Source: a virus | Taxonomy: Duplodnaviria > Heunggongvirae > Uroviricota > Caudoviricetes | Length of the DNA: 42,229 nt | Direction: 5' to 3' (one strand) | IMG/VR virus record: IMGVR_UViG_2718217897_000004 | Position numbers and translations under genes: made by a program | Shown: positions 1 to 42,229 of the stretch, piece after piece | How the letters are laid out: each line of letters begins with the position of its first letter | How positions within the stretch are numbered: the first letter of the stretch is position 1 | Notes under the pieces: model-generated | Database searches by the model: none | What the model saw: the letters and a program-made list of their open reading frames with translations, nothing else | What the model was told of the DNA's origin: nothing

Positions 1-798
1 TTAATGAACATTCGTCGCCGAAAACGAGTCTGTATCATTAGCGTGATGCAGTCTCAGCAAAGGATCTTGTTGATAAAATTGGCAGAAACGTTGCCACAAT
101 GAAGGGAAACGAGGAGCAAAAAGTTCTGGGGCGCTAAAGAAATATTCAGAAAGTACGGCAAAACATTCAGCAGGATCACTGGCAGCATAAGCATCAATGC
201 TCGCCGCATTCTCGCCAACCAATTCGATTTCTTCCTGAATGTTGTTCATTGCAGCATGAAGATCGTGTTCCCAGCCAGCAACCTCACGCAACGGAATAAA
301 GGGAACTCCGCTGGCGCGATCGCCGTTACGGGTGTCCAGCTTATGAGCGACTTCATGAATAATCAGGTTAAAACCAGAAGCATCAAAAGAATCTTGTATA
401 TCCAACCAGTTCAAAACGATAGGCCCTTGCTGCCAGCTCTGACCTGACTGAACAATACGTTGGTTATGCACCAGACCGATATCGTCTTCCCATTCATCAT
501 CGACCACAAATGGCGCAGGATAAATTAAGACTTCATGAAAACCATCCAGCCATTCCAGTCCTAACTCCAGAACGGGTAGGCAAAATAGAAGTGCTATCCG
601 GCAGCTTCTTAATGAATCCAGTTCAAAGCCCTGTAAAGGAACAAGCCGCTTTTGCTGTAAAAAACGTTCGGCAAGAGTGACTAATTTGCTTTGTTCCTGT
701 TCCGTCAGACCCGTTAAAAGGGGGATCGATAGTGCTTCCTGCCAGGGAAGGGCAGTTTGATGTGCTGATTCTTGTACTTTCCAGGGCCACTTAATCAT
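1..798 (-). CDS. mtfA: Mlc titration factor A (zinc-dependent peptidase MtfA), host gene
   Basis: 278-aa frame whose internal start [14 protein letters not shown]... gives 265 aa; HEVAHKLD zinc-metallopeptidase motif; matches recalled E. coli MtfA along its length; stop is the complement of nt 1-3. Confidence 0.88.
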
Positions 799-891
799 CG
801 TTTTGCTCGCAAACTCGTCACTTGAACAAAATTGCACGGACAGGGACTGTTAAAATGCCAAATTTCCTGGCATCATGGCAACCATCTGAAC

Positions 892-981
892 GGAGAGATG
901 CCGGAGCGGCTGAACGGACCGGTCTCGAAAACCGGAGTGGGGGCAACTCCACCGGGGGTTCAAATCCCCCTCTCTCCGCCA
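892..981 (+). tRNA. serU: tRNA-Ser (anticodon CGA), prophage attachment site
   Basis: 90-nt sequence GGAGAGATGCCGGAGCGG...CTCGAAA...GGTTCAAATCCCCCTCTCTCCGCCA with long variable arm and anticodon loop containing CGA; integrase gene lies 53 nt downstream. Confidence 0.9.
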
Positions 982-1033
982 AAATTCAATCACTTACACA
1001 TCATTAAGTCAGTGACAAAAATCACACTTGGAA

Positions 1034-2059
1034 TTACTTGGAATATTTTCTTGGAATATTTTCAGGTAACGGGACATCAAGTGTTGGTGAAACTTTAACC
1101 TTCCTGTCATAGATTAGCACTTGCCCTTCGGTTTTGTGACCAGAGAAAAGTTGCTTATCCCGGCTGCTTCCTTCATAGTCTGAAATTCCTTTCGCCTTCA
1201 GATCATGAAAGGTGAAGTCGGTTAAAATACCTGAAATTTTTCCAGCACGATTTCTTGCTTCTACCCACATTTCGTTAAAGCCTTTGTACATATATCGGTT
1301 GCCGTATTGATTGCTGATCACATAGGCAGATTTTGGTAACTGTTTTGCTTTTTCGATCGCTGCCTGTAATCGTGGACTCCATGCTTTTATCTGTTTTTTT
1401 CCGGTTTTCCCTTGCTGGATGAATATCCCGTCGTTTCCAATCTGTTCCCATTTCAGCGATAACACATCGGAAACCCTCGCTGCACACAGATAGGCAATTT
1501 CCATTGCGATAAAAACAGGAAGAGGTGCAACGCTTAATACTTCCTGGTATTCTTTGTCGGTTACATATCGTTCGCGGTTTTTGGCCTTGAATTTACTTAC
1601 ACCTGCACATGGGTTAGCCTTCACGTACCCTCGCTCATACCCCCAACTGTAAACACGGGACATACTGCTTTTTTCATGGTTGGCTTGCGTTTTACTCTGC
1701 TCCCCTCTTTTGTCCATGTATCGACGGATGTGTTCTGGTTTTATGGAATCCGCTGGTACCTTACCGAATACGGCAAGCAACTTTTTTTGATGTTGCAGAT
1801 AATCTTTTTGTGTTCTTGGACTAAGGTCACTGTAATAGGCGCTGGCGAGGAATTTTTCCCACAAGCGACCGAATGTCATTGCACGATCGCGATTATTTAC
1901 AGTTTCCTCATACTTTTTCCATAAAGCAGCTAAACCATCCTTGATGGCGGTTAGTGTGACAGATTCTCTGGATGTTGGTTTCCATACATAACTATATTTA
2001 TTTGGGTATACATTTGGAGGTAATTTTTCGTGTTCAGGATTTTTCCTTCGTCTTCCCAT
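1034..2059 (-). CDS. int: Phage integrase, tyrosine site-specific recombinase
   Basis: 341-aa ORF reading toward the tRNA; typical position and size; stop/start overlap with the upstream excisionase ORF. Confidence 0.88.
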   Translation of the reverse strand: MGRRRKNPEHEKLPPNVYPNKYSYVWKPTSRESVTLTAIKDGLAALWKKYEETVNNRDRAMTFGRLWEKFLASAYYSDLSPRTQKDYLQHQKKLLAVFGKVPADSIKPEHIRRYMDKRGEQSKTQANHEKSSMSRVYSWGYERGYVKANPCAGVSKFKAKNRERYVTDKEYQEVLSVAPLPVFIAMEIAYLCAARVSDVLSLKWEQIGNDGIFIQQGKTGKKQIKAWSPRLQAAIEKAKQLPKSAYVISNQYGNRYMYKGFNEMWVEARNRAGKISGILTDFTFHDLKAKGISDYEGSSRDKQLFSGHKTEGQVLIYDRKVKVSPTLDVPLPENIPRKYSK

Positions 2060-2262
2060 CAGATCGCACCAAAATTCGGCTCTACCTCGCGTGGTGGTAA
2101 AGTTTTATTGCAGGTAAATAGATCCCGGCTGACAATCGGTTTGCCACTACGATTGGTATAGAACGGAAGCCCGTTTTCCATTAACCATTTTCGCTGGTGG
2201 CTTGCATATTTGCAGCCCGTTAATATTAGCAATTCATCTTCGGTTAAAAATAAGCTGCTCAT
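2059..2262 (-). CDS. xis: Excisionase-like small DNA-binding protein
   Basis: 67-aa ORF immediately upstream of int with TGATG overlap; small basic protein at the xis position. Confidence 0.6.
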   Translation of the reverse strand: MSSLFLTEDELLILTGCKYASHQRKWLMENGLPFYTNRSGKPIVSRDLFTCNKTLPPREVEPNFGAI

Positions 2263-2320
2263 AGCTATATCTCATAACCGCCGCTAACTATATACGGTTA
2301 GCGGCAATTAGGGTTGAACA

Positions 2321-4747
2321 TTAAAAATCAGCCTGACTCGGGATCAGTTTTTGCCAGATAGCTGAAACGTATTTTGCCTGGTAACGAGCGTCATCAAGTG
2401 CATTATGGCGCTCACCTTCGAATGGGATAGCAGTTCTGGCATCGAAGTCTATGGCTTTCCCCAGCTCAACGATTGTGCGTACATCGCGATCGTTGCAGTA
2501 GCGCCACGGGCAGGGGATACCCTGTCGTTCGTATGAACGGCGTAAAATCACGTTGTCGAAGTTGGCCCCATTACCCCAGACCTGAACAAAAAATTCACCG
2601 GAGTTTTCGTCGATAAATTCCCGCAATTGCAGTAGTGCATCATCTAACGGGATTTCATCGGTCATAATGGCAGACTGCGCCTCACGTGATTGCTTCAGCC
2701 ACCATTTAATGACGTCACGATCAATGACTCCGCCAGCAGTATCCAGATCGATGGTCTTGCTAAATTCCGGTCCCATATCTCCGGTTTGTGGATCGAAAAA
2801 TATTGCGCCTATTGAGATAATCGGGGCATCGGGATTTTTTCCCATGGTTTCAAGGTCGATCATCAGATGAATCCCCGCTCTGCTGGTGGATGTGAGTTTA
2901 TGATGACCATTCACCTTAATTAAGGGATCTGTCGCCTCGCCAGTTTTATTATCGCTGGCGTGATGCTGATTGCCGCCAGGGTTCTCCTTGTGTGGATGTT
3001 CAGCGCCTTCCATTTCCTCCGGAACATTTTCCTGAACTTCAACCTGATTCTCTTCATCGAATGTTTCCTGGTATGTTGCGTCGCCCATCACCGCGCCACA
3101 ATCAGGGCAGTTGCCGCCACCCCTCTGACCGCAGGCGGTGCAGACTTTTTCCGGTTCCTGTTGCGCTACTGGTTCGGATTGTTTCGTTTCTGGCTCGTTT
3201 TGTAACGCATTTGGGCTGTTTTGTTCCGCTTTTTGGTCGTTCCGTTCCGATTCATGCTGGTTCTGGTTCACAGAATCGCGAGTCTGGATCCCCTTGACCC
3301 ATTTCGGATCATTAGGGTCGCTAATCCCCTCAACAAATTCACCACGCGATACAGCAAGTAACTTATCGGCGTCAGGCTGGCTGATATTGGCTGCCTGCAT
3401 AATTTTGTTTACTTCGTCAGCGGTGACTTTTACTTGGTTAGCGGAACTCACCTGCGACTGAACGTTCTGGCAATGTTCAGTTGTATCCGGTTCCATTGTT
3501 TCAGTTGTTGCCTGTTCACCTGCCATTGCGTCAGATGGTTGTGGTTTTTCTTCCTCTGTTTCACGTTCAGTAACCACCTCGCGGTTAATTTCTTCCAGGA
3601 TATCTTTTTCCGGCGTATGCCGGGCAGCTGTGAGAGTTTCCTTGCTGGGGTTCTCGTGATCAGTTTCCGTCAAATAGGCGTTGATATACCCCTGAAGGCG
3701 TCCCGGGTAGTGATAAAATTCAGGGTGTGCGCTTCGGATAAGTGCAAAAATAGCGGCGCGGGAATAGTCCAGAATACCCGGGGTTGCACGAAGTGCTGCG
3801 GACCATTCTTTGAACGGACTTTCTTTTTTCAGGACTACTTCTTTTGCGCGACGATAAACGCTGCCCGGAATTTCATAAATATTAAAATCCATCGGAAGTG
3901 TGGCTGCTGCAATCTCCACATCCAGTGTGTCGAGGGTGTGTACTAAATTCGGATTGCGATCGGTTTTGTTCCCACCGCCAGCATTAGCACCGGAAGCCGT
4001 GCGGGTGATGCGTGAAACACGATTTCCTTTCATCCACTCTTTTGTCAGCAGACCCCGATCAATGTAGTCAGCGTCCAGGTATGCTTCGAAAAAAGCAGTT
4101 ATTAGTCCCAGGTCTGAATTACCAGGATTAGGGAAAACTTTGTCAGTGTCACGAACCAGTTTGTGGAGGTCGCGAATCTCCAGCGAGTCGAGCAGACTGG
4201 TTTTATGCGAAATAGCCAGAGCAGTAACAGCCGGTAGTTCTTCAGCCCGTGCAATGTGTAATGCCTGGAGTTCGTCGCGTGAAACGTGCGTTACTGGTTT
4301 TTCGCTGCCGTGTTGAGCAAGCCAACGAATGGGCAGTTCCTGACCGGAGACAGGCAGAAGCATGCTCTCCTCAATCTCAGTCATGTCTTCGCCGTTGATG
4401 TTGGTATTGTCAGTGCTGGCTGGTTTGTCCTGAACAGAGGGGGAAGGGCCGATAAATGTCATTGTGATGCCATCTTTCCCGCCTTTTTCATAGCGGTTGC
4501 AGAATTCAGTATCAAACACGCCTTCTGGCGGAAGGTCGTCAACAACGGGCAAATTGACGCGGACGGGTTTTTTAAAGTCGTCTTCATCATAATCGTTGTC
4601 ATCCATTGCGGTAATGCAGCGGGAGATTGCAACAGATAATTTTTTTGCTGTAGTCCAGTAAAAACCACCTTTAATTCCCAGGCGTTTTCTTACTTTGTCA
4701 TTTTTTGCTTCGCAATATAGTGCAAATTCTTCTTTATCAGTGCTCAT
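2321..4747 (-). CDS. Phage exonuclease: large N-terminal region with Cys4 zinc ribbon fused to a C-terminal DnaQ-like (DEDDh) 3'-5' exonuclease domain (of the kind annotated exodeoxyribonuclease VIII in prophages)
   Basis: 808-aa ORF; C-terminal MIDLETMG...WGNGANFDN...HNALDDARY motifs fit exonuclease motifs I-III; CTACGQRGGGNCPDCG zinc ribbon mid-protein; occupies the exo/recombination slot of the leftward operon. Confidence 0.75.
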   Translation of the reverse strand: MSTDKEEFALYCEAKNDKVRKRLGIKGGFYWTTAKKLSVAISRCITAMDDNDYDEDDFKKPVRVNLPVVDDLPPEGVFDTEFCNRYEKGGKDGITMTFIGPSPSVQDKPASTDNTNINGEDMTEIEESMLLPVSGQELPIRWLAQHGSEKPVTHVSRDELQALHIARAEELPAVTALAISHKTSLLDSLEIRDLHKLVRDTDKVFPNPGNSDLGLITAFFEAYLDADYIDRGLLTKEWMKGNRVSRITRTASGANAGGGNKTDRNPNLVHTLDTLDVEIAAATLPMDFNIYEIPGSVYRRAKEVVLKKESPFKEWSAALRATPGILDYSRAAIFALIRSAHPEFYHYPGRLQGYINAYLTETDHENPSKETLTAARHTPEKDILEEINREVVTERETEEEKPQPSDAMAGEQATTETMEPDTTEHCQNVQSQVSSANQVKVTADEVNKIMQAANISQPDADKLLAVSRGEFVEGISDPNDPKWVKGIQTRDSVNQNQHESERNDQKAEQNSPNALQNEPETKQSEPVAQQEPEKVCTACGQRGGGNCPDCGAVMGDATYQETFDEENQVEVQENVPEEMEGAEHPHKENPGGNQHHASDNKTGEATDPLIKVNGHHKLTSTSRAGIHLMIDLETMGKNPDAPIISIGAIFFDPQTGDMGPEFSKTIDLDTAGGVIDRDVIKWWLKQSREAQSAIMTDEIPLDDALLQLREFIDENSGEFFVQVWGNGANFDNVILRRSYERQGIPCPWRYCNDRDVRTIVELGKAIDFDARTAIPFEGERHNALDDARYQAKYVSAIWQKLIPSQADF

Positions 4748-4840
4748 TATTGGTAAACCTCATCACAGATTTAAGGGTGAACAAATCTCTGCCATTGCTG
4801 ACATATAAGAATGAAACTGGATATTTATTACGGTGCTGTT

Positions 4841-5032
4841 TTAAAATTCTGCCGGGATTTCGTTATTATCCTGGTGAATAACTTTATCGACCGGATAACA
4901 GCTGCCTGGAATTTTCTGTTCGGTTGCTGCTGCCATACATTCCTGCATTGTTCTGTGAACACTGACTGCAATATCAACTGGCTCTCCGGAAACAAGAAAA
5001 ACCGTCAGAATAAGTGCAAATACTGGATTCAT
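4841..5032 (-). CDS. Small membrane/secreted protein at the ydfD position (YdfD-like)
   Basis: 63-aa frame from internal ATG MNPVFALILTVFLVSG... with hydrophobic N-terminus; AAGGA SD about 8 nt upstream; 4-nt overlap with dicB stop. Equivalence to YdfD is from position and length only. Confidence 0.45.
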   Translation of the reverse strand: MNPVFALILTVFLVSGEPVDIAVSVHRTMQECMAAATEQKIPGSCYPVDKVIHQDNNEIPAEF

Positions 5033-5217
5033 TGTGCACATCCTTTTGGCATCAGACGTAAACGGGCCAGCATTGAAACAATGCATACTTTATTTAATAA
5101 CTCCCGTTCGTGTTTTCTTTTGTTAATGGCATCTTCAGTAAATACAGGATTACTGATAGTGACACCAATTTCAAAACAACCTTCAGACGTATTAACGTTT
5201 GGTAATAACGTTTTCAT
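5029..5217 (-). CDS. dicB: Cell-division inhibitor DicB
   Basis: 62-aa frame MKTLLPNVNTSEGCFEIGVTISNPVFTEDAINKRK...SMLARLRLMPKGCAQ matches recalled DicB nearly residue for residue. Confidence 0.85.
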   Translation of the reverse strand: MKTLLPNVNTSEGCFEIGVTISNPVFTEDAINKRKHERELLNKVCIVSMLARLRLMPKGCAQ

Positions 5218-5386
5218 TATCGCGCCCTCAACAATGAGTTTTGTGATGCGGTGCCTGGTGCCTCCAGGTGACGTTAACCAGTTAACAATTAACGCCGGAT
5301 ACAGAGAATCCACCCATAACACTGTTTTTGGTTTTAACTGTTCCGCGTGCGCTTAGCCGCATTCACCGCATCACAAAATTCACTTT

Positions 5387-5444
5387 AAAAAGGGCGGCAG
5401 AGCAGTCACGGAGTAAAACTGATACCGCCAAACGTCACCAGAAA
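5387..5444 (-). ncRNA. dicF: DicF small regulatory RNA (53 nt) with 3' U-tract
   Basis: Minus strand reads TTTCTGGTGACGTTTGGCGGTATCAGTTTTACTCCGTGACTGCTCTGCCGCCC followed by TTTTT, which matches recalled DicF; sits immediately upstream of dicB as in Qin. Confidence 0.85.
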
Positions 5445-5784
5445 ATTGATAACAGAGGGCGTTGCAGCGGGGTTATCACTTAAGCGTATGGTCAACCTGA
5501 CAACCCGGTGTCCTCAACGGGGAAGGAATAACCCCGCCATACTTACCGCCGCGCCATTTCGCGGAGTGCCACAACCGGAAGCGCACGGTCGACGAAAATT
5601 TAACGACAGGCTATCTATGAACCAGCTACCTCGCCGTGCGCTTTCGCGTTATGGTCTGACTTTTCATGGAAATATCCTTTCAGTAAACTGTCAGTGCCGG
5701 ATGCTCACCCGTGTCCGGCGCACGCACTCCACCTCACCCGTGGAGAACTCCTTAATTACCAACCTTAGCTTCGTTGGTTAGCTA

Positions 5785-6003
5785 TTAACGCGGGTATGTA
5801 ATCATTCTGGCAATGCTTAATGCCGCTGCTTTTTCCAGATTGGTGATATCCTGCTCCAGAGAGAACAGATTTTCAGCCTGCTTAGCCCTGGCTTCATTAG
5901 CCCATTTCAGATCCTGCGCTGCATTAATTTTCTGGCGCATCCACTCATAAAGTTCATCATCGGTATAGTCTGGCGCGATGATGACAGGTTCTCGTTTCTG
6001 CAT
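5785..6003 (-). CDS. YdfC-like small protein of the dicB operon
   Basis: 72-aa frame from internal ATG (MQKREPVIIAPDYTDDELYEW...) with strong AAGGAG SD 5 nt upstream; same length and position as Qin ydfC. Confidence 0.5.
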   Translation of the reverse strand: MQKREPVIIAPDYTDDELYEWMRQKINAAQDLKWANEARAKQAENLFSLEQDITNLEKAAALSIARMITYPR

Positions 6004-6074
6004 GTCAGCTCCTTGTGGTTCGCATTGCCTGCTTTTAACCACGTCAGGCGAGGTGGTATCCTCTGAGGGGTCTG

Positions 6075-6431
6075 TTACTCGAGAGGAAATTGGTTATGAA
6101 TACAATCAAGTTTTCTTGCCCAGAATGTGGTGGCGAAGTCTTTGACACATCCTTTAAGCCGCAGGGCTCTGACAGTTTCGCGGGAGCCATCTGCAAAAAT
6201 TGTGGTCACCTTGTAACTGAAGATGAGTCCTCGCAGTTCGATGACGAAATCGTTGACAATATCTTCGGTGCACTCACCAGAGACTTTCTGAAATAAAGAC
6301 GCATACCGCTTAGTTACCGCTCTGATAACTCTTACCTGTCCGGCAATGGCGCTGATGTCAATATAAAGCGCCATTGCTGCTTCTTTGCCGATCCCGTGAT
6401 GCCTTCCATTCTGATGTTTGACTTCGCCCAC
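6075..6431 (-). CDS. Hypothetical first gene of the leftward (dicB) operon; alternative to the overlapping plus-strand zinc-ribbon ORF
   Basis: 118-aa frame with GTG start and GAGGA SD; occupies the ydfA/ydfB position but fully overlaps a zinc-ribbon ORF on the other strand, so at most one is likely real over the shared span. Confidence 0.25.
   Translation of the reverse strand: MGEVKHQNGRHHGIGKEAAMALYIDISAIAGQVRVIRAVTKRYASLFQKVSGECTEDIVNDFVIELRGLIFSYKVTTIFADGSRETVRALRLKGCVKDFATTFWARKLDCIHNQFPLE
6096..6296 (+). CDS. Small acidic zinc-ribbon protein (CPECGG...CKNCGH), antisense to the leftward early operon
   Basis: 66-aa frame from ATG 6096 with GAGAGG SD about 9 nt upstream; two CxxC pairs about 25 aa apart; acidic C-terminus. 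Confidence 0.4.
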   Translation: MNTIKFSCPECGGEVFDTSFKPQGSDSFAGAICKNCGHLVTEDESSQFDDEIVDNIFGALTRDFLK

Positions 6432-6515
6432 TGAGAAATCCTCTGTTTCCCCTTAACGCCGGGGTAGCGGAACTGTTTGCTGAGAACACCGTGCGGTGTC
6501 TTGATGCAAGTAAGA

Positions 6516-6566
6516 TTAGCCATGGCTAACAATTTGGTCAAGCATTTTTGTTTGTCATGACTAACA
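6516..6566. promoter_or_regulatory. Left operator/promoter region: two palindromic repressor sites
   Basis: Perfect 14-bp palindrome TTAGCCATGGCTAA (6516-6529) and near-palindrome TTGTCATGACTAACA (6552-6566), between dicA and the leftward operon. Confidence 0.5.
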
Positions 6567-6601
6567 TTTTGGACAGTCAAAAAGATAACGCATTGATTGC
6601 G

Positions 6602-7009
6602 TTATCTTTTGTTTGTTCGTTGACGGGCTTTTAATAACTCTTCAAAGAGTTTGTTGAAATTTTTTACTCGGGCGCGCATCTCGGTGAGCTGAGCATCCTG
6701 TTCTGATTCAGGCAGTGCATTAAAAAGCTCAAGGAGCTCATGTTCTTTGGGGGATAGAGCAACTGGCTCCTCAATAGGTGGTGATGGCTGCTTGTCTTCA
6801 TCGCCAAATAGAATCCATGTTGGCGAGCACTGCAGTACTTTGCTGAGGGCAAAAAGATTCTTTCCTGTAGGTTCGCTATCATCCCGCTCCCATTGTGAAA
6901 CTGATACGTGAGAAATTTTCAGGGCTTTAGCAAGAGACCTTTGGGTGTATTTGAGGTTTTTTCGGCGATATCTAATGCGTTCGCCAATGGTTAAATTTTT
7001 TGTATCCAT
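6602..7009 (-). CDS. dicA: Repressor DicA (CI-type HTH repressor of the immunity region)
   Basis: 135-aa protein MDTKNLTIGERIRYRRKNLKYTQRSLAKALKISHVSVSQWER... matches recalled DicA in length and sequence. Confidence 0.9.
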   Translation of the reverse strand: MDTKNLTIGERIRYRRKNLKYTQRSLAKALKISHVSVSQWERDDSEPTGKNLFALSKVLQCSPTWILFGDEDKQPSPPIEEPVALSPKEHELLELFNALPESEQDAQLTEMRARVKNFNKLFEELLKARQRTNKR

Positions 7010-7044
7010 AGTTAGCTAATGCTAAATCTTATTGACTATGTTTT

Positions 7045-7076
7045 TGTTAACATCTATTTTGTTAGTCATGGCTAAC
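7045..7076. promoter_or_regulatory. Right operator/promoter region between dicA and dicC
   Basis: GTTAGTCATGGCTAAC (7061-7076) repeats the left-operator core; TGTTAACA palindrome at 7045-7052; divergent promoters expected here. Confidence 0.5.
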
Positions 7077-7092
7077 AATTAAGGTGCTTTAA

Positions 7093-7323
7093 ATGCTTAA
7101 AACTGACGCACTTTTGTATTTCGGTTCAAAAACAAAACTTGCACAAGCTGCTGGTATTCGTTTGGCTTCGCTTTATAGCTGGAAAGGGGAGCTAGTACCT
7201 GAAGGTCGCGCGATGCGCCTGCAAGAGGCATCCGGCGGGGAACTTCAGTACGACCCCAAAGTTTATGACGAATATCGTAAGGCAAAGCGGGCGGGGCGGT
7301 TGAACAATGAAAATCACCCCTGA
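7093..7323 (+). CDS. dicC: DicC (Cro-like regulator), divergent from dicA
   Basis: 76-aa protein MLKTDALLYFGSKTKLAQAAGIRLASLYSWKG... matches recalled DicC in length and sequence. Confidence 0.85.
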   Translation: MLKTDALLYFGSKTKLAQAAGIRLASLYSWKGELVPEGRAMRLQEASGGELQYDPKVYDEYRKAKRAGRLNNENHP

Positions 7324-7858
7324 ACAGGTTTGTGAGGCTCTGGATGCCTGGGTGTGCCGACCAGGAATGACACAGGAGCAGGCGACGATATTAATCACGG
7401 AAGCATTCTGGGCTCTGAAAGAACGCCCGAACATCGATGTTCAACGCGTCACGTTTAATGATGGCGAGGTTGATCAACGGGCGCTGGGCGTTAACCGGGT
7501 GAAGATATTCGAACGCTGGAAAGCTATCGACACCAGGGATAAGCGGGAAAAATTCACGGCGCTGATTCCGGCAATTATGGAGGCTATCCGGATCAGCGAT
7601 TTCAGGTTGTATTGTGAAATTACTGACGGAAAAAGCATTACGTACATGATCGCCGGGTTAAACAAAGAATATGGCGATGTGGTGGAGTCCGGGCTGCTTT
7701 TTGCGGATCCATCTGTTGTGGAACGTGAGACTGACGAGCTTATAGAAAAAGCTATTGCTTTCAAGCATGCGTATCGTCAGCAATATCAATATTACTTTGC
7801 AGATAAACAAATGTCTGCCAGGGGTTCGTATGAGTATCGATGCACTACGATGGGCTAA
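7307..7858 (+). CDS. YdaT-like early protein (proposed CII-analogue family)
   Basis: 183-aa ORF directly after the Cro-like gene; segment REKFTALIPAIMEAI resembles the recalled YdaT segment; position equals lambda cII. Confidence 0.45.
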   Translation: MKITPEQVCEALDAWVCRPGMTQEQATILITEAFWALKERPNIDVQRVTFNDGEVDQRALGVNRVKIFERWKAIDTRDKREKFTALIPAIMEAIRISDFRLYCEITDGKSITYMIAGLNKEYGDVVESGLLFADPSVVERETDELIEKAIAFKHAYRQQYQYYFADKQMSARGSYEYRCTTMG

Positions 7859-8870
7859 AAAGGTGAAAACCGGCAGTTCATCCAGTAAGTCTGTATTGAC
7901 CTGGCTTGCTGATATGTGCGGTGCCGATTTGTGTGCATACCCGTCTGTATCTGCACTGGCAGAAGTAACGGAACTGAACAAAAAGACTGTGCAGGACAGC
8001 TTACGACACCTGATGGAGATTGGGTTAATTGTTGATACCGGTGAGAGAAAAGGCAGAACAAAGCAAATTGTGGTGTACCGACTTATCGGTGTAGATGAAA
8101 GTGTTGCCGAGCCTGAATACACCCAAAAACGGGAGTCTTTAAAGGTGGGTAAAATTGGTGCTGTTAATAAAAACAGTACCGAAAATGGTTATGTTTCAGC
8201 ACAAAACAGACCCAAAAACGGAACTCTTAGCTGCATGGAAAATAACCAAAGACACCCAAATTTTCCATCAAAGACACCCAAAAACGGATCACGGAACCCA
8301 AAGGAACCCAAAGATCTAAACCCCACACATAACGCACGCGAGAATGCCCCGACCAGTGAGCAGGAAGTTTTGTCGTTACAGGCAGCACCCCTTGTATTCC
8401 TGGATGGCCTGAGCGAACCCATCGGAAAATTTCCGATGACCGATAGCTGGTATCCGTCACGGGATTTTCGACGACGGGCTGCGTTGTGGGGGATGGCTTT
8501 GCCGGAGACAGAATTTACACCTGCTGAACTTGCCGTCTTCCGGGACTACTGGGCAGCGGAGGGGAAAGTGTTTACGCAGATTCAGTGGGAGCAGAAATTC
8601 GCCCGTCACGTAAATCACGTCAGGGCGCAGGTTAAACCAGTCAGCAAGGGGGTAAACCATGCAGCAGCACCAGGTGGCACCGCATCACGGGCAGTTCAGG
8701 AAATTCGGGCAGCACGTGAGCAGTGGGAACGTGAAAACGGATTTATCAGCGACGGAAACGGCCTGGAAGCTGTGGGAACTCATGGGGGAGGTTTATTCGA
8801 ACCGCTGGACCCAGAAGAACGGGGCCGCACCTTCGAAGCTCTGGATTGCACAGATTGGCGCGATGACTGA
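7830..8870 (+). CDS. Replication initiation protein (N-terminal winged HTH, C-terminal DnaT-like domain)
   Basis: Start ATG 7830 with AGGGG SD; N-terminus MSIDALRWAKKVKTGSSSSKSVLTWLADMCG... typical of prophage replication proteins; C-terminal DSWYPSRDFRRRAALWGMALPETEFTPAEL...DYWAAEGKVFTQIQWEQKF resembles DnaT-like domain. Confidence 0.7.
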   Translation: MSIDALRWAKKVKTGSSSSKSVLTWLADMCGADLCAYPSVSALAEVTELNKKTVQDSLRHLMEIGLIVDTGERKGRTKQIVVYRLIGVDESVAEPEYTQKRESLKVGKIGAVNKNSTENGYVSAQNRPKNGTLSCMENNQRHPNFPSKTPKNGSRNPKEPKDLNPTHNARENAPTSEQEVLSLQAAPLVFLDGLSEPIGKFPMTDSWYPSRDFRRRAALWGMALPETEFTPAELAVFRDYWAAEGKVFTQIQWEQKFARHVNHVRAQVKPVSKGVNHAAAPGGTASRAVQEIRAAREQWERENGFISDGNGLEAVGTHGGGLFEPLDPEERGRTFEALDCTDWRDD

Positions 8871-9324
8871 GCAGCAAATCCGGCAGGTCTGCCGCGAGTG
8901 CATGGACCGCTGCCGGGCGGGTGAAACATGGCCTCCGGACCTGGCTGAGTTTGTGGCGCTGATTTCGGAAAGCGGGGCCAATCCATTTGGTCTGACGGTG
9001 GATGCTGTGATGGAGGAGTACCGCCGCTGGCGCAATGAGTCCTGGCGATACGACGGAAGTGATAAGTACCCGTGGTCTCAGCCTGTGCTGTATCACATTT
9101 GCCTCGAGATGCGTTCAAAGGGGATTGAACGCCAGATGACCGAAGGGGAATTAAAACGGCTTGCAGAACGGCAGCTGACGAAATGGGCAAAGCATGTTAG
9201 TAACGGCCTGAGCGTTCCGCCAGTACGGCGACAACTGGCGGCACCAAAACGCCCGTTGGGACCAACGCCAATTGAGTTGCTGAAACAGGAATATGAACGC
9301 CGGAAAGCGGCTGGGTTTGTTTGA
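8659..9324 (+). CDS. Second replication-module protein (P-position); start may be ATG 8659 or ATG 8863
   Basis: 221-aa frame with strong AAGGGGG SD before ATG 8659 but 212-nt overlap with the upstream gene; alternative ATG 8863 gives ATGACTGA stop/start coupling. No Walker A motif seen. Confidence 0.5.
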   Translation: MQQHQVAPHHGQFRKFGQHVSSGNVKTDLSATETAWKLWELMGEVYSNRWTQKNGAAPSKLWIAQIGAMTEQQIRQVCRECMDRCRAGETWPPDLAEFVALISESGANPFGLTVDAVMEEYRRWRNESWRYDGSDKYPWSQPVLYHICLEMRSKGIERQMTEGELKRLAERQLTKWAKHVSNGLSVPPVRRQLAAPKRPLGPTPIELLKQEYERRKAAGFV

Positions 9325-9356
9325 GTTGAGAAGTAATTTTTACCGGGAGGAAATTT

Positions 9357-10127
9357 ATGGAGACTGTTTTTGACGCACTGAAAGCAATGGGAAAAGCCAC
9401 GTCGGTAGAACTGGCTACGCGACTTGATATCAGTCGTGAAGAAGTGCTGAACGAGCTGTGGGAACTCAAAAGAAATGGCGTCGTTGATAAAACTGGTCAC
9501 ACCTGGTTTCTGGCTGGCGAAGGTGAATCCCGGGTAACCGAAGAGCGGCCAGTAAAATCTGAAGCACAGGATATGCTGACCGGGGAGGTCGAACAAAAAG
9601 TTACCGCAGACATGATGATTGAGTTTATCGGTCAGGAGGGGGCTAAAACGTGTGAGGAACTGGCGGGTAAGTTCGGTGTCAGTACTCGCAAGGTTGCTTC
9701 CACGCTGGCGGTGGTAACCGCAACGGGGCGGCTGGCACGCGTTAATCAGAACGGTAAATTTCGTTACTGCATGCCGGGCGATAAGTTACCAGCAGAGCCG
9801 AAATCCGTGCCGGTAACGGAAAATGATGGTAAGGCCTTTCCTCAGCCAGCAGGTGTTGCGTTACCAGTACAGGAAGCGGCAACACAGGAAGATATTAAAA
9901 CAGAAACTGTGGCGGACATTGTGCAGTCGCTGCCATCGTTTACTGCAACGCGAGCTGATGATTTGATTTTGCCATCGCTGCATTTGGCAAACCGCGAACT
10001 GCGTCGGGCGAAAAATCATGTCCAGAAGTGGGAGCGTGTCTGCGCCGCGCTGCGGGAGCTGAACAGGCACCGGGATATTGTCCGACAGATTGTCGATTCT
10101 TCCCGCCACGTTGCACCGGAAAAGTGA
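9357..10127 (+). CDS. Hypothetical phage protein with N-terminal winged-helix-like region (recalled as a DUF1627-type prophage protein)
   Basis: 256-aa ORF with GGGAGG SD; N-terminal ...ELATRLDISREEVLNELWELKRNGVV... HTH-like. Confidence 0.6.
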   Translation: METVFDALKAMGKATSVELATRLDISREEVLNELWELKRNGVVDKTGHTWFLAGEGESRVTEERPVKSEAQDMLTGEVEQKVTADMMIEFIGQEGAKTCEELAGKFGVSTRKVASTLAVVTATGRLARVNQNGKFRYCMPGDKLPAEPKSVPVTENDGKAFPQPAGVALPVQEAATQEDIKTETVADIVQSLPSFTATRADDLILPSLHLANRELRRAKNHVQKWERVCAALRELNRHRDIVRQIVDSSRHVAPEK

Positions 10128-10142
10128 TTGTCGGAGGTGATT

Positions 10143-10634
10143 ATGGCAAGAGTATTTACACAGGAAGAACGGGAAGAAGTGAAGGCGCGCATTGTGGAAC
10201 TGGTACGCAGAGATGGGCGGAAAACGCGTAAACAACTGGAAAATGAAACCGGGGCGACAAGACATCTGATAGAAGTTCTGACGAAAGAGCTGGTAGCCAG
10301 TGGTGTTGTATATGGCTCAGGGTATGGAATATTCCCTTCAGCGCAGGCACGTAAGGACTGGATAAAAGCCATCGAAAAGATGTCGAAAGCAAAGTTAAAG
10401 AAACTGGCTGTGGTTGATCCTGACCTTATCTGGTCATTACCAGACGGAGAAATACGCCGCTACGACAGGCGTCAAAACATAATCTGTAGCGAGTGCCGGA
10501 AGAGCGAAGTTATGCAGCGCGTGCTGGCGTTTTATCAAGGAGGTGGTGCTGTGAGTGAAATTAGCTATCAGGCTTCAATTGCCGCTGGCATTTGCATCAA
10601 AGGAGAGGAGCATGGAAATAAAACCAGAAGATGA
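10143..10634 (+). CDS. Hypothetical phage early protein
   Basis: 163-aa frame from ATG 10143 with GGAGG SD; N-terminal charged helix-rich region. Confidence 0.55.
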   Translation: MARVFTQEEREEVKARIVELVRRDGRKTRKQLENETGATRHLIEVLTKELVASGVVYGSGYGIFPSAQARKDWIKAIEKMSKAKLKKLAVVDPDLIWSLPDGEIRRYDRRQNIICSECRKSEVMQRVLAFYQGGGAVSEISYQASIAAGICIKGEEHGNKTRR

Positions 10635-10968
10635 GTTAAGTAATATTGTTTTATTTCCGGTAAAAGAGGATGACCCACGTAATCAGGTTAATTTTCTTTA
10701 TGAGCCATCGGAAAGACCATATTGTCATCACGCCTCTGTCCGGGTTGACGAAAAAGAGCGTCAGGTCCGCTGTAAAATCTGCGGTGCAGTTGTGGAGCCA
10801 TTTGACTGGATGCTCTCTGTGGCGAAAAGAGAAACCAGACTGGCAGATGATGTAAAACTATTGCGCCAGGAGGAACAGGAAAGGCGAAAAAATATAGAAA
10901 AGCTAATTCAGATTGAGCGTAATGCGAAAGCACGGATACGCAGGGTGACAAAATCCAGAACTGAATAA
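10612..10968 (+). CDS. Hypothetical protein with CHH...CxxC zinc-binding motif and basic coiled C-terminus
   Basis: 119-aa frame from ATG 10612 with GGAGAGGAG SD; PYCHHASV...CKICGAV motif. Confidence 0.5.
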   Translation: MEIKPEDELSNIVLFPVKEDDPRNQVNFLYEPSERPYCHHASVRVDEKERQVRCKICGAVVEPFDWMLSVAKRETRLADDVKLLRQEEQERRKNIEKLIQIERNAKARIRRVTKSRTE

Positions 10969-11061
10969 TTAAATTTAGCACTGTTAAAAATTTAATCCTT
11001 AACCGGAGGGATTTCTGCACCCTCAGAACAGCAGGAGGCCACCCGAAAGGGTGGTAGTGAA

Positions 11062-11244
11062 ATGCGAAAGTTCAAAATAATTATTGAAACGGGAATAGCT
11101 GGTGGAGATTTTGAGGATGTATTCGAAGTGGACGATGACGCAACACCTGATGAAATTCATGACGAAGCAAAAGAAATTTTCTTTAACTACTGCAATTACT
11201 CATATCACGAAATAAAAGACGAAGAGGAAGAACAAAATGGCTGA
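11062..11244 (+). CDS. Small acidic hypothetical protein
   Basis: 60-aa ORF; a GNRA-loop hairpin lies between its SD-like AGGAGG and the ATG. Confidence 0.4.
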   Translation: MRKFKIIIETGIAGGDFEDVFEVDDDATPDEIHDEAKEIFFNYCNYSYHEIKDEEEEQNG

Positions 11245-11413
11245 TTTTGGTTCAACTAAATACAACGTCAGTTTTGAAGAATGGCATGAACTGTTAATGG
11301 ACTATGCAGAGTTACGTGGTGGAAGTGCTGCTGATGCTGAAGCCTGGCATGATGACTACGAAGCAGGAAAAACTCCGGTCGAAGCATATTGTGATGAGTG
11401 GGGCGATGAATGA
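11237..11413 (+). CDS. Small acidic hypothetical protein (58 aa, below the ORF-track cutoff)
   Basis: ATG 11237 overlaps upstream stop (ATGGCTGA); stop overlaps next start (GATGAATGAGC); translationally coupled chain. Confidence 0.35.
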   Translation: MADFGSTKYNVSFEEWHELLMDYAELRGGSAADAEAWHDDYEAGKTPVEAYCDEWGDE

Positions 11414-11925
11414 GCGAGATTAATTATCAGGAAGGGCATGAAACGGCAGGGCAGGCAAAACCAGTTGCATGGCGATATCGCTACGTGAAAAAAGGCGTTA
11501 CGGACTCTCAGGGGGAGCCGTGGGTTGGTGACTGGAAATATGTACCGACAAAAGAGGATTGCAACGACAGGCCGAACTATGAAATTCAGGCGTTATTCAC
11601 GGCCCAGCCTGTGCCACTGACACCAGAAGGATTGATTAAAGCAGTGCGTTTCTATGAACAGGTAAAGCGTGAGAATCCACCAGTAGAAACAGGAGCATGG
11701 AAAGATGCTGTTGATTGGGTACTCAAAGAGGCCTGCTGTGCTGTCATTCTGGGTAAAGCCGACAATCCACTAGCATCCAGTAATCAGGTTGGCGAATTAA
11801 CAATGTGGGTTAAACGACTGGTCAGTCAACTGAAAAAAGCTAATCCAGACTGCAAATTACCGGAGAAGGCGATGGACTACCTGAAGCGGAACGAACTGAT
11901 AAGCGCGGAGGATGTTTTGCGATGA
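11410..11925 (+). CDS. Hypothetical phage protein
   Basis: 171-aa ORF coupled to the upstream small gene. Confidence 0.55.
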   Translation: MSEINYQEGHETAGQAKPVAWRYRYVKKGVTDSQGEPWVGDWKYVPTKEDCNDRPNYEIQALFTAQPVPLTPEGLIKAVRFYEQVKRENPPVETGAWKDAVDWVLKEACCAVILGKADNPLASSNQVGELTMWVKRLVSQLKKANPDCKLPEKAMDYLKRNELISAEDVLR

Positions 11926-12005
11926 CCTGGCCTGAAGCATTCACAACGGTAGGAATTGCAATGGCGGTGGCGCTGGTGGTGTATTCGATTTGCCGCTGGG
12001 GGTAA
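11922..12005 (+). CDS. Possible 27-aa hydrophobic peptide (MTWPEAFTTVGIAMAVALVVYSICRWG)
   Basis: ATG overlaps the upstream stop (ATGA); single predicted TM helix; too short for confident calling. Confidence 0.25.
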   Translation: MTWPEAFTTVGIAMAVALVVYSICRWG

Positions 12006-12467
12006 GGTATTAAAAAACGCCCCGTATACAGACGTTGATCGCCTGAGATGTGGGGATAGGGAGTTAGTTAAATAGTTATACAACAATACCTGATTTTATA
12101 TTGAAGCAAGAAATAGGTTGCTACATATTGAATCATGCGCGTGTACGTCAAATATGGGAGGTCATCGTGCTGGTTCTGAAATGTGCGCTGGCTGTTGCGG
12201 CAGTAATGGCAATTTATTGTCTTGTTATCGTTCTTATGAATCACCTCTCTGATTGATTTCATATTGGCGAGGTGATGGGAGTTAAGTAGAATGGCTGCGG
12301 GTGCTTGAGGCTATCTGCCTCGGGCATGAACACCAACGGCAGATAGAGAAAAGCCCCAGTTAACATTACGCGTCCTGCAAGACGTTTAACATTAATCTGA
12401 GGCCCAATCTATGCTTCACAAACGTAGGTTAGCCTCTTACGTGCCGAAAGGCAAGGAGAAGCAGGCT

Positions 12468-12623
12468 ATGAAGCAGCAAAAGGCGATGTTAATCGCCCTG
12501 ATCGTCATCTGTTTAACCGTCATAGTGACGGCACTGGTAACGAGGAAAGACCTCTGCGAGGTACGAATCCGAACCGGCCAGACGGAGGTCGCTGTCTTCA
12601 CAGCTTACGAACCTGAGGAGTAA
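12468..12623 (+). CDS. hok: Hok/Gef-family type I toxin (51 aa)
   Basis: MKQQKAMLIALIVICLTVIVTALVTRKDLCEVRIRTGQTEVAVFTAYEPEE carries the Hok signature LTRK-LCE-R-R-G--EVA-F-AYE; in-frame upstream extension from 12411 resembles a mok-like leader; structured leader and terminator flank it. Confidence 0.8.
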   Translation: MKQQKAMLIALIVICLTVIVTALVTRKDLCEVRIRTGQTEVAVFTAYEPEE

Positions 12624-12691
12624 GAGACCTGGCGGGGGAGAAATCCCTCGCCACCTCTGATGTGTCAGGCATCCTCAACGCACCCGCACTT

Positions 12692-12723
12692 AACCCGCTT
12701 CGGCGGGTTTTTGTTTTTATTTT
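12692..12723 (+). terminator. Rho-independent terminator of the hok transcript
   Basis: CCCGC-TTCG-GCGGG hairpin followed by a T-run. Confidence 0.55.
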
Positions 12724-12843
12724 CAACGCGTTTGAAGTTTTAGATTGTGCCGGAATAGAATCAAAAATACTTAAGTAGCGCGCAGGGAGAAGAGGGATGG
12801 ACCCCGAACAGGGGAGTGCTATTTATCTGGAAGGATTCTGTTG

Positions 12844-13104
12844 ATGAAAATCGAAGAATTACGTGAAATTTTTAGTGAAGATGGCCTCTATACTGTGCGC
12901 GTTGAGAATGGCGCTATTGTCAGCCACTGCCGTATTAAATGTTTACAGTCTCAACAAAGGAAGAGTGGAGCTGCGTTAATTCATTTTGTGGATGGGCTTG
13001 TGACGGATGGTTTTATTTTGCGTGCAAATGAATTTGTCACATCGTTGCCGTCTCTGAAAGAAGCTGGGATTAAGGCTGGTTTTTCTGCTTTTGAAGATGA
13101 GTGA
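12844..13104 (+). CDS. Hypothetical protein
   Basis: 86-aa frame from ATG 12844 with AAGGA SD 8 nt upstream. Confidence 0.45.
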   Translation: MKIEELREIFSEDGLYTVRVENGAIVSHCRIKCLQSQQRKSGAALIHFVDGLVTDGFILRANEFVTSLPSLKEAGIKAGFSAFEDE

Positions 13105-13170
13105 ATTCATCTACAATTCAGCGCAGGGCTGAACCCCTGTTGAGTAACACTGTGCCACCGGAGAAAGCCG

Positions 13171-13449
13171 ATGGCGCAAAATTCCAGACTACACAATTCT
13201 GATAATTCAGCCGTCTTTGCCAGCAGGCACGGGCGGCGTTCTCATGCATTCAAATCTGACTGGTTCCAGCACGCCCCATGCACTGAAGAACAGGCCGAAT
13301 GGCTGATTCAGTGTTACCGCAGACACGGATACGAGATTAAGAAAGCCCTCAGCCTCGATTATCGTCACTGGATAATCTCCGTCAGGCTTCCTTACTCCGA
13401 ACGCCCACCGCGTCCGTCCCGCACATTCCAGCAACGGATCTGGAGGTAA
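13171..13449 (+). CDS. Hypothetical protein
   Basis: 92-aa ORF with GGAG SD; stop overlaps the SD of the next gene. Confidence 0.45.
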   Translation: MAQNSRLHNSDNSAVFASRHGRRSHAFKSDWFQHAPCTEEQAEWLIQCYRRHGYEIKKALSLDYRHWIISVRLPYSERPPRPSRTFQQRIWR

Positions 13450-13450
13450 C

Positions 13451-14506
13451 GTGCGGGTATTACTTCGACCTGTTCTGGTACCGGAACTCGGGCTGGTGGT
13501 CCTTAAGCCCGGTCGTGAATCCATGCCGGTATTTCACAATCCTCGAGTGCTGGTGGAGCCGGAACCGAAAAGCATGCGCGGTCTGCCGTCCGGAGTCGTT
13601 CCTGCTGTTCGCCAGCCGCTGGCTGAGGATAAATCATTACTGCCATTTTTCAGCGATGAGCGGGTGATTCGTGCTGCTGGTGGTGCTGGTGCATTGTCTG
13701 ACTGGCTGTTGCGCCATATTAAATCCTGCCAGTGGCCACACGGCGATTATCATCACAGCGAAACCGTTATTCACCGATATGGTACCGGCGCAATGGTGTT
13801 GTGCTGGCACTGCGACAACCAGCTGCGTGACCAGACATCCGAATCACTCGGGCAACTTGCTCATCAAAACCTGTCAGCATGGATGATTGACGTCATCGGT
13901 CACGCAATAAGCGGTACGCAGGAGCGGGAGTTATCTCTGGCTGAATTATCCTGGTGGGCGGTCCGCAATCAGGTGGCGGACGCGCTACCGGAAGCGGTAT
14001 TACGTCGTTCGCTGGGGTTGCGTGCGGAAAAAATCCGCTCAATGTACCGTGAAAGCGACATCGTACCGGGAGAGCAGACCGCCACCAGCATACTGAAGCA
14101 GCGCACAAAAAATCTTGCGCCGCTGCCTCACGCCCACCAGCAAAACCCGCCACAGGAAGAGACGGTGGTCAGCATTGCCGTTGATCCGGAGTCACCGGCT
14201 CAGTATCTCCAGCGCCAGAAACCACAACGGGAAGAGATGCCTGTATACACGCGCTGGGTAAAAACGCAGAAATGCATGACGTGCGGTAATCAGGCAGATG
14301 ATCCGCATCACATCATTGGTCATGGACTGGGAGGGATGGGAACAAAGGCTGATGATTTGTTTGTTATTCCGCTGTGCCGTAAATGTCATAACGAACTGCA
14401 CGCCGGGGTAAAAGATTTTGAAGAAAAACACGGCAGCCAGCTGTTGTTGCTGATTCGTTTTTTAATGCACGCGAGAAATTCGGGTGTCCTGAAGTGGAAA
14501 GCATGA
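13451..14506 (+). CDS. DUF968-type protein with C-terminal HNH-like zinc-finger nuclease motif (YdfU-like)
   Basis: 351 aa, GTG start with GGAGG SD; C-terminal CMTCGNQADDPHHIIGHGLGG...CRKCHNELH motif. Confidence 0.7.
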   Translation: MRVLLRPVLVPELGLVVLKPGRESMPVFHNPRVLVEPEPKSMRGLPSGVVPAVRQPLAEDKSLLPFFSDERVIRAAGGAGALSDWLLRHIKSCQWPHGDYHHSETVIHRYGTGAMVLCWHCDNQLRDQTSESLGQLAHQNLSAWMIDVIGHAISGTQERELSLAELSWWAVRNQVADALPEAVLRRSLGLRAEKIRSMYRESDIVPGEQTATSILKQRTKNLAPLPHAHQQNPPQEETVVSIAVDPESPAQYLQRQKPQREEMPVYTRWVKTQKCMTCGNQADDPHHIIGHGLGGMGTKADDLFVIPLCRKCHNELHAGVKDFEEKHGSQLLLLIRFLMHARNSGVLKWKA

Positions 14507-14872
14507 ATGACTGAACGCATAGAATTTGTTTTGCCTTACCCGCCGACGGTGAATACCTACTGGCGACGTCATGGCAATACGTATTTCATCTCGGAGGCCG
14601 GAAAGCGTTATCGCCATGATGTGGCGCTAATTGTTCGCCAGCAGCGGTTGAAATTAAACCTGTCCGGAAGGCTGGCGATAAAGATTATTGCAGAGCCACC
14701 GGATAAGCGCCGTCGTGACCTGGACAATATCCTGAAAGCACCACTGGATGCGCTGACGCATGCCGGACTACTCATAGACGACGAGCAGTTTGATGAAATC
14801 AATATTGTGCGCGGTCAGCTCGTTCCTGGTGGGCGGCTGGGGATAAAAATCACAGAACTGGAGTGCGCATGA
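14507..14872 (+). CDS. rusA: Holliday-junction resolvase RusA
   Basis: 121-aa protein with ...TVNTYWRRHGN...DKRRRDLDNILKAPLDALTHAG... matching the RusA family; start overlaps upstream stop. Confidence 0.88.
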   Translation: MTERIEFVLPYPPTVNTYWRRHGNTYFISEAGKRYRHDVALIVRQQRLKLNLSGRLAIKIIAEPPDKRRRDLDNILKAPLDALTHAGLLIDDEQFDEINIVRGQLVPGGRLGIKITELECA

Positions 14873-15558
14873 ATAACCAGTATTTACAGTTTGTGCGTGA
14901 GCAGCTCATTATCGCCACCGCTGATTTGAGTGGGGCAACAAAAGGTCAGCTTGAAGCCTGGCAGGAGAATGCCATGTTCGATACAGGGCGTTACAGGCGA
15001 AAAAAAATCCGGTACCGCGATGAAGTGACTGGAAAAATGATAACGCGGGATAATCCACCAATCCCGGGAAAACAATCACTGGCGAATGGCTCATCAATTG
15101 CCCTAGTCAGCCCGGTTGAGTTTTCGACATCATCATGGCGGCGGGCTTTGCTGTCTCTTGAAGAGCATCATAAAGCCTGGTTGTTGTGGTGTTACGGCGA
15201 GAGTATTTGTTGGGAATATCAGATCGCGATAACACAGTGGGCGTGGAATGAATTTAATACTCAATCCGGTACCAGAAAAATTGCAGGGAAAACGCAGGAA
15301 CGCCTGAAAAAATTAATCTGGCTGGCGGCGCAGGCAGTAAAAGCAGAACTTTTTGGTGGGGAAGGTTATGAATACCAGGAGCTGGCATTACTGGCGGGAG
15401 TGACAACTAAAAACTGGTCCAAAACATTTACTCGTCACTGGGTTGCAATGAAACACATTTTTCAACGACTGGATAGTGAGGCTTTATTGTTTGTAATGAG
15501 AACACGTTCAAAACAAAAGGCGGCATTTTCAAAGCAAAGTGTTGCAAAAGTAGATTGA
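14869..15558 (+). CDS. Putative late-gene antiterminator (Q-position protein)
   Basis: 230-aa ORF between rusA and the lysis region, followed by a terminator; call is positional, no Q zinc-finger recognised. Confidence 0.45.
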   Translation: MNNQYLQFVREQLIIATADLSGATKGQLEAWQENAMFDTGRYRRKKIRYRDEVTGKMITRDNPPIPGKQSLANGSSIALVSPVEFSTSSWRRALLSLEEHHKAWLLWCYGESICWEYQIAITQWAWNEFNTQSGTRKIAGKTQERLKKLIWLAAQAVKAELFGGEGYEYQELALLAGVTTKNWSKTFTRHWVAMKHIFQRLDSEALLFVMRTRSKQKAAFSKQSVAKVD

Positions 15559-15623
15559 AAGGCATATATTTCATGCAAATCTGATATTTTGCCGATTTTG
15601 TACGTGATGGCAAAAGCAAACAA

Positions 15624-15648
15624 AACCCGCCCACAAGCGGGTTTTTTT
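15624..15648 (+). terminator. Rho-independent terminator downstream of the Q-like gene (tR'-like)
   Basis: ACCCGC-CCACAA-GCGGGT hairpin followed by TTTTTTT. Confidence 0.55.
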
Positions 15649-15731
15649 GTGCCACTTATCTCGGATAGACATGGTGAATGCGCTGGTGGAGGAAGTAAGA
15701 GTGATTTTTAACCAGTTGATTTTTTGAGTGC

Positions 15732-15760
15732 TTGCAACATTGATTTCGTAACGTTATTAT
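15732..15760 (+). promoter_or_regulatory. Sigma70-type promoter for the tRNA cluster
   Basis: TTGCAA, 17-bp spacer, TATTAT, ending 9 nt upstream of the first tRNA. Confidence 0.5.
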
Positions 15761-15769
15761 CCTGCGCCC

Positions 15770-15845
15770 GGCCCTTTAGCTCAGTGGTAAGAGCGAGCGA
15801 CTCATAATCGCCAGGTCGCTGGTTCAAATCCAGCAAGGGCCACCA
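15770..15845 (+). tRNA. tRNA with CAU anticodon, Ile2(LAU)-like (ileX/ileZ-like)
   Basis: 76 nt, acceptor GGCCCTT/AAGGGCC, anticodon loop CTCATAA; resembles recalled ileX. Confidence 0.8.
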
Positions 15846-15846
15846 G

Positions 15847-15923
15847 CCGCCACTAGCTCATCAGGAAAGAGCGTCAACCCTTTAAGTTGAGTGTGCGAGG
15901 TTCGAGTCCCCGGTGGCGATCCA
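15847..15923 (+). tRNA. tRNA-like gene of uncertain isotype (possibly degenerate)
   Basis: Cloverleaf can be drawn but with C1-A72 mismatch, one T-stem mismatch and anticodon loop CCTTTAA (C at position 33; anticodon would be UUU). Confidence 0.4.
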
Positions 15924-15925
15924 GT

Positions 15926-16001
<76 letters not shown>

Positions 16002-16004
16002 TAT

Positions 16005-16079
<75 letters not shown>

Positions 16080-16285
16080 GTTAGAGTCTTTCAGTCTGCG
16101 ATGATGGGAAATCCCGGAGTGACTGAAAGACGTTTAAGTTATGAATGATCGCTTTTTTTGCAAAATTGCTGTGCAGAAATACTAACCTTCGGGCAGGCGA
16201 TCATTCATAAGCACTCTGCTTTTATTCCGATTAACTGTGGGTGGTTTGTTGGATAGAGTGCTTCCCTTACTGTATATATCGTTTC

Positions 16286-16310
16286 GCCCGCTTTTGCGGG
16301 TTTTTCTTTT
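16286..16310 (+). terminator. Rho-independent terminator immediately upstream of the holin gene
   Basis: CCCGC-TTTT-GCGGG hairpin followed by TTTTTCTTTT. Confidence 0.5.
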
Positions 16311-16370
16311 CAAATCCCTTTCATTTCTCAGTGTAAAACTACGCCATCCGTTATTTGCGGAGGTGAGGCT

Positions 16371-16586
16371 ATGAAATCCATGGACAAAATTTCAACGGGC
16401 ATTGCCTACGGCACCTCCGCAGGCAGTGCTGGCTACTGGTTTTTACAGTGGCTTGATCAGGTCAGTCCTTCACAGTGGGCTGCGATTGGTGTACTGGGGA
16501 GTCTGGTTCTGGGCTTCCTGACTTATCTGACAAATCTGTACTTCAAAATCAGAGAAGACAAGCGTAAGGCTGCACGGGGAGAGTAA
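16371..16586 (+). CDS. Holin, phage-21 S21-type pinholin with dual-start motif
   Basis: 71-aa [53 protein letters not shown]... matches recalled S21 sequence; Met1/Met4 dual start. Confidence 0.85.
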
Positions 16587-16590
16587 TTCA

Positions 16591-16941
16591 ATGACTCAAA
16601 ACTATGAACTGATTGTGAAAGGGATCCGCAATTTTGAGAATAAAGTTACGGTAACTTTAGCGTTACGGGACAAAAAACGCTTTGACGGCGAAATTTTTGA
16701 CCTGGACATCTCGCTGGACCGTGTTGAAGGTGCCGCGCTGGAGTTTTATGAGGCAGCAGCCAGAAGGAGCATCAGACAGGTCTTCCTGGATGTTGCTGCC
16801 GGGTTATGTGAAGGGGATGAGCAGTCGCCGGAAAAGCGCCCCGTAATTTTAGAGGCGCAGAATGTGTGGATAACCTACAAAGGAAAGCTACCAGGAAGAA
16901 TTACTGGTTCTCTGAAGACTCCTCCGGAATCACAACCTTAA
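16591..16941 (+). CDS. YdfR-like uncharacterised protein inserted between holin and endolysin
   Basis: 116-aa ORF with GGAGAG SD; same position as Qin ydfR; no TM segment. Confidence 0.5.
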   Translation: MTQNYELIVKGIRNFENKVTVTLALRDKKRFDGEIFDLDISLDRVEGAALEFYEAAARRSIRQVFLDVAAGLCEGDEQSPEKRPVILEAQNVWITYKGKLPGRITGSLKTPPESQP

Positions 16942-17004
16942 GTCACTGACCGGAACAGATAAACCTGTCCGTGGGCAGAAACCGATAAATCCTGATAAAT
17001 ATCC

Positions 17005-17538
17005 ATGAACGCAATAATCAGATACGGCCTGTCGGCTGCCGTTCTGGCACTGATTGCCGTCGGTGCGCCCGCGCCTGATATTCTCGACCAGTTTCTGGAT
17101 GAAAAAGAAGGTAACCACACAACGGCATACCGCGATGGTTCCGGCATCTGGACCATCTGTCGGGGTGCCACGATGGTGGATGGAAAACCCGTTTTTCCCG
17201 GTATGAAACTGTCGAAGGAAAAATGCGACCAGGTCAACGCCATTGAGCGTGATAAGGCGCTGGCATGGGTGGAGCGCAATATTAAAGTACCACTGACCGA
17301 ACCACAAAAAGCGGGTATCGCGTCATTTTGTCCCTATAACATTGGCCCCGGTAAGTGTTTTCCATCGACGTTTTATAAGCGGCTGAATGCTGGTGATCGT
17401 AAGGGCGCATGCGAGGCGATTCGCTGGTGGATAAAAGATGGTGGGCGCGATTGCCGCATACGTTCAAATAACTGCTATGGACAGGTTATTCGTCGTGACC
17501 AGGAAAGCGCATTAGCCTGTTGGGGAATAGATCAGTGA
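17005..17538 (+). CDS. SAR endolysin (T4-lysozyme-type, glycoside hydrolase family 24)
   Basis: 177 aa; N-terminal weakly hydrophobic Ala/Gly-rich signal-anchor-release segment; E...D...T catalytic spacing ([23 protein letters not shown]). Confidence 0.85.
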
Positions 17539-18002
17539 GCAGAGTCGCCGCGATTATTTATGCTCTGGTTATCTGCATCATCGTCTGCCTGTCGTGGGCG
17601 GTCAATCATTACCGTGATAACGCCATCACCTACAAAGAACAGCGTGATAAAAAAGTCAGTGAGCTGAAGCAGCTGACCGCCACCATCGCTGACATGCAGC
17701 AGCGTCAGCGTGATGTTGCTGCGCTCGATGCAAAGTACTCGAGAGAATTAGCCAATGCGAAAGCTGAAAATGAAACTCTGCGCGCTGATGTTGCCGCTGG
17801 TCGTAAGCGCCTGCGGGTCAATGCCAGTTGCTCCGCAGCCGTGCGTGAAGCCACCGGACCCACCAGCGTGGATAATGCAACCAGCCCCAGACTGGCAGAC
17901 ACCGCTGAACGGGATTATTTCACCCTCAGAGAACGGTTGATGACGATGCAGAAGCAACTGGAAGGGGCACAGCTATACATTCGTGAGCAATGTCTCAGAT
18001 AA
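17535..18002 (+). CDS. Spanin inner-membrane subunit Rz
   Basis: GTG start overlapping endolysin stop; [34 protein letters not shown]... closely matches recalled lambda Rz. Confidence 0.85.
17755..17940 (+). CDS. Spanin outer-membrane lipoprotein Rz1, embedded in the +1 frame of Rz
   Basis: [22 protein letters not shown]...[32 protein letters not shown] matches recalled lambda Rz1; lipobox VSAC. Confidence 0.8.
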
Positions 18003-18157
18003 AAACCGGCCAAGGATAATCCGCTAAAGATTCGCCGGTGGCGAAAGAGAGCCAAGGTGTCAACCTACGCTATTACTTATGATAATGCAACAGACGAAGC
18101 GGGACATATTGGCGCATAACAAATCAGTGCAGGCTAACTGCAGGAAGAACTTAGGGC

Positions 18158-18424
18158 GTGAACGTAGAAAACCTAAGTAACGCACATTACATCTATAACG
18201 AGATGAAAGAGCTACAGCGACAGAAAGGTATACTGGAAAGTGGTGCAGGGCTTGGTGTGACAATCCAGTCTGCCTATCAATATAGTGCTTTTCTTGAGGC
18301 CATACGCCCGCATGCAGTTGCTGAACTTAACAGCCGTATTGAGGAAAAGAAATCCGCGCTGGTTAATTTGGGTGCTTCCTTCTCTATATACGAGCATAAT
18401 AAGGCGGGTTGGAAACCCGCCTAA
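18158..18424 (+). CDS. Hypothetical ORF (doubtful)
   Basis: 88-aa frame with GTG start and weak SD; its 3' end is encoded by a GC hairpin that looks like a bidirectional terminator. Confidence 0.25.
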   Translation: MNVENLSNAHYIYNEMKELQRQKGILESGAGLGVTIQSAYQYSAFLEAIRPHAVAELNSRIEEKKSALVNLGASFSIYEHNKAGWKPA

Positions 18425-18429
18425 AGCAC

Positions 18430-18969
18430 TTAGAAACTGCGTGGAGCTGTGGAAAGAATGGATGCCAGTTCTTCCTTCGATAAATCCCAGCTTCGATTTA
18501 CAGCGTCAATTTTCTTAAACTCATCAAGCATTGCGTTATAGAGATGTTCTGTACGTGAATGAGTATTGGCAATGGGCTGTTTCTGTTCGGGGAAGCGATC
18601 AATTTTCTGATATGCCTCAATGATACTGAAGTAATCGCATTCATTATGACCGTCGAAACCTGGGAGCTGAATTTCCCCATCATGTATTTTTAGATGATGG
18701 TCACGGACTAATTCTTTTTGCTCGTCATCACTAAGTTTCCTGAAAGCATTGGAAAGTCCGCGGTACATATTCAAGACAGCAGTAACAAAATCACGATCTT
18801 CTTTACTTGGTTCATCAACATCCAAATGTGAATATTCGGCCTTCATAACCCAATCATTACCAGATGACACAGCATATTTTACAAGCTGTGGATCAATATC
18901 AGTTTCGATACCTAGGTGGATGGCAATGTCACATAACAAAATGGTATTGATTTTATCCTTAATATCCAT
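18430..18969 (-). CDS. YfbU-family (UPF0304-like) protein, reverse-oriented moron between lysis and packaging modules
   Basis: 179-aa ORF on the opposite strand to all surrounding late genes; segments ...LPGFDGHNECDYFSIIEAY... and ...NAMLDEFKKID... resemble recalled YfbU. Confidence 0.55.
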   Translation of the reverse strand: MDIKDKINTILLCDIAIHLGIETDIDPQLVKYAVSSGNDWVMKAEYSHLDVDEPSKEDRDFVTAVLNMYRGLSNAFRKLSDDEQKELVRDHHLKIHDGEIQLPGFDGHNECDYFSIIEAYQKIDRFPEQKQPIANTHSRTEHLYNAMLDEFKKIDAVNRSWDLSKEELASILSTAPRSF

Positions 18970-19107
18970 GAGTTAACCCTCTGAAGTAAAAAGTAATATC
19001 TACACCCGTTAGCTCATGAAGTCTATTGATCTGGCTCATATCAGCGGCAAATCTATTTCATGGAGATACTCAATGCAGGTCACTTTTGATTTATATAAGG
19101 GCGAAAC

Positions 19108-19458
19108 ATGCCAGCACTAATCCCACGAGCCTGCCGTAAACGTGGATGTGCAGGTACAACCACAGACAGTTCTGGTTACTGCGATAAACATCGTGGCGAA
19201 GGATGGGTACAGCATCAACGCGGACTGAGCCGCCACCAGCGTGGCTATGGCTCGAAATGGGATGCCATACGTGCGCGCATACTGAAGCGTGATAATCATC
19301 TGTGTCAGAACTGCCTGCGCAATGGGAGAGCCGTTGAAGCCAGAACTGTGGACCACATCATTCCGAAAGCTCATGGTGGCACGGATGCAGACAGTAACCT
19401 GCAGAGTCTGTGCTGGCCCTGTCATAAAGCAAAAACAGCGCGCGAACGCATCAATTGA
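19108..19458 (+). CDS. HNH endonuclease (terminase-associated)
   Basis: 116 aa with CxxC...CxxC and HNH motif DHIIPKAHGGTDADSNLQSLCWPCHKAKT; immediately upstream of terminase genes. Confidence 0.85.
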   Translation: MPALIPRACRKRGCAGTTTDSSGYCDKHRGEGWVQHQRGLSRHQRGYGSKWDAIRARILKRDNHLCQNCLRNGRAVEARTVDHIIPKAHGGTDADSNLQSLCWPCHKAKTARERIN

Positions 19459-19605
19459 TAACGGTTCCCATCTGTAGGGGAGGGGCGGGTCAAATCTCTG
19501 CAACCCTGGCTGCTCAGTACCGCCGCCTGACCTTTCCTCGCATCGCCGCAGGTTCGAAAACTTTTTTTTGGAATGTGATTAAATGATTGATAGGTAAAAC
19601 CGATT

Positions 19606-20088
19606 ATGCCTGGACCCCCGAAAACCCCGCCACGCCTGCATTTGATACGAGGTAACCCCTCAAAGCGGCCAGTTAAAGACTCCAAAAAAAACGCTAAAAA
19701 GGATGAAAAAGGTCTCCCTAAAATTCCGCAACATTTAGGGGCGCAGGGGAAGTACTGGTTCAGGCGAATGGCGGAAGAACTGAATGCGGAAGGGATCATT
19801 TCTCAGCTCGATGCGCGTGCACTCGAGTTACTGGTGGAAGCCTACACCGAATACCGGCATCACTGTGAAACACTCGATGCTGAGGGTTATACCTACCGCA
19901 CGGAAACGCAGAACGGTGATGTGCTGATTAAGGCACACCCGGCTGCTGCGATGAAGGCGGATGCCTGGAAGCGGATCCGGGCGATGCTTGCAGAGTTTGG
20001 TATGTCACCGGCAAGCCGGGCGAAAGTAAATACCGCCGGACCGGATGATGTTGATCCGCTGGCGGAGCTTTTAAAAGCGAGAGACTGA
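19606..20088 (+). CDS. Terminase small subunit
   Basis: 160-aa basic N-terminus protein directly coupled (TGATG) to the large terminase ORF. Confidence 0.75.
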   Translation: MPGPPKTPPRLHLIRGNPSKRPVKDSKKNAKKDEKGLPKIPQHLGAQGKYWFRRMAEELNAEGIISQLDARALELLVEAYTEYRHHCETLDAEGYTYRTETQNGDVLIKAHPAAAMKADAWKRIRAMLAEFGMSPASRAKVNTAGPDDVDPLAELLKARD

Positions 20089-21845
20089 TGGCAAAAGTGG
20101 CTGACGGGATCCGCTACGCCGAACGTGTTATTGCAGGAGAAATTGTCGCTGGCGAATTTGTCCGTCTGGCCTGCCAGCGTTTTCTTGATGATTTGAAGTA
20201 CGGCGAAGAGCGGGGGATTTATTTCAGTGAACCCCGTGCGCAGCACATCCTGAATTTCTACAAATTTGTGCCCCATGTGAAAGGGGCGCTGGCAGGCCAG
20301 CCCATTGAGTTGATGGACTGGCATGTATTTATCCTTATTAATATTTTTGGTTTTGTCATTCCGCTGGTGAATGAAGAGACCGGGGAAGTTGTCATGCGCA
20401 GCGATGGCAGCGGACGCCCGGTGATGGTGCGCCGGTTCCGGACGGCGTACAACGAAGTCGCCCGTAAAAACGCAAAATCAACCCTGTCATCGGGTATCGG
20501 CCTGTATATGACGGGGGCAGATGGTGAAGGCGGTGCTGAGGTGTATTCAGCCGCAACCACGCGTGACCAGGCCAGAATCGTGTTTGAAGACGCCAAAAAT
20601 ATGGTCAGAAAAGCCCGGTCGACACTCGGGCGGTTGTTTGATTTCAACAAGCTGGCGATTTACCAGGAGCAGAGCGCATCAAAATTTGAACCCCTTTCCT
20701 CGGATGCAAACAACCTGGATGGTCTGAACATCCACTGCGCCATTATTGATGAGCTGCATGCACATAAAACCCGCGACGTGTGGGACGTTCTGGAAACGGC
20801 AACTGGTGCCCGTCTGCAGTCCCTTTTATTTGGTATCACCACGGCTGGCTTTAACAAGGAAGGGATTTGTTACGAGCAACGCGATTACGCCATCAAGGTA
20901 TTGCGAGGCTATAACAGCGACGTGGAGGGCGCGGTAAAAGACGACTCCTACTTTGCGATTATTTACACCCTCGATGAGGGAGATGATCCGTTTGATGAAA
21001 CGGTCTGGCAGAAAGCGAATCCCGGCCTGGGCATCTGTAAACGCTGGGATGATCTGCGTCGTCTGGCGAAAAAGGCGAAGGAGCAGGTCTCCGCGCGGGT
21101 GAATTTTTTCACAAAACACATGAATGTGTGGGTCACTGCCGAGTCTGCCTGGATGGACATGATTAAGTGGGAGAAATGCGAATACATTGCCCCACGACAT
21201 GAGCTGAAAACGTATCCCATGTGGGTCGGCGTTGACCTTGCTCATAAGATTGATATCTGTGCGGCGGCAAAACTCTGGCGAACGGATAACGGGCATGTTC
21301 ATGCCGATTTTAAATTCTGGCTCCCGGAAGGACGGCTGGAACGATGCTCGCGGCAGCAGGCAGAACTTTACCGGAAGTGGGCGGAGATGGATAAGCTGAT
21401 TCTGACGGATGGTGATGTTATCGATCATGCTCAGATAAAAAGTGACTTACTGGAATGGATTGGTGGTGAAAACCTCAGGGAACTGGGATTTGACCCGTGG
21501 AGCGCGATGCAGTTCAGCCTGGCACTGGCTGAAGAAGGGATACCACTGGTGGAGGTTCCGCAGACGGTTCGCAATCTGTCAGAGGCCATGAAGGAAACGG
21601 AATCACTGGTCTATGCCGGGCGTTTCCATCACAGCAATCATCCGGTCATGAACTGGATGATGTCTAACGTTACGGTAAAACCGGACAAAAACGACAATAT
21701 CTTCCCGAATAAATCCACGCCGGAAGCCAAAATCGACGGTCCTGTTGCGATGTTTACAGCAATGAGCCGGATGCTGGTCAATGGTGGTGAACCGGAGCCG
21801 GATCTGTCTGAACATCTGGTCAGCGTGGGCATCCGCTCACTTTAA
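20088..21845 (+). CDS. Terminase large subunit (HK97-type)
   Basis: 585-aa ORF at the canonical position with an ATPase-like N-terminal half and nuclease-like C-terminal half. Confidence 0.85.
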
Positions 21846-21856
21846 CCGAGGTCATT

Positions 21857-22039
21857 ATGTTTCTGATAATTCTCGCGCCACTGGTGGGCGTGCTGGGTGC
21901 GCTTTTGCTGGCGTATGGTGCCTGGCTGATTTATCCCCCGGCGGGTTTTGTTGTTGCCGGGGTGCTGTGCCTGCTCTGGTCGTGGCTGGTGGCGCGATAT
22001 CTCGACCGTACACAGTCGTCTGTCGGCGGAGGTAAATAG
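21857..22039 (+). CDS. Small membrane protein (two predicted TM helices)
   Basis: 60-aa ORF with GAGGT SD between terminase and portal. Confidence 0.45.
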
Positions 22040-23280
22040 TGTTCTTTTCGGGATTATTTCAACGAAAAAGTGACGCGCCGGTGACCACGCCAGCAGAACT
22101 GGCGGATGCTATCGGGCTGTCATATGACACCTATACCGGAAAGCAGATCAGCAGCCAGCGGGCCATGCGACTGACGGCGGTTTTTTCCTGCGTCAGGGTG
22201 CTGGCAGAGTCGGTCGGGATGTTGCCCTGCAATCTGTATCACCTGAACGGCAGCCTGAAACAGAGAGCCACCGGCGAACGTCTGCATAAGCTGATCTCCA
22301 CGCATCCCAATGGCTATATGACGCCGCAGGAGTTCTGGGAGCTGGTGGTCACCTGTCTGTGCCTGCGGGGAAACTTTTATGCTTACAAAGTGAAAGCATT
22401 TGGCGAAGTGGCTGAACTGCTGCCCGTCGATCCTGGCTGTGTGGTGCCGAAGCTTAACAGTAGCTGGGAGCCGGTCTATCAGGTCACATTCCCGGACGGT
22501 TCCACGGATGTGCTGACCCAGGAGGATATCTGGCATGTGCGCACGCTGACGCTGGACGGTCTGGTGGGGCTGAATCCCGTCGCCTATGCCCGCGAGGCAA
22601 TATCGCTGGCAGCGGCGACCGAAGAGCACGGGGCCAGGCTGTTCAGCAATGGTGCGGTGACGTCCGGTGTGTTGCGTACTGAACAGACGCTGTCAGATCA
22701 GGCTTATGAGCGCCTGAAGAAAGATTTTGAGGAGCGTCACACCGGGCTTGGTAATGCTCACCGCCCGATGATCCTTGAGATGGGGCTGGACTGGAAGTCG
22801 ATGGCGCTGAACGCCGAGGACAGCCAGTTTCTGGAAACCCGCAAGTTTCAGCTTGAAGAAATCTGTCGTCTGTTCCGGGTGCCGTTGCACATGGTGCAGA
22901 ACACCGATCGCGCCACCTTCAACAATATCGAAGAGCTGGGGCTCGGATTTATCAACTATTCACTGGTGCCGTATCTGACCCGCATCGAACAGCGGATCAA
23001 CACCGGACTGGTACGAAAAAGTAAGCAGGGCGTTTATTACGCCAAATTTAACGCCGGGGCGTTACTGCGCGGGGATATGAAGTCCCGTTTTGAAGCCTAC
23101 GCCACCGGGATTAACTGGGGAATTTACTCTCCCAATGACTGCCGCGACCTGGAAGATATGAATCCGCGTCCCGGTGGTGATGTCTATCTCACACCGATGA
23201 ACATGACCACGAAACCCTCCGATGGCAGTAAAGCCGGTAAGCAGAAGGATAACGCCAATGCAGACGAAACAACGTCTTGA
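22039..23280 (+). CDS. Portal protein (HK97 family)
   Basis: 413-aa ORF, GTG start with GGAGG SD, between terminase and prohead protease. Confidence 0.85.
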   Translation: MFFSGLFQRKSDAPVTTPAELADAIGLSYDTYTGKQISSQRAMRLTAVFSCVRVLAESVGMLPCNLYHLNGSLKQRATGERLHKLISTHPNGYMTPQEFWELVVTCLCLRGNFYAYKVKAFGEVAELLPVDPGCVVPKLNSSWEPVYQVTFPDGSTDVLTQEDIWHVRTLTLDGLVGLNPVAYAREAISLAAATEEHGARLFSNGAVTSGVLRTEQTLSDQAYERLKKDFEERHTGLGNAHRPMILEMGLDWKSMALNAEDSQFLETRKFQLEEICRLFRVPLHMVQNTDRATFNNIEELGLGFINYSLVPYLTRIEQRINTGLVRKSKQGVYYAKFNAGALLRGDMKSRFEAYATGINWGIYSPNDCRDLEDMNPRPGGDVYLTPMNMTTKPSDGSKAGKQKDNANADETTS

Positions 23281-23908
23281 TGTACCGCTGAGTCTGAAAT
23301 CTGTCAGTGACTCCGGTGAGTTTGAAGGGTATGGCTCCGTCTTTGGTGTAAAGGACAGCCACGATGATGTGGTGATGTCCGGGGCATTTGCTGCTTCCCT
23401 GCGGGCGTGGAGTGACAGAAAAGCGTTACCTGCGCTGCTCTGGCAGCACCGCATGGATGAACCCATCGGTGTTTACACCGAAATGAAGGAAGACGATGTC
23501 GGGCTTTACGTCAGGGGACGGTTGCTTATTGATGATGATCCCCTCGCAAAACGCGCACATGCACACATGAAGGCCGGTTCGTTAACCGGCCTTTCTATTG
23601 GGTACGTCCTGAAAGACTGGGAATACGACCGGAGCAAAGAAGCCTTTCTGCTGAAAGAAATCGACCTCTGGGAAGTCAGCCTGGTGACGTTCCCGTCTAA
23701 CGACGAGGCGCGGATCAGCGACGTCAAGAACGCACTGGCCCGCGGGGAAATCCCCGAACAGAAAAAAATCGAAAGAGTCCTGCGTGATGTCGGACTCTCC
23801 CGTACCCAGGCCAAAGAATTCATGGCCGGGGGCTATGGCGCACTGTCCCTGCGCGACGCTGAGGATGTGGGCTCTGCACTGAATGCACTGAAAAATCTGA
23901 ACTTCTAA
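23258..23908 (+). CDS. Prohead protease (HK97-type)
   Basis: About 216-aa frame from ATG 23258 overlapping portal 3' end; immediately precedes the major capsid gene. Confidence 0.8.
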   Translation: MQTKQRLDVPLSLKSVSDSGEFEGYGSVFGVKDSHDDVVMSGAFAASLRAWSDRKALPALLWQHRMDEPIGVYTEMKEDDVGLYVRGRLLIDDDPLAKRAHAHMKAGSLTGLSIGYVLKDWEYDRSKEAFLLKEIDLWEVSLVTFPSNDEARISDVKNALARGEIPEQKKIERVLRDVGLSRTQAKEFMAGGYGALSLRDAEDVGSALNALKNLNF

Positions 23909-23922
23909 TCAGGAGAAATACG

Positions 23923-25128
23923 ATGGCGGTTGATATTAAAGATGTCGAACAGGTCGCGCAGGAGCTGCAGCAGAAGTTTGACGACTTCAAGGCAAAGAAC
24001 GACAAGCGCGTGGATGCGATTGAGCAGGAAAAAGGCAAGCTTGCCGGGCAGGTGGAAACCCTGAACGGGAAACTCAGTGAGCTGGAAAATCTCAAAAGCG
24101 ACCTTGAAAAAGAGCTGCTTGAGCTGAAACGTCCGGCAGGTGGTGCGCAAAATAAACTGGCCACCGAGCATAAAGAGGCGTTTGTGGGCTTCCTGCGTAA
24201 AGGCCGTGAAGACGGTCTGCGCGATCTGGAGCGTAAGGCATTGCAGGTGGGCACCGATGAAGACGGTGGCTATGCCGTGCCGGAAGCACTGGATCGCAAC
24301 ATTCTCAACCTGCTGAAAGATGAAGTGGTGATGCGCCAGGAAGCCACGGTGATCACCGTTGGCGGTTCCGACTACAAAAAACTGGTGAATCTGGGCGGCA
24401 CGGCTTCCGGATGGGTTGGCGAGACTGACGCGCGCTCCCAGACTGCCACCTCAAAACTGGGACTGATTGAACCTTTCATGGGGGAAATCTACGGTAACCC
24501 GCAGGCCACCCAGAAAATGCTGGATGATGCCTTTTTCAACGTGGAGGCCTGGATCAACAGCGAGCTGGCAACCGAATTTGCCGAACAGGAAGAAATTGCC
24601 TTTACCACCGGCGATGGTACCAAGAAGCCGAAAGGGTTCCTGGCGTATGAATCCACTGATGAAACCGACAAGATCCGGGCGTTCGGCAAACTTCAGCATA
24701 TTGTATCCGGCGAAGCGACGGCAGTGACTGCAGATGCCATTATCAAACTGATTTACACGCTGCGTAAGGCACACCGCACCGGCGCGAAGTTCATGATGAA
24801 CAACAACAGCCTGTTTGCCATTCGTCTGCTGAAAGACACAGAGGGTAACTATCTGTGGCGTCCGGGGCTGGAGCTGGGGCAGCCGTCCTCTCTGGCGGGT
24901 TACGGTATCGCTGAAAACGAACAGATGCCGGATATTGCCGCTGATGCGAAAGCCATTGCATTTGGTAACTTCAAACGGGGTTACACCATCGTTGACCGTA
25001 TCGGTACCCGCATTCTGCGTGACCCGTACACCAATAAACCGTTTGTCGGTTTTTATACCACCAAGCGCACCGGCGGCATGCTGGTCGATTCGCAGGCCAT
25101 CAAACTGCTGAAGATTGCAGCGGCGTAA
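23923..25128 (+). CDS. Major capsid protein (HK97 fold) with N-terminal coiled-coil scaffolding-like delta domain
   Basis: 401 aa; AGGAG SD; N-terminal about 100 aa charged coiled coil followed by capsid body. Confidence 0.88.
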   Translation: MAVDIKDVEQVAQELQQKFDDFKAKNDKRVDAIEQEKGKLAGQVETLNGKLSELENLKSDLEKELLELKRPAGGAQNKLATEHKEAFVGFLRKGREDGLRDLERKALQVGTDEDGGYAVPEALDRNILNLLKDEVVMRQEATVITVGGSDYKKLVNLGGTASGWVGETDARSQTATSKLGLIEPFMGEIYGNPQATQKMLDDAFFNVEAWINSELATEFAEQEEIAFTTGDGTKKPKGFLAYESTDETDKIRAFGKLQHIVSGEATAVTADAIIKLIYTLRKAHRTGAKFMMNNNSLFAIRLLKDTEGNYLWRPGLELGQPSSLAGYGIAENEQMPDIAADAKAIAFGNFKRGYTIVDRIGTRILRDPYTNKPFVGFYTTKRTGGMLVDSQAIKLLKIAAA

Positions 25129-25135
25129 TCATTCA

Positions 25136-25160
25136 GGGGGCGCAGAAGTGCGCCCCTGTT
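25136..25160 (+). terminator. Stable hairpin after the capsid gene (attenuator or mRNA-stabilising stem)
   Basis: 8-bp GC stem GGGGCGCA/TGCGCCCC with GAAG loop; weak T-run. Confidence 0.35.
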
Positions 25161-25178
25161 CTGACAGGTGAAAGAATC

Positions 25179-25367
25179 ATGATCCTGAAACAAGATCTGA
25201 AATGGTCACCGGACGGTATGCGTGTTGAGATTATTCGGGCCGGTGAGTATGAAGATAAAGAATTACCCGAACGGGTACGCGAAATTGCCACTGCAGCTGG
25301 GATTGTCTCTGAAAAGAGAACACCTGTTGCGCGGGGGGCTGATAAGTCTAAAAAACAGCATTCATAG
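25179..25367 (+). CDS. Small hypothetical head-module protein
   Basis: 62-aa ORF between capsid and connector genes; weak SD. Confidence 0.35.
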   Translation: MILKQDLKWSPDGMRVEIIRAGEYEDKELPERVREIATAAGIVSEKRTPVARGADKSKKQHS

Positions 25368-25378
25368 AGGTTGCCCAA

Positions 25379-25684
25379 ATGATGCCCACTCTGGAAGAGC
25401 TTCGTGTTCAGTGCCGGATTGATGATGACAATGAACAGGAGAATTCTCTTCTTATGATGTATCTGGCTGCCGCCAGGGAAGAGGCTGAAAAGTTTTTAAA
25501 CCGGACGCTTTACGATGAAACTGTTTCTGAGCAGGATACGACCGGGCTTGTAATAACACCTCTGATAAAACTGCGTCTTATGCAACTGGTTGGCTACTGG
25601 TACGAGAACAGGGAAATGCAGGATGCAGTGCCTGATTTTTTCTATACCGGACTGCGGATGTATCGGTTTCATCCCGGGACATAG
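25379..25684 (+). CDS. Head-tail connector / DNA-packaging protein (gp6-like)
   Basis: 101-aa ORF with GAGGT SD in the canonical position after the capsid gene. Confidence 0.65.
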   Translation: MMPTLEELRVQCRIDDDNEQENSLLMMYLAAAREEAEKFLNRTLYDETVSEQDTTGLVITPLIKLRLMQLVGYWYENREMQDAVPDFFYTGLRMYRFHPGT

Positions 25685-25692
25685 GAGGATTC

Positions 25693-26031
25693 ATGCAGGC
25701 AGGAAGATTACGTGATCGTGTGGTTATTCTGAATGCCACCACCGTTCGGTCTCCATCAGGGCACCCTGTGGAAACAATGACGGAAGGGGCAACCATATGG
25801 GCAGAAGTTAAGGGGATCAGTGGCAGGGAGAGAATATCCGGAGGCGCAGAAACTGCTCAGGCTACAGTGAGGGTCTGGATGAGATTCCGGCGAGATGTGA
25901 CAGCAACTTCATGTCTGAAAGTGCTGACTGGCGCATTCAAAGGCGCGATTCTGAGTATAGACGGTCCGCCGATACCGGATGCCCGTGCCACCCGGCTTGA
26001 GATACTCTGTTCTCAGAAGGGGAATGTGTGA
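25693..26031 (+). CDS. Head closure / head-tail adaptor protein
   Basis: 112-aa ORF with AGGAGG SD, translationally coupled to the next gene. Confidence 0.6.
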   Translation: MQAGRLRDRVVILNATTVRSPSGHPVETMTEGATIWAEVKGISGRERISGGAETAQATVRVWMRFRRDVTATSCLKVLTGAFKGAILSIDGPPIPDARATRLEILCSQKGNV

Positions 26032-26477
26032 TGGATTTCAGTCTTGATTTTTCAGGTCTGGCGGATATTGCACGGGATCTGGAGACGCTCAGCAGGGCAG
26101 AAAACAATAAGGTGCTGCGCGATGCCACCCGTGCCGGTGCTGAAGTTATGCGGGATGCAGTTGTTGAACGTGCGCCGGAGCGAACCGGGAAACTGAAGAA
26201 AAATGTGGTTGTTCTCACTCAGCGTTCAAAGCGTCGGGGGGAAATTATCTCGGGTGTCCACATTCGTGGACGGAACCTGCGAACCGGAAACAGTGATAAC
26301 AGCATGAAAGCCAGCGATCCCCGAAATGCGTTTTACTGGCGCTTTGTGGAGCTGGGAACGATAAACATGCCCGCGCATCCGTTCATTCGCCCGGCTTTCG
26401 ATACGACAGAGGAACTGGCAGCACAGATTGCCATACAGCGAATGAATCAGGCTATTGATGAGGTCTTAAGTAAATGA
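26028..26477 (+). CDS. HK97 gp10-like tail-component protein
   Basis: 149-aa ORF coupled to its neighbours (ATGA overlaps). Confidence 0.65.
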   Translation: MMDFSLDFSGLADIARDLETLSRAENNKVLRDATRAGAEVMRDAVVERAPERTGKLKKNVVVLTQRSKRRGEIISGVHIRGRNLRTGNSDNSMKASDPRNAFYWRFVELGTINMPAHPFIRPAFDTTEELAAQIAIQRMNQAIDEVLSK

Positions 26478-26818
26478 GAGAGACCACACTGTATTCCCTG
26501 CTGTCTCAACTGGCCGGAGGACAGGTTTATCCTTATGTGGTCCCGCTGACGGAGGGAAAGCCTGCGGTATCTCCGCCATGGCTGGTGTTTTCTGTGGTGT
26601 CTGACACGGCATCTGATGTGCTTGATGGTCAGGCTGAATCAAGAATTACCGTGCAGATCGATGTCTGGGCGACAGTACCTGATGACGCAGATGATATCCG
26701 TGAGCAGGCGCTTGATGCGGTAAGGCAACTGGCACCCTCCGTTATTTCTAAAACGCAGGGTTATGATCCTGATTCCCGTCTGAGCAGAGCCACGCTTGAA
26801 TTTCAGGTAATAGCCTGA
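26474..26818 (+). CDS. Tail completion protein (gp11-like)
   Basis: 114-aa ORF followed by a terminator hairpin (26838-26862, CCCGCC-GCT-GGCGGG plus T-run). Confidence 0.6.
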   Translation: MRETTLYSLLSQLAGGQVYPYVVPLTEGKPAVSPPWLVFSVVSDTASDVLDGQAESRITVQIDVWATVPDDADDIREQALDAVRQLAPSVISKTQGYDPDSRLSRATLEFQVIA

Positions 26819-26878
26819 GATCGTTAATGATTTTACCCACCCGCCGCTGGCGGGTTTTTTTATTTTCAGGAGACGAGT

Positions 26879-27583
26879 ATGTCCTCTAATTTTGAACGTT
26901 CTCAGCAGACCAAAGTCATGATCTCGTCTGCACCGGTAACGGCAGAAACGCTGAGTTCTGCCAGTTTTCTTGAACTGAGCTGTACGATTAAAGAGGTTCA
27001 GTTTACCGCCGGGCAGAAACAGGATATTGATGTCACCACGCTGTGTTCTGTTGAGCAGGAAAATATTAACGGTCTTGGTGCCGCGTCAGAGATTTCCATG
27101 TCAGGCAACTTTTATCTGAATGCTGCCCAGAACGCGTTGCGCAGTGCCTATGACAATGACACCACGTATGGCTTTAAAGTTATTTTTCCGTCAGGCAACG
27201 GATTTACCTTTATGGCAGAGGTGCGTCAGCATACCTGGTCTGCAGGAACCAATGGAGTTGTGGCTGCAACGTTTTCCCTGCGCCTGAAAGGTAAACCTGT
27301 ACTGACGACAGAGCCACTGAAAGTGAAGGTCGATTTAAACAGCACGCTGCAGGTTTCTGTCGGAGCGAAACTCGAAATGGTGGTTGAGGCTGCCGGTGGT
27401 GTGCCGCCTTATTCTTATGTCTGGAAGAAAGGTGGTTCTCCTGTTTCCGGACAGACGGCGGCAACGTTCAGTAAGGCATCAGCAGCATCCGGTGATGCCG
27501 GTGCGTATACCTGCGAGATTTCTGATTCAGCAAGCCCGGTTAGCAAGGTGACCTCCACTTCCTGCACTGTTACCGTCAGTTAA
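26879..27583 (+). CDS. Major tail (tube) protein with C-terminal Ig-like domain
   Basis: 234 aa with AGGAG SD; C-terminal about 90 aa Ig-like segment; precedes the G/GT chaperone pair. Confidence 0.75.
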   Translation: MSSNFERSQQTKVMISSAPVTAETLSSASFLELSCTIKEVQFTAGQKQDIDVTTLCSVEQENINGLGAASEISMSGNFYLNAAQNALRSAYDNDTTYGFKVIFPSGNGFTFMAEVRQHTWSAGTNGVVAATFSLRLKGKPVLTTEPLKVKVDLNSTLQVSVGAKLEMVVEAAGGVPPYSYVWKKGGSPVSGQTAATFSKASAASGDAGAYTCEISDSASPVSKVTSTSCTVTVS

Positions 27584-27597
27584 TGAGGATAGATGTG

Positions 27598-27969
27598 ATG
27601 ACTAAAAATATCCGTAATCTGGCACTGGCAACGATGTCGGGGTTTCGCCATAAAACTGTTGATGTGCATGAATGGGAAGGGGCAACGGTTGTATTACGGG
27701 AACCTTCTGCAGAAGCCTGGTTGCGCTGGCAGGAGATCGTTAAAGCAAAAGATGATGAGACACCGTTATCCGTTGCGGAGCGCGCCCGCCGAAATCTGGA
27801 GGCAGATGTTGAACTGTTCATTGATGTTCTGTGTAATACCGGACTGCAACCTGTATTTTCAGAGGATGATCGTGAACAGGTGATTGCCGTGTATGGCCCG
27901 GTGCATGCGCGGCTTCTTCGGCAGTCTCTGGAACTGATCAGTGATGCCGGTGAGGTTAAAAAAAAGTAG
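27598..27969 (+). CDS. Tail assembly chaperone (lambda G-like)
   Basis: Frame ends ...GTT AAA AAA AAG TAG with a slippery A7G run just before the stop. Confidence 0.7.
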   Translation: MTKNIRNLALATMSGFRHKTVDVHEWEGATVVLREPSAEAWLRWQEIVKAKDDETPLSVAERARRNLEADVELFIDVLCNTGLQPVFSEDDREQVIAVYGPVHARLLRQSLELISDAGEVKKK

Positions 27970-27980
27970 CGCTTCCGGGG

Positions 27981-28271
27981 ATGCGTTTTCTGATGATGCT
28001 GGCGCTCAGGATGGGGCGCACATTGTCAGAGTTACGCCGGGAAATGTCCGCATCAGAAATCATGATGTGGGCAGAATTTGACAGGTTCAGCCCGCTGGGT
28101 GACGAGCGGGCTGATATCCGGGCTGCCCAGATAGTTTCTGCGGTTTACGGTGCGCAGGGTGTCAAAGTCCCACTGAATGATGCGCTTCTTCAGTGGGAGC
28201 ATGATTCAGAAGAAAATAAATGCGATGATCCATTTATTGGATTAGAGGTTGCTCTAATGTCTTCACTATAA
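27981..28271 (+). CDS. T-like extension of the tail assembly chaperone, reached by programmed -1 frameshift (GT fusion)
   Basis: Open frame in the -1 frame relative to G starting right after the slippery site; no independent SD. Confidence 0.55.
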   Translation: MRFLMMLALRMGRTLSELRREMSASEIMMWAEFDRFSPLGDERADIRAAQIVSAVYGAQGVKVPLNDALLQWEHDSEENKCDDPFIGLEVALMSSL

Positions 28272-28329
28272 GATAATTTTTTAATCGTTTTGAAATTGAA
28301 TGCTTAACTCAAAGTCAGGAGGATTAATC

Positions 28330-28671
28330 ATGAGAAAATCAGTGGTGACATTAGCTTGTTTGTTTTTTATTAGTGCATGTAAACCATCAGATAATTATGT
28401 TATTTCTTTAGGGGAAAACTTAGTTAAAGATAAGCTTATTGATCCTGATAGTGCAAAATTTAATTCTTTTTTTCATAAGTCAGGTGATTTATATGGTTAT
28501 GTTTGTGGGGATGTTAATTCAAAAAACACGTTTGGTGGATATACAGGGAAAAAGCCATATTTTGTTTATTTGGAAGTTGTGGATGGAAAAGTTAAGAGTC
28601 ATGGGACTGTAACAATTGTTAATGATCATGATCCAAGCAGTATGGAAAAATATAAGTTGTTTTGCCAATAA
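28330..28671 (+). CDS. Lipoprotein of unknown function (moron inside the tail operon)
   Basis: 113-aa frame from ATG 28330 with AGGAGG SD; signal peptide with lipobox FISAC; visibly AT-rich; own terminator (28686-28707). Confidence 0.6.
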   Translation: MRKSVVTLACLFFISACKPSDNYVISLGENLVKDKLIDPDSAKFNSFFHKSGDLYGYVCGDVNSKNTFGGYTGKKPYFVYLEVVDGKVKSHGTVTIVNDHDPSSMEKYKLFCQ

Positions 28672-28720
28672 TTATCATCTTAAAAAACCGCAGAAGCGGT
28701 TTTTTTATGGGGTAAAATAA

Positions 28721-31700
28721 ATGGCGACATTACGTGAACTGATTATTAAAATATCGGCAAACTCCCGGTCATTCCAGTCAGAGATCTCCCGGGCTTCGCG
28801 TATGGGGCAGGATTACTACCGCACCATGCAGAACGGAGGCCGACAGTCTGCTGCTGCATCCCGTGAAATGCGGCGTGCACTGGCAGAAGTGACGGATCAG
28901 ATAAATACAGCTAAATCTTCGGCACTGAATATGGCGGGGGCATTTGCCGGAGCTTTTGCTACCGGTCATCTTATTTCTCTCGCCGATGAGTGGAATTCAG
29001 TAAATGCCCGTCTGAAGCAGGCCTCACAGTCCAGTGATGATTTTCAGGCATCACAGCGTGAATTAATGGCGATCAGCCAGAGAACGGGGACGGCGTTTTC
29101 TGATAACGCCAGCCTTTTTGCCCGTTCTGCAGCTTCCATGCGGGAGTATGGTTACAGTTCTGAGGAGGTACTGAAAGTCACCGAGGCGATCTCCACGGGC
29201 CTGAAATTATCCGGTGCCAGTACAGCAGAAGCCAGTTCGGTGATCACGCAGTTCAGTCAGGCTCTGGCGCAGGGAGTGCTGCGTGGTGAAGAGTTTAACT
29301 CGGTGAATGAGAACGGCGATCGTGTTATTCGTGCGCTGGCTGCGGGAATGGGAGTTGCCCGTAAGGATCTGAAGGCCATGGCGGATAACGGAAAACTGAC
29401 CGCCGATAAGGTTGTTCCTGCACTGATTAGTCAGCTTGGGGCATTACGTGATGAATATGCGGCAATGCCTGATACGGTTTCATCCTCTGCAACCAAAGTT
29501 GAAAACGCCTTTATGGCCTGGGTTGGTGGTGCGAACGAGGCAAGCGGAGTGACGAAGACGCTCTCCGGTGTGCTGAATGGTATTGCAGGCAATATTGACA
29601 CCGTGGCAACCGCTGCCGGTGCTCTGGTTGCCGTCGGGGTAGCCCGATATTTTGGCAATATGGCGTCTTCTGCTGGTTCTGCAACTGCCGGGCTAATCAC
29701 TGCGGCCAGAAACGAAGTGGCTCTTGCGGAAGCGCAGCTCCGGGGGACGCAGATAGCAACAGCCAGGGCGCGTGCGGCAGTTTATCGTGCGCAACAGGCG
29801 GTTGCTGCTGCTCGCGGTACCGAAAGGCAGGCAGCCGCAGAATCGAAACTGGCTGCTGCCCAGGCGTCACTTACCCGTAATATTGCGGCCAGAACAGCGG
29901 CACAGACAACGCTGAATAATGTTACGTCAGTGGGGAGCCGTCTGTTAAGTGGTGCGCTGGGGTTGGTTGGTGGTGTGCCGGGACTCGTCATGTTGGGGGC
30001 GACGGCCTGGTACACGATGTATCAGAATCAGGAGCAGGCCAGAGAATCTGCACGCCAGTATGCCGCAACAATCGACGAAATTCGCCAGAAAACGTCGGCA
30101 ATGTCGCTTCCTGAAGCGTCAGATAATGAGGAAAAGACGCGGCAGGCACTGGAGGAACAAAATCGCCTGATTAGCGAACAGGAAGGAAAAATTCGCGGAC
30201 TGAAAAATCAAATTGCTGATTATCAACGCTGGCTTGATGAAAGTTCGCAGAGTGGTTCGGGTGCTGAAATCATCCTTAAAGGGCTTGCCGAAGCAACAAA
30301 TCAACTGGCAGTTGAACAGTCTCGCCTCACTCAAATGCAGGGCAAAGCGCAATCCATTCAGGATGTGCTTGCCGGGCTGGAGGAGCGACGAGTGGCGTTG
30401 ATCCGTCAACAGGCAGCGGAACAAAACAAAGCGTATCAGTCCCTGTTGATCATGAATGGGCAGCATACCGAGTTTAATCGCCTTCTCGGGCTTGGTAATG
30501 AATTACTTCAGCAGCGACAGGGGCTGGTGAATGTACCATTACGGCTGCCACAGGCAACCCTGGATGATAAACAGCAGACCGCACTGAATAACAGCAAGCG
30601 CGAACTGGCTCTGTCCCGCCTTAAGGGGGAAGCGCGTGAGCGTGCCCGACTGGGCTATGCTGCGGATGATCTCGGCTTTGTGGGGGAGGCATATCAGACA
30701 GCCAGACAGAATTATATCAATAACTCACTGGATGCCTGGCGAAATAACCAGGCAAATAAACCCAAAGCGCATAAAAAGACCGAAGCGGAAAAAACAGAAG
30801 ATATTTATAAACGGCTGATTAAACAGCAAAAAGAACAGATAGCACTGGCAGGGCAGAATACTGAACTGGCTAAGATGAAATATCAGGTCAGTCAGGGCGA
30901 ATTATCAACCCTGTCAGAAGCGCAGAAAAAAACGCTTTTACAGAATGCAGCACTCATCGACCAGAAAAAGATTCGTGAGCAGCTTGCCGCGTATGAAAGC
31001 AGTCTGGCGGACAGTAATGCCAGTGCCCGGGCATCTGACGACGCGCAGTTGCTGGGATATGGTGAAGGCTCACGGATGCGTGAACGACTCCAGGAAATGT
31101 GGAGTATCCGGCAGGCGTTTGAGCAGAAAAATAACGAGCTACTGAGACAGTATCAGGCCGGAGAAATTGAAGAAGCCCTGTGGAAACAGGAAAAATCGCT
31201 GAATGAGAAATATCTGGAAGAGCGTCTCAGCGATCAGCAGGATTATTATGCAAAGGCTGATGCTTTACGCAGTGACTGGAATGCCGGCCTCCAGGAGGGA
31301 CTGACGAACTGGGTAGACAGTGCCACCGATTATGCTTCGCAGGCGGCAGATGCTGTCGTTTCCACTATGGACGGGCTGGTATCAAATATTTCCGATGCAC
31401 TGGCCGGAAATGTTGTGGACTGGCGAAACTGGGGGAGTTCAATTTTCCAGGAAGTTTCAAAAATTCTGATGAACGCTGCCATCGTTAACGGGCTGAAGTC
31501 ACTTTCCAAAAGCATGTCCGGTGCCGGAGGATGGCTTGGTACGGTCGGCGACTGGCTTTCCGGTGCAGTGGCAAACGCAAAAGGTGGTGTTTACACATCG
31601 GCAAATCTGAGTGCTTACAGTAACACTATTGTGGATACACCGACGTATTTTGCTTTTGCGAAAGGTGCCGGGCTGATGGGCGAGGCCGGGCCTGAAGCTA

Positions 31701-31933
31701 TCATGCCACTGACACGGGCAGCGGACGGCTCTCTTGGGGTCAGAGCCATTGGCAATGTGAATGGTGGCGGGGGATTTGTTTATTCTCCCGTGTATCACAT
31801 CAGTATTCAGAATAAAGGGAGCAATGGCGAGATAGATACGCAGTCAGCCAGGGGGCTGGTGGATCTGATCGACAGCAGGGTTGTGTCAATTATGCAGTCA
31901 TCACGTCGGGACGGAGGATTATGCAGTGTCTGA
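28721..31933 (+). CDS. Tail tape-measure protein
   Basis: 1070-aa helix-rich, Ala/Gln-rich protein between chaperone and M/L/K/I/J. Confidence 0.88.
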   Translation: MATLRELIIKISANSRSFQSEISRASRMGQDYYRTMQNGGRQSAAASREMRRALAEVTDQINTAKSSALNMAGAFAGAFATGHLISLADEWNSVNARLKQASQSSDDFQASQRELMAISQRTGTAFSDNASLFARSAASMREYGYSSEEVLKVTEAISTGLKLSGASTAEASSVITQFSQALAQGVLRGEEFNSVNENGDRVIRALAAGMGVARKDLKAMADNGKLTADKVVPALISQLGALRDEYAAMPDTVSSSATKVENAFMAWVGGANEASGVTKTLSGVLNGIAGNIDTVATAAGALVAVGVARYFGNMASSAGSATAGLITAARNEVALAEAQLRGTQIATARARAAVYRAQQAVAAARGTERQAAAESKLAAAQASLTRNIAARTAAQTTLNNVTSVGSRLLSGALGLVGGVPGLVMLGATAWYTMYQNQEQARESARQYAATIDEIRQKTSAMSLPEASDNEEKTRQALEEQNRLISEQEGKIRGLKNQIADYQRWLDESSQSGSGAEIILKGLAEATNQLAVEQSRLTQMQGKAQSIQDVLAGLEERRVALIRQQAAEQNKAYQSLLIMNGQHTEFNRLLGLGNELLQQRQGLVNVPLRLPQATLDDKQQTALNNSKRELALSRLKGEARERARLGYAADDLGFVGEAYQTARQNYINNSLDAWRNNQANKPKAHKKTEAEKTEDIYKRLIKQQKEQIALAGQNTELAKMKYQVSQGELSTLSEAQKKTLLQNAALIDQKKIREQLAAYESSLADSNASARASDDAQLLGYGEGSRMRERLQEMWSIRQAFEQKNNELLRQYQAGEIEEALWKQEKSLNEKYLEERLSDQQDYYAKADALRSDWNAGLQEGLTNWVDSATDYASQAADAVVSTMDGLVSNISDALAGNVVDWRNWGSSIFQEVSKILMNAAIVNGLKSLSKSMSGAGGWLGTVGDWLSGAVANAKGGVYTSANLSAYSNTIVDTPTYFAFAKGAGLMGEAGPEAIMPLTRAADGSLGVRAIGNVNGGGGFVYSPVYHISIQNKGSNGEIDTQSARGLVDLIDSRVVSIMQSSRRDGGLCSV

Positions 31934-32267
31934 GTCTGAAGTTTTTAACTGGATCCCCCGCGAGGGGATGGAGACGACACGAAAGCCATCTGTTATTACA
32001 GTAAAGTTCGGTGACGGATATGAACAGCGACGGGCTGGTGGTCTGAATGCGGATCTGAAAACCTTTAAACCGGTATTTCGTGTCACAGATGAATATTCCC
32101 GCGCCGCGCTGGACAGTTTTTTATCCCGTCATGCCGGGATGCGTGCTTTTTTGTGGCGCCCGCCAAAACACAACAGGACTGTCAGGGTTGTCTGCAGGGA
32201 GTGGAGTACTTCGGATAATGCCATGTATACCGATTTTAACTGTACCTTTGAAGAGGTCACTCACTGA
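31926..32267 (+). CDS. Minor tail protein M
   Basis: GTG start with GGAGGA SD overlapping tape-measure stop; ...VKFGDGYEQRRAGGLNADLKTF... matches recalled lambda M. Confidence 0.8.
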   Translation: MSESEVFNWIPREGMETTRKPSVITVKFGDGYEQRRAGGLNADLKTFKPVFRVTDEYSRAALDSFLSRHAGMRAFLWRPPKHNRTVRVVCREWSTSDNAMYTDFNCTFEEVTH

Positions 32268-32965
32268 TGCAGGATATACAACAGGAAACACTGAATGAGT
32301 GTACAAAAGCGGAGCAATCCGCACTGGTCGTGCTCTGGGAAGTCGATCTGACCGAAGTCGGTGGCGAGCGTTATTTTTTCTGTAATGAGCAGAACGAAAA
32401 AGGTGAGTCAGTCACCTGGCAGGGGCGACAGTATCAGGCGTACCCTATTCAGGGAAGCGGCTTTGAGATGAACGGCAAAGGAGCCAGTGCAAGACCAACG
32501 CTGAAAGTCTCTAACCTGCACGGCATGGTCACCGGGATGGCGGAAGACCTGCAAAGTCTGGTCGGCGGAACGGTGGTCAGGCGTAAGGTTTACGCCCGTT
32601 TTCTGGATGCGGTGAACTTCGTCAACGGAAACAGTGACGCCGATCCGGAGCAGGAGGTGATCAGCCGCTGGCGCATCGAGCAGTGCAGCGAACTGAGCGC
32701 GGTCAGTGCCTCCTTTGTGTTGTCCACACCGACGGAAACGGATGGTGCCGTTTTTCCGGGGCGCATCATGCTGGCCAACACCTGCACCTGGACCTATCGC
32801 GGTGATGAGTGCGGTTATAATGGTCCGGCTGTCGCGGATGAATATGACCAGCCGACGTCCGATATCACGAAGGATAAATGCAGCAAATGCCTGAGTGGCT
32901 GTAAGTTTCGCAATAACGTCGGCAACTTTGGCGGCTTCCTTTCCATTAACAAACTTTCGCAGTAA
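32267..32965 (+). CDS. Minor tail protein L
   Basis: 232 aa with C-terminal Cys cluster (CGYNG...CSKCLSGCKF); lambda L-like. Confidence 0.88.
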   Translation: MQDIQQETLNECTKAEQSALVVLWEVDLTEVGGERYFFCNEQNEKGESVTWQGRQYQAYPIQGSGFEMNGKGASARPTLKVSNLHGMVTGMAEDLQSLVGGTVVRRKVYARFLDAVNFVNGNSDADPEQEVISRWRIEQCSELSAVSASFVLSTPTETDGAVFPGRIMLANTCTWTYRGDECGYNGPAVADEYDQPTSDITKDKCSKCLSGCKFRNNVGNFGGFLSINKLSQ

Positions 32966-32970
32966 ATCCC

Positions 32971-33714
32971 ATGACAGAGACAGAATCAGCGATTCTGGCG
33001 CACGCCCGGCGATGTGCGCCAGCGGAGTCGTGCGGCTTCGTGGTGAGAACGCCGGAGGGAGAAAGATATTTTCCCTGCGTGAATATCTCCGGTGAGCCGG
33101 AGGCGTATTTCCGGATGGCTCCGGAGGACTGGCTGCGGGCAGAAATGCAGGGTGAGATTGTGGCGCTGGTCCACAGTCACCCCGGTGGTCTGCCCTGGCT
33201 GAGTGAGGCCGATCGGCGGCTGCAGGTGCAGAGTGATTTGCCGTGGTGGCTGGTCTGCCGCGGGGCGATTCACAAGTTCCGCTGTGTGCCACATCTTACC
33301 GGGCGGCGCTTTGAGCACGGGGTGACGGACTGTTACACGCTGTTCCGGGATGCATACCATCTGGCGGGAATTGAGATGCCGGATTTTCATCGCGGAGATG
33401 ACTGGTGGCGTAACGGCCAGAATCTCTATCTTGACAATATGGAGGCGACTGGTTTTTACCGTGTCGCACTGACAGAGGCGCAGCCGGGCGATGTGCTGCT
33501 GTGCTGTTTTGGTTCATCGGTGCCGAATCATGCCGCCATTTACTGTGGTGATGGCGAGCTGCTGCACCATATTCCTGAACAACTGAGCAAACGAGAGAGG
33601 TATACCGACAAATGGCAGCGACGCACACACTCCCTCTGGCGTCACCGGGCATGGCACGCATCTGCCTTTACGGGGATTTACAACGATTTGGCCGCCGCAT
33701 CGACCTTCGTGTGA
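32971..33714 (+). CDS. Tail assembly protein K (JAB/MPN plus NlpC/P60-like)
   Basis: 247 aa; HSHP motif (VALVHSHPGG) and later Cys/His motif; lambda K-like. Confidence 0.88.
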   Translation: MTETESAILAHARRCAPAESCGFVVRTPEGERYFPCVNISGEPEAYFRMAPEDWLRAEMQGEIVALVHSHPGGLPWLSEADRRLQVQSDLPWWLVCRGAIHKFRCVPHLTGRRFEHGVTDCYTLFRDAYHLAGIEMPDFHRGDDWWRNGQNLYLDNMEATGFYRVALTEAQPGDVLLCCFGSSVPNHAAIYCGDGELLHHIPEQLSKRERYTDKWQRRTHSLWRHRAWHASAFTGIYNDLAAASTFV

Positions 33715-34259
33715 AAACGGGGGCTGAAGCCATCCGGGCGCTGGCCACGCAGCTTCCGTCGTTTCGCCAGAAACTGAATGAGGGCTGGTATCAGGTGCGC
33801 ATTGCCGGGCGTGATGCAGGCGAAAATGAATTATCTGCCCGTCTTAATGAGCCGCTGGAAAATGGTGCCGTGATTCACATCGTGCCGCGTATGGCGGGAG
33901 CTAAAAGTGGCGGTGTGTTTCAGGTGGTGCTGGGGGCGGCGCTGATTGCGGTGGCATGGTGGAGCCCTGTGGGCTGGCTGGGTGCTGCGGCTGTATCGGG
34001 CATGTATGCGGCAGGGGCCAGTATGATTCTGGGTGGTGTGGCCCAGATGCTGGCACCGAAAGCCAGGACGCCCACGGCAGCCAGTACAGATAACGGCAAA
34101 CAGAACACCTATTTCTCCTCACTGGATAACATGGTTGCTCAGGGCAATGTTCTGCCTGTTCTGTACGGTGAAATGCGTGTGGGGTCGCGGGTGGTTTCTC
34201 AGGAGATCAGCACGGCAGACGAAGGGGACGGTGGTCAGGTTGTGGTGATTGGTCGCTGA
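33612..34259 (+). CDS. Tail assembly protein I
   Basis: MAATHTLPLASPGMARICLYGDLQRFGRRIDLRVKTGAEAIRALATQLP... matches recalled lambda I; overlaps K 3' end as in lambda. Confidence 0.85.
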   Translation: MAATHTLPLASPGMARICLYGDLQRFGRRIDLRVKTGAEAIRALATQLPSFRQKLNEGWYQVRIAGRDAGENELSARLNEPLENGAVIHIVPRMAGAKSGGVFQVVLGAALIAVAWWSPVGWLGAAAVSGMYAAGASMILGGVAQMLAPKARTPTAASTDNGKQNTYFSSLDNMVAQGNVLPVLYGEMRVGSRVVSQEISTADEGDGGQVVVIGR

Positions 34260-34319
34260 TGCAAAATGTTTTATGTGAAACCGCCTCCGGGCGGTTTTGT
34301 CGTTTATGGAGCATGACGA

Positions 34320-37300
34320 ATGGGTAAAGGCAGCAGTAAGGGGCATACCCCGCGAGAAGCGAAGGACAACCTGAAATCCACGCAGTTGCTGAGTGTGATT
34401 GATGCCATCAGTGAAGGGCCGATTGAAGGTCCGGTGGATGGATTAAAAAGCGTGCTGCTGAACAGTACGCCGGTGCTGGACACTGAGGGGAATACCAACA
34501 TCTCCGGTGTCACAGTGGTGTTCCGGGCAGGTGAGCAGGAGCAGACTCCGCCGGAGGGATTTGAATCCTCCGGCTCCGAGACGGTGCTGGGTACGGAAGT
34601 GAAATACGACACGCCGATCACCCGCACCATCACGTCTGCAAACATCGACCGTCTGCGCTTTACCTTTGGTGTGCAGGCACTGGTGGAAACCACCTCAAAG
34701 GGTGACCGGAATCCGTCGGAAGTTCGCCTGCTGGTTCAGATACAACGTAACGGTGGCTGGGTGACGGAAAAAGACATCACCATTAAGGGCAAAACCACTT
34801 CGCAGTATCTGGCCTCGGTGGTGGTGGGTAACCTGCCGCCGCGCCCGTTTAATATCCGGATGCGCAGGATGACGCCGGACAGCACCACAGACCAGCTGCA
34901 GAACAAAACGCTCTGGTCGTCATACACCGAAATCATCGATGTGAAACAGTGCTACCCGAACACGGCACTGGTCGGCGTGCAGGTGGATTCGGAGCAGTTC
35001 GGCAGCCAGCAGGTGAGCCGTAATTATCATCTGCGCGGGCGCATTCTGCAGGTGCCGTCGAACTATAACCCGCAGACGCGGCAATACAGCGGTATCTGGG
35101 ACGGGACGTTTAAGCCAGCATACAGCAACAACATGGCCTGGTCTCTGTGGGATATGCTGACCCATCCGCGCTACGGCATGGGGAAACGTCTTGGTGCGGC
35201 GGATGTGGACAAATGGGCGCTGTATGTCATCGGCCAGCATTGCGATCAGTCGGTGCCGGACGGTTTTGGCGGCACGGAGCCGCGCATCACCTGTAATGCG
35301 TACCTGACCACACAGCGTAAGGCGTGGGATGTTCTCAGTGATTTCTGCTCGGCGATGCGCTGTATGCCGGTATGGAACGGACAGACGCTGACGTTCGTGC
35401 AGGACCGACCGTCGGATAAGGTGTGGACCTATAACCGCAGTAATGTGGTGATGCCGGATGATGGCGCGCCGTTCCGCTACAGCTTCAGCGCCCTGAAGGA
35501 CCGCCATAATGCCGTTGAGGTGAACTGGATTGACCCGAACAACGGCTGGGAGACGGCGACAGAGCTTGTTGAAGATACGCAGGCCATTGCCCGTTACGGT
35601 CGTAATGTTACGAAGATGGATGCCTTTGGCTGTACCAGCCGGGGGCAGGCACACCGCGCCGGGCTGTGGCTGATTAAAACGGAGCTGCTGGAGACGCAGA
35701 CCGTGGATTTCAGCGTCGGCGCAGAAGGGCTTCGCCATGTACCGGGCGATGTTATTGAAATCTGCGATGATGACTATGCCGGTATCAGCACCGGTGGTCG
35801 TGTGCTGGCGGTGAACAGCCAGACCCGGACGCTGACGCTCGACCGTGAAATCACGCTGCCATCCTCCGGTACCACGCTGATAAGCCTGGTTGACGGAAGT
35901 GGCAATCCGGTCAGCGTGGAGGTTCAGTCCGTCAACGACGGCGTGAAGGTAAAAGTGAGCCGTGTTCCTGAGGGTGTTGCTGAATACAGCGTATGGGGGC
36001 TGAAGCTGCCGACGCTGCGCCAGCGCCTGTTCCGCTGCGTGAGTATCCGTGAGAACGACGACGGCACGTATGCCATCACCGCCGTGCAGCATGTGCCGGA
36101 AAAAGAGGCCATCGTGGATAACGGGGCGCACTTTGACGGCGAACAGAGTGGCACGGTGAATGGTGTCACGCCGCCAGCGGTGCAGCACCTGACCGCAGAA
36201 GTCACTGCAGACAGCGGGGAATATCAGGTGCTGGCGCGATGGGACACACCGAAGGTGGTGAAGGGCGTGAGCTTCCTGCTCCGTCTGACCGTAACAGCGG
36301 ACGACGGCAGTGAGCGGCTGGTCAGCACGGCCCGGACGACGGAAACCACATACCGCTTCACGCAACTGGCGCTGGGGAACTACAGGCTGACAGTCCGGGC
36401 GGTAAATGCGTGGGGGCAGCAGGGCGATGCGGCGTCGGTATCGTTCCGGATTGCCGCACCGGCAGCACCGTCGAGGATTGAGCTGACGCCGGGCTATTTT
36501 CAGATAACCGCCACGCCGCATCTTGCGGTTTATGATCCGACGGTACAGTTTGAGTTCTGGTTCTCGGAAACGCGGATTACGGATATCAGGCAGGTTGAAA
36601 CCACAGCCCGCTATCTTGGCACGGCGCTGTACTGGATAGCCGCCAGTATCAATATCAAACCGGGCCATGATTATTATTTTTACATCCGCAGTGTGAACAC
36701 CGTTGGCAAATCGGCATTTGTGGAGGCTGTTGGCCAGCCGAGTGATGATGCATCCGGCTATCTGGATTTTTTCAAAGGAGAGATAGGGAAAAGCCATCTG
36801 GCTCAGGAGCTGTGGACGCAGATTGATAACGGTCAGCTTGCGCCTGACCTGGCTGAAATCAGGACGTCCATTACGGATGTCAGCAATGAAATCACGCAGA
36901 CCGTCAATAAGAAACTGGAAGACCAGAGTGCGGCAATTCAGCAGATACAGAAGGTTCAGGTTGATACAAATAATAACCTGAACAGCATGTGGGCTGTGAA
37001 GCTGCAGCAGATGCAGGACGGACGCCTTTATATCGCGGGTATTGGTGCCGGTATTGAGAATACCCCTGACGGTATGCAGAGTCAGGTGCTGCTGGCGGCG
37101 GACAGGATTGCGATGATTAATCCTGCGAATGGCAACACAAAGCCGATGTTTGTTGGTCAGGGCGATCAGATATTTATGAATGAAGTGTTCCTGAAATATC
37201 TGACGGCTCCCACCATTACCAGCGGCGGTAATCCTCCGGCATTTTCCCTGACACCGGACGGGCGGCTGACGGCAAAAAATGCCGATATCAGCGGTAACGT

Positions 37301-37799
37301 GAATGCGAACTCCGGGACGCTCAACAACGTCACGATTAACGAGAACTGCCGGGTTCTGGGAAAACTGTCCGCGAACCAGATTGAAGGCGATCTCGTTAAA
37401 ACAGTGGGCAAAGCTTTCCCCCGGGACTCCCGTGCACCGGAGCGGTGGCCATCAGGGACCATTACCGTCAGGGTTTATGACGATCAGCCGTTTGACCGGC
37501 AGATTGTTATTCCGGCGGTGGCATTCAGCGGCGCTAAACATGAGAGAGAGCATACTGATATTTACTCCTCATGCCGTCTGATAGTGCGGAAAAACGGTGC
37601 TGAAATTTATAACCGTACCGCGCTGGATAATACGCTGATTTACAGTGGCGTTATTGATATGCCTGCCGGTCACGGTCACATGACGCTGGAGTTTTCGGTG
37701 TCAGCATGGCTGGTAAATGACTGGTATCCCACAGCAAGTATCAGCGATTTGCTGGTTGTGGTGATGAAGAAAGCCACCGCAGGCATCAGTATCAGCTGA
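34320..37799 (+). CDS. Host specificity protein J (central tail fibre / tip attachment)
   Basis: 1159 aa beginning [37 protein letters not shown] as recalled for lambda J. Confidence 0.9.
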
Positions 37800-37866
37800 A
37801 TTTTATAACCCATATACGGGCGCCAGAAATGGCGCCTTTTTTATTGCAGAAAAGCGAGAGGTAATT

Positions 37867-38466
37867 ATGCGTAAAGTTTGTGCAGCCATTTTGTCCGCAG
37901 CCATCTGTCTGTCCGTATCCGGTGCGCCTGCATGGGCATCTGAACATCAGTCCACGCTGAGCGCGGGGTATCTTCATGCCTCGACGAACGTTCCCGGCAG
38001 CGATGATCTTAACGGGATTAACGTGAAATACCGTTATGAGTTTACGGACACGCTGGGGCTGATTACGTCATTCAGTTATGCCAACGCTGAAGATGAGCAA
38101 AAAACGCATTACAGCGATACCCGCTGGCATGAAGATTCCGTGTGTAACCGCTGGTTCAGCGTGATGGTGGGGCCGTCTGTGCGCGTGAATGAATGGTTCA
38201 GCGCGTATGCGATGGCGGGTATGGCTTACAGCCGTGTGTCGACTTTCTCCGGGGATTATCTCCGCGTAACTGACAACAAGGGGAAAACGCACGATGTGCT
38301 GACCGGAAGTGATGACGGTCGCCACAGCAACACGTCTCTGGCGTGGGGAGCTGGCGTGCAGTTTAACCCGACCGAATCCGTGGCCATTGATATTGCTTAT
38401 GAAGGCTCCGGCAGTGGTGACTGGCGCACTGACGGTTTCATCGTGGGTGTCGGTTATAAATTCTGA
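37867..38466 (+). CDS. lom: Lom/Ail-family outer-membrane beta-barrel protein
   Basis: 199 aa with signal peptide and C-terminal ...GVGYKF beta-barrel ending; flanked by terminators at 37818-37843 and 38493-38520. Confidence 0.88.
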
Positions 38467-38530
38467 TTAGCCAGGTAACACAGTGTTATGACAGCCCGCC
38501 GGTTCAGGCGGGCTTTTTTGTGGAGTGGAT

Positions 38531-40936
38531 ATGGCAGCAGTAAAAATCTCAGGTGTGCTGAAAGATGGTGCGGGAAAACCAATACAGAACTGCACTATTC
38601 AACTGAAGGCAAAGCGTAACAGCACCACGGTACTGGTGAACACGGTGGCTTCTGAAAATCCGGATGAAGCCGGACGTTACAGCATGGATGTTGAGTATGG
38701 CCAGTACAGCGTCACCCTGCTGGTTGAAGGTTTTCCGCCTTCACATGCCGGGACCATTACCGTCTATGAAGGCTCCAGACCAGGTACGCTGAATGATTTT
38801 CTCGGTGCCATGACGGAAGATGATGTCATGCCGGAGGCATTGCGTCGTTTTGAGGCAATGGTGGAAGAAGTGGCACGCAACGCCGAAGCCGCCTCTCAGA
38901 GCGCAGCGGCGGCAAAGAAATCCGAAACTGCAGCGGCATCATCAAAGAACGCGGCGAAAACCTCAGAAACGAATGCAGCTAATAGTGCACAGGCGGCAGC
39001 GACCTCAAAGACTGCATCGGCAAACTCCGCGACAGCAGCCAAAAAATCAGAAACCAACGCGAAAAATAGCGAGACAGCCGCAAAGACGAGCGAAACCAAC
39101 GCAAAGTCCAGCCAGACGGCAGCGAAAACCAGCGAAACGAATGCCAAAGCCAGTGAAACTGCGGCGAAAAGCAGTCAGGCTGCAGCAGCCCAAAGCGAGA
39201 GCGCGGCAGCCGGTTCTGCGACTTCAGCAGCTGGATCAGCAACTGCTGCGGCTAACAGCCAGAAAGCTGCGAAGACGAGTGAAACTAACGCAAAGTCCAG
39301 CCAGACGGCAGCGAAGACCAGCGAAACGAATGCCAAAGCCAGTGAAACTGCGGCGAAAAGCAGTCAGGATGCAGCGGCCCAAAGCGAGAGTGCCGCAGCC
39401 AGTTCTGCAAGCGCGGCGGCTGCTTCTGCCACTGCATCAGCTAACAGTCAAAAAGCAGCAAAAACCAGTGAAACCAACGCAAAGGCGAGCGAGACTGCGG
39501 CGGCGAACTCGGCGCAAGCATCGGCAGCAAGCCAGACAGCAGCTAAAGCAAGTGAAGACGCAGCCAGAGAGTATGCAAGCCAGGCAGCGGAGCCGTATAA
39601 ACAAGTTTTGCAGCCGTTGCCCGATGTGTGGATACCGTTTAATGATTCACTGGATATGATTACGGGCTTTTCGCCATCATATAAAAAAATTGTTATTGGC
39701 GACGATGAAATAACAATGCCTGGCGACAAGATTGTAAAGTTTAAACGCGCATCGAAAGCAACTTACATTAATAAATCTGGTGTGCTGACAGAGGCTGCCA
39801 TTGACGGGCCACGATTTGAACGTGATGGCCTGCTTATTGAGGGGCAAAGAACTAACCTGCTAATCAATTCAACAAATCCGACTAAATGGAACAAGTCGTC
39901 AAATATGATCTTAAGTGCATCAGGTGTAGATGATTTCGGATTCCAGTACGCAAAATTTACATTAAAACCAGAAATGGTAGGGCAAATTTCAGCGATTAAC
40001 ATAGTAACCGTTTCCGGCAGTAAAGGTTTTGATGTAACAGGCGGAGAAAAGTATGTAACCATATCATGCAGGGTGCAAAGTGGCACTCCAAATTTAAGAT
40101 GCCGATTACGATTTGAAAACTATGATGGTTCTACCTACACATTCTTAGGTGACGCTTACTTAAATACGACAGATTTATCTATTGATAAGACGGGTGGTGC
40201 CGCTAATCGCATTACTGCAAGGGCTGTTAAAGATGAAGCAAGCAAATGGATCTTTTTTGAGGCGACAATTAAGGCACTTGATACAGAAAATATGATAGGT
40301 GGAATGGTTCAGTATGCCCCGGCAAAAGGAGTGGGCACTGGCGCGGATGATTATATTTATATTGCGACCCCTCAAGTTGAAGGTGGGGCGTGCGCTTCAT
40401 CGTTTATTATAACAGGCGCATCCCCTGTAACACGCGCCAGCGATATTGTAACGGTCCCCATTTCTCTAAATTGGTGCAATCCCGCTATTAGTTCATTAGC
40501 AGAAGTTAATACCAATTGGGATGAATCGCCAAACAAAGAAGGTAGCGCACGTATTCTTAATATTTCCACTACGGGAGATACAACTGAAATTGCAGATGAA
40601 AGTTATATGTATTTGGGGTATACATCTTTGGGAGCACGCGCAATCATTACAAATGGTAAAGGCACTAAAATAGAATATAAAAGCGTTATAGAACGACCAG
40701 AGAGAAAAAGCATTATCGGCTTTAGATTCACAGAAAGTCGAGAATTGTGTGTTGTGGTTAACGGTAATATTGGTGCTAAGGTAGTTTCTCCTTATAAAAA
40801 ACACAAATATACAGGAGGCTTCATTAATATTGGTGGTCAATCATCATCCGGCAACCGTCACCTATTTGGACACGTTCGAAATCTGCGTATTTGGCACAAG
40901 GCATTGACTGATGCTCAGATGGGGGAGTCAATCTAA
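38531..40936 (+). CDS. Side tail fibre protein (lambda Stf-like N-terminus; Ala/Ser/Thr-rich repeat shaft; distinct C-terminal domain)
   Basis: N-terminal MAAVKISGVLKDGAGKPIQNCTIQLKAKRNSTTV... matches recalled lambda Stf; C-terminal about 440 aa is visibly more AT-rich and ends ...NLRIWHKALTDAQMGE, which resembles a LamG/ConA-like lectin motif. Confidence 0.85.
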   Translation: MAAVKISGVLKDGAGKPIQNCTIQLKAKRNSTTVLVNTVASENPDEAGRYSMDVEYGQYSVTLLVEGFPPSHAGTITVYEGSRPGTLNDFLGAMTEDDVMPEALRRFEAMVEEVARNAEAASQSAAAAKKSETAAASSKNAAKTSETNAANSAQAAATSKTASANSATAAKKSETNAKNSETAAKTSETNAKSSQTAAKTSETNAKASETAAKSSQAAAAQSESAAAGSATSAAGSATAAANSQKAAKTSETNAKSSQTAAKTSETNAKASETAAKSSQDAAAQSESAAASSASAAAASATASANSQKAAKTSETNAKASETAAANSAQASAASQTAAKASEDAAREYASQAAEPYKQVLQPLPDVWIPFNDSLDMITGFSPSYKKIVIGDDEITMPGDKIVKFKRASKATYINKSGVLTEAAIDGPRFERDGLLIEGQRTNLLINSTNPTKWNKSSNMILSASGVDDFGFQYAKFTLKPEMVGQISAINIVTVSGSKGFDVTGGEKYVTISCRVQSGTPNLRCRLRFENYDGSTYTFLGDAYLNTTDLSIDKTGGAANRITARAVKDEASKWIFFEATIKALDTENMIGGMVQYAPAKGVGTGADDYIYIATPQVEGGACASSFIITGASPVTRASDIVTVPISLNWCNPAISSLAEVNTNWDESPNKEGSARILNISTTGDTTEIADESYMYLGYTSLGARAIITNGKGTKIEYKSVIERPERKSIIGFRFTESRELCVVVNGNIGAKVVSPYKKHKYTGGFINIGGQSSSGNRHLFGHVRNLRIWHKALTDAQMGESI
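39101..39408 (+). repeat. Near-identical direct repeat (about 120 bp, two copies, 189-bp period) within the tail-fibre shaft
   Basis: 39101-39219 and 39290-39408 differ at only a few positions; encode repeated ...KTSETNAKSSQTAAKTSETNAKASETAAKSSQ... Confidence 0.6.
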
Positions 40937-41217
40937 TGAAAGATTTAACACTCAAATTTGCCGACAGGGCCGACTTTTCGGCCTTTATGGGAAGTATTGG
41001 CTATTATAATGACGAGTCGATGCAGGATGATATTCTGATTGATGTGATAGGTAACGTGTACAAAGAAACCGGAGAGCTGACTGAAGATGGCGAACCGGTA
41101 TGTGTTAAGGAAGATGGATATTTTGTAAACGTGCGCATCATTAAGGATACGCAAATATCGTCATTATTCGATGAATACGCGGTTGCTGTTGAGCATCAAC
41201 TTCGTGGCTGGATGTGA
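40936..41217 (+). CDS. Hypothetical acidic protein following the tail fibre gene
   Basis: 93-aa ORF overlapping the stf stop by 1 nt. Confidence 0.4.
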   Translation: MKDLTLKFADRADFSAFMGSIGYYNDESMQDDILIDVIGNVYKETGELTEDGEPVCVKEDGYFVNVRIIKDTQISSLFDEYAVAVEHQLRGWM

Positions 41218-41226
41218 GGTAGAGAA

Positions 41227-41931
41227 ATGGCTACATCAACAGTAATTCCGGGAGACATCACCACGCTGAAGGGAGATGTTAGTAAAGCAAAGGAAGATAT
41301 TTCCTCTATTAACGGAAAAGTATCAACGCTTCAGACTGATATGGCCAGTGCAAAGCAGGATATCAGCACCAGATACACAAAAACTGAAGTTGATAATAAG
41401 CTGAAAAACAAAGTGGAAGTGAACGATCTGGAAAGTGGTCGTTATGGCGGAGATTTTTACCCGCTGACTGGCCGTGAAGCGTTTTATTTATGGGGATTGG
41501 GCACAACTACAGCGGCGGCAAATCTTTATCTTAATCCTGACCCTGCAATTTCGTCTGTGCTGCGGTCAACATCGTCTATCCGCTATAAACATTCAGTAGA
41601 GACGATAGATTCAGAGCACGCCGATCTCATTTTCAGGATGCGCCCTGTGTGGTACAGGTCGCAATGCGAAAATGACAGGCGTGACTGGGGATTCTATGGA
41701 TTGATTGCCGAGGAAGTTGGAGAAATTGCCCCTCAGTTTGTTCACTGGCGACCAGCCAACGAAGATGATGCACCGGAAACCATTTCCAGCAATGGCCTTG
41801 TTGCCGAAGGTGTAATGTACGAACGTCTGGTTGTTCCACTGATTCACCATATCCAGAAGCTGACTGAAAGAGTTGATGAACTTGAGTCAGAATTAAAGTT
41901 GTTATCCGTTTCCCGAAGCGATATCGGATAA
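41227..41931 (+). CDS. Short tail-fibre-like protein: N-terminal coiled coil plus C-terminal intramolecular chaperone (peptidase S74-like) domain
   Basis: 234 aa; heptad-like N-terminus; C-terminal SSIRYKHSV...DWGFYGLIAEEVGEIAPQFV resembles the endosialidase/tail-fibre chaperone signature. Confidence 0.5.
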   Translation: MATSTVIPGDITTLKGDVSKAKEDISSINGKVSTLQTDMASAKQDISTRYTKTEVDNKLKNKVEVNDLESGRYGGDFYPLTGREAFYLWGLGTTTAAANLYLNPDPAISSVLRSTSSIRYKHSVETIDSEHADLIFRMRPVWYRSQCENDRRDWGFYGLIAEEVGEIAPQFVHWRPANEDDAPETISSNGLVAEGVMYERLVVPLIHHIQKLTERVDELESELKLLSVSRSDIG

Positions 41932-41941
41932 AGGAGGCGTA

Positions 41942-42229
41942 ATGGATATAACACCTTTCCTTCATGCACTTTGTGCTGTGGCTGCGCAGGTACTGGTTGG
42001 TCTTTTTACCGGAAACTGGGCTTACGGGGCGATAGCTGGTTGTACGTTCTTCATTGCGCGTGAACATACCCAGGCAGAATATCGCTGGATTGAAATGTTC
42101 GGGCATGGCAAGCGGATTAACATGCCGTGGTGGGGCGGTTTTGATCCACGTGCATGGGATGTGGCAAGCCTGATGGATTTTGCTGTGCCGGTGGTGGCGT
42201 GTCTGCTGATCTGGATGTTGATCCGTTAA
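41942..42229 (+). CDS. Small membrane protein at the distal end of the tail-fibre region
   Basis: 95-aa ORF with GGAGG SD; predicted TM helices at both ends; stop codon is the last 3 nt of the window. Confidence 0.45.
   Translation: MDITPFLHALCAVAAQVLVGLFTGNWAYGAIAGCTFFIAREHTQAEYRWIEMFGHGKRINMPWWGGFDPRAWDVASLMDFAVPVVACLLIWMLIR

Follow-up and report, generated by a model that had tools for sequence, protein, structure and literature searches.

Then, could a short toxin gene in the early region of a prophage belong to a complete type I toxin-antitoxin module, with its antisense RNA and its fold-back elements? This question is raised by a stretch of viral DNA of 42,229 nucleotides (Caudoviricetes; IMG/VR record IMGVR_UViG_2718217897_000004), which is called the window here, and for which an earlier note had proposed a Hok-family type I toxin locus in the prophage early region at 12270-12723. 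All the elements named in that proposal were found, and they match the hok/sok family. That is, the region 12264-12719 of the window is a full hok/mok/sok type I toxin-antitoxin module. The proposed extent is mostly right, except for its start, since the -35 element of the hok promoter (TTGGCG, 12264-12269) precedes 12270. We are highly confident that the module is intact and of the hokD type, that its subtype is common to it and hokW-sokW of Sakai prophage 5 (Sp5), and that it lies within the early-right part of a Qin-like lambdoid prophage, co-oriented with its neighbours. Such a locus is ordinary and already known: annotations name it hokD or MokW, and the close copy hokW-sokW has been characterised by experiment. 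No second hok copy was found when the window was searched with tblastn and Rfam.

For the comparative analysis, 53 hok loci were gathered from one-genome-per-species contigs, and 37 complete mRNAs were aligned. The loci sampled come from Escherichia, Shigella, Kluyvera, Citrobacter, Pseudocitrobacter, Pantoea, Photorhabdus and Erwinia. The TadA editing site, the 18-nt hairpin extension of Sok and the identity with hokD and hokW, all described below, were not part of the earlier note.

The hok and mok genes and their transcript

The toxin gene hok is located at 12468-12623 on the plus strand, encodes 51 aa plus stop (MKQQKAMLIALIVICLTVIVTALVTRKDLCEVRIRTGQTEVAVFTAYEPEE), and is 100% identical at the nucleotide level to the hok coding sequence of hokD (relF) in E. 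coli K-12. The Hok/Gef-type toxin of 51 aa that had been read from the sequence is borne out by a full-length match of the product to Pfam PF01848 HOK_GEF (E 1.2e-23; 82.9 bits against a cutoff of 22), and by a match to PHROG 251 'MokW-like host killing' (E 2.8e-33). The identical protein WP_000813254.1 is labelled HokD by PGAP. The scores against NCBIfam NF007279 'type I TA system Hok family toxin' (48.5 bits) and NF007290 HokA (40.2 bits) are below the respective cutoffs of 73 and 89; these two HMMs are models of other Hok subgroups. Substitutions that would inactivate the toxin, when compared with active Hok proteins, were not found, and the peptide is identical to K-12 HokD, which served as the toxic positive control in a recent survey (bioRxiv 10.1101/2025.08.07.668861). 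The product would be expected to be toxic in its own host as well.

The mok-like extension upstream of hok could be located precisely. It is a reading frame of 70 codons (12411-12623, plus strand), which begins with the ATG at 12411, is read in the hok frame and shares the stop codon with hok, the same in-frame arrangement as in the annotated mokC/hokC of K-12. The mok ATG is kept in at least 90% of the 37 aligned loci. The mok Shine-Dalgarno sequence GAGG (12399-12402, plus strand) is 8 nt 5' of this ATG and is invariant in 37/37 loci, and GAGG is likewise the mok Shine-Dalgarno sequence of plasmid R1 (PMC9841398). The hok Shine-Dalgarno sequence GGAG (12455-12458, plus strand), 9 nt 5' of the hok ATG, overlaps the -35 region of the sok promoter on the opposite strand, and AAGGAG at this site is near-invariant among the aligned loci.

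In addition, a putative TadA editing hairpin was identified within hok (12601-12615, plus strand). It consists of a 3-bp stem (12601-12603/12613-12615) around UACGAA, where the Tyr47 codon UAC is followed by G (12606-12609), and A-to-I editing of A12607 would recode Tyr to Cys. UACGAA is invariant (37/37), and the TACG motif occurs at the Hok Tyr that is aligned with Cys46 of HokB. The stem is 99% paired over the 37 loci, with C-G in 23 and U-A in 14 at one pair, and G-C in 24 and A-U in 11 at another. It is absent from the single-sequence MFE fold, because the stem is too weak. TACG is the motif of TadA, and K-12 hokD is reported to be edited at 6% at the equivalent Tyr (PMC5630033; PMC12214031). 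The Cys produced by editing pairs with a hard-coded Cys, which is Cys30 here (bioRxiv 10.1101/2025.08.07.668861; PMC5630033; PMC12214031). Editing of Tyr47 (UAC) to Cys by TadA is likely to be a further layer of the system.

Upstream of mok, a sigma-70-like candidate promoter for hok/mok is located at 12264-12292 on the plus strand (-35 TTGGCG at 12264-12269, a 17-nt spacer, -10 TAGAAT at 12287-12292), and 9 of the 12 consensus positions are matched in a consensus scan. The hokW locus has kept this -10 element and its distance from +1, and we infer that this is the functional hok promoter. The full-length hok mRNA is predicted to be about 418 nt long (12299-12716, plus strand), with G12299 as the putative +1 and the 3' end within the T-run after the terminator. 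Position 1 of Rfam RF01794 aligns to 12299, the predicted promoter ends 6 nt upstream, and 37/37 of the aligned homologues start with GGG(U/C)GCUU. The predicted fold of the full-length mRNA has an MFE of -174.6 kcal/mol, with z = -7.1 against shuffles.

The leader, counted from the putative +1 (12299) up to the hok ATG, has a length of 169 nt. It had been proposed as a structured leader of roughly 150 nt, of which the structure holds and the length does not: the RF01794 match (12299-12473) scores 113.1 bits (E 4e-25) against a gathering score of 59. At the other end of the transcript, the intrinsic terminator that had been noted was recovered at 12692-12719 (plus strand), as a GC-rich 7-bp stem at 12692-12709 with a UUCG loop and then the T-run TTTGTTTTT. 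A further stem-loop at 12630-12653 (plus strand), just 5' of fbi, appears as a 10-bp hairpin in the folds and is conserved across loci. It is likely that this stem-loop would cap the processed, truncated hok mRNA, as the equivalent stem-loop of R1 shields truncated hok mRNA (PMC9841398).

The Sok antisense RNA and the alternative folds of the mRNA

On which strand, and where, is the antitoxin encoded? The plus-strand match to RF01794, which is named 'sok', was considered as Sok itself and rejected. The model is 157 nt long, extends from the tac start to the hok AUG, and hits the sense strand of hokC and hokB in K-12, opposite to the annotated sokC and sokB. Therefore, the plus-strand match in the window is the leader, and Sok is on the minus strand. 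The earlier note had placed Sok on the minus strand over about 12360-12430; the strand is right, and the span is close to the 71-nt putative Sok RNA that we place at 12419 to 12349 (minus strand) by homology to sokC and sokW. When the minus strand is aligned with annotated sokC (59 nt), the Sok 5' end is G12419 and the homologous 3' end is 12343. The complementarity of sokW is 71 nt (PMC8621323), which leads to a Sok RNA from 12419 to 12349 with a CUUUU end. The predicted fold of this RNA (-25.7 kcal/mol, z -3.7) is composed of a free 5' tail of 14 nt, a long terminator hairpin and a U-tail, and the 5' tail covers the mok start codon. This architecture is conserved with the annotated sokC and sokB.

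The alignment with known hok/sok loci, which had been suggested as a check, placed both the sok promoter and the tac/fbi elements. By homology, the sok promoter is located at 12454 to 12426 on the minus strand, with the -35 element TTGCCT at 12454 to 12449, a 17-nt spacer and the -10 element TAACCT at 12431 to 12426, and Sok would be expressed from it. The same 29-mer is found in the hokW locus and also in several further loci. For sokW, mutation of the -10 element (primers YO-421/422; AGGTTA, that is, TAACCT) abolished the protection by Sok, and sokW in trans partly restored growth, the complementing clone corresponding to 12317-12471 of the window (PMC8621323). The consensus promoter scan missed the sok promoter, because its -10 element TAACCT matches the consensus at only 3/6 positions.

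The Sok hairpin of the window contains an extension of 18 nt, at about 12369-12386, which is not present in hokC, hokB (sokC, sokB) or the Rfam consensus. It is found in 13/37 loci and forms a covarying stem, whose inner stem is G-C in 11, G-U in 1 and A-U in 1. When a tie between the extension and a prophage setting was looked for, the flanking genes of the window were shared by 3 of the 12 other long-hairpin loci and by none of the short-hairpin loci, in a test that detects only the window's own neighbours.

For the mRNA, the fold-back pair tac/fbi, which was expected from the earlier note, was found as a 12-bp helix in the MFE structure. The tac (translational activator) element is located at 12299-12310 (plus strand; GGGUGCUUGAGG) and has three alternative partners, namely the metastable site, ucb and fbi. 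The metastable partner (12317-12327, plus strand; GCCUCGGGCAU) is predicted to pair with mRNA nt 3-13 in a 5' hairpin that arises during transcription, and the first 32 nt of the hok mRNA can indeed fold as such a tac hairpin. A metastable 5' hairpin has been described for the R1 hok mRNA (PMC9841398). The ucb, or anti-Shine-Dalgarno, element AAGCCCC (12351-12357, plus strand) would have tac as its partner in the processed mRNA and the mok Shine-Dalgarno sequence as its partner in the full-length mRNA. In the full-length MFE fold, AAGCCCC/GCCCCAG (about 12351-12359) pairs with CUGAGGC, which includes the mok Shine-Dalgarno sequence. The resulting ucb/mok-SD hairpin of the full-length mRNA (12353-12403, plus strand) has the Sok terminator hairpin as its complement and encloses the 18-nt extension. 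The isolated 5' part of the mRNA folds into the tac/ucb hairpin, which is the consensus structure in Rfam.

The dcb element GCCUC (12432-12436, plus strand) pairs with the mok Shine-Dalgarno region at 12399-12403 and encloses the mok AUG, and the SD/dcb hairpin is the predicted target of Sok in the processed mRNA. It forms in the local fold of the window sequence and is also present in the Rfam consensus structure. The fbi (fold-back inhibitory) element is located at 12673-12685 (plus strand; CCUCAACGCACCC) and forms 12 bp with tac, with one bulged C; in the MFE structure, mRNA nt 1-12 (tac) are paired with nt 375-387 (fbi). When the mRNA was ended arbitrarily at 12668, the MFE structure was the metastable hairpin, not the expected tac/ucb open form.

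Are these helices maintained in other hok loci? The covariation counts given here are counts of sequences, not of independent events, and most changes split few clades, such as Escherichia versus Photorhabdus. For the tac/fbi helix, 89% of cells are paired, and tac nucleotide 4 (column 4/411) forms U-A in 22, C-G in 11 and U-G in 2 sequences. For the metastable hairpin, 96.6% of cells are paired over the 37 loci, and column 4/28 is U-A in 24 and C-G in 12. For the ucb/SD hairpin, 87.6% of cells are paired, with 6 pairs that covary by double changes. The observed covariation score was reached by 0/500 shuffles for each of these three helices. As a further control, slid versions were only 30-55% paired, compared with 89-97% for tac/fbi and the metastable hairpin. 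Thus one tac nucleotide, at position 4, covaries with both its fbi partner and its metastable partner, and a single nucleotide that covaries with two alternative partners is a hallmark of the hok mRNA folding pathway. The compensatory changes across genera indicate selection on the RNA folds.

The other two helices behave differently. For tac/ucb, 99% of cells are paired and the helix is invariant; consequently, covariation is uninformative for it. For the SD/dcb hairpin, 75.5% of cells are paired, and no covariation signal was found among the 37 loci. Its 5 outer pairs are invariant, so that covariation cannot test them, and its inner pairs are weakly conserved, at about 50-60% paired.

Known relatives and genomic context

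The nearest characterised relative is hokW-sokW of Sp5 and the 933W-type Stx2 phages (PMC8621323), which, like the locus in the window, is carried by a lambdoid prophage. The two leaders are nearly identical from the -10 element through mok, the 18-nt extension included, and both loci have a Hok of 51 aa, an in-frame mok of 70 aa and the same fbi sequence. The differences are about 8 substitutions in the Sok 5' tail and loop region, the C-terminus of Hok (FTAYEPEE in the window and FVDYESEK in HokW), and divergence after fbi, where the terminator is different.

The comparison with K-12 hokD, which is located in the cryptic prophage Qin, is of another kind. Here, besides the coding sequence, the hok Shine-Dalgarno sequence, fbi, the terminator and the downstream rem-like/DUF968 region are homologous, with 96% identity over window positions 12454-12858, and dicB, DicF, dicA and dicC are carried by both the prophage of the window and Qin. 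However, the homology begins at 12454, and K-12 hokD is therefore without the hok promoter, tac, ucb, the mok start, dcb and the Sok RNA, all of which are 5' of 12454. It is also without most of the sok promoter, that is, the -10 element and all of the -35 element except its first base. K-12 hokD is reduced to the part from 12454 onward because the leader and sok have been replaced by relBE, the 3' end of relE being located there. The linkage of hokD to relBE is absent in the window, whose prophage is integrated at tRNA-Ser/mtfA and not at the Qin site of K-12. This replacement is the 'genomic rearrangement' cited for K-12 hokD (PMC12214031). The window thus presents the unrearranged form, namely hokD before its regulatory half was lost to relBE.

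Another K-12 locus, hokC (gef)/mokC/sokC, has the same layout as that in the window, with mok in frame and Sok overlapping the mok start. Its tac-ucb region closely resembles that of the window, and the two Hok proteins share 82% identity. The differences are that sokC is annotated with 59 nt and is without the 18-nt hairpin extension, and that hokC is separated from its own fbi by IS186, about 20 nt past the stop codon.

On plasmid R1, the reading frames of mok and hok differ, Sok is 64 nt long, and the plasmid-borne system acts in post-segregational killing. The R1 hok/mok/sok (parB) system follows the same logic as the module described here, with tac/fbi, ucb/SD and SD/dcb pairing, a metastable hairpin, 3' processing and RNase III (PMC9841398). 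HokW, a near relative of the Hok in the window, is 44% identical to R1 Hok (PMC8621323).

As for the prophage itself, the 581 bp taken around the locus as a query are found with 100% identity in a prophage of E. coli AVS0193, which is integrated between mtfA/tRNA-Ser and late genes, and window positions 6446-21784 align to this prophage at 98.9%. According to the AVS0193 annotation, dicA/dicC, a YdaT-family gene, DnaT-like and P-like replication genes and several unknown ORFs are upstream of hok. The annotation transferred from the same prophage gives a rem-like ORF, DUF968/HNH, RusA and Q downstream of hok. All genes from dicC through Q, hok included, are on the plus strand. The position between the replication genes and a nin-like block, as it had been described, thus agrees with the annotated AVS0193 prophage, from which it follows that hok has the DnaT-like and P-like genes on one side and DUF968/RusA/Q on the other. 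DicF RNA, dicB and ydfABC were also found, which identifies the element as a Qin-like lambdoid prophage.

The locus is by no means rare. It has matches in 4717 of 5426 complete E. coli genomes, in 101 phage records and in many plasmids, and among the 4717 matching E. coli genomes, 2937 cover at least 80% of the query, the leader included. Plasmids of about 92-97 kb carry the same subtype, annotated as hokD, at about 89% identity.

Proposed mechanism and role

How would such a module work? In the model established for R1 hok/sok (PMC9841398), a weak constitutive promoter would give a stable mRNA, of about 418 nt here. During synthesis, tac would pair with the nearby downstream site as the metastable hairpin. 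In the finished mRNA, tac would be paired with fbi and the mok Shine-Dalgarno sequence covered by ucb, a form open neither to translation nor to Sok binding. Slow trimming from the 3' end would then remove fbi and allow the tac/ucb helix and the target hairpin of the mok Shine-Dalgarno sequence and dcb to form. At this stage, Sok, a labile RNA of 71 nt from the convergent promoter, would bind and the duplex would be cut by RNase III; alternatively, mok would be translated, with coupled translation of Hok. Hok would enter the inner membrane, and the membrane potential would collapse.

The role of the module is most likely to help lysis after prophage induction. HokW is toxic, Sok is lost after mitomycin C in a RecA-dependent manner in hokW-sokW, and HokW is seen about 1 h ahead of the R endolysin (PMC8621323). 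Deletion of hokW-sokW halved phage release and left growth under normal conditions unchanged (PMC8621323). By analogy with this system, Sok would be lost on prophage induction and Hok would appear before the endolysin, so that lysis and phage release would be helped.

The main role may instead be the maintenance of the prophage, by killing of the cells that lose it, or an abortive-infection defence, rather than the phage's own lysis. R1 hok/sok stabilises plasmids and lowers T4 plating (bioRxiv 10.1101/2025.08.07.668861; PMC8621323), prophages show an approximately four-fold enrichment of hok genes (bioRxiv 10.1101/2025.08.07.668861), and the presence of the same subtype on plasmids of about 92-97 kb points in the same direction. 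However, Hok, Mok and the neighbouring ORFs had no hits among the PADLOC defence-system models, hok was not enriched in the vicinity of defence systems in the survey (bioRxiv 10.1101/2025.08.07.668861), and the Sp5 deletion lowered phage release with no effect on normal growth (PMC8621323). We consider it unlikely, though deserving of some weight, that this is the main role; help in lysis, prophage maintenance and phage exclusion are not mutually exclusive.

Could the module, structurally intact as it is, be a silent selfish passenger that no longer kills, as with the chromosomal hok loci that Pedersen and Gerdes examined, its conservation reflecting recent spread along with prophages rather than a function? 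Such silence has precedents, for the hok loci of K-12 are reported to be inactivated by IS elements or rearrangement (PMC12214031) and other chromosomal loci gave negative results (bioRxiv 10.1101/2025.08.07.668861), and by consensus the hok promoter of the window is weak (9/12). However, all the regulatory elements are intact here and compensatory changes are seen across genera. Moreover, the near-identical hokW-sokW has measurable phenotypes (PMC8621323), and the HokD peptide is toxic (bioRxiv 10.1101/2025.08.07.668861). We consider a silent passenger improbable. It is hardly credible that there is no antisense control at all, with the 70-aa Mok-Hok as a phage membrane protein of the usual kind (holin-like or a moron) and Sok-like features that merely accompany the leader structure: phage annotators do often call the 70-aa 'MokW' ORF only, and the sok -10 element is poor (3/6) and was missed by the scan, but the identical promoter drives the protective sokW RNA (PMC8621323), the architecture of Sok recurs in annotated sokC and sokB, and the tac/fbi and metastable covariations fit a hok-type folding pathway only.

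Returning to the reading in which Hok assists lysis, the release of Hok may be tied to prophage induction by where the module lies and which way it points, with the 18-nt Sok extension marking a subfamily adapted to (pro)phages. This is a speculative idea drawn from the arrangement of the genes, and we think it quite doubtful. The hok gene is inside the early-right operon and co-directional with it, and the predicted sok promoter points head-on into the operon, so strong antiterminated read-through from the early promoter after induction could occlude the sok promoter. If this were true, read-through would account for the fast, RecA-dependent disappearance of Sok in hokW, Hok would be a timed lysis accessory, and the subfamily with the 18-nt extension would have an altered Sok stability.

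The locus also illustrates a gap in annotation. Genome pipelines mark the hok coding sequence alone or the 70-aa mok ORF alone, and the Rfam 'sok' model puts the antitoxin on the wrong strand. The coordinates of Sok, the promoter, the tac/ucb/dcb/fbi elements and the putative editing site could be transferred to thousands of prophages. The ORFs at 12437-12601 and 12259-12366 on the minus strand, and at 12660-12743 and 12662-12778 on the plus strand, lie over the RNA elements and were judged to be mechanical products of ORF calling, not genes. The minus-strand ORF at 12259-12366 is homologous to an ORF annotated in phage HannyBb (L059 1560-1667).

Strand of Sok and the ucb/SD Hairpin

RF01794, which bears the name "sok antitoxin" in Rfam, is a 157-nt model built on the sense strand of the hok mRNA, extending from tac as far as the AUG of hok. 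Matches to it therefore lie on the opposite strand from the true Sok RNA, and a pipeline that annotates with RF01794 would assign the antitoxin to the wrong strand. In the Rfam model search, such matches were located at 12299-12473 (+) in the window, and at 502-654 (-) and 767-918 (-) in L002 and L004, two records with other hok loci.

At its tip, the ucb/SD hairpin, which doubles as the terminator hairpin of Sok, carries an 18-nt structured extension at about 12369-12386 (both strands). This extension, present in 13 of the 37 loci with aligned mRNAs, defines a subtype to which hokD/hokW-type loci from Escherichia and several Kluyvera loci belong.

Prophage Context

The prophage is integrated at a tRNA-Ser gene (892-981), next to mtfA, and contains a full-length DicF sRNA at 5392-5443 (-) with a score of 76.7 bits. 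In the near-identical prophage of E. coli AVS0193, the orthologues of dicB, ydfD, ydfABC, dicA and dicC are found around DicF. Based on the full-length DicF and these neighboring orthologues, the prophage is an intact-looking relative of the cryptic prophage Qin of K-12. Similarity to the AVS0193 prophage ends after about 21784, except for a single patch with 85% similarity at 25682-26043. In its late (structural) region the prophage is of a different type, a mosaic typical of lambdoid prophages. In addition, a cluster of four tRNA genes lies downstream of the Q antiterminator and ahead of the holin at 15770-16079 (+), and these were identified by ARAGORN as Met(cat), Lys(ttt), Thr(tgt) and Gly(tcc). 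PGAP annotates the first of them as tRNA-Ile in the related prophage.

The relBE-hok Junction and Other Occurrences of hok

The K-12-type junction, which joins the 3' end of relE to the sequence immediately preceding the hok SD, was also found when the 190 nt upstream of hok were compared (L008 and L029), both in E. coli ECDA1023 and in a Kluyvera species, the Hok of the latter being only 70% identical to that of the window. Since the junction occurs in ECDA1023 and also with a divergent Hok in Kluyvera, the relBE-hok arrangement is not an accident specific to K-12.

Near-identical E. coli-type hok sequences were also noted on small contigs of 275, 431 and 2995 bp (L019, L024 and L057). The assemblies concerned are labeled Acinetobacter idrijaensis, Xanthomonas pisi and a "Candidatus Scatousia" MAG, and contamination is the most likely source of the hok sequences in them.

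Small Reading Frames and a Promoter-Like Site Flanking hok

Upstream of hok, a hydrophobic ORF of 27 aa, MTWPEAFTTVGIAMAVALVVYSICRWG, is located at 11922-12005 (+), and its ATG overlaps the stop codon of the preceding 171-aa ORF. Pfam and PHROG searches returned no match for it. The forward primer for cloning hokW-sokW from Sp5 matches its first codons, and the ORF also precedes hok as a conserved feature in L006 and L011, two further loci that do not differ from each other in the hok region extracted. A possible hydrophobic peptide of 29 aa at 12167-12256 (+), with a GTG start and GGGAGG 7 nt upstream, directly adjoins the hok promoter on its upstream side; it has no family match, and the frame may be spurious. 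On the other side, a promoter-like site, TTGAAG-18-TAGAAT (12732-12761, +), lies directly 3' of the hok terminator and upstream of a rem-like ORF (12841-13104), and in K-12 this site is kept between hokD and rem.

Follow-up and report, generated by a model that had tools for sequence, protein, structure and literature searches.

A conserved three-hairpin RNA between the tRNA cluster and the holin gene of lambdoid Escherichia coli prophages: a candidate trailer of a tRNA operon

A non-coding stretch of 290 nt (16080-16370), placed between the tRNA cluster and the holin gene of a lambdoid prophage of E. coli, encodes a conserved, structured RNA composed of up to three hairpins, H1, H2 and H3, and is closed by an intrinsic terminator. 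With moderate confidence, we interpret 16080-16310 as the 3' trailer of a tRNA operon that would be transcribed autonomously and without Q. The trailer RNA would have a role in trans, and the terminator of the operon would insulate the lysis genes. The element represents a new family among RNAs of a well-known type, namely non-coding RNAs of the prophage late leader or, equivalently, of tRNA-operon trailers, and its fold is unusually elaborate for RNAs of this type. About one tenth of the complete E. coli genomes carry this RNA, which is also present in the classical phage HK639 and partially in Fels-1, and none of the listed records annotates it as an RNA.

The window, i.e., the whole stretch of DNA analyzed here, comprises 42,229 nt and represents a lambdoid prophage of E. 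coli, in which all genes around the element lie on the + strand. RefSeq annotates the same genes on near-identical E. coli chromosomes, where the CAU tRNA of the identical region is given as tRNA-Ile, and leaves the 290-nt stretch empty. All features are collected in Table 1.

Table 1. Features of the tRNA-lysis intergenic region and its neighborhood (positions refer to the window).
Feature	Position	Strand	Basis
DUF968/HNH protein and RusA	near element	+	
Antiterminator Q (PF06323)	14863-15558	+	ORF and Pfam
pR'-like late promoter TTGCAA-17-TATATT, overlapping the end of Q	15542-15570	+	promoter scan
tR'-like intrinsic terminator AAAACCCGC-CCACAA-GCGGGTTTTTTTG	15622-15652	+	sequence reading
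Sigma-70 promoter of the tRNA operon: -35 TTGCAA (15732-15737), -10 TATTAT (15755-15760)	15732-15760	+	promoter scan
Four tRNA genes: CAU, Lys-UUU, Thr-UGU, Gly-UCC	15770-16079	+	ARAGORN, Rfam tRNA matches, RefSeq
Hairpin H1, perfect arms 16086-16096 / 16121-16131	16081-16137	+	repeats, fold, alignment
H1 kink-turn layout, 5' side	GC 16098-16099, bulge GAU 16100-16102, GA 16103-16104		
H1 kink-turn layout, remainder	UGGG/CCCG 16105-16108/16113-16116, GA 16117-16118, GU 16119-16120		
Perfect inverted repeat 1, 11 bp	16086-16096 / 16121-16131		repeat search
Perfect inverted repeat 2, 14 bp, 44 nt between arms	16139-16152 / 16197-16210		repeat search
Perfect inverted repeat 3, 9 bp	16209-16217 / 16255-16263		repeat search
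Hairpin H2, 14-bp lower stem, three-way junction (core module)	16139-16210	+	repeats, fold, RNAalifold
H2 8-bp arm with nearly invariant loop AAAUUGCUG	16155-16179	+	fold, alignment
H2 mini-hairpin C(UUCG)G	16186-16193	+	fold
Hairpin H3, 9-bp lower stem, 7-nt 5' bulge, upper stem (core module)	16209-16263	+	repeats, fold
H3 upper stem, 3' strand formed by nearly invariant G/U-rich block GGGUGGUUUGUUGGAU	16239-16254	+	
A/U-rich unpaired spacer from H3 to terminator, sequence unconserved	16264-16285	+	
Intrinsic terminator GCCCGC-TTTT-GCGGGT (16286-16301), then TTTTCTTTT to 16310	16286-16310	+	terminator scan
Class II holin (phage 21 S-type), first gene of the lysis cassette	16371-16586	+	ORF; Pfam PF04971, 1.4e-35
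DUF1327/YdfR protein, lysozyme, Rz	near element, with holin	+	

Fold and conservation of the hairpins

Three perfect inverted repeats underlie the fold. Two of them had been described in the first-pass annotation and are indeed present, each with one arm displaced by a single nucleotide: the 5' arm of the 11-bp repeat begins at 16086 and not at 16085 (16085-16095 had been given), and the 3' arm of the 14-bp repeat lies at 16197-16210, such that 44 nt and not 45 nt separate the arms. The third repeat, of 9 bp, was missing there. The intrinsic terminator, which had been placed at 16286-16310 about 60 nt before the holin gene, was recovered by the terminator scan and agrees with the ORF map: it ends 60 nt 5' of the holin ATG (16371).

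The + strand RNA of 16080-16312 is predicted to form the three hairpins and the terminator, with a folding energy of -80.9 kcal/mol. Dinucleotide shuffles of the same sequence (n=200) fold at -57 +/- 4.4 kcal/mol; none of the 200 was as good, corresponding to z = -5.47. The opposite strand reaches only -61.3 kcal/mol and is thus about 20 kcal/mol worse.

Covariation across homologous prophages had been named in advance as the test of a structured RNA, and the paired positions turned out to be conserved in diverged homologues. Over a range of 74-100% identity, compensatory changes keep the pairing intact in all three hairpins, which, together with the z score, bears out the proposal of a structured RNA. 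For the core, H2 and H3 were aligned from 36 distinct sequences, and structure and pair counts were derived with RNAalifold. It predicted 40 pairs, with standard pairs in 97.8% of the cells and changes on both sides in 11 of the 40. When the partners were slid by 1-3 columns as a control, merely 36-52% of the cells were paired and at most six pairs showed changes on both sides. G-U accounts for 179 of the 1436 paired cells of the core alignment. Read on the other strand, these pairs would become A-C mismatches; hence, the functional molecule is the RNA of the + strand.

The individual hairpins differ in how they vary. Helices 1-3 of H2 are 97-99% paired, with seven pairs changed on both sides (36 distinct sequences). 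In the lower stem of H3 (alignment columns 86-89/128-131), C-G, U-A and U-G alternate in 10-17 of the 36 sequences. In upper H3, variation is restricted to the 5' strand, i.e., changes are one-sided, while the 3' strand is nearly invariant, a pattern that is expected of a function beyond pairing. Loops are better conserved than stems, and two blocks hardly vary at all, namely UUUUUGCAAAAUUGCUGUG of H2 and GGGUGGUUUGUUGGAU of H3.

The optional module H1 was aligned separately from the core. Among its 23 sequence variants, 96.2% of the cells are paired, compared with at most 49% in the slid controls, and changes on both sides occur in 5 of 17 pairs. Its internal loop (16098-16120) matches the kink-turn consensus, GC-GAU-GA-UGGG ... 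CCCG-GA-GU, at the level of the sequence pattern. GAUGA and the A of the 3' side are invariant among the 23 variants and the adjoining G is conserved in at least 90% of them. H1 thereby exhibits the layout of the kink-turns found in box C/D RNAs and in a number of riboswitches, in which a 3-nt bulge and tandem G-A/A-G pairs separate a canonical stem from a second, non-canonical one; the comparison extends to this pattern alone and to a module that is itself optional. E. coli is not known to have an L7Ae-type k-turn binding protein. Several loci are devoid of H1, and there tRNA-Gly abuts H2. The element ranges from 125 to 185 nt in size, with H1, H2 and H3 together making up about 185 nt.

Distribution and genomic context

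Among 5426 complete E. coli genomes, 535 contain the 241-nt core, nearly always at an identity of at least 95%; it also matches six phage records including HK639 (77%), whose genome matches the element in BLAST at one place only. About 100 further copies, with 74-100% identity, came from pattern searches in IMG/VR and in a set with one genome for each species, among them copies in Shigella, Citrobacter sedlakii, Enterobacter hormaechei, Yokenella and Phytobacter. The element is kept across six genera, beside unrelated Q and lysis modules. Three matches of the genome collection to Verrucomicrobiae and Prochloron MAGs were taken as chance hits of a degenerate pattern and are absent from the BLAST of the loci.

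The copies are built from the same modules in different combinations. All loci contain H2 and nearly all contain H3; H2 without H3 occurs in locus L120 and in the Salmonella phage Fels-1, which contains an H2-only copy and, separately, a copy of H1 beside a fragment of tRNA-Gly. tRNA fragments adjoin the element in both HK639 and Fels-1. On the other side, homology ends directly 3' of H3.

In every locus examined (about 34 diverse loci), the element has the orientation of the late operon and is positioned 3' of the tRNA cluster, followed by a lysis cassette wherever the locus reaches far enough. Q proteins of these loci share 30-64% identity or belong to other families, and the types of holin and endolysin differ as well. 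The element is therefore tied to the tRNA cluster rather than to a particular Q or holin. The suggestion that the region may be an element for lysis timing finds no support in any of the results. Proximity to the tRNA genes is variable. Several loci have 130-700 nt, or an ORF, between the tRNAs and the element; where this ORF is present in some loci, it encodes 64-132 aa. Consequentially, release of the element by tRNA processing cannot be general.

An informative comparison is provided by prophage PP6 of EPEC E2348/69. PP6 possesses the same Q, the same tRNA promoter and the same tRNAs, and its terminator directly follows the last tRNA, without the element in between. Since promoter, tRNAs and terminator are kept together in PP6, we assign the terminator to the tRNA unit and regard the structured RNA as its optional cargo, which is required neither for tRNA maturation nor for termination. 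The initial observation that the stretch contains more structure than 3' tRNA processing needs is in good agreement with this.

Transcription signals and the proposed trailer RNA

The region had been suggested to sit at the place of the lambdoid pR'/tR' unit. This placement does not hold for the window: 16080-16370 begins 520 nt past Q, and a promoter-terminator pair (15542-15652) plus four tRNA genes intervene. Such units are defined by a promoter at the end of Q and a first terminator within approximately 100-200 nt, a description that does not apply to 16080-16370. By position, 15542-15570 is probably pR', and 15542-15652 as a whole would be the pR'/tR' unit, located upstream of the tRNAs. 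The terminator scan reports the hairpin at 15622-15652 on the - strand, and the same segment has weak, sub-threshold Rfam matches to short RNAs of the isrK/isrJ type. Terminators 5' of the tRNA promoter are found at the same position in other loci.

The promoter of the tRNA operon has a clear phylogenetic footprint. Of 37 distinct upstream sequences, 34 retain TTGC (at -38) and 30 retain TAT(T/C)AT (at -15); the 17-nt spacer has diverged among the loci and a GC-rich discriminator comes next. Within 16080-16370, the promoter scan revealed no promoter-like sites.

At the other end, the putative transcript GCCCGC-UUUU-GCGGGU followed by UUUUCUUUU has the sequence expected of an intrinsic terminator. 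A terminator lies 1-39 nt past H3 in 38 of 44 distinct downstream flanks, the remaining six being without a recognizable one. These terminators belong to at least four unrelated sequence types and often occur in tandem. The suggestion of a second terminator for the Q-modified polymerase fits the position of 16286-16310, between pR' and the lysis genes and with no promoter-like site after it. In annotation, the late-promoter unit should be kept apart from the tRNA unit, and the terminator preceding the holin should be assigned to the latter.

We propose that a unit is nested in the late operon, which would consist of the sigma-70 promoter, the four tRNAs, the RNA of about 185 nt (H1-H3) and the terminator. 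The layout is that of a 3'ETS-type trailer: the element begins at 16081, directly past the end of tRNA-Gly (16079), and is followed on the same strand by the terminator (16286-16310). In lysogens, transcription by unmodified RNA polymerase would run from the tRNA promoter to 16286-16310, leaving the lysis genes silent. A trailer of about 230 nt ending at 16310 would then be freed by tRNA processing, its 5' end shielded by the hairpin 2-6 nt past CCA and its 3' end by the terminator hairpin. Doubly shielded in this way, the trailer may accumulate as a non-coding RNA of high stability. In the lytic cycle, Q-modified polymerase coming from pR' would pass tR', the tRNAs, the element and the terminator and thereby reach the lysis genes. 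Start, stop, release and stability of the trailer RNA are thus predicted from the arrangement of signals. If so, the unit is an example of a non-coding "moron", composed of promoter, tRNAs, structured RNA and terminator within a late operon and likely expressed in lysogens.

The trailer RNA would most likely act in trans as a regulator or sponge, by analogy with known trailers. Near-invariant blocks (UUUUUGCAAAAUUGCUGUG and GGGUGGUUUGUUGGAU) inside covarying stems point to a sequence-specific recognition of the trailer RNA. A role in trans is favored because trailers of tRNA operons are known to act in this way, as in the case of 3'ETS-leuZ, and because the leader from Q to holin in E. coli and Salmonella prophages is a known nest of sRNAs with a terminator at their end. 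Hfq-dependent base-pairing sRNAs combine a terminator hairpin and U tail with Hfq binding and a conserved seed; the stretch has a terminator that ends in a U tract, an A/U-rich unpaired spacer and conserved blocks, but these blocks are largely base-paired, lying mostly within helices. With its three-way junction and kink-turn-like loop, the RNA is larger than typical Hfq-dependent sRNAs with seed and terminator, and its fold is more elaborate than theirs. Within the window, no sites complementary to the two conserved blocks were found beyond chance. If the RNA regulates transcripts of host or phage, it joins the prophage sRNAs that rewire pathogenic E. coli.

Other explanations of the element

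The same RNA could instead serve in cis, as a processing or stabilizing module of the late mRNA, an explanation that is plausible but rather unlikely in our view. Excision of the tRNAs from the Q-dependent late transcript by RNase P and RNase E would leave the downstream lysis and morphogenesis mRNA with a 5' monophosphate, and a nearby hairpin (H1, or H2 where H1 is absent) may guard the new end by blocking 5'-end-dependent attack of RNase E; alternatively, RNase III may cut in the long stems, so that maturation of the tRNAs and decay of the mRNA become independent of each other. E. coli mRNAs are protected by stem-loops at the 5' terminus, and this would be consistent with a hairpin that starts 2-6 nt past the CCA of tRNA-Gly, both in variants with H1 and in those where H2 abuts the tRNA, with the covariation of the stems, and with the presence of the element, by position, on every late transcript. 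A stem alone would suffice for protection, yet the loops and one strand of H3 are nearly invariant. Moreover, several loci place an ORF or 130-700 nt between tRNAs and element, the sister prophage PP6 does without it, and the terminator that almost always follows is relevant to Q-independent transcripts only. If the RNA does act in cis, it shows a phage reconciling the excision of tRNAs with the stability of its late mRNA.

A further possibility, quite unlikely in our view, is that H1-H2-H3, with its three-way junction and kink-turn arm, is a folded RNA that binds a specific protein or small molecule and is not a base-pairing sRNA. It may be a decoy that, together with the phage tRNAs, confronts host defences or RNases that target tRNAs, or a sensor that controls whether Q-independent transcription continues into the lysis genes. 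Only an RNA that proves to bind a protein or ligand would amount to a new principle; if this reading is true, about one tenth of E. coli genomes contain a prophage RNA of a new functional class.

We judge it similarly improbable that the hairpins have no function of their own and are merely carried along by the tRNA cluster, as degenerate tRNA genes or scars of recombination, with only the terminator of importance. Modules do come and go (H1 is optional and H2-only copies exist), tRNA fragments accompany the element in HK639 and Fels-1, MAFFT placed part of H1 on the T-arm region of tRNA-Gly, and PP6 lacks the element. Neutral remnants are at odds with compensatory changes that maintain pairing over 74-100% identity, with loops more conserved than stems and with retention in six genera next to unrelated Q and lysis modules. 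Neither ARAGORN nor the Rfam tRNA model calls a tRNA in 16080-16370.

It is very unlikely that the element is an attenuator, similar to a riboswitch or responsive to a protein, in which an H2-H3 sensor decides between a stop at 16286-16310 and read-through to the holin. The arrangement would suit such a device: several helices form a conserved domain, in which the stems covary and nucleotides of the junction and loops are invariant, and a variable terminator and then genes come after it, and riboswitches are known in phage lysis modules. The terminator has no competing pairing; H2, H3 and the terminator coexist in nearly all MFE folds of about 35 variants, a result of folding alone that is blind to a switch induced by ligand or protein. 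The spacer between H3 and terminator is unconserved, the element has no Rfam riboswitch match, and leaky read-through to the lysis genes would harm the lysogen. Doubled terminators argue for unconditional stopping and hence against an attenuator.

The chance that the element is a processive antiterminator RNA of the put kind, as in HK022 and HK639, which would modify its own transcribing polymerase, is slight indeed. The likeness is that both are RNAs with several hairpins, encoded in cis by lambdoid phages and followed by terminators; moreover, HK639, which uses put, has a copy of the element. Measured against the definition of put in PMC9378689, the element differs in size, sequence, number of hairpins, location and similarity within the phage: it spans 125-185 nt, has three hairpins, one of them a three-way junction, and is part of the late leader 3' of Q, whereas put belongs to the early operons. 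Its single BLAST place in HK639 sets it apart from the put sites of that phage. Tandem terminators after the element and Q upstream would, in addition, make an antiterminator redundant and dangerous.

A small protein, e.g., from the 32-aa TTG ORF at 16158-16256 or corresponding to the "hypothetical protein" that two phage records annotate under the match, can practically be dismissed: the stretch contains short ORFs of 32-45 aa and none of at least 60 aa, indels of 1-2 nt between homologous variants break them and shift every frame, which rules out a conserved reading frame, substitutions follow base-pairing and not codon positions, and RefSeq annotates nothing at the element in any listed genome.

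Relation to known RNAs

Scanning the whole window with Rfam 15 at gathering thresholds gave nothing in 16080-16370, and the models of STnc100, AgvB, AsxR, Esr41, IsrK, rtT, RyhB and GcvB stay below the gathering threshold there. A permissive scan of 15400-16700 (E <= 10) yielded only chance matches in this stretch (ceN44 with 15.3 bits, anti-hemB with 13.7, E > 4), none of them to STnc100, AgvB, AsxR or Esr41; true matches around the stretch were confined to tRNAs. Literature searches retrieved nothing specific on a prophage tRNA-trailer sRNA; sequence words of the conserved blocks gave irrelevant matches only, and a paper with the element sequence was not found. An apparent likeness of the H2 loop region to RyhB and GcvB was discarded, as the Rfam models of both are unmatched. 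Hammerhead, T-box, boxA, LexA-box and internal-promoter readings were rejected by eye, the motifs being incomplete or unconserved across variants.

A close counterpart in layout is 3'ETS-leuZ, the trailer of the glyW-cysT-leuZ operon of E. coli, which is released by tRNA processing and acts as an sRNA sponge. Our element, as a predicted 3' trailer of a tRNA operon, likewise lies between the last tRNA and the intrinsic terminator. In contrast, 3'ETS-leuZ has about 50 nt and is nearly unstructured except for the terminator, while the RNA described here has about 230 nt and three covarying hairpins, and the sequences are unrelated. Structured RNAs processed from tRNA clusters are also represented by the stable RNAs of phage T4 (species 1 and 2, rnaC/rnaD) and by the rtT RNA of tyrT. 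As proposed for our element, these are small structured RNAs co-transcribed with tRNA genes. Homology to them was not observed, T4 being absent from the phage BLAST and Rfam rtT unmatched. Furthermore, T4 is a virulent phage, whereas our element belongs to the late leader of a temperate phage, with its own promoter and terminator.

Several sRNAs with intrinsic terminators, STnc100/PasD, PasA/PasC, AgvB, AsxR and Esr41, share the niche of the element, namely the leader between Q and the lysis genes of lambdoid prophages. In EPEC, the Pas sRNAs depend on Hfq and occur in abundance (PMC8550237), and PasA, PasC and PasD adjoin the holin operon of EPEC prophages (PMC8550237; bioRxiv 10.64898/2026.05.13.724894). 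Identity with the Pas RNAs looked promising, as PasA and PasC are found beside the holin operon near tRNAs and RusA; PasB is located between tail genes. In blastn comparisons (word size 7) of the window element and the HK639 element against the E2348/69 loci L221-L223, PasA, PasB and PasC gave only chance matches of 10-19 nt, and identity was rejected; PasD was compared via its reported relative STnc100 in Rfam. PasA and PasC also differ in that they are encoded on the strand opposite to the late operon, while our element is tied to the tRNA cluster and has a more elaborate fold. RIL-seq data of EPEC were unusable as evidence of expression, since the related EPEC prophage PP6 is devoid of the element. 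In the EPEC data set, 3'ETS-leuZ is listed as 3'ESTleuZ.

Non-coding RNAs of the lambdoid late region further include lambda 6S RNA, StxS and IsrK. These short pR'-tR' transcripts are non-coding, made in lysogens and terminated at a site that Q overrides (PMC7547250). They start at pR' right after Q, and in the window this unit corresponds to 15542-15652 and not to the element. In HK639 and Fels-1, copies of the STnc100 sRNA are present in the same leader, beside the element.

STnc100 copies and possible element remodeling in the Q-to-lysis leader

The leader between the antiterminator gene Q and the lysis genes, where our element resides in the window, accommodates copies of the sRNA family STnc100 (RF02076) in two other phages: one in HK639 and three in Salmonella phage Fels-1 (see the feature table). 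Every complete copy in these two phages ends in a terminator. The interval from Q to the lysis genes of HK639 comprises about 950 nt with four annotated terminators. In the EPEC E2348/69 prophage PP6, a sister of the window's prophage (L224, about 6960-7110), the first part of an STnc100-like sequence (GGTGAATCCCCCTGTGCGG) lies 3' of the tRNA operon terminator and is truncated by an insertion of ISEc13.

Fels-1 also carries the element itself in part. Its region at about 1856-2575 is composed of a 3' fragment of tRNA-Gly, the optional hairpin H1, the start of the 5' arm of the three-way junction H2, a 120-aa ORF (STM0906.1n) with a secreted-looking product, and a complete H2, in this order. 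This arrangement looks like a moron insertion into the element in which the H2 arm was duplicated. The three divergent element copies of L004, L167, and L182 reveal no terminator 3' of the bulged hairpin H3; in its place, they share a conserved non-coding stretch (AGCGATTnTGTGGCTTAAGAC...GGCATGC).

Regulatory RNAs and further features in the window

The site at the end of Q likely represents the pR'-tR' unit, which would give rise to a short transcript of about 75 nt. Rfam matches to isrK and isrJ at this site are weak and sub-threshold (E 0.02-0.06), and the RNA may be of the StxS/IsrK type, produced in lysogens. DicF and sok both match Rfam models at the gathering threshold, and the prophage therefore encodes at least two further known regulatory RNAs. 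The YfbU-family gene, which separates the lysis genes from those for HNH/terminase, is probably a moron.

Features in the window and in homologous loci
Feature	Location	Strand	Remark
tRNA-Ser (CGA) gene	window 892-981	+	close to left end
DicF	window 5392-5443	-	76.7 bits
sok antitoxin of hok/sok module	window 12299-12473	+	113 bits
Promoter-like site and canonical terminator	window 15542-15652		promoter-like site overlaps Q end, terminator after
YfbU-family protein gene	window 18430-18969	-	directly past lysis cassette, opposite strand
STnc100	HK639 (L001) 3254-3459
STnc100	Fels-1 (L220) 1273-1486
STnc100	Fels-1 (L220) 1687-1809
STnc100	Fels-1 (L220) 2810-3028

tRNA genes

The tRNA-Ser (CGA) gene is possibly a host gene adjoining the integration site of the prophage. 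The second tRNA of the window's cluster, Lys-UUU (15847-15923), reaches a score of just 40.5 bits, and its acceptor stem contains mismatches. In the clusters upstream of the element in L019, L048, L022, L045, L076, L114, and L087, the second tRNA varies greatly and is frequently unusual. The ARAGORN calls for these clusters include anticodon loops marked as undetermined, a tRNA whose anticodon is UUA ('Stop'), and Phe(AAA).

What the first reader, a model, noticed from the sequence alone, without database searches (positions are those of the whole stretch)
18003..19107. Reverse-oriented YfbU-family gene at the post-lysis moron position
Between Rz/Rz1 and the HNH-terminase block, where lambdoid phages commonly carry host-interaction or exclusion cargo (lambda has bor here), sits a 179-aa YfbU/UPF0304-like gene on the opposite strand to every neighbouring late gene. 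A convergent GC hairpin lies at its 3' end. The YfbU family has no established function and I know of no described phage role. A doubtful 88-aa ORF converges on it.
Basis: partly seen in the sequence, partly recalled or inferred. Interest (0 to 1): 0.6.

Follow-up and report, generated by a model that had tools for sequence, protein, structure and literature searches.

The report
Prophage YfbU-fold moron, likely anti-phage
A lambdoid E. coli prophage carries, backwards between its lysis and DNA-packaging genes, a self-contained gene for a YfbU-fold protein whose only functionally tested relative of similar size is a single-gene abortive-infection phage defence (Kamadhenu), so it is most likely a lysogen-expressed defence gene, but this has not been tested.

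Summary

Two corrections:
- The "doubtful" 88-aa ORF is a real, widespread phage gene (phrog_5415, normally 76 aa). It is the last gene of the lysis cassette, here lengthened by loss of its stop codon, and it is inherited independently of the YfbU-like gene.
- A phage-related role for this fold has been published. Kamadhenu (2024) is a 180-aa single-gene abortive-infection system from Lactococcus plasmids. Phages escape it by mutating their single-strand annealing protein.

The gene is not an orthologue of chromosomal yfbU. It belongs to a mobile "long-form" (~180 aa) branch. It is a classic moron:
- it has low GC and its own ribosome-binding site and terminator;
- it is under purifying selection;
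- the slot is empty or holds bor in sister phages.

In all 51 viral contigs and 5 further prophage contexts it sits between lysis and terminase genes, always antisense. About 4% of complete E. coli genomes carry it.

Best reading: a lysogen-expressed, Kamadhenu-like defence gene (about 0.5). Novelty: new member of a known kind. Direct comparison with Kamadhenu's sequence was not possible.

The parts
18430..18969 (-). YfbU-fold ('long-form' YfbU-like) gene, 179 aa. It is the cargo gene of the moron. This allele has H108 where relatives have N in the hallmark GFDGNNE motif.
18402..18422 (-). Intrinsic-terminator-like hairpin (GGCGGGUU-UCC-AACCCGCC followed by UUAUUAU) just after the YfbU-like stop codon. 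It lies inside the last codons of the 88-aa ORF.
   Evidence: It folds at -16.2 kcal/mol, z -3.4. The Klebsiella homologue keeps the hairpin through compensatory stem changes. Most of the other lineages compared have their own different GC hairpin, generally followed by a T-rich stretch, after the stop codon. The simple terminator scan did not list it.
18970..19107 (-). Upstream region of the YfbU-like gene. The Shine-Dalgarno sequence AGAGGG lies at 18982-18977, 7 nt before the ATG. A candidate weak sigma-70 promoter has its -35 TTCATG at 19020-19015, a 16-nt spacer, and its -10 TATTAC at 18998-18993.
   Evidence: The sequence was read. The same positions read TTAACA/TATTAA and TTAACG/TATTAT, each with an extended -10 TG, in homologues L140 and L145. 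The generic promoter scan found nothing on this strand, so the promoter is inferred and not shown.
18158..18424 (+). An 88-aa gene of family phrog_5415, in late-operon orientation. It is a separate, independently inherited gene that normally encodes 76 aa. Here the TAA stop at 18386-18388 has been lost (it reads ATA), which adds 12 codons that run through the hairpin.
   Evidence: phrog_5415 matches at E 2e-38, and 276 related clusters were found. The gene overlaps the spanin stop codon and occurs without a YfbU-like gene in E. coli loci L016-L018. It occurs with one in Klebsiella loci L013-L015. The stop-codon loss and the end of homology are shown. The AF2 model is a two-helix hairpin with pLDDT 78 and has no significant PDB match.
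18003..18157 (.). A 155-bp spacer between the Rz stop codon and the 88-aa gene. No feature was identified in it.
   Evidence: Homology to sister phages stops at the Rz stop codon. Rfam gives no match.
17520..18002 (+). Left flank: the Rz spanin gene, with Rz1 embedded at 17755-17940. This is the end of the lysis cassette.
   Evidence: Pfam Phage_lysis matches at E 1.6e-49. The Rz1 ORF has a lipobox.
19108..19458 (+). Right flank: the HNH endonuclease gene that opens the HNH / P27-type terminase block.
   Evidence: Pfam HNH matches at E 1.9e-16. The annotation of the identical DNA is given.

Best explanation
The locus is a moron: a self-contained, horizontally acquired transcription unit made of a weak promoter, a ribosome-binding site, one gene and a terminator. 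It is inserted antisense to the late operon of a lambdoid prophage, between the lysis cassette and the terminase genes. It encodes a soluble 179-aa protein with the two-domain helical YfbU fold. The protein belongs to a mobile 'long-form' branch of the YfbU family and not to the chromosomal yfbU orthologues.

Most likely mechanism: the gene is expressed from the resident prophage and acts like Kamadhenu, the 180-aa single-gene YfbU-fold abortive-infection system of lactococcal plasmids. In that picture it detects a product or activity of a superinfecting phage's recombination machinery, and it then stops that infection or the infected cell, which protects the lysogen population. When the prophage itself is induced, Q-antiterminated late transcription would run antisense across the gene and could lower its expression. 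That would be a simple form of self-protection.

Shown here: the gene is real, has the YfbU fold, belongs to the long-form branch, has moron anatomy, is under purifying selection, occupies a strictly conserved position and orientation, and is variably present.

Inferred: expression in lysogens, anti-phage function, the trigger, the way it kills or blocks, and antisense silencing.
For: Family and fold:
- Pfam YfbU scores above threshold.

Distinct mobile branch:
- The NCBIfam yfbU equivalog scores 33.8 against a cutoff of 90.
- The window protein scores 147.6 bits on the long-form profile, against 57.6 for K-12 YfbU.
- The profile of the window's close relatives (A1) found 909 cluster representatives across the YfbU family, most of the best 150 being 165-200 aa long, in many phyla. 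They occur on plasmids and in a Yersinia P2-like phage.

Functional precedent:
- Escape mutations map to G22 of a Sak-like single-strand annealing protein, and phage DNA replication, transcription and translation are unaffected.

Moron anatomy:
- GC is 0.36-0.42 in the module against 0.50-0.55 in the flanks.
- The terminator hairpin is conserved through compensatory changes, and the Shine-Dalgarno sequence is strong.

Variable cargo slot:
- It is empty in phi467 and holds bor in vB_EcoS-640R1.
- A Ser/Thr kinase and PP2C phosphatase pair sits beside the homologue in L005.

Position and orientation:
- All 51 IMG/VR contigs with a relative (47-100% identity) place it between terminase-side and lysis-side markers, antisense to both. 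At least 7 different flank combinations occur.
- The same holds in L005-L015, L022 and L104.

Selection and prevalence:
- dN/dS is 0.14 and 0.05 in the two pairs that could be measured, and all seven full-length genes compared keep exactly 540 nt.
- 224 of 5426 complete E. coli genomes carry it, in at least two different prophage backbones.

Weak guilt by association in the wider family:
- An FRG / PADLOC PDC-S15 protein is adjacent in 5 of 79 loci.
- An Abi family gene is next to it on an Acinetobacter plasmid.
Against: - No experiment or transcript data bears on this gene.
- Kamadhenu's sequence could not be obtained, so similarity to it rests only on shared Pfam family, fold and size. Kamadhenu could lie nearer to canonical YfbU than to this branch.
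- PADLOC (2023) has no model that matches.
- The neighbourhoods of 150 genes around long-form relatives are heterogeneous and show no strong defence-island signal.
- The promoter is weak by consensus and the generic scan did not detect it.
- The window's allele has H108 at a position that is N in 96% of 194 family members and in every close relative. This particular copy could therefore be altered or impaired.
- YfbU-fold proteins have no known biochemical activity, so the effector step is a blank.
Confidence: 0.5

Rival explanations
1. The gene modulates host physiology or cell death and is not a defence gene. The phage YfbU-like protein would interfere with, or substitute for, the host YfbU/MazEF-linked death pathway that responds to DNA damage. 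The effect could be to keep the SOS-induced host alive long enough for prophage development, or to change the lysogen's stress tolerance.
For: E. coli yfbU deletion mutants survive MazF-dependent killing after DNA damage (PMC2646832). Prophage induction is itself a response to DNA damage (established knowledge). The protein shares the fold of host YfbU. The same slot holds bor in a sister phage, and bor is known as a host-fitness gene (established knowledge).
Against: The protein is only 17% identical to host YfbU over the structural alignment, and BLASTP gives no alignment better than E 0.036. Mixed oligomers or mimicry are therefore doubtful. The long-form branch also occurs in phyla without canonical yfbU, on plasmids and with other partner genes. 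Its only tested relative is an anti-phage gene.
Confidence: 0.15
2. The gene is an accessory function of the phage's own lytic cycle. It would act as a regulator or helper of lysis timing, cos cleavage or packaging, as its position between Rz and the HNH-terminase genes might suggest.
For: It sits next to lysis and terminase genes in every prophage context examined.
Against: It is always antisense to the late operon. It is absent from closely related phages that have the same Rz, HNH and terminase genes. It occurs beside four or more unrelated terminase types and several lysis cassettes. BFVD holds only one viral structure with this fold, and a close homologue sits on a conjugative plasmid.
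Confidence: 0.07
3. The 88-aa ORF and the YfbU-like gene form a convergent two-gene module of the toxin-antitoxin or sensor-effector kind.
For: The two genes converge on a shared hairpin in the window. They also travel together in E. coli and Klebsiella prophages, in 35 of 51 viral contigs.
Against: The 76-aa gene occurs without a YfbU-like gene, translationally coupled to the spanin gene (L016-L018). The YfbU-like gene occurs without it in at least six other flank contexts. Homology between carriers and non-carriers ends exactly at the 76-aa gene's stop codon. The overlap with the hairpin in the window is a secondary effect of the stop-codon loss.
Confidence: 0.03
4. The gene is a selfish or neutral passenger with no function in this allele. 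The N108H substitution in the hallmark motif may have inactivated it.
For: H108 replaces an N that is 96% conserved. The H108 allele could have spread clonally with its prophage: 72 genomes carry the module at >=99% identity.
Against: The family as a whole is under strong purifying selection and keeps an exact length. The ORF, the Shine-Dalgarno sequence and the terminator are intact. N-to-H is a conservative polar change that need not abolish function.
Confidence: 0.1

Closest known systems
Kamadhenu (Lactococcus plasmid pUCCL624_130; Grafakou et al. 2024, PMC11381338; Mosterd et al. 2025, PMC12184496)
   Different: The hosts differ (Gram-positive against Enterobacteriaceae), as do the vehicles (plasmid against lambdoid prophage late region). 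Sequence relatedness could not be measured because Kamadhenu's sequence was not retrievable. Kamadhenu's phenotype (abortive infection, escape through a Sak-like annealing protein) has been demonstrated, whereas nothing has been tested for the prophage gene.
E. coli chromosomal YfbU (b2294; PDB 1WPB, 4LR3)
   Different: Identity is 17%. YfbU is 164 aa against 179. The NCBIfam equivalog score is far below its cutoff (33.8 against 90). YfbU is a core gene between hxpA and yfbV, not a mobile one. YfbU lacks the N-terminal LCDI...GN-W motif of the long-form branch.
Lambda bor and other late-region morons (lom; the Stk kinase of 933W). The anatomy of these genes is stated from established knowledge.
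   Same: All occupy the same kind of slot just after Rz/Rz1 and lie in reverse orientation to the late operon. All have their own expression signals and are variably present among related phages. A reversed bor occupies this very slot in vB_EcoS-640R1.
   Different: The proteins are unrelated. Bor is an outer-membrane lipoprotein that affects serum resistance, whereas this is a cytoplasmic helical protein.
Prophage-encoded single-protein abortive-infection systems, such as BstA (PMC8585504) and Tha (PMC11087260)
   Same: The concept is the same: a gene expressed from a resident prophage blocks superinfecting phages and needs a way to spare its own phage on induction.
   Different: There is no sequence or fold relationship. 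BstA uses an anti-BstA DNA element for self-immunity. Here only a hypothetical antisense-transcription mechanism is proposed.

Membership tests
Pfam PF03887 YfbU domain family | HMM score at or above the gathering threshold | tested here: met
   The score is 44.1 bits against a cutoff of 25, at E 3e-11, over residues 47-172.
Pfam PF03887 YfbU domain family | Two-domain helical YfbU fold, as in 1WPB | tested here: met
Pfam PF03887 YfbU domain family | Hallmark conserved residues (W40, G104-F-D-G-N-N-E110, N135-S/T-H137, Y144) | tested here: met
   All are present except N108, which is H in this allele. N108 is 96% conserved among 194 members.
Canonical YfbU orthologues (NCBIfam NF003936 / PRK05445 equivalog) | Score at or above the equivalog cutoff | tested here: not met
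   The score is 33.8 bits against a cutoff of 90.
Canonical YfbU orthologues (NCBIfam NF003936 / PRK05445 equivalog) | Core chromosomal context (hxpA-yfbU-yfbV) and a length of about 164 aa | tested here: not met
   The K-12 context is shown. The window gene is 179 aa and lies in a prophage late region.
Kamadhenu anti-phage system | Single-gene system with no obligatory partner | tested here: met
   No neighbour is conserved across the flank contexts. The 88-aa gene is inherited independently.
Kamadhenu anti-phage system | A protein of about 180 aa made up only of a YfbU fold or domain | tested here: met
Kamadhenu anti-phage system | Significant sequence similarity to the Kamadhenu protein itself | not testable with these tools
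   No supplementary file with the sequence is held. No Lactococcus record appeared among the listed hits in four plasmid tblastn searches or in a profile search of the protein collection.
Kamadhenu anti-phage system | Confers phage resistance with an abortive-infection phenotype, escaped by mutations in the phage annealing protein | not testable with these tools
   This needs plaque, efficiency-of-centre-of-infection, survival and escape-mutant experiments.
Moron (autonomous cargo transcription unit in a prophage) | Own terminator downstream of the gene | tested here: met
   The hairpin folds at -16.2 kcal/mol (z -3.4) and is followed by a U-rich tail. It is conserved through compensatory changes, and most of the other lineages compared have analogous hairpins after the stop codon.
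Moron (autonomous cargo transcription unit in a prophage) | Own promoter upstream of the gene | tested here: inconclusive
   Only a weak -35/-10 candidate was found, although its position is conserved in L140 and L145. The consensus scan found nothing on this strand.
Moron (autonomous cargo transcription unit in a prophage) | Present or absent among otherwise related phages, with atypical base composition | tested here: met
   The slot is empty in phi467 and holds bor in 640R1. GC is 0.36-0.42 against 0.50-0.55 in the flanks.
Convergent toxin-antitoxin-like pair with the 88-aa ORF | Obligate co-occurrence of the two genes | tested here: not met
   Each gene occurs without the other.
Two-gene 'TM-protein + long-form YfbU' operon (seen here in 29 of 79 genome loci) | A gene for a protein of about 166 aa with an N-terminal transmembrane helix, immediately upstream on the same strand | tested here: not met
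   Upstream of the window gene is the divergent HNH gene, and no such ORF is present.

The most novel reading that the evidence does not exclude
The YfbU fold would be a widespread sensing module for infection or DNA damage that cells and mobile elements couple to different outputs. Four arrangements would express this: stand-alone copies (this prophage moron and Kamadhenu), pairing with a single-pass membrane protein (29 of 79 genome loci), pairing with FRG / PDC-S15 proteins, and fusion to ribbon-helix-helix DNA-binding domains. Chromosomal E. coli YfbU, the MazF 'death protein', would then be the domesticated core version of the same module. On this reading the prophage gene gives a tractable E. 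coli and lambda-family model for finding out what the fold senses, possibly phage annealing proteins or recombination intermediates, and how a protein with no enzymatic domain stops an infection.
Probability: 0.25. Interest if true: 0.7.

Novelty: new member of a known kind. Interest (0 to 1): 0.45.

Why it matters
If the gene is a Kamadhenu-type defence, about 4% of complete E. coli genomes, including clinical lineages, and many Klebsiella, Enterobacter and Citrobacter prophages carry a phage-resistance gene that the PADLOC release tested here (v2.0.0) does not detect. A 2026 survey lists Kamadhenu among systems absent from both the PADLOC and DefenseFinder databases. That bears on predicting phage-therapy host range.

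It would also move an uncharacterised defence from Lactococcus into the best genetic system available, E. coli with lambdoid phages. There the trigger, the killing or blocking step and the self-protection of the carrier prophage can all be dissected. It could finally attach a biochemical role to the YfbU/UPF0304 fold, whose structure has been in the PDB since 2004.

The strict placement between lysis and terminase genes, always antisense, across unrelated packaging modules is a useful rule for finding further cargo genes in prophages.

Tried and rejected
1. Finding Kamadhenu's sequence failed.
   - No supplement is held for the paper.
   - tblastn of PLSDB was run with the window protein, a Pectinatus homologue, a family consensus and an Enterococcus plasmid YfbU.
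   - A profile search of 5.8 billion proteins was run with AT-rich family members, and cluster names were looked up.
   - None of these listed a Lactococcus protein.
3. A PDB sequence hit to a designed stathmin-like repeat protein (4f61_I) was rejected as helical-repeat noise. It covers only residues 14-60 of the query and recurs in each repeat of that repetitive designed protein.
4. PADLOC gave no hit for the window proteins or for other YfbU-family members.
5. A defence-island test on 150 neighbours of long-form relatives gave heterogeneous contexts, with only scattered integrase, TIR and FRG hits. It does not count as support.
6. Rfam found no RNA family in 17800-19300.
7. The structure of the 88-aa protein is a generic helix hairpin with no informative PDB match.
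8. I first took the window to be the ybhC-site prophage of NZ_CP033884 because bases 17900-19200 are 100% identical. A whole-window comparison showed the backbone is instead the mtfA / tRNA-Ser-site prophage type of strain LR-60. The late-region module is shared between both backbones.
9. A link between carrying the gene and the prophage's own annealing protein could not be established. One carrier encodes RecT. The window prophage shows only an ExoVIII-like exonuclease among the ten early-region ORFs that were scanned.

Full report
**What is at the coordinates**

The window is a lambdoid prophage. Bases 1-6003 are 99% identical to the mtfA / tRNA-Ser / integrase / exonuclease / dicB region of E. 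coli LR-60, and bases 13150-28214 match that prophage's Q-lysis-head region. Pfam scans identify an integrase, an ExoVIII-like exonuclease, a CI-like repressor, replication genes and Q. Four tRNA genes lie at 15770-16079.

The late genes all read on the + strand:
- P21-type holin, 16371-16586
- DUF1327 gene, 16591-16941
- lysozyme, 17005-17538
- Rz, 17520-18002, with embedded Rz1
- HNH endonuclease, 19108-19458
- P27-type small terminase, 19606-20088
- large terminase, 20088-21845

Between Rz and HNH lie an 88-aa ORF (18158-18424, +) and a 179-aa ORF (18430-18969, -). The two converge on a GC hairpin at 18402-18422. The observation as written is correct.

**The 179-aa protein**

- It passes the Pfam YfbU threshold (44.1 bits against 25).
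- It matches PHROG 6084, annotated "unknown function", end to end.
- NCBI's pipeline already names it "YfbU family protein" in hundreds of genomes.
- An AlphaFold model built on 27 homologues is confident (pLDDT 85).

It is not an orthologue of chromosomal yfbU:
- The NCBIfam equivalog scores 33.8 against a cutoff of 90.
- BLASTP to K-12 YfbU gives no alignment better than E 0.036.
- K-12 yfbU sits among housekeeping genes.

A profile search of 1.84 billion cluster representatives found 909 relatives, most of the best 150 being 165-200 aa long. On a profile built only from distant members of that set, the window protein scores 147.6 bits and K-12 YfbU 57.6. I call this the long-form branch. 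Its hallmarks are an N-terminal LCDI...GN-W motif, a GFDGNNE motif and an N-S/T-H motif.

**The unit is an autonomous, selected, mobile cargo gene**

- GC falls to 0.36-0.42 across the module, against 0.50-0.55 in the flanks.
- A good Shine-Dalgarno sequence (AGAGGG) lies 7 nt before the ATG.
- The hairpin folds at -16.2 kcal/mol (z -3.4) and is followed by UUAUUAU on the gene's own strand.
- The Klebsiella homologue keeps this hairpin through compensatory stem changes. Most of the more distant lineages compared have a different GC hairpin, generally followed by a T-rich stretch, at the same place.
- The promoter is only a weak candidate. Its -35 and -10 positions are conserved in two diverged lineages, but the generic scan did not report it.
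- dN/dS is 0.14 (window against Klebsiella) and 0.05 (L005 against L104). Synonymous sites are saturated in most of the more distant pairs, and all seven full-length genes compared keep exactly 540 nt.

**Position and distribution**

Sister phages with the same Rz and HNH genes have the slot empty (phi467) or filled with a reversed bor (vB_EcoS-640R1). Homology breaks at the Rz stop codon and at the HNH start.

The module is in 224 of 5426 complete E. coli genomes, always on the chromosome. It occurs in at least two prophage backbones, one at the ybhC site and one at the mtfA / tRNA-Ser site.

All 51 IMG/VR viral contigs that encode a relative (47-100% identity) place the gene between terminase-side and lysis-side markers and antisense to both. 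Forty-seven have both flanks, four have one, and none contradicts the pattern. The flanks include HNH/P27, Nu1, DUF1441+GpA and Terminase_2 packaging modules and several lysis cassettes.

The same arrangement holds in assemblies of Superficieibacter, Enterobacter and Klebsiella and in two assemblies of unidentified source. One close homologue sits on a conjugative Kosakonia plasmid. In deposited phage genomes the fold is rare: three distinct phages in INPHARED and one significant BFVD structure.

**The 88-aa ORF**

It is a real gene, not a doubtful one. It matches phrog_5415. A further 276 protein clusters match it; those aligned are 74-86% identical and are usually 76 aa long.

In E. coli loci L016-L018 it overlaps the spanin stop codon and is followed by other genes with no YfbU-like gene. 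In Klebsiella it precedes the YfbU-like gene. Alignment shows that carriers and non-carriers diverge exactly at its stop codon. In the window that TAA has become ATA, which adds 12 codons that read through the hairpin.

It is therefore a late-operon gene of unknown function that happens to abut the moron. It is not a partner. The model is a helix hairpin with no informative structural match.

**What the family is known to do**

Three papers are relevant.
- Amitai et al. 2009 reported that MazF induces YfbU synthesis and that a yfbU deletion mutant survives MazF-dependent killing after DNA damage (PMC2646832).
- Grafakou et al. 2024 found Kamadhenu, a 180-aa single-gene YfbU-fold protein on a lactococcal plasmid. 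It gives strong phage resistance with an abortive-infection phenotype (PMC11381338).
- Mosterd et al. 2025 showed that escape phages carry a change at G22 of their Sak-like single-strand annealing protein. A 2026 review notes that phage DNA replication, transcription and translation are unaffected.

As of mid-2026, Kamadhenu is listed among systems absent from the PADLOC and DefenseFinder databases. PADLOC gives no hit here.

**Mechanism proposed**

The anatomy matches lysogen-expressed morons such as bor: reverse orientation, own signals, low GC and variable presence. The only functionally tested protein of this size and fold is an anti-phage gene.

I therefore think the most likely role is a prophage-borne, Kamadhenu-like block to superinfecting phages, at about 0.5 probability.

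Domain-architecture evidence suggests the YfbU fold is a constant sensing or adaptor module joined to variable outputs:
- In 29 of 79 genome loci a conserved gene for a protein of about 166 aa with an N-terminal transmembrane helix lies immediately upstream in the same operon.
- In 5 of 79 loci an FRG / PADLOC PDC-S15 protein is adjacent.
- 21 of the top 150 representatives are about 226-242 aa long and carry an N-terminal extension of about 55 aa. In the one clear case tested this extension scores as a CopG-type ribbon-helix-helix domain (E 5.5e-5).

How a stand-alone copy stops an infection is unknown. Sequestering a phage recombination protein, or toxic oligomerisation, are guesses.

Because late transcription from the Q-modified polymerase must cross the gene antisense, the carrier phage may silence it during its own induction. 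This is inference only.

**Caveats**

- Kamadhenu's sequence could not be retrieved, so the link rests on family, fold, size and single-gene architecture.
- Gene neighbourhoods of distant relatives show no strong defence-island signal.
- The window's allele has H108 where 96% of family members, and all close relatives including the commoner E. coli allele, have N.
- Nothing here shows expression.

**Verdict**

This is a real YfbU-fold moron that databases already name but that nobody has characterised. It is best filed as a new, enterobacterial, prophage-borne member of the kind defined by Kamadhenu, with its function still to be tested. Interest is moderate (0.45). It is not categorically new, but it offers a tractable model for a defence and a protein fold whose mechanisms are both unknown.

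Noticed in passing
window 18646-18648 (codon 108 of the minus-strand gene 18430-18969): The window allele has His at position 108 of the hallmark GFDGNNE motif. Asn is found there in 96% of 194 long-form family members and in all close relatives. These include the commoner E. coli allele, which differs from the window allele only by M42I, E99A and H108N. The window allele may be altered or impaired.
   Followed up: partly
window 18386-18388: The usual TAA stop of the 76-aa phrog_5415 gene reads ATA here. The ORF therefore extends 12 codons through the terminator hairpin of the opposing gene. The 88-aa form is common in E. coli.
   Followed up: yes
L030-L096 (29 of 79 genome loci), for example L054:7469-7969: Many distant long-form YfbU genes are preceded in the same operon by a conserved gene for a protein of about 166 aa. 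That protein has one N-terminal transmembrane helix and no Pfam match. This looks like an undescribed two-gene system. A similar 170-aa gene precedes the YfbU gene on a Raoultella IncFII plasmid (L021:5486-5998).
   Followed up: partly
L036, L057, L078, L090, L091: FRG-domain proteins that match the PADLOC candidate system PDC-S15 (up to E 5.7e-82) lie directly next to YfbU-like genes on the same strand.
   Followed up: partly
P0098, P0100 and about 20 other representatives of 226-242 aa: Some YfbU-domain proteins carry an N-terminal extension of about 55 aa. In P0100 this extension scores as a CopG-type ribbon-helix-helix DNA-binding domain.
   Followed up: partly
L005:6990-8488 and L005:10538-11170: In a Superficieibacter prophage the same lysis-terminase slot also holds a Ser/Thr kinase and PP2C phosphatase pair next to the YfbU-like gene. 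A HicAB toxin-antitoxin pair sits before the holin.
   Followed up: no
L158:3725-4243 and 148 Enterococcus plasmids carrying it at >=99% identity (270 Enterococcus records matched in all): A 172-aa YfbU family gene, flanked by IS1216 copies in the plasmid examined (L158), is very common on Enterococcus faecium and E. faecalis plasmids. It is closer to canonical YfbU (30% identity) than to the window protein (24%).
   Followed up: no
L019:593-2620 (Acinetobacter lwoffii 8-kb plasmid): A YfbU family gene lies about 0.5 kb from an annotated Abi family gene on a small mobilizable plasmid. An 81-aa ORF lies just upstream of the YfbU gene.
   Followed up: no
window 15770-16079: Four tRNA genes (Met-CAT, Lys-TTT, Thr-TGT, Gly-TCC) lie between Q and the holin. 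The two other prophages that carry the same YfbU module have different tRNA sets at this place (Asn and Thr in L001; Ile and Thr in L106).
   Followed up: no
window 16325-21784 compared with L001 and L106: The lysis / 88-aa / YfbU / HNH / terminase block is shared at 98-100% identity by prophages with different early regions and integration sites (ybhC against mtfA / tRNA-Ser). The cargo therefore travels with the late-region mosaic block. In LR-60 the prophage integrase is frameshifted but the YfbU-like gene is intact.
   Followed up: partly
L020:4956-5534 (Yersinia phage vB_YenM_324): A P2-like Yersinia phage encodes a long-form YfbU protein. It is 31% identical to the window protein and scores 231 bits on the long-form profile. 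It lies among non-structural accessory genes near the end of the record.
   Followed up: no

What the first reader, a model, noticed from the sequence alone, without database searches (positions are those of the whole stretch)
28272..28710. AT-rich lipoprotein moron inserted between the tail chaperone and tape-measure genes
A self-contained unit (strong SD, lipobox signal peptide MRKSVVTLACLFFISAC, own terminator) sits inside an otherwise tightly coupled tail operon, in a stretch visibly more AT-rich than its neighbours. Phage lipoproteins at such positions are often superinfection-exclusion or surface-modifying factors; this family is not one I recognise.
Basis: partly seen in the sequence, partly recalled or inferred. 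Interest (0 to 1): 0.55.

Follow-up and report, generated by a model that had tools for sequence, protein, structure and literature searches.

The report
Lipoprotein moron beside the tape-measure gene
An E. coli prophage carries an extra, AT-rich gene for a small outer-membrane lipoprotein in the same tail-operon gap where phage "morons" were first described; the protein family is large, unstudied and often sits beside phage tape-measure genes, so it is a good but untested candidate for blocking infection by other phages.

Summary
Window 28330-28671 (+) encodes a 113-aa protein with an AGGAGG ribosome-binding site, a lipobox (ISA|C17) and a strong hairpin terminator. It lies in the lowest-GC stretch of the 42-kb window (GC 0.30, GC3 0.19, against about 0.52 in the flanks).

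It is a true accessory insert. Phages and about 900 E. coli prophages with roughly 97% identical T and tape-measure flanks mostly have the slot empty. Some carry an unrelated zinc-ribbon membrane protein instead, and 17 of 5,426 genomes carry this gene. The slot is orthologous to that of HK97 gene 15, the archetypal moron.

The protein evolves under purifying selection (dN/dS 0.09-0.17). It has a confident cystatin/NTF2-like model and belongs to a large unannotated exported family (9,877 clusters, no Pfam model). In 52 of 80 viral loci its homologues lie directly beside a tape-measure gene.

Function is untested. Superinfection exclusion at the cell envelope is the best-supported guess (about 0.4-0.5). 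I file it as a new member of a known kind, of moderate interest.

The parts
27598..27969 (+). Tail assembly chaperone G, the upstream neighbour
   Evidence: ORF. RefSeq annotates it as 'phage tail assembly chaperone' in the 100%-matching MS8345 locus. Homologous loci carry Pfam Phage_TAC_1 here.
27960..27966 (+). Slippery heptamer A AAA AAG for the -1 frameshift that makes the G-T fusion
   Evidence: Read directly. A -1 slip here continues in frame into the T ORF (27981-28271). HK97 annotates the equivalent -1 frameshift product.
27981..28271 (+). T portion of the tail assembly chaperone (Phage_tail_T / DUF4035)
   Evidence: ORF; annotation. The last ~24 codons (28199-28271) are AT-rich (GC3 0.16) and diverge from relatives with an empty slot.
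28199..28720 (+). Full extent of the exchanged AT-rich cassette: T 3' tail, leader, lipoprotein gene, terminator and tape-measure leader
   Evidence: Alignments with phi467 (empty slot), E. coli 33E (zinc-ribbon cargo) and HK97 lose identity after ...CTTCTTCAGTGGGAG and regain it at the tape-measure start. The GC trough is shown.
28249..28277 (+). Candidate sigma-70 promoter TTGCTC-17 nt-GATAAT (weak, unproven)
   Evidence: Own PWM scan scores it 8.6, which is not above shuffles of the same AT-rich DNA (mean 8.9). The consensus scan did not call it. Both hexamers are conserved in the 93% variant L010.
28317..28322 (+). Shine-Dalgarno AGGAGG, 7 nt upstream of the ATG
   Evidence: Read directly.
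28330..28671 (+). Lipoprotein gene, 113 aa: signal peptide residues 1-16, lipobox ISA|C17, mature domain of about 96 aa
   Evidence: ORF. RefSeq CDS WP_071605788.1 has the same coordinates. phrog_2320 matches at E = 2e-33. dN/dS is 0.09-0.17. AF2 model has pLDDT 87.7.
28682..28706 (+). Rho-independent terminator hairpin (A6CCGC-AGAA-GCGGT7)
   Evidence: Inverted repeat I6. Fold is -14.6 kcal/mol, z = -5.5. Every lipoprotein cassette in other lineages is also followed by a terminator, each with a different sequence.
28721..31933 (+). Tail tape-measure protein, the downstream neighbour (HK97 type)
   Evidence: ORF; annotation. Its 5' end aligns with HK97 gene 16. Homologous loci carry TMP_3, Phage_HK97_TLTM and Tape_meas_lam_C.

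Best explanation
This is a moron: a horizontally exchanged accessory cassette of about 520 bp (window ~28199-28720). It sits in the T-to-tape-measure gap of an HK97-like tail operon in an E. coli prophage, the same slot as HK97 gene 15.

Shown by sequence and comparison: the cassette consists of a recoded 3' end of gene T, a short leader, a 113-aa gene and a terminator. It was most likely swapped in by recombination between the conserved body of T and the terminator/tape-measure start.

Inferred from sequence rules: the product is exported and lipidated at Cys17. Because residue +2 is Lys rather than Asp, it should be sorted to the inner face of the outer membrane. A tether of only about four residues holds a compact disulfide-stabilised cystatin/NTF2-like domain against that membrane.

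Inferred from analogy and gene linkage: when made in the lysogen, the protein acts at the cell envelope to stop superinfecting phages. It would do so either by interfering with the periplasmic, tape-measure-dependent step of genome delivery, or by binding an outer-membrane or periplasmic host component that incoming phages need.

My confidence that it is an accessory moron encoding an exported lipoprotein is about 0.9. My confidence that its role is phage exclusion is about 0.4-0.5. The single confidence figure given for this explanation (0.5) refers to the whole statement, including the exclusion role.
For: Accessory insert:
- Flanks are 97-98.5% identical in phages that lack ~404 bp here.
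- Among about 903 E. coli genomes with these flanks, 17 carry the gene. In the 60-row spread, 6 carry an unrelated 113-aa zinc-ribbon membrane protein, 2 carry this gene, 1 matches only part of the query, and the other 51 show the short, empty-slot span.

Foreign composition:
- GC 0.30 and GC3 0.19; this is the lowest-GC stretch of the window.
- Cassettes in Citrobacter, Enterobacter and Salmonella prophages show the same contrast, 0.35-0.36 against 0.50-0.56.

Same slot as the archetype:
- HK97 has T, then gp15, then a terminator, then the tape-measure gene, and the tape-measure 5' ends align with the window.
- gp15 is a prophage-expressed exclusion protein that blocks genome entry in a tail-dependent way (PMC3594210).

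Real gene:
- dN/dS is 0.09-0.17.
- The lipobox and a CKPS tether are conserved.
- Two Cys residues (C59, C112) are nearly invariant across 105 diverse homologues.

Linkage to tape-measure genes:
- Homologues at 36-58% identity occupy the same T-TMP slot in Enterobacter/Citrobacter, Citrobacter and Salmonella prophages, in a distant siphophage and in ES18 (gp20).
- Others lie directly after the tape-measure gene.
- In 52 of 80 IMG/VR loci the gene is an immediate neighbour of a tape-measure gene (17 of 29 clusters at 80% identity). All 10 sampled neighbours were confirmed by Pfam.
- The same holds for 13 of 79 species-representative genomes, from Pseudomonas to Campylobacter.

Precedents: lipoproteins encoded inside structural gene clusters exclude phages in mEpimmI (PMC11893012). 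Periplasm-facing outer-membrane lipoproteins Llp and Rtp45 block FhuA and LptD (PMC12685063).
Against: - There is no experimental datum on expression or phenotype for any member. All source names are 'hypothetical', 'lipoprotein' or 'SPOR domain-containing'.
- A promoter cannot be distinguished from chance in this AT-rich DNA, so expression in the lysogen is assumed, not shown.
- There is no PADLOC hit.
- Strong purifying selection and a deeply conserved motif (DPxSAxF...CGxVNAKNxxGGYxG) fit a conserved host ligand better than an arms race with variable phage proteins. So do the 9,877 cluster representatives, many outside tail operons or outside prophages.
- The neighbouring tape-measure proteins belong to different families (TMP_3/HK97 type and TMP_2/lambda type).
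- The tape-measure-flanking gaps are general moron hot-spots: HK97 gp15, the zinc-ribbon gene, ES18 gp18-20 and Arc/Ant genes all sit there. The linkage may therefore reflect a permissive site rather than function.
- Family members also occupy other moron slots: K-I, ogr-int, beside an O-antigen acetylase, and beside a polymorphic toxin cassette.
Confidence: 0.5

Rival explanations
1. It is a lysogenic-conversion factor aimed at the host envelope rather than at phages. The conserved domain would bind a universal envelope component such as peptidoglycan or a periplasmic enzyme. It could, for example, act as a cystatin-like inhibitor of peptidoglycan hydrolases or of incoming toxins, or contribute to stress or serum resistance. 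Its place in the tail operon would then be only a permissive insertion site.
For: - The family is very large and taxonomically broad, with a near-invariant motif and low dN/dS.
- Some members are fused to peptidoglycan-binding SPOR domains.
- Many members lie outside tail clusters or outside recognisable prophages.
- One member sits next to a polymorphic toxin/immunity pair.
Against: - A roughly 100-fold enrichment next to tape-measure genes is hard to explain by permissiveness alone, given that the family also uses several other slots.
- No similarity to Bor or to any annotated inhibitor family.
- The window's tape-measure protein has no recognisable hydrolase domain to be inhibited (homologous loci).
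Confidence: 0.3
2. It is a receptor-masking lipoprotein of the Cor/Llp/Rtp45 type. It would bind the periplasmic face of the outer-membrane receptor used by this phage and distort the receptor's surface loops. This would both exclude competitors and protect released progeny from cell debris.
For: - It is a small outer-membrane-sorted lipoprotein with a very short tether and a conserved disulfide, like Llp and Rtp45 (PMC12685063).
- It is encoded in the tail region, like cor in HK022.
- Lipoproteins from mEpimmI structural clusters exclude phages in a way that correlates with receptor type (PMC11893012).
Against: - No sequence similarity to Cor, and no exclusion-annotated PHROG among the hits.
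- The gene is linked to the tape-measure gene, not to the receptor-binding protein. A phage with a 96% identical J C-terminus lacks it.
- Homologues occur in actinobacterial phages, whose hosts have no comparable outer-membrane receptors.
- At about 96 aa, the mature protein is larger than the ~6-kDa Llp/Rtp45 class.
Confidence: 0.15
3. It is a tail structural or assembly protein needed by this phage.
For: It lies inside the tail operon, on the same strand as the tail genes and next to the tape-measure gene in many lineages.
Against: - It is absent from viable isolated phages with 97-98% identical neighbouring genes.
- It is absent from about 98% of E. coli prophages with these flanks.
- An exported lipoprotein cannot join cytoplasmic tail assembly.
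- It has foreign composition and is followed by a terminator.
Confidence: 0.03
4. It is a spurious or decaying ORF in a patch of AT-rich junk DNA.
For: Frameshifted copies exist in public assemblies (P0003, P0009, P0013). AT-rich DNA readily yields open reading frames and promoter-like or hairpin-like motifs by chance.
Against: - dN/dS is 0.09-0.17 over pairs from 62% to 95% amino-acid identity.
- Thousands of homologues share a conserved motif and Cys pair.
- The structure prediction is confident.
- The ribosome-binding site is optimal.
Confidence: 0.02

Closest known systems
HK97 gene 15 moron (gp15, YebO-like inner-membrane superinfection exclusion protein)
   Same: It occupies the orthologous genomic slot: after the G/G-T chaperone genes, followed by a rho-independent terminator, immediately before a homologous HK97-type tape-measure gene. 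Both are accessory and of deviating composition, and both encode a small envelope protein. gp15 blocks genome entry in a tail-dependent manner (PMC3594210).
   Different: The proteins are unrelated. gp15 is a 62-aa single-pass membrane protein without a lipobox. The window protein is a 113-aa lipoprotein with a folded cystatin/NTF2-like periplasmic domain. No function has been shown for the window protein.
Salmonella phage ES18 gp20 ('possible moron; function unknown')
   Same: It is a true homologue: 41% identity over the core motif, E = 5e-15. It sits directly upstream of the tape-measure gene and has its own predicted terminator.
   Different: gp20 is 151 aa with a longer N-terminal part and lacks the C-terminal helix match. 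It shares the slot with two further putative morons (gp18, gp19). It is also uncharacterised.
Receptor-blocking outer-membrane lipoproteins Cor (HK022/phi80/N15), Llp (T5) and Rtp45 (Rtp)
   Same: All are small phage-encoded lipoproteins facing the periplasm from the outer membrane and stabilised by a disulfide. They are encoded among tail or host-recognition genes and give superinfection exclusion (PMC12685063; PMC3594210).
   Different: No sequence similarity to Cor, and none of these families appears in the PHROG or fold hits. Those genes are linked to the receptor-binding protein gene, whereas this one is linked to the tape-measure gene and is independent of J type. The mature domain here is larger.
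Ltp of Streptococcus thermophilus phage TP-J34
   Same: It is a prophage-encoded surface lipoprotein that blocks DNA injection, and the tape-measure protein was identified as its target (from my own knowledge of Bebeacua et al. 2013; Ltp as the prototype is described in PMC3952083). This is the mechanism I consider most likely here.
   Different: Ltp comes from a Gram-positive host, has a helical repeat fold and is encoded in the lysogeny module rather than next to the tape-measure gene. I made no direct sequence or structure comparison.
Lambda Bor (Iss-like serum-resistance lipoprotein)
   Same: It is a prophage-expressed outer-membrane lipoprotein moron of similar size.
   Different: No detectable similarity. 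It lies at a different genomic location, next to the lysis genes.

Membership tests
Moron (sense of Juhala/Hendrix 2000, as summarised in PMC3594210) | Extra DNA between two genes that are adjacent in related phages | tested here: met
   phi467, Evi and nine other phages match the flanks at 97-98.5% but span 1214 bp instead of 1618 bp. Most of the ~903 E. coli prophages with these flanks have the short form.
Moron (sense of Juhala/Hendrix 2000, as summarised in PMC3594210) | Nucleotide composition differs from the surrounding genes | tested here: met
   GC is 0.304 against about 0.52, and GC3 is 0.19 against 0.5-0.6. This is the lowest-GC stretch of the window.
Moron (sense of Juhala/Hendrix 2000, as summarised in PMC3594210) | Own transcription terminator | tested here: met
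   The hairpin at 28682-28706 folds at -14.6 kcal/mol, z = -5.5. Caveat: the same stem is present in empty-slot and zinc-ribbon variants.
Moron (sense of Juhala/Hendrix 2000, as summarised in PMC3594210) | Own promoter | tested here: inconclusive
   The best candidate is TTGCTC-17-GATAAT, with a PWM score of 8.6-9.1 against a shuffle mean of 8.9. Other lineages share GTGACA-N16-18-TAGGAT/TAGCAT/GATAAT, with the -35 hexamer 54-58 nt upstream of the ATG.
Moron (sense of Juhala/Hendrix 2000, as summarised in PMC3594210) | Expressed from the repressed prophage | not testable with these tools
   This needs RNA-seq, 5'-RACE or a reporter in a lysogen.
Bacterial lipoprotein (Lgt/LspA/Lnt pathway) | Signal peptide ending in the lipobox [LVI][ASTVI][GAS]C | tested here: met
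   MRK-SVVTLACLFF-ISA|C17. 'ACKPS' is nearly invariant in the subfamily, and a loose lipobox-like pattern is common across the superfamily.
Bacterial lipoprotein (Lgt/LspA/Lnt pathway) | Residue +2 is not Asp, so the protein is sorted by Lol to the outer membrane | tested here: met
   Residue +2 is Lys (CKPS). This is rule-based; localisation was not measured.
Bacterial lipoprotein (Lgt/LspA/Lnt pathway) | Actual lipidation and globomycin-sensitive processing | not testable with these tools
   This is a biochemical assay.
PHROG phrog_2320 (phage protein family of unknown function) | Full-length profile match | tested here: met
   E = 2e-33, residues 1-113 against profile positions 19-138 of 171. 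Six further unknown-function PHROGs match the core.
Cor superinfection exclusion family | Sequence similarity to HK022 Cor | tested here: not met
   BLASTP finds no alignment at E <= 100, and there is no Cor-annotated PHROG hit.
Bor/Iss family | Sequence similarity to lambda Bor | tested here: not met
   BLASTP finds no alignment at E <= 100.
HK97 gp15 / YebO family | Short single-pass membrane protein similar to YebO | tested here: not met
   gp15 is a 62-aa TM protein. The window protein has a cleavable lipoprotein signal and a folded domain, with no family hit. Only the genomic slot is shared.
T5 Llp / Rtp45 class | Sequence or fold similarity to Llp or Rtp45 | not tested
Cystatin / NTF2-like (VirB8-like) fold | An alpha helix packed on a curved antiparallel beta-sheet | tested here: met
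Known anti-phage defence systems (PADLOC-DB 2.0) | Profile match to any catalogued defence protein | tested here: not met
   No families match at E <= 10.

The most novel reading that the evidence does not exclude
The gene is a member of a very widespread, unrecognised class of envelope-anchored cystatin/NTF2-like proteins that temperate phages carry next to their tape-measure genes. These proteins would block genome delivery by other tailed phages. They would do so by binding, through the invariant DPxSAxF / CGxVNAKNxxGGYxG surface, a conserved element of the periplasmic injection step: a tape-measure C-terminal module, or a host factor or cell-wall feature that it needs. This would be a new and general superinfection-exclusion family spanning Proteobacteria and perhaps Actinobacteria.
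Probability: 0.3. Interest if true: 0.75.

Novelty: new member of a known kind. Interest (0 to 1): 0.48.

Why it matters
Morons in tail operons are a known source of prophage-conferred traits, and the only one studied in this exact slot (HK97 gp15) is a superinfection-exclusion protein.

This cassette puts a different, uncharacterised protein in that slot. The protein belongs to a family with roughly ten thousand 50%-identity clusters, no Pfam model and no tested member, yet it is repeatedly encoded right beside phage tape-measure genes.

If it blocks genome delivery, it would add a broadly distributed envelope-level defence family. It would also give a handle on the poorly understood periplasmic stage of siphophage DNA injection, and it would matter for predicting phage-therapy failure in lysogens. 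If instead it binds a host envelope component, it defines a new conserved periplasmic domain.

Either way the test is cheap: one gene, one plasmid and a phage panel.

Tried and rejected
- **PDB lead 8vb2_I** ('octameric ejection protein gp49', E = 0.6 with the subfamily profile). It disappeared with a broader 105-sequence profile. Only short chance matches to alpha-lytic protease remained. Rejected as noise.
- **Pfam, NCBIfam and PADLOC** on the protein and on 20 distant relatives. No family covers the domain; the only hits are SPOR on fused C-termini.
- **Source names** for 10 clusters and 120 profile hits. None is informative.
- **Foldseek against PDB.** Nothing significant. afdb50 was unavailable. 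BFVD returned only uncharacterised phage lipoproteins.
- **Terminator scan.** It missed the hairpin; direct folding resolved this.
- **Promoter.** It cannot be separated from the AT-rich background.
- **Rfam.** It gave only sub-threshold chance hits: isrK at 17.6 bits against a gathering score of 50, and a eukaryotic scaRNA.
- **Low-GC donor among species-representative genomes.** The closest relatives are 52-55% identical, in Kluyvera, Enterobacter and Pseudescherichia, so the donor is unknown.
- **Tai tail-assembly-interference systems** (PMC11364771). They lie mostly upstream of the packaging module and are not lipoproteins. Not relevant.
- **P-FimU** (PMC12952977), **VarioGold** (PMC9658991) and **mEpimmI Lpp** (PMC11893012). 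These serve as precedents only. No mEp phage appeared among the tblastn hits, but I did not verify that those genomes are in the collection.
- **5' leader structure that sequesters the Shine-Dalgarno.** z = -2.2 for the long form and +0.2 for the short form, so not convincing.
Full report
**1. What is in the sequence**

The 42-kb window is an E. coli lambdoid/HK97-like prophage. It has an HK97-type head, G/G-T tail chaperones, a tape-measure gene and M-L-K-I-J tail-tip genes. A 561-nt stretch around the finding is 100% identical to E. coli MS8345.

The finding's features are all present:
- Gene T ends at 28271 and the tape-measure gene starts at 28721.
- Between them lies an ORF at 28330-28671, 113 aa, beginning MRKSVVTLACLFFISAC.
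- An AGGAGG sits 7 nt upstream of the ATG.
- The signal peptide is canonical and ends in the lipobox ISA|C17.
- A perfect 10-bp hairpin with a T run lies at 28682-28706. It folds at -14.6 kcal/mol, z = -5.5.

RefSeq annotates the same CDS as 'hypothetical protein'.

Composition is a strong outlier. Gene GC is 0.304 and GC3 is 0.193, against about 0.50-0.55 in the neighbours. The lowest-GC 342-nt window of the entire sequence starts at 28201.

**2. It is an insertion, and the slot is polymorphic**

Eleven sequenced phages, including phi467, Evi and the vB_Eco*-R* series, match the flanks at 97-98.5% but lack about 404 bp here.

In 5,426 complete E. coli genomes, about 903 carry this T/tape-measure junction. 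Only 17 carry the lipoprotein gene, including a 93-94% nucleotide variant.

In a 60-row spread down the ranking:
- 51 rows show the short span expected of an empty slot, though I inspected the sequence only in phi467.
- 6 rows carry an unrelated 113-aa membrane protein annotated 'zinc ribbon domain-containing' at the same position.
- 2 rows carry the lipoprotein gene.
- 1 row is a partial match.

Alignment of the three slot states sets the boundaries. Identity is lost inside T, after ...CTTCTTCAGTGGGAG at about window 28199. It returns at the tape-measure start. The exchanged unit is therefore about 28199-28720. It includes a recoded, AT-rich version of the last ~24 codons of T (GC3 0.16).

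All three states share the hairpin stem AACCGC...GCGGTTTTTTT. The loop is AGAA in this cassette and TTCG in the others. The terminator is therefore a feature of the slot as much as of the cassette. Together with the T body it is a plausible anchor for cassette exchange by homologous recombination, but that step is my inference.

Phage vB_EcoS-640R1 has the same flanks and a 96% identical J C-terminus, yet its slot is empty. The gene is therefore neither structural nor tied to the receptor-binding type.

**3. The slot is the archetypal moron site**

In HK97 the order is G/G-T, then gene 15 ('moron product'), then a terminator, then the tape-measure gene. The HK97 tape-measure 5' end aligns with the window's. 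The term 'moron' was first applied to HK97 gene 15, whose product is a prophage-expressed inner-membrane protein. It blocks genome entry of HK97-like phages in a tail-dependent way (PMC3594210).

gp15 (62 aa, single transmembrane segment) is unrelated to the window protein. The second slot used by close homologues, between K and I in phages Fraca and LMessi, is where HK022 carries its gene 20 moron.

**4. The protein**

No Pfam, NCBIfam or PADLOC family matches it. It belongs to phrog_2320 (E = 2e-33, unknown function) and touches six more unknown-function PHROGs.

It is a real gene under purifying selection. dN/dS is 0.09 against the 95%-identical variant and 0.14-0.17 for more distant pairs.

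A profile search of 1.84 billion cluster representatives finds 9,877 relatives at E <= 1e-3. Those I inspected are mostly proteins of 100-150 aa, and many have a lipobox-like motif near the N-terminus.

Nearly invariant positions across 105 diverse members are D38 P39 S41 A42 F44, C59 G60 N63 K65 N66 G69 Y71 G73, and C112. This gives the motif LKDPxSAxF...vCGxVNAKNsfGGYxG plus a Cys pair. In an exported protein that pair most likely forms a disulfide (my inference). Some relatives carry a C-terminal SPOR peptidoglycan-binding domain.

- Latexin, cystatins and many NTF2-like proteins.

Foldseek against PDB gives the same class without significance. BFVD returns only uncharacterised phage lipoproteins, such as those of Gordonia phage Sidious and Rhodobacter phage RcSpartan. 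No solved relative is detectable by sequence.

Residue +2 after the lipidated Cys is Lys and the tether is only about four residues (CKPS, conserved). By the standard Lol sorting rule the domain should sit on the inner face of the outer membrane. That is an inference, not a measurement.

**5. Where relatives are encoded**

This is the most informative new result.

Homologues found in the same T-to-tape-measure slot:

| Homologue | Identity to window protein | Host or phage |
|---|---|---|
| P0011 | 48% | Enterobacter/Citrobacter prophages |
| P0007 | 58% | Citrobacter |
| P0212 | 56% | Salmonella |
| P0229 | 36% | a distant siphophage |
| ES18 gp20 | 41% over the core | Salmonella phage ES18, annotated 'possible moron' with its own terminator |

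Others lie directly after the tape-measure gene: P0198 in Pantoea, and P0215 together with Arc/Ant genes.

Each cassette examined in the Enterobacter/Citrobacter and Citrobacter lineages is AT-rich (0.35-0.36 against 0.50-0.56). The cassettes in all four lineages examined (Enterobacter/Citrobacter, Citrobacter, Salmonella, Pantoea) are each followed by their own, different rho-independent terminator.

I then made the count systematic. Of the 80 best IMG/VR loci, 52 have the gene as an immediate neighbour of a tape-measure gene. That is 17 of 29 clusters at 80% identity and 9 of 17 at 60%. All 10 sampled large neighbours are tape-measure proteins by Pfam:
- In the 6 TMP_3-type cases (4 of which also carry the HK97 TLTM domain) the lipoprotein gene is upstream.
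- In the 4 TMP_2/lambda-type cases it is downstream.

Among 79 loci from species-representative genomes, 13 are adjacent to a tape-measure gene. The genera include Kluyvera, Brenneria, Pseudomonas, Leclercia, Pantoea, Atlantibacter, Janthinobacterium, Xenorhabdus, Edwardsiella and Campylobacter concisus. A further 7 have a tape-measure gene within 4 kb.

By my rough estimate, chance adjacency would be a few percent within a phage genome and well under 1% in a bacterial genome.

Caveats:
- My tape-measure reference set is small, so these counts are lower bounds.
- The 80 viral loci are biased towards relatives of the query.
- These gaps are general moron hot-spots (HK97 gp15, the zinc-ribbon gene, ES18 gp18-20, Arc/Ant).

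Family members also occupy other accessory positions:
- between K and I, in Fraca, LMessi and Pseudomonas AUS531phi;
- between ogr and int in P2-like SEN4/5;
- beside an O-antigen acetyltransferase in PAJU2;
- beside a polymorphic toxin/immunity pair in Mycobacterium abscessus prophages;
- in chromosomal or integrative-element contexts.

**6. How it most likely works**

Shown by sequence and comparison:
- an accessory cassette in a recombination-prone slot;
- foreign composition;
- a strong ribosome-binding site and a terminator;
- a selected, folded domain with a lipoprotein export signal.

Inferred:
- transcription in the lysogen, since the promoter evidence is inconclusive;
- lipidation and outer-membrane sorting;
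- the biological role.

I favour envelope-level superinfection exclusion, for four reasons. The only characterised occupant of this slot does exactly that. Lipoproteins encoded within structural clusters have been shown to exclude phages (mEpimmI Lpp021 and Lpp010, PMC11893012). Periplasm-facing outer-membrane lipoproteins are a proven exclusion device (Llp with FhuA, Rtp45 with LptDE; PMC12685063). And the family is strikingly linked to the gene whose product crosses the periplasm during injection.

One body of evidence counts against a simple arms-race model: low dN/dS, the invariant motif, the breadth of the family and the SPOR fusions. These point to a conserved ligand. That could be a host factor or cell-wall feature used during injection, or it could have nothing to do with phages (the main rival, about 0.3). 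A structural role and a spurious ORF are effectively excluded.

**7. Comparison with known families, and novelty**

- It meets the definition of a moron on three of the features testable here. Extra DNA and deviating composition are met. The terminator is met with a caveat. The promoter is inconclusive, and expression could not be tested.
- It meets the sequence definition of a bacterial lipoprotein.
- It is not a member of the Cor, Bor or gp15/YebO families, nor of any catalogued defence system.
- It is a member of phrog_2320 and a homologue of ES18 gp20, both of unknown function.

I found no paper describing this family. I therefore file it as a new member of a known kind. The family-level linkage to tape-measure genes is the part that may be new.

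**8. Verdict**

Interest is moderate (0.48). The anatomy is textbook. The cargo, however, is a large, unannotated and evidently functional family with a suggestive genomic habit and a cheap decisive experiment.

Noticed in passing
L009:649-990 (E. coli 33E), the slot equivalent to window 28272-28720: In other E. coli prophages with ~97% identical flanks, the same slot holds an unrelated 113-aa protein. It has a hydrophobic N-terminus and two CxxC pairs, and RefSeq annotates it 'zinc ribbon domain-containing'. It is the same length as the lipoprotein gene and is followed by the TTCG-loop version of the terminator. It accounts for 6 of the 60 sampled genomes.
   Followed up: partly
L001:2190-2234 (phi467); window 28682-28706: A rho-independent terminator hairpin (AACCGC-TTCG-GCGGTTTTTTT) sits between T and the tape-measure gene even in phages whose slot is empty. 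It may be a relic of a lost moron or a standing insulator in the middle of the late tail operon. HK544 and HK97 also annotate a terminator at this spot.
   Followed up: partly
window 28213-28222 and 28714-28723: An exact 10-nt direct repeat, AAAATAAATG, lies near both ends of the exchanged cassette, and the right copy includes the tape-measure ATG. In AT-rich DNA this is probably chance, but it could mark microhomology used in an exchange.
   Followed up: no
P0003, P0009, P0013 (public assemblies); window ~28526-28550: Frameshifted versions of the gene occur in read-archive assemblies. The sequences diverge near homopolymer A runs (tcaaaaaacacg, gggaaaaagcc). These may be sequencing errors, decay or slippage-based on/off switching; I did not resolve which.
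   Followed up: no
window 28254-28354; L011:3940-4000: A 14-nt inverted repeat (86% complementary) pairs the end of T with codons 4-8 of the lipoprotein gene. The predicted leader fold also pairs the AGGAGG (z = -2.2 for the long form, +0.2 for the short form). The Enterobacter/Citrobacter lineage has a 9-bp hairpin (CCCTATGAG...CTCATAGGG) directly upstream of its start codon. This may indicate translational control that differs between read-through and moron transcripts, but the evidence is weak.
   Followed up: partly
L002:5355-5690 (phage Fraca): In Fraca the homologous lipoprotein gene in the K-I slot is followed immediately by a second gene whose product also starts with a lipoprotein-like signal (MKKIILPIFIFLLMGC). 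This looks like a two-lipoprotein cassette.
   Followed up: no
window 15770-16079 and 892-981: A cluster of four phage-borne tRNA genes lies in the window: Met/Ile2-type CAU, Lys UUU, Thr UGU and Gly UCC. A separate tRNA-Ser (CGA) near the left end may mark the integration site. The Lys, Thr and Gly anticodons read A-ending codons. I did not tabulate codon usage to see whether the lipoprotein gene favours those codons.
   Followed up: no
window 28721-31933 compared with L004:20522-23761: The window's tape-measure ORF is 27 nt (9 codons) shorter than that of MS8345. The tRNA cluster is also offset relative to MS8345. So the window is not from that strain, although the moron region is 100% identical.
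   Followed up: no
window 961-1363, 4491-5343, 6761-7233, 10871-11403, 15401-15763, 18481-19163, 39631-41013: These are further stretches with GC below 0.40 in 342-nt windows, and some may be other accessory cassettes. None is as low as the lipoprotein region. In the related MS8345 prophage, an Ail/Lom-family gene and tail-fibre genes are annotated downstream of J.
   Followed up: no
L016:3940-4000, L020:3440-3500, L021:3440-3500: Three divergent lipoprotein cassettes share a promoter-like GTGACA-N16-18-TAGCAT/TAGGAT/GATAAT, with the -35 hexamer 54-58 nt upstream of the ATG. They come from Citrobacter and Salmonella (before the tape-measure gene) and Pantoea (after it). In L016 and L020 the GTGACA overlaps the stop codon of the upstream gene T. 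This suggests that the mobile unit begins at its own -35 element.
   Followed up: partly

What the first reader, a model, noticed from the sequence alone, without database searches (positions are those of the whole stretch)
40936..42229. Distal genes after the tail fibre, including a 95-aa membrane protein at the window edge
The far end of lambdoid tail regions is a recognised cargo hotspot. Here it holds a 93-aa acidic protein, the short S74-domain protein and a 95-aa two-helix membrane protein, none assignable; the region continues beyond the window.
Basis: inference. Interest (0 to 1): 0.4.

Follow-up and report, generated by a model that had tools for sequence, protein, structure and literature searches.

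The report
Tail-fibre accessory genes plus membrane protein
The last 1.3 kb of this E. coli prophage holds two standard side-tail-fibre accessory genes and one very common but uncharacterised small inner-membrane protein gene; that gene is the last gene of the prophage, so no further cargo lies beyond the window.

Summary
The three ORFs are real: 93 aa at 40936-41217, 234 aa at 41227-41931 and 95 aa at 41942-42229.

The 93-aa acidic protein and the 234-aa S74 protein are not cargo. Together with the Stf C-terminal domain they form a low-GC lateral-tail-fibre module. Strictly virulent T1-like, T5-like and 9g-like phages carry the same module.

The window ends on the stop codon of the 95-aa gene. 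In a 100% identical E. coli chromosome, about 350 nt without annotated genes or ORFs over 48 aa follow. Then come attR (a partial tRNA-Ser copy) and the host gene zinT. Nothing more is hidden downstream.

The 95-aa protein has three helices, not two. It belongs to an unannotated family (phrog_1443) with no Pfam, PDB or defence-library match, and occurs in 35% of complete E. coli genomes. It recurs immediately after tail-fibre or tailspike genes in siphoviruses, myoviruses and podoviruses from several bacterial classes. It also occurs as a stand-alone chromosomal gene.

It is absent or decayed in the virulent phages examined that carry the same or similar fibre or tailspike modules. I therefore read it as a lysogeny-associated accessory membrane protein; its mechanism is unknown. 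Overall the finding is ordinary, with one worthwhile lead.

The parts
38525..40936 (+). Side tail fibre gene stf (803 aa). It has a phage_tail_N N-terminus, an Ala/Ser-rich repeat shaft, and a low-GC C-terminal half homologous to the RcGTA head-spike fibre Rcc01080.
   Evidence: Pfam PF08400, 5.5e-67. phrog_1419 over the full length. NF048003 GTA_spike_fiber at residues 437-638. PDB 6TB9, E 6.5e-5. The C-terminal half has GC 40.9% against 55.0% for the N-terminal part.
40936..41217 (+). orf93: a small acidic alpha+beta protein that always follows this type of fibre gene. It is probably an Stf-specific assembly or accessory protein and sits where tfa sits in lambda.
   Evidence: phrog_1361, 2.7e-44. 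tblastn finds it in 179 phage records, including virulent T1-like, T5-like, rV5-like and 9g-like phages; in every record examined it lies directly 3' of the fibre gene. Each of the seven upstream fibres compared shares the window Stf C-terminus to its last residue. pI 4.19. AlphaFold2 pLDDT 81; the best fold matches are generic and weak.
41227..41931 (+). orf234: a short fibre protein. It has an N-terminal docking peptide, a coiled coil, a short tip and a C-terminal S74 intramolecular-chaperone domain.
   Evidence: PF13884 at residues 116-172. It matches the C-terminal 240 positions of the 1,385-position fibre profile phrog_3299, E 2.3e-140. Full-length homologues at about 60% identity occur in at least 36 listed records of virulent T1-like phages of about 48-52 kb. 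PDB 8hqz 'L-shaped tail fiber assembly', residues 952-1068, E 1.2e-7.
41227..41304 (+). N-terminal adaptor of orf234, about 26 aa (MATSTVIPxDIxxLK...). It is shared with alternative second-fibre proteins of 225-576 aa.
   Evidence: Alignment A3 and the N-terminal comparison of lambdoid, 9g-like, T5-like and T1-like versions. phrog_4563 positions 1-32.
41572..41931 (+). S74 intramolecular-chaperone domain of orf234, with a candidate Ser116/Lys121 dyad.
   Evidence: S116 and K121 are invariant in alignment A3. Pfam match. PDB match to the C-terminus of the L-shaped tail fibre.
41932..41937 (+). AGGAGG ribosome-binding site of orf95, 4 nt before the ATG. Only 10 nt separate orf234 from orf95.
   Evidence: Read directly from the sequence. 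No sigma-70-like site was found on the + strand upstream.
41942..42229 (+). orf95: a three-helix inner-membrane protein of family phrog_1443, and the last gene of the prophage. Its signature is H8, R40-E41-x-x-Q44-A45-E46-Y47-R48, W72, D79 and P83.
   Evidence: phrog_1443, 4.2e-58. AlphaFold2 pLDDT 94.9. Alignments A1 and A2. 438 representative clusters. No Pfam, NCBIfam, PADLOC, PDB or BFVD match. GC 51.7%. Followed by attR in L001.
892..981 (+). tRNA-Ser(cga), the attL end of the prophage. Its 3' 31 nt (951-981) recur exactly about 380-410 nt beyond the right edge of the window, as attR.
   Evidence: ARAGORN. Exact 31-mer shared with L001 10674-10704. A 59-nt partial copy with 2 mismatches.
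1034..2059 (-). 341-aa ORF next to attL, presumed to be the integrase from its position. Its product was not searched.
   Evidence: ORF list. Its position next to the tRNA is direct observation; the function is inferred.

Best explanation
The segment is the distal end of the prophage's side-tail-fibre module plus one accessory gene, and the prophage then ends.

(1) orf93 and orf234 belong with the Stf C-terminal domain as a horizontally exchanged lateral-tail-fibre cassette. orf93 sits where tfa sits in lambda and overlaps the stf stop codon. I infer that it is the cognate assembly or accessory protein of the RcGTA-head-spike-like Stf tip.

(2) orf234 is a short trimeric coiled-coil fibre. Its roughly 26-aa N-terminal peptide would dock it onto the Stf complex. 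Its C-terminal S74 domain would fold the trimer and then cut itself off at Ser116. The result would be a branched side fibre, analogous to LtfA/LtfB of phage DT57C. Docking and cleavage are inferred, not shown.

(3) orf95 is a separate unit: a three-helix inner-membrane protein of a widespread cellular and phage family. It rides next to receptor-binding-protein genes in temperate phages. Charge counts predict that the N-terminus and the invariant 34-residue loop face the cytoplasm. I propose that it is a lysogeny-associated accessory, or moron-type, protein. It would act at the cytoplasmic face of the inner membrane on a conserved host component, such as a lipid-carrier or envelope-glycan step or the DNA-entry route. 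The benefit would go to the lysogen, through superinfection exclusion or surface conversion. This last step is inference only.

(4) About 350 nt after orf95 lies attR. No further genes follow.
For: Prophage end:
- A 100% identical locus shows orf95, then no annotated gene, then a partial tRNA-Ser copy, then zinT.

Fibre module:
- orf93 homologues occur in 179 phage records and lie directly after the fibre gene in every locus examined, including virulent KarlJaspers, EC100 and ESCO3.
- All seven upstream fibres compared share the Stf C-terminus.
- orf234 has full-length homologues in virulent T1-like phages.
- Its N-terminal adaptor is shared with 225-576-aa alternatives at the same position.
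- It has an S74 domain with a conserved Ser/Lys.
- The Stf C-terminal half, orf93 and orf234 are low-GC (41-45%), against 52% for orf95.

orf95 as a separate accessory gene:
- The same protein, at over 90% identity, accompanies different fibre sets.
- It is absent from the virulent phage loci examined that carry the same module (L005, L016, L017).
- In virulent phage ZCEC08 it is a frameshifted remnant lying after the endosialidase gene.
- In P22-like phage Gally it follows the late terminator and an AT-rich spacer holding a promoter-like site. It occupies the slot between tailspike and int.
- It lies next to fibre or tailspike genes in Halomonas, Leclercia, Salmonella, Citrobacter, Comamonas, Pantoea, Chelativorans and Desulfovibrio elements.
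- Stand-alone chromosomal copies exist in Aeromonas and in alpha-proteobacteria.
- It is under purifying selection, dN/dS 0.17.
- It occurs in 1,898 of 5,426 complete E. coli genomes.
- K/R counts are 6.05 per sequence on the N-tail plus loop side against 0.71 on the other side.
Against: - No function has been shown for any of the three proteins.
- In the window orf95 lies 10 nt after orf234, with no detectable promoter and no canonical terminator. It is probably co-transcribed with the late genes. That fits a late function as well as it fits a lysogenic one.
- Intact homologues sit inside structural operons: phiHAP-1, the Leclercia P2/HP1-like prophage, and between two Salmonella tailspike genes. 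One also lies in a 236-kb Aeromonas phage whose lifestyle I did not establish.
- The strict conservation of polar residues across bacterial classes is unusual for known exclusion proteins.
- Adjacency to receptor-binding-protein genes may only reflect that these genes end late operons, where accessory genes tend to accumulate.
- orf234 might act in trans as a chaperone rather than as a virion fibre. The GenBank record of BASEL phage KarlJaspers names its homologue 'putative lateral tail fiber chaperone'.
Confidence: 0.6

Rival explanations
1. orf95 is a late-acting helper of the receptor-binding proteins or of virion release. For example, it could be a membrane platform or receptor-masking factor needed during lytic growth, rather than a lysogenic accessory gene.
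For: - The spacing to orf234 is 10 nt, with a strong ribosome-binding site and no promoter.
- Its start overlaps the tail-fibre-assembly gene in phiHAP-1.
- It starts the base after the S74 tail-fibre gene ends in a Leclercia P2/HP1-like prophage, with more tail genes downstream.
- It lies between two tailspike genes in Salmonella.
- An intact copy lies next to a tail-fibre gene in the 236-kb Aeromonas phage ACP1.
- The adjacency recurs across three virion morphotypes.
Against: - Virulent phage loci carrying the same Stf-orf93-orf234 module lack it entirely.
- It has decayed to a frameshifted remnant in virulent ZCEC08.
- One protein at over 80% identity serves lambdoid siphoviruses and a P22-like podovirus with unrelated receptor-binding proteins.
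- Chromosomal copies exist outside prophages.
- In Gally it lies after the late terminator.
Confidence: 0.2
2. orf234 is a trans-acting folding chaperone for Stf, which lacks an S74 domain of its own. On this reading it is not a structural second fibre.
For: - S74 domains are chaperones for trimeric fibres; this is established for endosialidases and T5 pb1 (my own knowledge).
- Stf ends without an S74 domain.
- The homologue in the BASEL phage KarlJaspers is annotated 'putative lateral tail fiber chaperone'.
- The 234-aa form lacks the roughly 190-aa globular domain of the 346-351-aa variants.
Against: - Known S74 domains act in cis on the chain that carries them.
- orf234 has its own coiled coil and tip, which equal the C-terminus of long fibres (phrog_3299).
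- Its N-terminal peptide is shared with bona fide fibre proteins of up to 576 aa at the same position.
- Phages of the mEp460 and phage 21 type have the same class of Stf and the orf93 homologue, but no gene in this slot.
Confidence: 0.25
3. orf95 is a holin, an antiholin or another lysis-cassette component.
For: - It is a small protein with three transmembrane segments.
- In Comamonas, Acidovorax and Pantoea prophages, the family member lies 116-340 nt upstream of a phage lysozyme gene.
Against: - In those prophages a separate holin-like ORF sits between it and the lysozyme gene.
- In the window the only lysozyme homologue found lies far away, at 17005-17538.
- It has no charged C-terminal tail.
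- Its 34-residue loop is highly conserved, which is unlike holins.
- Stand-alone chromosomal copies exist.
Confidence: 0.05
4. All three genes are cargo of unknown function at a tail-end hotspot, with more cargo downstream.
For: No Pfam or NCBIfam name exists for orf93 or orf95. The position at the far end of the late region is a known accessory-gene site.
Against: orf93 and orf234 are conserved in strictly virulent phages as part of the fibre module. attR follows directly.
Confidence: 0.05

Closest known systems
Branched lateral tail fibres LtfA/LtfB of T5-like phage DT57C (PMC4728585, PMC10713586)
   Same: A long proximal fibre protein is followed by a second fibre gene whose product is thought to attach through the first. 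The fibre C-terminus carries an S74-type chaperone domain: PDB 8hqz 'L-shaped tail fiber assembly' matches orf234 residues 109-222. T5-like phage EC100 has the same stf, 92-aa gene and second-fibre layout as the window.
   Different: DT57C has no small gene between ltfA and ltfB; its gp107 to gp109 are contiguous. The window's second protein is only 234 aa. Attachment of orf234 to Stf has not been shown.
Lateral tail fibre locus of BASEL Drexlerviridae, e.g. KarlJaspers bas06_0037, bas06_0036 and bas06_0035
   Same: The gene order is the same: the fibre gene, a 92-aa gene overlapping its stop codon, then a 225-aa S74 protein. The last is about 62% identical to orf234 over 93% of its length.
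   Different: KarlJaspers is a virulent phage. It has no orf95 homologue downstream. The fibre N-terminus differs.
Lambda Stf/Tfa
   Same: The position after J and lom is the same. Both have a phage_tail_N N-terminus and a small gene overlapping the fibre stop codon at the tfa position.
   Different: orf93 matches no Pfam family, including any tail-fibre-assembly family, at E up to 0.1. The Stf tip resembles the RcGTA head spike and not the lambda Stf tip.
Accessory and conversion genes placed after receptor-binding-protein genes in temperate phages: P22 gtrABC, Sf6 oac, P2 Z/fun, lambda lom. These placements are recalled from my own knowledge.
   Same: orf95 occupies the same kind of slot. 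It lies after the last fibre gene in lambdoids, between tailspike and int in P22-like Gally, and after the tail-fibre-assembly gene in a myovirus. In Gally it forms an autonomous unit after the late terminator.
   Different: orf95 shows no sequence or fold similarity to anything named in the libraries searched. It is too small to be a glycosyl- or acyltransferase. Its predicted conserved face is cytoplasmic.
Inner-membrane superinfection-exclusion proteins: T4 Imm, P22 SieA, HK97 gp15. These are recalled from my own knowledge.
   Same: They are small prophage- or phage-encoded inner-membrane proteins.
   Different: No homology was detected. orf95 also has chromosomal orthologues and invariant polar residues across bacterial classes, which is atypical for such proteins.

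Membership tests
Peptidase_S74 intramolecular-chaperone tail fibres or spikes (orf234) | Match to Pfam PF13884 above the gathering score | tested here: met
   27.2 bits against a cut-off of 22, at residues 116-172.
Peptidase_S74 intramolecular-chaperone tail fibres or spikes (orf234) | Conserved Ser and Lys catalytic dyad five residues apart at the start of the domain | tested here: met
   S116 and K121 are invariant in alignment A3 with the Tritos, ESCO3 and PhiR47_1 proteins. The dyad spacing is from my own knowledge of endosialidase.
Peptidase_S74 intramolecular-chaperone tail fibres or spikes (orf234) | The domain lies at the C-terminus of a trimeric fibre or spike | tested here: met
   The domain occupies the last roughly 120 residues, after a coiled-coil region. 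It aligns to the C-terminus of the 1,076-aa L-shaped tail fibre, PDB 8hqz.
Peptidase_S74 intramolecular-chaperone tail fibres or spikes (orf234) | Autoproteolytic release of the domain after folding | not testable with these tools
   Needs protein expression and mass spectrometry.
Lateral-tail-fibre small accessory protein, phrog_1361 (orf93) | Full-length profile match | tested here: met
   E 2.7e-44, residues 1-93 against profile positions 1-92 of 92.
Lateral-tail-fibre small accessory protein, phrog_1361 (orf93) | Located immediately 3' of a fibre gene with the phrog_1419-type (RcGTA-spike-like) C-terminus | tested here: met
   The start overlaps the stf stop codon. Seven homologous loci show the same layout, and their fibres align to the last residue of the window Stf.
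Lambda Tfa-type tail fibre assembly protein (orf93) | Sequence match to a tail-fibre-assembly family in Pfam or NCBIfam | tested here: not met
   No Pfam family at E up to 0.1 and no NCBIfam family at E up to 0.01. No PDB sequence match. Only the position is analogous.
phrog_1443 small membrane protein family (orf95) | Full-length profile match and the family signature H8, R-E-x-x-Q-A-E-Y-R, W72, D79, P83 | tested here: met
   E 4.2e-58. The signature residues are conserved in alignments A1 and A2 and in 117 representatives.
Moron (autonomous accessory unit in a phage genome) (orf95) | Own promoter upstream and terminator downstream | tested here: inconclusive
   In the window there is a 10-nt gap, no sigma-70-like site, and a downstream hairpin without a T-run. 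In P22-like Gally the late terminator, an AT-rich spacer with TTAAGA-18-TAGAAT and a ribosome-binding site precede the gene.
Moron (autonomous accessory unit in a phage genome) (orf95) | Base composition differs from the flanking genes, and the gene is present or absent between otherwise homologous genomes | tested here: met
   GC is 51.7%, against 40.9-45.5% for the Stf C-terminal half, orf93 and orf234. The gene is absent from KarlJaspers, EC100 and ESCO3, which carry the same module.
Holin (orf95) | Adjacent to an endolysin gene, with a charged C-terminal tail | tested here: not met
   The only lysozyme homologue found in the window is at 17005-17538. The protein ends ...LIWMLIR. Where a lysozyme gene is nearby in other taxa, a separate holin-like ORF intervenes.
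Known anti-phage defence proteins, PADLOC-DB (all three ORFs) | Profile match | tested here: not met
   No families at E up to 0.1.

The most novel reading that the evidence does not exclude
The phrog_1443 family, represented here by orf95, could be an unrecognised class of inner-membrane proteins functionally coupled to glycan-directed receptor-binding proteins. The family is spread across Alpha-, Beta- and Gammaproteobacteria and Desulfovibrio.

One possibility is a new superinfection-exclusion or envelope-glycan-modulating mechanism. It would act from the cytoplasmic face of the membrane on a conserved host component. Phages would have captured it from a cellular gene, and it would travel with tail-fibre and tailspike modules.
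Probability: 0.25. Interest if true: 0.6.

Novelty: new member of a known kind. Interest (0 to 1): 0.35.

Why it matters
For annotation, the result closes the question. The prophage right end lies about 0.4 kb past the window. Two of the three 'unknowns' are standard lateral-tail-fibre parts shared with virulent phages, so they should not be counted as cargo.

The useful lead is orf95. It is present in about a third of complete E. coli genomes, often in several copies, and is always annotated 'hypothetical'. It is confidently modelled yet has no structural or family match. It recurs next to receptor-binding-protein genes in all three tailed-phage morphotypes. If it proves to be an exclusion or surface-conversion factor, it would be one of the most common prophage-borne ones in E. 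coli. It could be tested easily, because lab strains derived from BL21(DE3) already carry it.

Tried and rejected
Searches on orf95 and orf93 that found nothing:
- orf95 has no family hit in Pfam, NCBIfam or PADLOC.
- A PDB sequence search with the orf95 family profile found nothing.
- Foldseek with the high-confidence orf95 model gave no hit at E below 0.3 in either PDB or BFVD. One exception was a 42-aa fragment from another coliphage.
- The orf93 model gave only generic, weak fold matches, such as PII and ribosomal protein S10, with TM-scores of at most 0.47. Its PDB profile search was also empty.

Ideas considered and dropped:
- A K+-channel-like reading of 'WWGGFD' in orf95. Channel structures appeared only at E above 7.
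- Rfam on the tail region. It found only the tRNA-derived attR sequence.
- A holin role for orf95, rejected for the reasons given under the rivals.

Literature: six full-text searches found no paper on any of the three proteins.

Technical dead ends:
- The search for related loci with the divergent alignment A2 failed because it had no conserved stretch.
- The IMG/VR scan returned only near-identical E. coli copies, so it added no diversity.
- The 93-aa profile did not hit the Comamonas or Pantoea loci. Their small intervening ORFs look homologous only by eye, through shared DVIG, TG, G[YF]xxN and R-x-[WF] motifs.

Full report
**Observation.** The window is a lambdoid E. coli prophage integrated at tRNA-Ser(cga). 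The tRNA is at 892-981, and a 341-aa ORF presumed to be the integrase lies at 1034-2059 on the minus strand. Downstream of J (34320-37799) and a 199-aa ORF at 37867-38466, annotated Ail/Lom in the identical RefSeq locus, lies an 803-aa stf gene (38525-40936).
- The 93-aa protein is acidic, with pI 4.19.
- The 234-aa protein carries Peptidase_S74 above Pfam's threshold.
- The 95-aa protein is hydrophobic, but AlphaFold2 (pLDDT 94.9) gives three helices, at 4-23, 26-53 and 74-94.
- All three have strong PHROG matches. RefSeq annotates all three in a 100% identical chromosome.

**What lies beyond the window.** The window stops on the TAA of orf95. In NZ_CP100486.1 (locus L001) the next roughly 350 nt contain no annotated gene and no ORF longer than 48 aa. 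A 59-nt partial copy of the tRNA-Ser 3' end then follows. It has 31 nt identical to window 951-981 and two differences in the variable arm. Host zinT, msrQP and hiuH come next. Rfam sees only this tRNA-derived piece. orf95 is therefore the last gene of the prophage. The expectation of further cargo is refuted.

**orf93 and orf234 are fibre-module genes.** tblastn finds orf93 homologues in 179 phage records. In every record inspected, the homologue lies directly after a side or lateral tail-fibre gene, and where the start was checked it overlaps that gene's stop codon. The records include:
- strictly virulent phages, namely Drexlerviridae (KarlJaspers), Tequintavirus (EC100), Nonagvirus (ESCO3), Dhillonvirus and rV5-like phages;
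- temperate lambdoids such as phage 21, mEp460_4F5 and Tritos.

Each of the seven upstream fibres compared aligns with the window Stf through to its last residue. That C-terminal region is homologous to the Rhodobacter GTA head-spike fibre Rcc01080 (NF048003; PDB 6TB9, E 6.5e-5).

orf234 has full-length homologues, at about 60% identity over 93% of its length, in at least 36 listed records of virulent T1-like phages. It also equals the last 240 positions of a 1,385-position fibre profile (phrog_3299, 2.3e-140). Its first roughly 26 residues (MATSTVIPxDIxxLK...) are shared with alternative proteins of 225, 294, 346, 351 and 576 aa. These occupy the same slot in T1-like, lambdoid, 9g-like and T5-like phages. 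Ser116 and Lys121 at the start of the S74 domain are conserved. The domain matches the C-terminus of a solved L-shaped tail fibre (PDB 8hqz, E 1.2e-7).

The Stf C-terminal half, orf93 and orf234 are all low-GC (40.9%, 42.2% and 45.5%). The window as a whole is 50.2% and the Stf N-terminal part 55.0%. This marks an imported cassette.

The most economical reading is a branched side fibre. Stf would carry the GTA-spike-like tip. orf93 would be its cognate accessory or assembly protein at the tfa position. orf234 would be a short second fibre that docks by its N-terminal peptide and matures by S74 self-cleavage. The precedent is the LtfA/LtfB fibres of DT57C (PMC4728585, PMC10713586). A trans-chaperone role for orf234 remains possible.

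**orf95 is a different kind of gene.**
- *Composition.* Its GC content of 51.7% differs from the cassette.
- *No known relatives.* It has no Pfam, NCBIfam or PADLOC hit, no PDB sequence hit and no fold match.
- *Family size.* An exhaustive profile search finds 438 representative clusters at 50% identity.
- *Signature.* The family is defined by H8, R40-E41-x-x-Q44-A45-E46-Y47-R48, W72, D79 and P83.
- *Topology.* K+R counts are 6.05 per sequence on the N-tail plus loop side, against 0.71 on the turn plus C-tail side. This predicts N-in, a cytoplasmic conserved loop, and C-out.
- *Prevalence and selection.* In E. coli it occurs in 1,898 of 5,426 complete genomes, with a median of 2 and up to 7 copies, including a BL21(DE3) derivative. 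It evolves under purifying selection, with dN/dS about 0.17 and residues 36-58 invariant among 49 alleles.

**Genomic context of the orf95 family.** Among lambdoids the same protein, at over 90% identity, follows different fibre sets. These are stf plus a 92-aa gene only (mEp460_4F5, Lambda_4C10), or stf plus a 93-aa gene plus a 234-, 294- or 346-aa second fibre.

Outside lambdoids it sits in these positions:
- between the tailspike gene and int in P22-like Gally, after a strong late terminator and an AT-rich spacer with a promoter-like site;
- overlapping the tail-fibre-assembly gene of the Halomonas myovirus phiHAP-1;
- starting the base after an S74 tail-fibre gene ends, in a Leclercia P2/HP1-like prophage;
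- between two pectate-lyase tailspike genes in Salmonella;
- after a tailspike gene in Citrobacter, Leclercia and Desulfovibrio elements;
- after Stf-C-like fibres, with a small orf93-like ORF in between, in Comamonas and Pantoea;
- overlapping an Stf-C-like, LamG-type fibre gene in Chelativorans;
- after small tail-fibre proteins in Pantoea and Comamonas terrae;
- after a giant gpJ in Comamonas testosteroni;
- beside a tail-fibre gene in a 236-kb Aeromonas phage.

Other members are plainly chromosomal. In several Aeromonas species the gene lies next to pirin, and in some alpha-proteobacteria next to ligA, with no phage genes nearby.

The virulent phage loci carrying the same Stf-orf93-orf234 module lack the gene. 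The virulent phage ZCEC08 keeps only a frameshifted, stop-containing remnant without the central motif, directly after its endosialidase gene.

In beta-proteobacterial prophages the gene lies upstream of a lysis cassette. A distinct holin-like ORF intervenes there.

**Interpretation of orf95.** Several observations argue against a virion-assembly role:
- the gene accompanies unrelated receptor-binding proteins unchanged;
- it is lost or decayed in the virulent phages examined;
- it forms an autonomous unit in Gally;
- its composition differs from its neighbours;
- cellular homologues exist.

These favour a host-derived accessory gene that benefits the lysogen and is carried along with receptor-binding-protein modules. 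The cytoplasm-facing conserved polar cluster suggests action on a conserved inner-membrane or lipid-linked process, rather than on surface receptors. Superinfection exclusion at DNA entry, or modulation of envelope-glycan synthesis, are the most plausible effects. Both are inference.

Against this reading, in the window the gene is 10 nt from orf234 and has no promoter of its own. Several homologues also sit inside structural operons. A late function therefore cannot be excluded, and I give it about 0.2. The adjacency to receptor-binding-protein genes may partly reflect that these genes close late operons, where accessory genes tend to accumulate.

**Comparison and novelty.** The fibre part is a new member of a known kind: lateral or side tail-fibre cassettes with S74-terminated fibres, and branched fibres. 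orf95 belongs to a catalogued but uncharacterised PHROG. Six literature searches found no description of it. Its recurrent linkage to fibre and tailspike genes across morphotypes and bacterial classes is the only unexpected element.

**Verdict.** Interest is 0.35.

Noticed in passing
window 38525-40936 (L001 6596-8599 in NZ_CP100486.1): RefSeq annotates stf as a pseudogene 'missing C-terminus', yet the 803-aa ORF is intact. Its C-terminal 433 aa resemble the Rhodobacter GTA head-spike fibre Rcc01080 (PDB 6TB9) and do not resemble a classical Stf tip. This probably explains the mis-call.
   Followed up: partly
window 892-981 versus L001 10646-10704: The attL tRNA-Ser and the attR partial copy differ at two positions. 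The changes are compensatory in the variable-arm stem (GTGGGGGCAACTCCAC against GTAGGGGCAACTCTAC). The reconstituted tRNA therefore carries a phage-derived but still base-paired arm.
   Followed up: partly
window 15770-16079: The prophage carries a cluster of four tRNA genes (Met-cat, Lys-ttt, Thr-tgt, Gly-tcc). It lies upstream of the ORFs at about 16.6-18.0 kb, which include the window's lysozyme homologue (17005-17538).
   Followed up: no
window about 38870-39560 (Stf residues about 115-345): The Stf shaft is made of Ala/Ser/Thr-rich repeats of the type AAKTSETNAKSSQT. The opposite strand and other frames show long spurious ORFs here.
   Followed up: no
L022 5714-6001; L035 5484-5999; L039 5432-5998: Comamonas and Pantoea prophages have a small ORF between an Stf-C-like fibre gene and the orf95-family gene. 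By eye it shares the orf93 motifs DVIG, TG, G[YF]xxN and R-x-[WF]. In two cases it is fused to a C-terminal extension of about 75-95 aa. The orf93 profile did not detect these ORFs.
   Followed up: partly
L013 about 3970-4160 (phage vB_Eco_ZCEC08): An unannotated, frameshifted remnant of the orf95 family lies directly after the endosialidase gene of a virulent phage. Matches of the same extent (residues 41-93, 41.5% identity) occur in phages 6947, ST1UNAM, PBM-2 and PBM-3.
   Followed up: partly
L011 4789-5288 (phage Gally): This is a textbook accessory-gene layout: the late-operon terminator, an AT-rich spacer with a promoter-like site, then the orf95 homologue. It occupies the slot between tailspike and int.
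   Followed up: partly
L006 6001-6309 (Aeromonas rivipollensis chromosome); also L023 and L024: A 57%-identical orf95 homologue is a stand-alone chromosomal gene next to a pirin gene. In L006 it lies between pirin and RIO1, near two lipid A acyltransferase genes, with no phage genes nearby. This suggests a cellular origin for the family.
   Followed up: partly
L004 3139-5555 (Lambda_4C10): An IS element with three 'mobile element protein' genes is inserted after a shortened stf gene. SitABCD manganese-transporter cargo follows the orf95 homologue. In other lambdoids, therefore, real cargo does sit just beyond this gene.
   Followed up: no
L171 2049-5451 (Rosetta2(DE3), a BL21(DE3) derivative): A prophage remnant between coaA and a truncated uvrY retains a tail-protein gene, the orf93-orf234-orf95 trio and a tail-fibre-assembly fragment. 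All three genes of the trio are intact.
   Followed up: no

What the first reader, a model, noticed from the sequence alone, without database searches (positions are those of the whole stretch)
41227..41931. Minimal 234-aa protein combining a coiled coil with an S74-type intramolecular chaperone domain
Intramolecular chaperone domains normally sit at the C-terminus of long tail fibres or tailspikes and are auto-cleaved after trimerisation. Here the putative cleavage motif (SSIRYKHSV) leaves only about 110 aa of coiled coil as the mature part, with no receptor-binding domain between. This could be a stubby accessory fibre, a trans-acting chaperone for the upstream Stf-like protein, or a remnant of module exchange.
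Basis: partly seen in the sequence, partly recalled or inferred. Interest (0 to 1): 0.5.

Follow-up and report, generated by a model that had tools for sequence, protein, structure and literature searches.

The report
Minimal distal side-tail-fibre subunit
This 234-aa prophage protein is a real but very small tail-fibre piece: a docking peptide, a short coiled coil, a tiny tip and a probably self-cleaving folding domain. It most likely plugs onto the end of the phage's side tail fibre, and it belongs to a widespread, already catalogued but experimentally unstudied family.

Summary
ORF 41227-41931 encodes 234 aa with a canonical heptad coiled coil (aa 11-49) and a Peptidase_S74 intramolecular chaperone domain (IMC). 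Pfam scores 27.2 bits against a cut-off of 22, and the confidently modelled C-terminal domain best matches the MyRF, GA-1 and endoNF chaperone domains. T115-S116...K121 reproduces the T5 pb1 scissile bond and Ser/Lys dyad, so the predicted mature product is 115 aa.

It is the third gene of a conserved cassette: an Stf-like proximal fibre with a LamG-like end, a ~93-aa protein, and a protein starting M(A/V)TxTxIPxDITxLK. That N-terminal anchor also heads a 346-aa S74 protein, the 574-aa T-shaped fibre of phage IrisVonRoten, and 330-340-aa fibres served by separate Tfa chaperones. Of 120 anchor matches in viral contigs, 116 have the 93-aa gene and the LamG-type fibre end upstream.

Best reading: a stubby distal fibre or cap on Stf, folded by its own IMC in cis. 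Both halves are under purifying selection, so it is not a remnant. A role as a trans-acting chaperone for Stf is disfavoured but not excluded. The gene is common (about 13% of complete E. coli genomes) and annotated only generically. I rate it a new variant of a known kind, of moderate interest.

The parts
41227..41931 (+). Complete gene for the 234-aa mini-fibre (26.2 kDa precursor), stop codon included
   Evidence: ORF list; 100% identical to RefSeq WP_000235980.1 'tail fiber domain-containing protein' in E. coli LH85-a; phrog_3299 E=2.3e-140
41227..41274 (+). N-terminal anchor peptide, aa 1-16 (MATSTVIPGDITTLKG). Inferred docking module for the proximal-fibre end
   Evidence: M1 T3 T5 I7 P8 D10 I11 L14 K15 are invariant across the position-3 proteins of six phages from four lineages with unrelated bodies. 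116 of 120 matches to the motif in viral contigs lie just downstream of a 93-aa gene and a LamG-type fibre end
41251..41373 (+). Heptad-repeat coiled coil, aa 9-49 (about 5.5 heptads, roughly 6 nm)
   Evidence: Unbroken 3-4 hydrophobic spacing; AF2 helix 9-49; homologues differ by whole 7-aa units; weak match to P22-like gp26 needle heptads
41374..41436 (+). Linker, aa 50-70 (YTKTEVDNKL...). Homology with the C-termini of long one-piece fibres begins here
   Evidence: Long fibres P0065, P0066, P0071 and P0072 align from about aa 28-49 onward; the YTKTEVD motif is shared with a T5-like fibre
41437..41571 (+). Pre-cleavage tip, aa 71-115, ending in Thr115. Conserved, not hypervariable
   Evidence: 60-82% identity to homologues diverged beyond ~90% overall identity, comparable with the IMC core. 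N99 is invariant and T94 and R113 nearly so. Most remote S74 relatives start aligning at about aa 85-93. AF2 confidence is low, as expected for a trimer-dependent fold
41572..41589 (+). Predicted autoproteolytic site: Ser116 nucleophile and Lys121 base (S-x4-K). Scissile bond T115|S116
   Evidence: S116 and K121 invariant; same T-S...K geometry as T5 pb1 Thr1263-Ser1264/Lys1269 and MYRF S578/K583
41572..41928 (+). S74 intramolecular chaperone domain, aa 116-234 (13.8 kDa), including the C-terminal helix aa 198-233
   Evidence: Pfam PF13884 at aa 116-172; AF2 pLDDT 81-96; Foldseek hits 7dc3, 3gud and 3gw6
40936..41217 (+). 93-aa conserved partner gene (phrog_1361). Its start overlaps the Stf stop (TAATG). 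Candidate connector or Stf assembly factor
   Evidence: 88-94% identical in phages whose position-3 proteins differ, 45% in Drexlerviridae; present in 181 phage records; confident AF2 alpha/beta model with no clear structural relative
38525..40936 (+). Stf-like proximal side tail fibre, 803 aa. Architecture: phage_tail_N, then an Ala-rich rod, then a conserved junction (aa 362 onward), then a GTA_spike_fiber-like domain and a LamG-like C-terminal module
   Evidence: Pfam PF08400 E=5.5e-67; NCBIfam NF048003 at aa 437-638; weak Laminin_G_3 match at the C-terminus; junction and C-terminal motif conserved in nine phages
41942..42229 (+). 95-aa putative membrane protein, last gene of the operon. 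Its association with the fibre is uncertain
   Evidence: phrog_1443; the phage 21 homologue is annotated with 2 TMDs and directly follows the 92-aa gene there

Best explanation
The gene encodes the smallest allele of the exchangeable distal subunit of a multi-part side (lateral) tail fibre.

Proposed mechanism:
1. Three chains are brought into register from the C-terminus by the S74 intramolecular chaperone (aa 116-234). This is inferred from family membership.
2. The chaperone templates the ~45-aa tip and lets the 5.5-heptad coiled coil zip up.
3. Once the trimer is correctly folded, Ser116 (activated by Lys121) cleaves the T115-S116 bond and the 13.8-kDa chaperone leaves. The residues are shown to be present; the cleavage itself is inferred.
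4. The mature product is a trimer of 12.4-kDa chains about 10 nm long. Its conserved N-terminal peptide (MATSTVIPGDITTLK) docks on the C-terminal module of the Stf proximal fibre, possibly through the 93-aa protein. This is inferred from strict gene linkage across phage lineages and from a published AlphaFold-Multimer model of the homologous IrisVonRoten fibre.

Because the tip is conserved and not hypervariable, the stub either binds a conserved surface ligand or merely caps the docking site. Which of the two applies is not resolved.
For: S74 identity and catalytic dyad.

Conserved cassette. The arrangement Stf(LamG-like end) - ~93 aa - position-3 protein occurs in lambdoid phages (this window, PhiR49_1, Tritos, IdasGreatGrand, PhiR55_1), Queuovirinae (ESCO3, VogelGryff), Drexlerviridae (PeterMerian, KarlJaspers, SECphi27, swan01), T5-like IrisVonRoten and a prophage whose fibre carries a Phage_fiber_2 repeat.

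Shared anchor. The same N-terminal anchor heads bodies of 221-268, 346-351, 388 and 574 aa.

Linkage. 116 of 120 anchor matches in IMG/VR have the 93-aa gene and an 'R[IVL]WH' fibre end upstream.

What the anchor docks on. The proximal fibres have different tail-attachment N-termini (phage_tail_N, none detected, Phage_fiber_2), so the only constant partner is their C-terminal module plus the 93-aa protein.

Published model. Humolli et al. 2025 model IrisVonRoten Gp24, which has the same anchor and position, as a distal fibre attached to proximal Gp22 with a galectin-like C-terminus.

Position-3 proteins are folded by chaperones; they are not chaperones for Stf. Anchor-bearing proteins without S74 (L110, L116) are fibre proteins (Gp34_trimer, gp37_trimer) followed by Caudo_TAP chaperone genes.

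Selection. omega is 0.14-0.31 for aa 1-115 and 0.09-0.33 for the IMC, in two lineages.

Operon. The gene is co-transcribed with stf: start and stop codons overlap or are separated by at most ~10 nt, and no internal promoter or terminator was found.
Against: - No direct evidence of trimerisation, cleavage, virion incorporation or binding to Stf. No multimer prediction could be run here.
- The tip region is modelled with low confidence.
- The tip is conserved, which is unusual for a host-range determinant.
- BASEL annotators called the Drexlerviridae orthologues 'putative lateral tail fiber chaperone'.
- Phage 21 shows that the Stf type works, or at least persists, without a position-3 gene. The stub is therefore dispensable in some backgrounds and its benefit is unknown.
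- The role of the 93-aa protein is unassigned.
Confidence: 0.6

Rival explanations
1. Trans-acting assembly factor for Stf. The anchor and coiled coil grip three nascent Stf C-termini, the IMC-driven trimer sets their register, and the protein is then cleaved and partly or wholly discarded. This is the sense of the 'lateral tail fiber chaperone' annotations.
For: It lies where lambda tfa lies, downstream of stf. It is annotated as a chaperone in BASEL phages and others. The Stf C-terminus is a LamG-like globular module with no obvious trimerisation nucleator of its own. The body is minimal and has no receptor-binding domain, and the tip is conserved.
Against: The same anchor and position are used by genuine fibres of 346-574 aa, and by fibres that have their own Tfa. 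Phage 21-type operons keep Stf and the 92-aa gene but lack any S74 gene, so this Stf type does not generally need one. There is no similarity to Caudo_TAP or other assembly families. S74 domains are described as acting on their own chain, with cleavage coupled to folding of the adjoining trimer. That they act only in cis is recalled knowledge and was not verified here.
Confidence: 0.15
2. An independent short fibre that attaches somewhere other than Stf, for example the tail tip or baseplate, and is merely encoded next to stf.
For: The attachment site has not been observed. Small accessory fibres exist in many phages.
Against: The anchor is linked to the Stf C-terminal module and the 93-aa gene in 116 of 120 loci. 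This holds across siphovirus lineages with unrelated tail tips and different fibre N-termini, so a lineage-specific tail docking site is unlikely. The published multimer model for the IrisVonRoten homologue places it on the proximal fibre.
Confidence: 0.1
3. A non-functional remnant: a distal fibre that lost its receptor-binding body by deletion and is on its way to pseudogenisation.
For: It looks like an anchor fused to the terminal cassette of longer fibres. Truncated copies of position-3 genes occur in some prophages.
Against: omega is about 0.1-0.3 over both halves. Full-length orthologues at 54-62% identity are kept in about 40 lytic Drexlerviridae genomes. It is the commonest allele: 61 of 109 complete ORFs in the viral-contig sample. 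Indels preserve the heptad phase.
Confidence: 0.04

Closest known systems
IrisVonRoten (Bas32) Gp24 T-shaped distal lateral tail fibre and its Gp22/Gp23 partners (Humolli et al. 2025, PMC11990801)
   Same: Identical cassette order: proximal fibre with a LamG/galectin-like end, a 92-93-aa protein, then the distal protein. Same N-terminal anchor motif and a C-terminal S74 IMC.
   Different: Gp24 is 574 aa with two receptor-binding domains. The window protein is 234 aa, with only heptads and a ~45-aa tip between anchor and IMC.
[quoted passage not shown]
   Same: S74 IMC with a Thr-Ser scissile bond and Lys at +5. The chaperone caps the fibre tip and is released after trimer folding. A YTKTEVD-type motif lies upstream.
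   Different: pb1 is a 1396-aa one-piece fibre with a ~290-aa bullet-shaped receptor-binding domain before the cleavage site. Here the whole mature protein is 115 aa and is a separate gene product. The IMC is 119 aa against 133.
K1F endosialidase (endoNF) and GA-1 gp12 C-terminal intramolecular chaperone domains, and the MyRF ICA domain
   Same: Pfam family and predicted fold; conserved Ser/Lys dyad.
   Different: Those chaperones fold triple-beta-helix stalks of large enzymes or appendages, or release a transcription factor. Here the substrate is essentially a coiled coil with a minimal tip.
One-piece Stf and other long fibres ending in the same tip+IMC cassette (e.g. P0065, 735 aa; P0071, 1243 aa; phrog_3299)
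   Same: 49-61% identity from about aa 28-49 to the C-terminus. P0066 ends in a tail identical to this protein's (...KLTERVDELESELKLLSVSRSDIG), and P0065 has the same Stf N-terminus as this window.
   Different: In those proteins the cassette is covalently joined to the rod. Here it is a separate polypeptide with its own docking peptide, and the Stf ends in a LamG-like module.
Lambda Tfa / Caudo_TAP tail-fibre assembly proteins
   Same: Gene position immediately downstream of the fibre gene; involvement in fibre maturation.
   Different: No sequence or domain similarity. Tfa acts in trans. In loci L110 and L116 a Caudo_TAP gene follows an anchor-bearing protein, which shows that the two roles are distinct.
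T4 fibritin (wac) with its C-terminal foldon
   Same: By analogy only: a trimeric coiled coil whose registration depends on a small C-terminal nucleating domain.
   Different: Not homologous. The foldon is retained and not cleaved, and fibritin attaches at the neck. This comparison rests on recalled knowledge and was not tested.

Membership tests
Peptidase_S74 / C-terminal intramolecular chaperone domain (PF13884) | HMM match above the curated gathering score | tested here: met
   27.2 bits against 22, E=4.7e-6, aa 116-172 covering profile positions 1-57 of 58
Peptidase_S74 / C-terminal intramolecular chaperone domain (PF13884) | Catalytic Ser with Lys at +5 at the start of the domain | tested here: met
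   S116 and K121 are invariant in 24 homologues and align with T5 pb1 S1264/K1269 and MYRF S578/K583
Peptidase_S74 / C-terminal intramolecular chaperone domain (PF13884) | Fold of solved IMCs: an alpha/beta body, a beta-hairpin and a long C-terminal helix | tested here: met
   AF2 pLDDT 81-96 for aa ~120-233. Foldseek: 7dc3 E=1.3e-5 (prob 1.0), 3gud, 3gw6
Peptidase_S74 / C-terminal intramolecular chaperone domain (PF13884) | Trimer-dependent autoproteolysis and release of the domain | not testable with these tools
   Needs expression of the wild type and S116A/K121A mutants. The folding-sensor Arg (T5 Arg1250) could not be assigned; R113 is nearly invariant but its position differs.
Anchor-bearing distal subunits of LamG-ended lateral/side tail fibres (IrisVonRoten Gp24 type) | N-terminal motif M(A/V)TxTxIPxDITxLK | tested here: met
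   All nine invariant anchor positions are present
Anchor-bearing distal subunits of LamG-ended lateral/side tail fibres (IrisVonRoten Gp24 type) | Encoded directly after a ~92-93-aa phrog_1361 gene and a proximal fibre ending ...LFGHxRNxRIWHKxLTD | tested here: met
   Window genes 38525-40936 and 40936-41217. The same linkage is seen in 116 of 120 viral-contig loci
Anchor-bearing distal subunits of LamG-ended lateral/side tail fibres (IrisVonRoten Gp24 type) | A receptor-binding body between anchor and C-terminal chaperone | tested here: not met
   There are only heptads, a linker and a 45-aa tip that is conserved and co-inherited with the IMC. This is why I call it a minimal variant.
Anchor-bearing distal subunits of LamG-ended lateral/side tail fibres (IrisVonRoten Gp24 type) | Physical attachment to the proximal fibre in the virion | not testable with these tools
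   Only a published AlphaFold-Multimer model for the homologue exists.
Caudo_TAP (lambda Tfa-type) tail-fibre assembly proteins | Match to PF02413 | tested here: not met
   No hit at E<=1. As positive controls, the L110 and L116 downstream ORFs score 1e-27 and 5e-37

The most novel reading that the evidence does not exclude
The stub works as a cleavable, intermolecular 'assembly clamp' and does not itself bind a receptor. An intramolecular chaperone domain would be borrowed to trimerise and register a different protein. The anchor and coiled coil would transmit IMC-driven trimerisation to the Stf C-terminal LamG-type module, which lacks its own nucleator. After cleavage only a small cap would remain on the fibre. 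That would be the first case of an S74 chaperone domain serving a partner polypeptide.
Probability: 0.12. Interest if true: 0.65.

Novelty: new variant of a known kind. Interest (0 to 1): 0.35.

Why it matters
If the model is right, this is the smallest natural substrate of an S74 intramolecular chaperone: 115 residues, mostly coiled coil. It would also be the commonest occupant of an exchangeable docking site at the end of LamG-type side tail fibres in E. coli prophages and several lytic phage families.

Two uses follow. It would be a compact system for studying chaperone-coupled trimer folding and autocleavage. It would also define a 16-residue anchor that could be used to graft new receptor-binding modules onto lambda-like, T1-like and T5-like fibres. 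Finally, it would correct inconsistent database names (chaperone of endosialidase, tail fiber chaperone, hypothetical protein).

It does not reveal a new kind of system.

Tried and rejected
- Canonical Tfa/assembly protein: rejected. There is no Pfam or NCBIfam match.
- Co-variation between the Stf junction segment and presence of the S74 gene. The segment is conserved in all nine Stf proteins, and phage 21 (no S74 gene) is merely the most divergent. With n=1 this is only a hint.
- Literature: no paper was found on the short protein itself. The SH6 and KMI8 papers concern one-piece fibres. The Eligo lambda-Stf paper and the fibre-atlas preprint do not treat this cassette.
- No held source could confirm that S74 domains fail in trans, so that point is marked as recalled.
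- Multimer or paired-MSA prediction of Stf, the 93-aa protein and the stub was not possible. The tool is monomer-only and sequences from other loci are not accepted.

Full report
**1. The observation**

The window is a lambdoid E. coli prophage. J, lom and an Stf-like gene precede the finding. The last 1.43 kb is 100% identical to the chromosome of E. coli LH85-a, where the prophage ends about 1 kb before zinT.

ORF 41227-41931 (+) encodes 234 aa exactly as reported. The stf stop overlaps the start of a 93-aa ORF (TAATG). The 234-aa ORF follows 9 nt later behind a GAGG motif, and a 95-aa ORF follows 10 nt after that behind AGGAGG. No promoter- or terminator-like site on the + strand separates them. 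The four genes therefore form one operon.

**2.

- *Coiled coil.* Residues I11 L14 V18 A21 I25 I28 V32 L35 M39 A42 I46 have perfect 3-4 spacing. AF2 predicts a helix at 9-49. Among homologues of 221-269 aa, the length differences in this stretch are whole heptads.
- *S74 domain.* Pfam Peptidase_S74 matches aa 116-172 above its gathering score (27.2 against 22 bits, E=4.7e-6). phmmer against PDB sequences finds the C-terminus of a T5-like L-shaped fibre and the MyRF ICA domain. An AF2 model built on 24 homologues is confident for aa ~120-233 (pLDDT 81-96). Its best Foldseek hits are MyRF ICA (7dc3, E=1.3e-5), the GA-1 IMC (3gud) and the endoNF IMC (3gw6).
- *Cleavage motif.* SSIRYKHSV is aa 116-124. 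S116 and K121 are invariant. T115-S116...K121 reproduces the T5 pb1 scissile bond Thr1263-Ser1264 and its Lys1269, and the MYRF S578/K583 dyad.
- *Predicted products.* A 12.4-kDa mature chain (aa 1-115) and a 13.8-kDa chaperone.

One correction: only about 40 of the 115 mature residues are coiled coil.

**3. Anatomy of the mature part**

Comparing 21 short homologues gives five regions besides the IMC core. The ranges below are identity to the window protein among homologues that have diverged beyond ~90% overall identity.

| Region | Residues | Identity |
|---|---|---|
| Anchor | 1-16 | 62-75% |
| Heptads | 17-49 | 21-69%; only the pattern is kept |
| Linker | 50-70 | 29-61% |
| Tip | 71-115 | 60-82% |
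| IMC core | 116-197 | 67-86% |
| Terminal helix | 198-227 | 43-73% |

An exhaustive search of 1.84 billion representatives finds 3583 relatives (E<=1e-3). Most begin to align at about aa 85-93, so the last ~25 residues before the cut belong to this IMC subtype's conserved unit. A closer set of long E. coli phage fibres (588-1243 aa) aligns from about aa 28-49 to the end. P0065 is a 735-aa Stf with the same N-terminus as this window's Stf, and P0066 ends in an identical tail. The phrog_3299 match to profile positions 1147-1384 of 1385 says the same.

The protein is therefore an anchor and a few heptads joined to the terminal tip+IMC cassette that elsewhere ends one-piece fibres.

**4. Context: a conserved cassette**

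The same gene order recurs widely: a proximal fibre ending ...LFGHxRNxRIWHKxLTD, a 92-93-aa protein, and then a 'position-3' protein. It occurs in:

- lambdoid phages PhiR49_1, IdasGreatGrand, PhiR55_1, Tritos and PhiR46_1;
- Queuovirinae ESCO3 and VogelGryff;
- Drexlerviridae PeterMerian, KarlJaspers, SECphi27 and swan01;
- T5-like IrisVonRoten.

The position-3 proteins range from 221 to 574 aa and have unrelated middles. All start with M(A/V)TxTxIPxDITxLK.

In 116 of them the 93-aa gene and the RIWH fibre end lie immediately upstream. Of 109 complete ORFs, 61 are 229-241 aa (49 of them exactly 234 aa) and 39 are 345-346 aa, and 101 carry an S74 motif.

Two loci (L110, L116) put the same anchor on 330-340-aa proteins with Gp34_trimer, gp37_trimer or Gp53-like_C domains. 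Each is followed by a Caudo_TAP chaperone gene.

The proximal fibres have different N-terminal tail-attachment domains: phage_tail_N in lambdoid phages and Queuovirinae, none detected in Drexlerviridae and the T5-like phage, and a Phage_fiber_2 repeat in L116. Their junction segment and C-terminal motif are conserved. The only constant partner of the anchor is thus the proximal fibre's C-terminal module plus the 93-aa protein.

Humolli et al. (2025) modelled IrisVonRoten Gp24 (same anchor, same position) as a distal fibre attached to proximal Gp22, whose C-terminus bears a galectin-like domain. The window Stf likewise has a GTA_spike_fiber-like domain and a weak Laminin_G_3 end.

**5. Mechanism**

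The best-supported reading is that the 234-aa protein is the minimal allele of this exchangeable distal subunit.

- Shown: the S74 domain, the dyad, the heptads, the anchor, the linkage and operon membership.
- Inferred: the IMC trimerises the chains from the C-terminus, folds the small tip and registers the coiled coil. Ser116/Lys121 then cut T115|S116 and the IMC leaves, as in T5 pb1. The mature ~10-nm stub docks by its anchor on the Stf end.

Because the tip is conserved, the stub either binds a conserved ligand or simply caps the site. The data cannot decide between these.

**6. Rivals**

- *Trans-acting chaperone for Stf.* This is the BASEL 2021 annotation. It is weakened because genuine fibres, including ones that need Tfa, share the anchor and position. 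Phage 21-type operons also retain this Stf type and the 92-aa gene with no S74 gene. It is not excluded, since the Stf end has no obvious trimerisation nucleator.
- *Decaying remnant.* This is contradicted by omega of about 0.1-0.3 in both halves in two lineages, by retention in about 40 lytic Drexlerviridae genomes, by phase-preserving indels, and by its being the commonest allele.
- *Attachment elsewhere on the tail.* This is unlikely given that the linkage holds across different tail types.

**7. Comparison and novelty**

The protein meets every testable criterion for an S74 IMC. It also meets the anchor and linkage criteria of the IrisVonRoten-type distal fibres, but it lacks their receptor-binding body. 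It is not a Caudo_TAP protein.

The gene is common. At least 80% of the 1.43-kb query is present in 719 of 5426 complete E. coli genomes. RefSeq names it only 'tail fiber domain-containing protein'. I found no paper addressing it. Other short S74 proteins (183-242 aa) with unrelated N-termini exist in metagenomes, so the minimal architecture is not unique.

I rate it a new variant of a known kind, of moderate interest. It would make a neat minimal model for IMC-assisted folding and provides a portable docking peptide, but it is not a new principle.

**8. Limits**

No multimer prediction or experiment was possible. Docking, cleavage and virion presence are inferences. The 93-aa partner gives a confident alpha/beta model (pLDDT 82.6) but has no informative structural relative. 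The statement that S74 domains act only in cis is recalled and was not verified.

Noticed in passing
window 41942-42229 (+): A 95-aa ORF (phrog_1443) with two hydrophobic segments ends the stf operon, and the window stops exactly at its stop codon. Its phage 21 homologue is annotated as a 2-TMD membrane protein and there follows the 92-aa gene directly, with no S74 gene between them. It may be a moron or exclusion protein and not a fibre part.
   Followed up: partly
[not shown]
   Followed up: partly
window 38525-40936 (+); L002 3732-5735: RefSeq annotates the identical Stf in E. coli LH85-a as a pseudogene 'missing C-terminus', yet the ORF here is intact (803 aa, GTG start). This is probably an annotation artefact caused by the unusual C-terminal module.
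   Followed up: no
window about 39833-40438 (Stf aa 437-638) and 40745-40936: The Stf C-terminal region matches NCBIfam GTA_spike_fiber (E=1.8e-16) and ends in a weak Laminin_G_3-like segment with the motif LFGHVRNLRIWHKALTDAQMGESI. This suggests a glycan-binding head on the proximal fibre itself.
   Followed up: partly
window 38865-39590 (Stf aa ~115-355): A long Ala/Ser/Thr/Lys-rich repetitive rod (KTSETNAKASETAAKSSQ-like units) generates many spurious ORFs in other frames and on the opposite strand.
   Followed up: no
window 38493-38514 (+): A strong terminator-like hairpin (8 bp, 7 GC, followed by a T-run) sits between lom and the stf start. Expression of the stf operon would therefore depend on read-through or antitermination.
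   Followed up: no
L028, L034, L044, L090, L099, L104 (IMG/VR prophage contigs): Anchor-bearing position-3 ORFs are truncated to 90-227 aa, apparently as frameshifted or pseudogenised copies. Most are of the 346-aa allele; L090 is a truncated 234-aa allele.
   Followed up: no
L110 rc 581-1994; L116 rc 1316-5512: The same N-terminal anchor sits on Gp34_trimer/gp37_trimer-type fibres that are followed by Caudo_TAP chaperone genes. In L116 the proximal fibre carries a Phage_fiber_2 repeat, so the cassette crosses into phages whose proximal fibre has another type of N-terminal region.
   Followed up: partly
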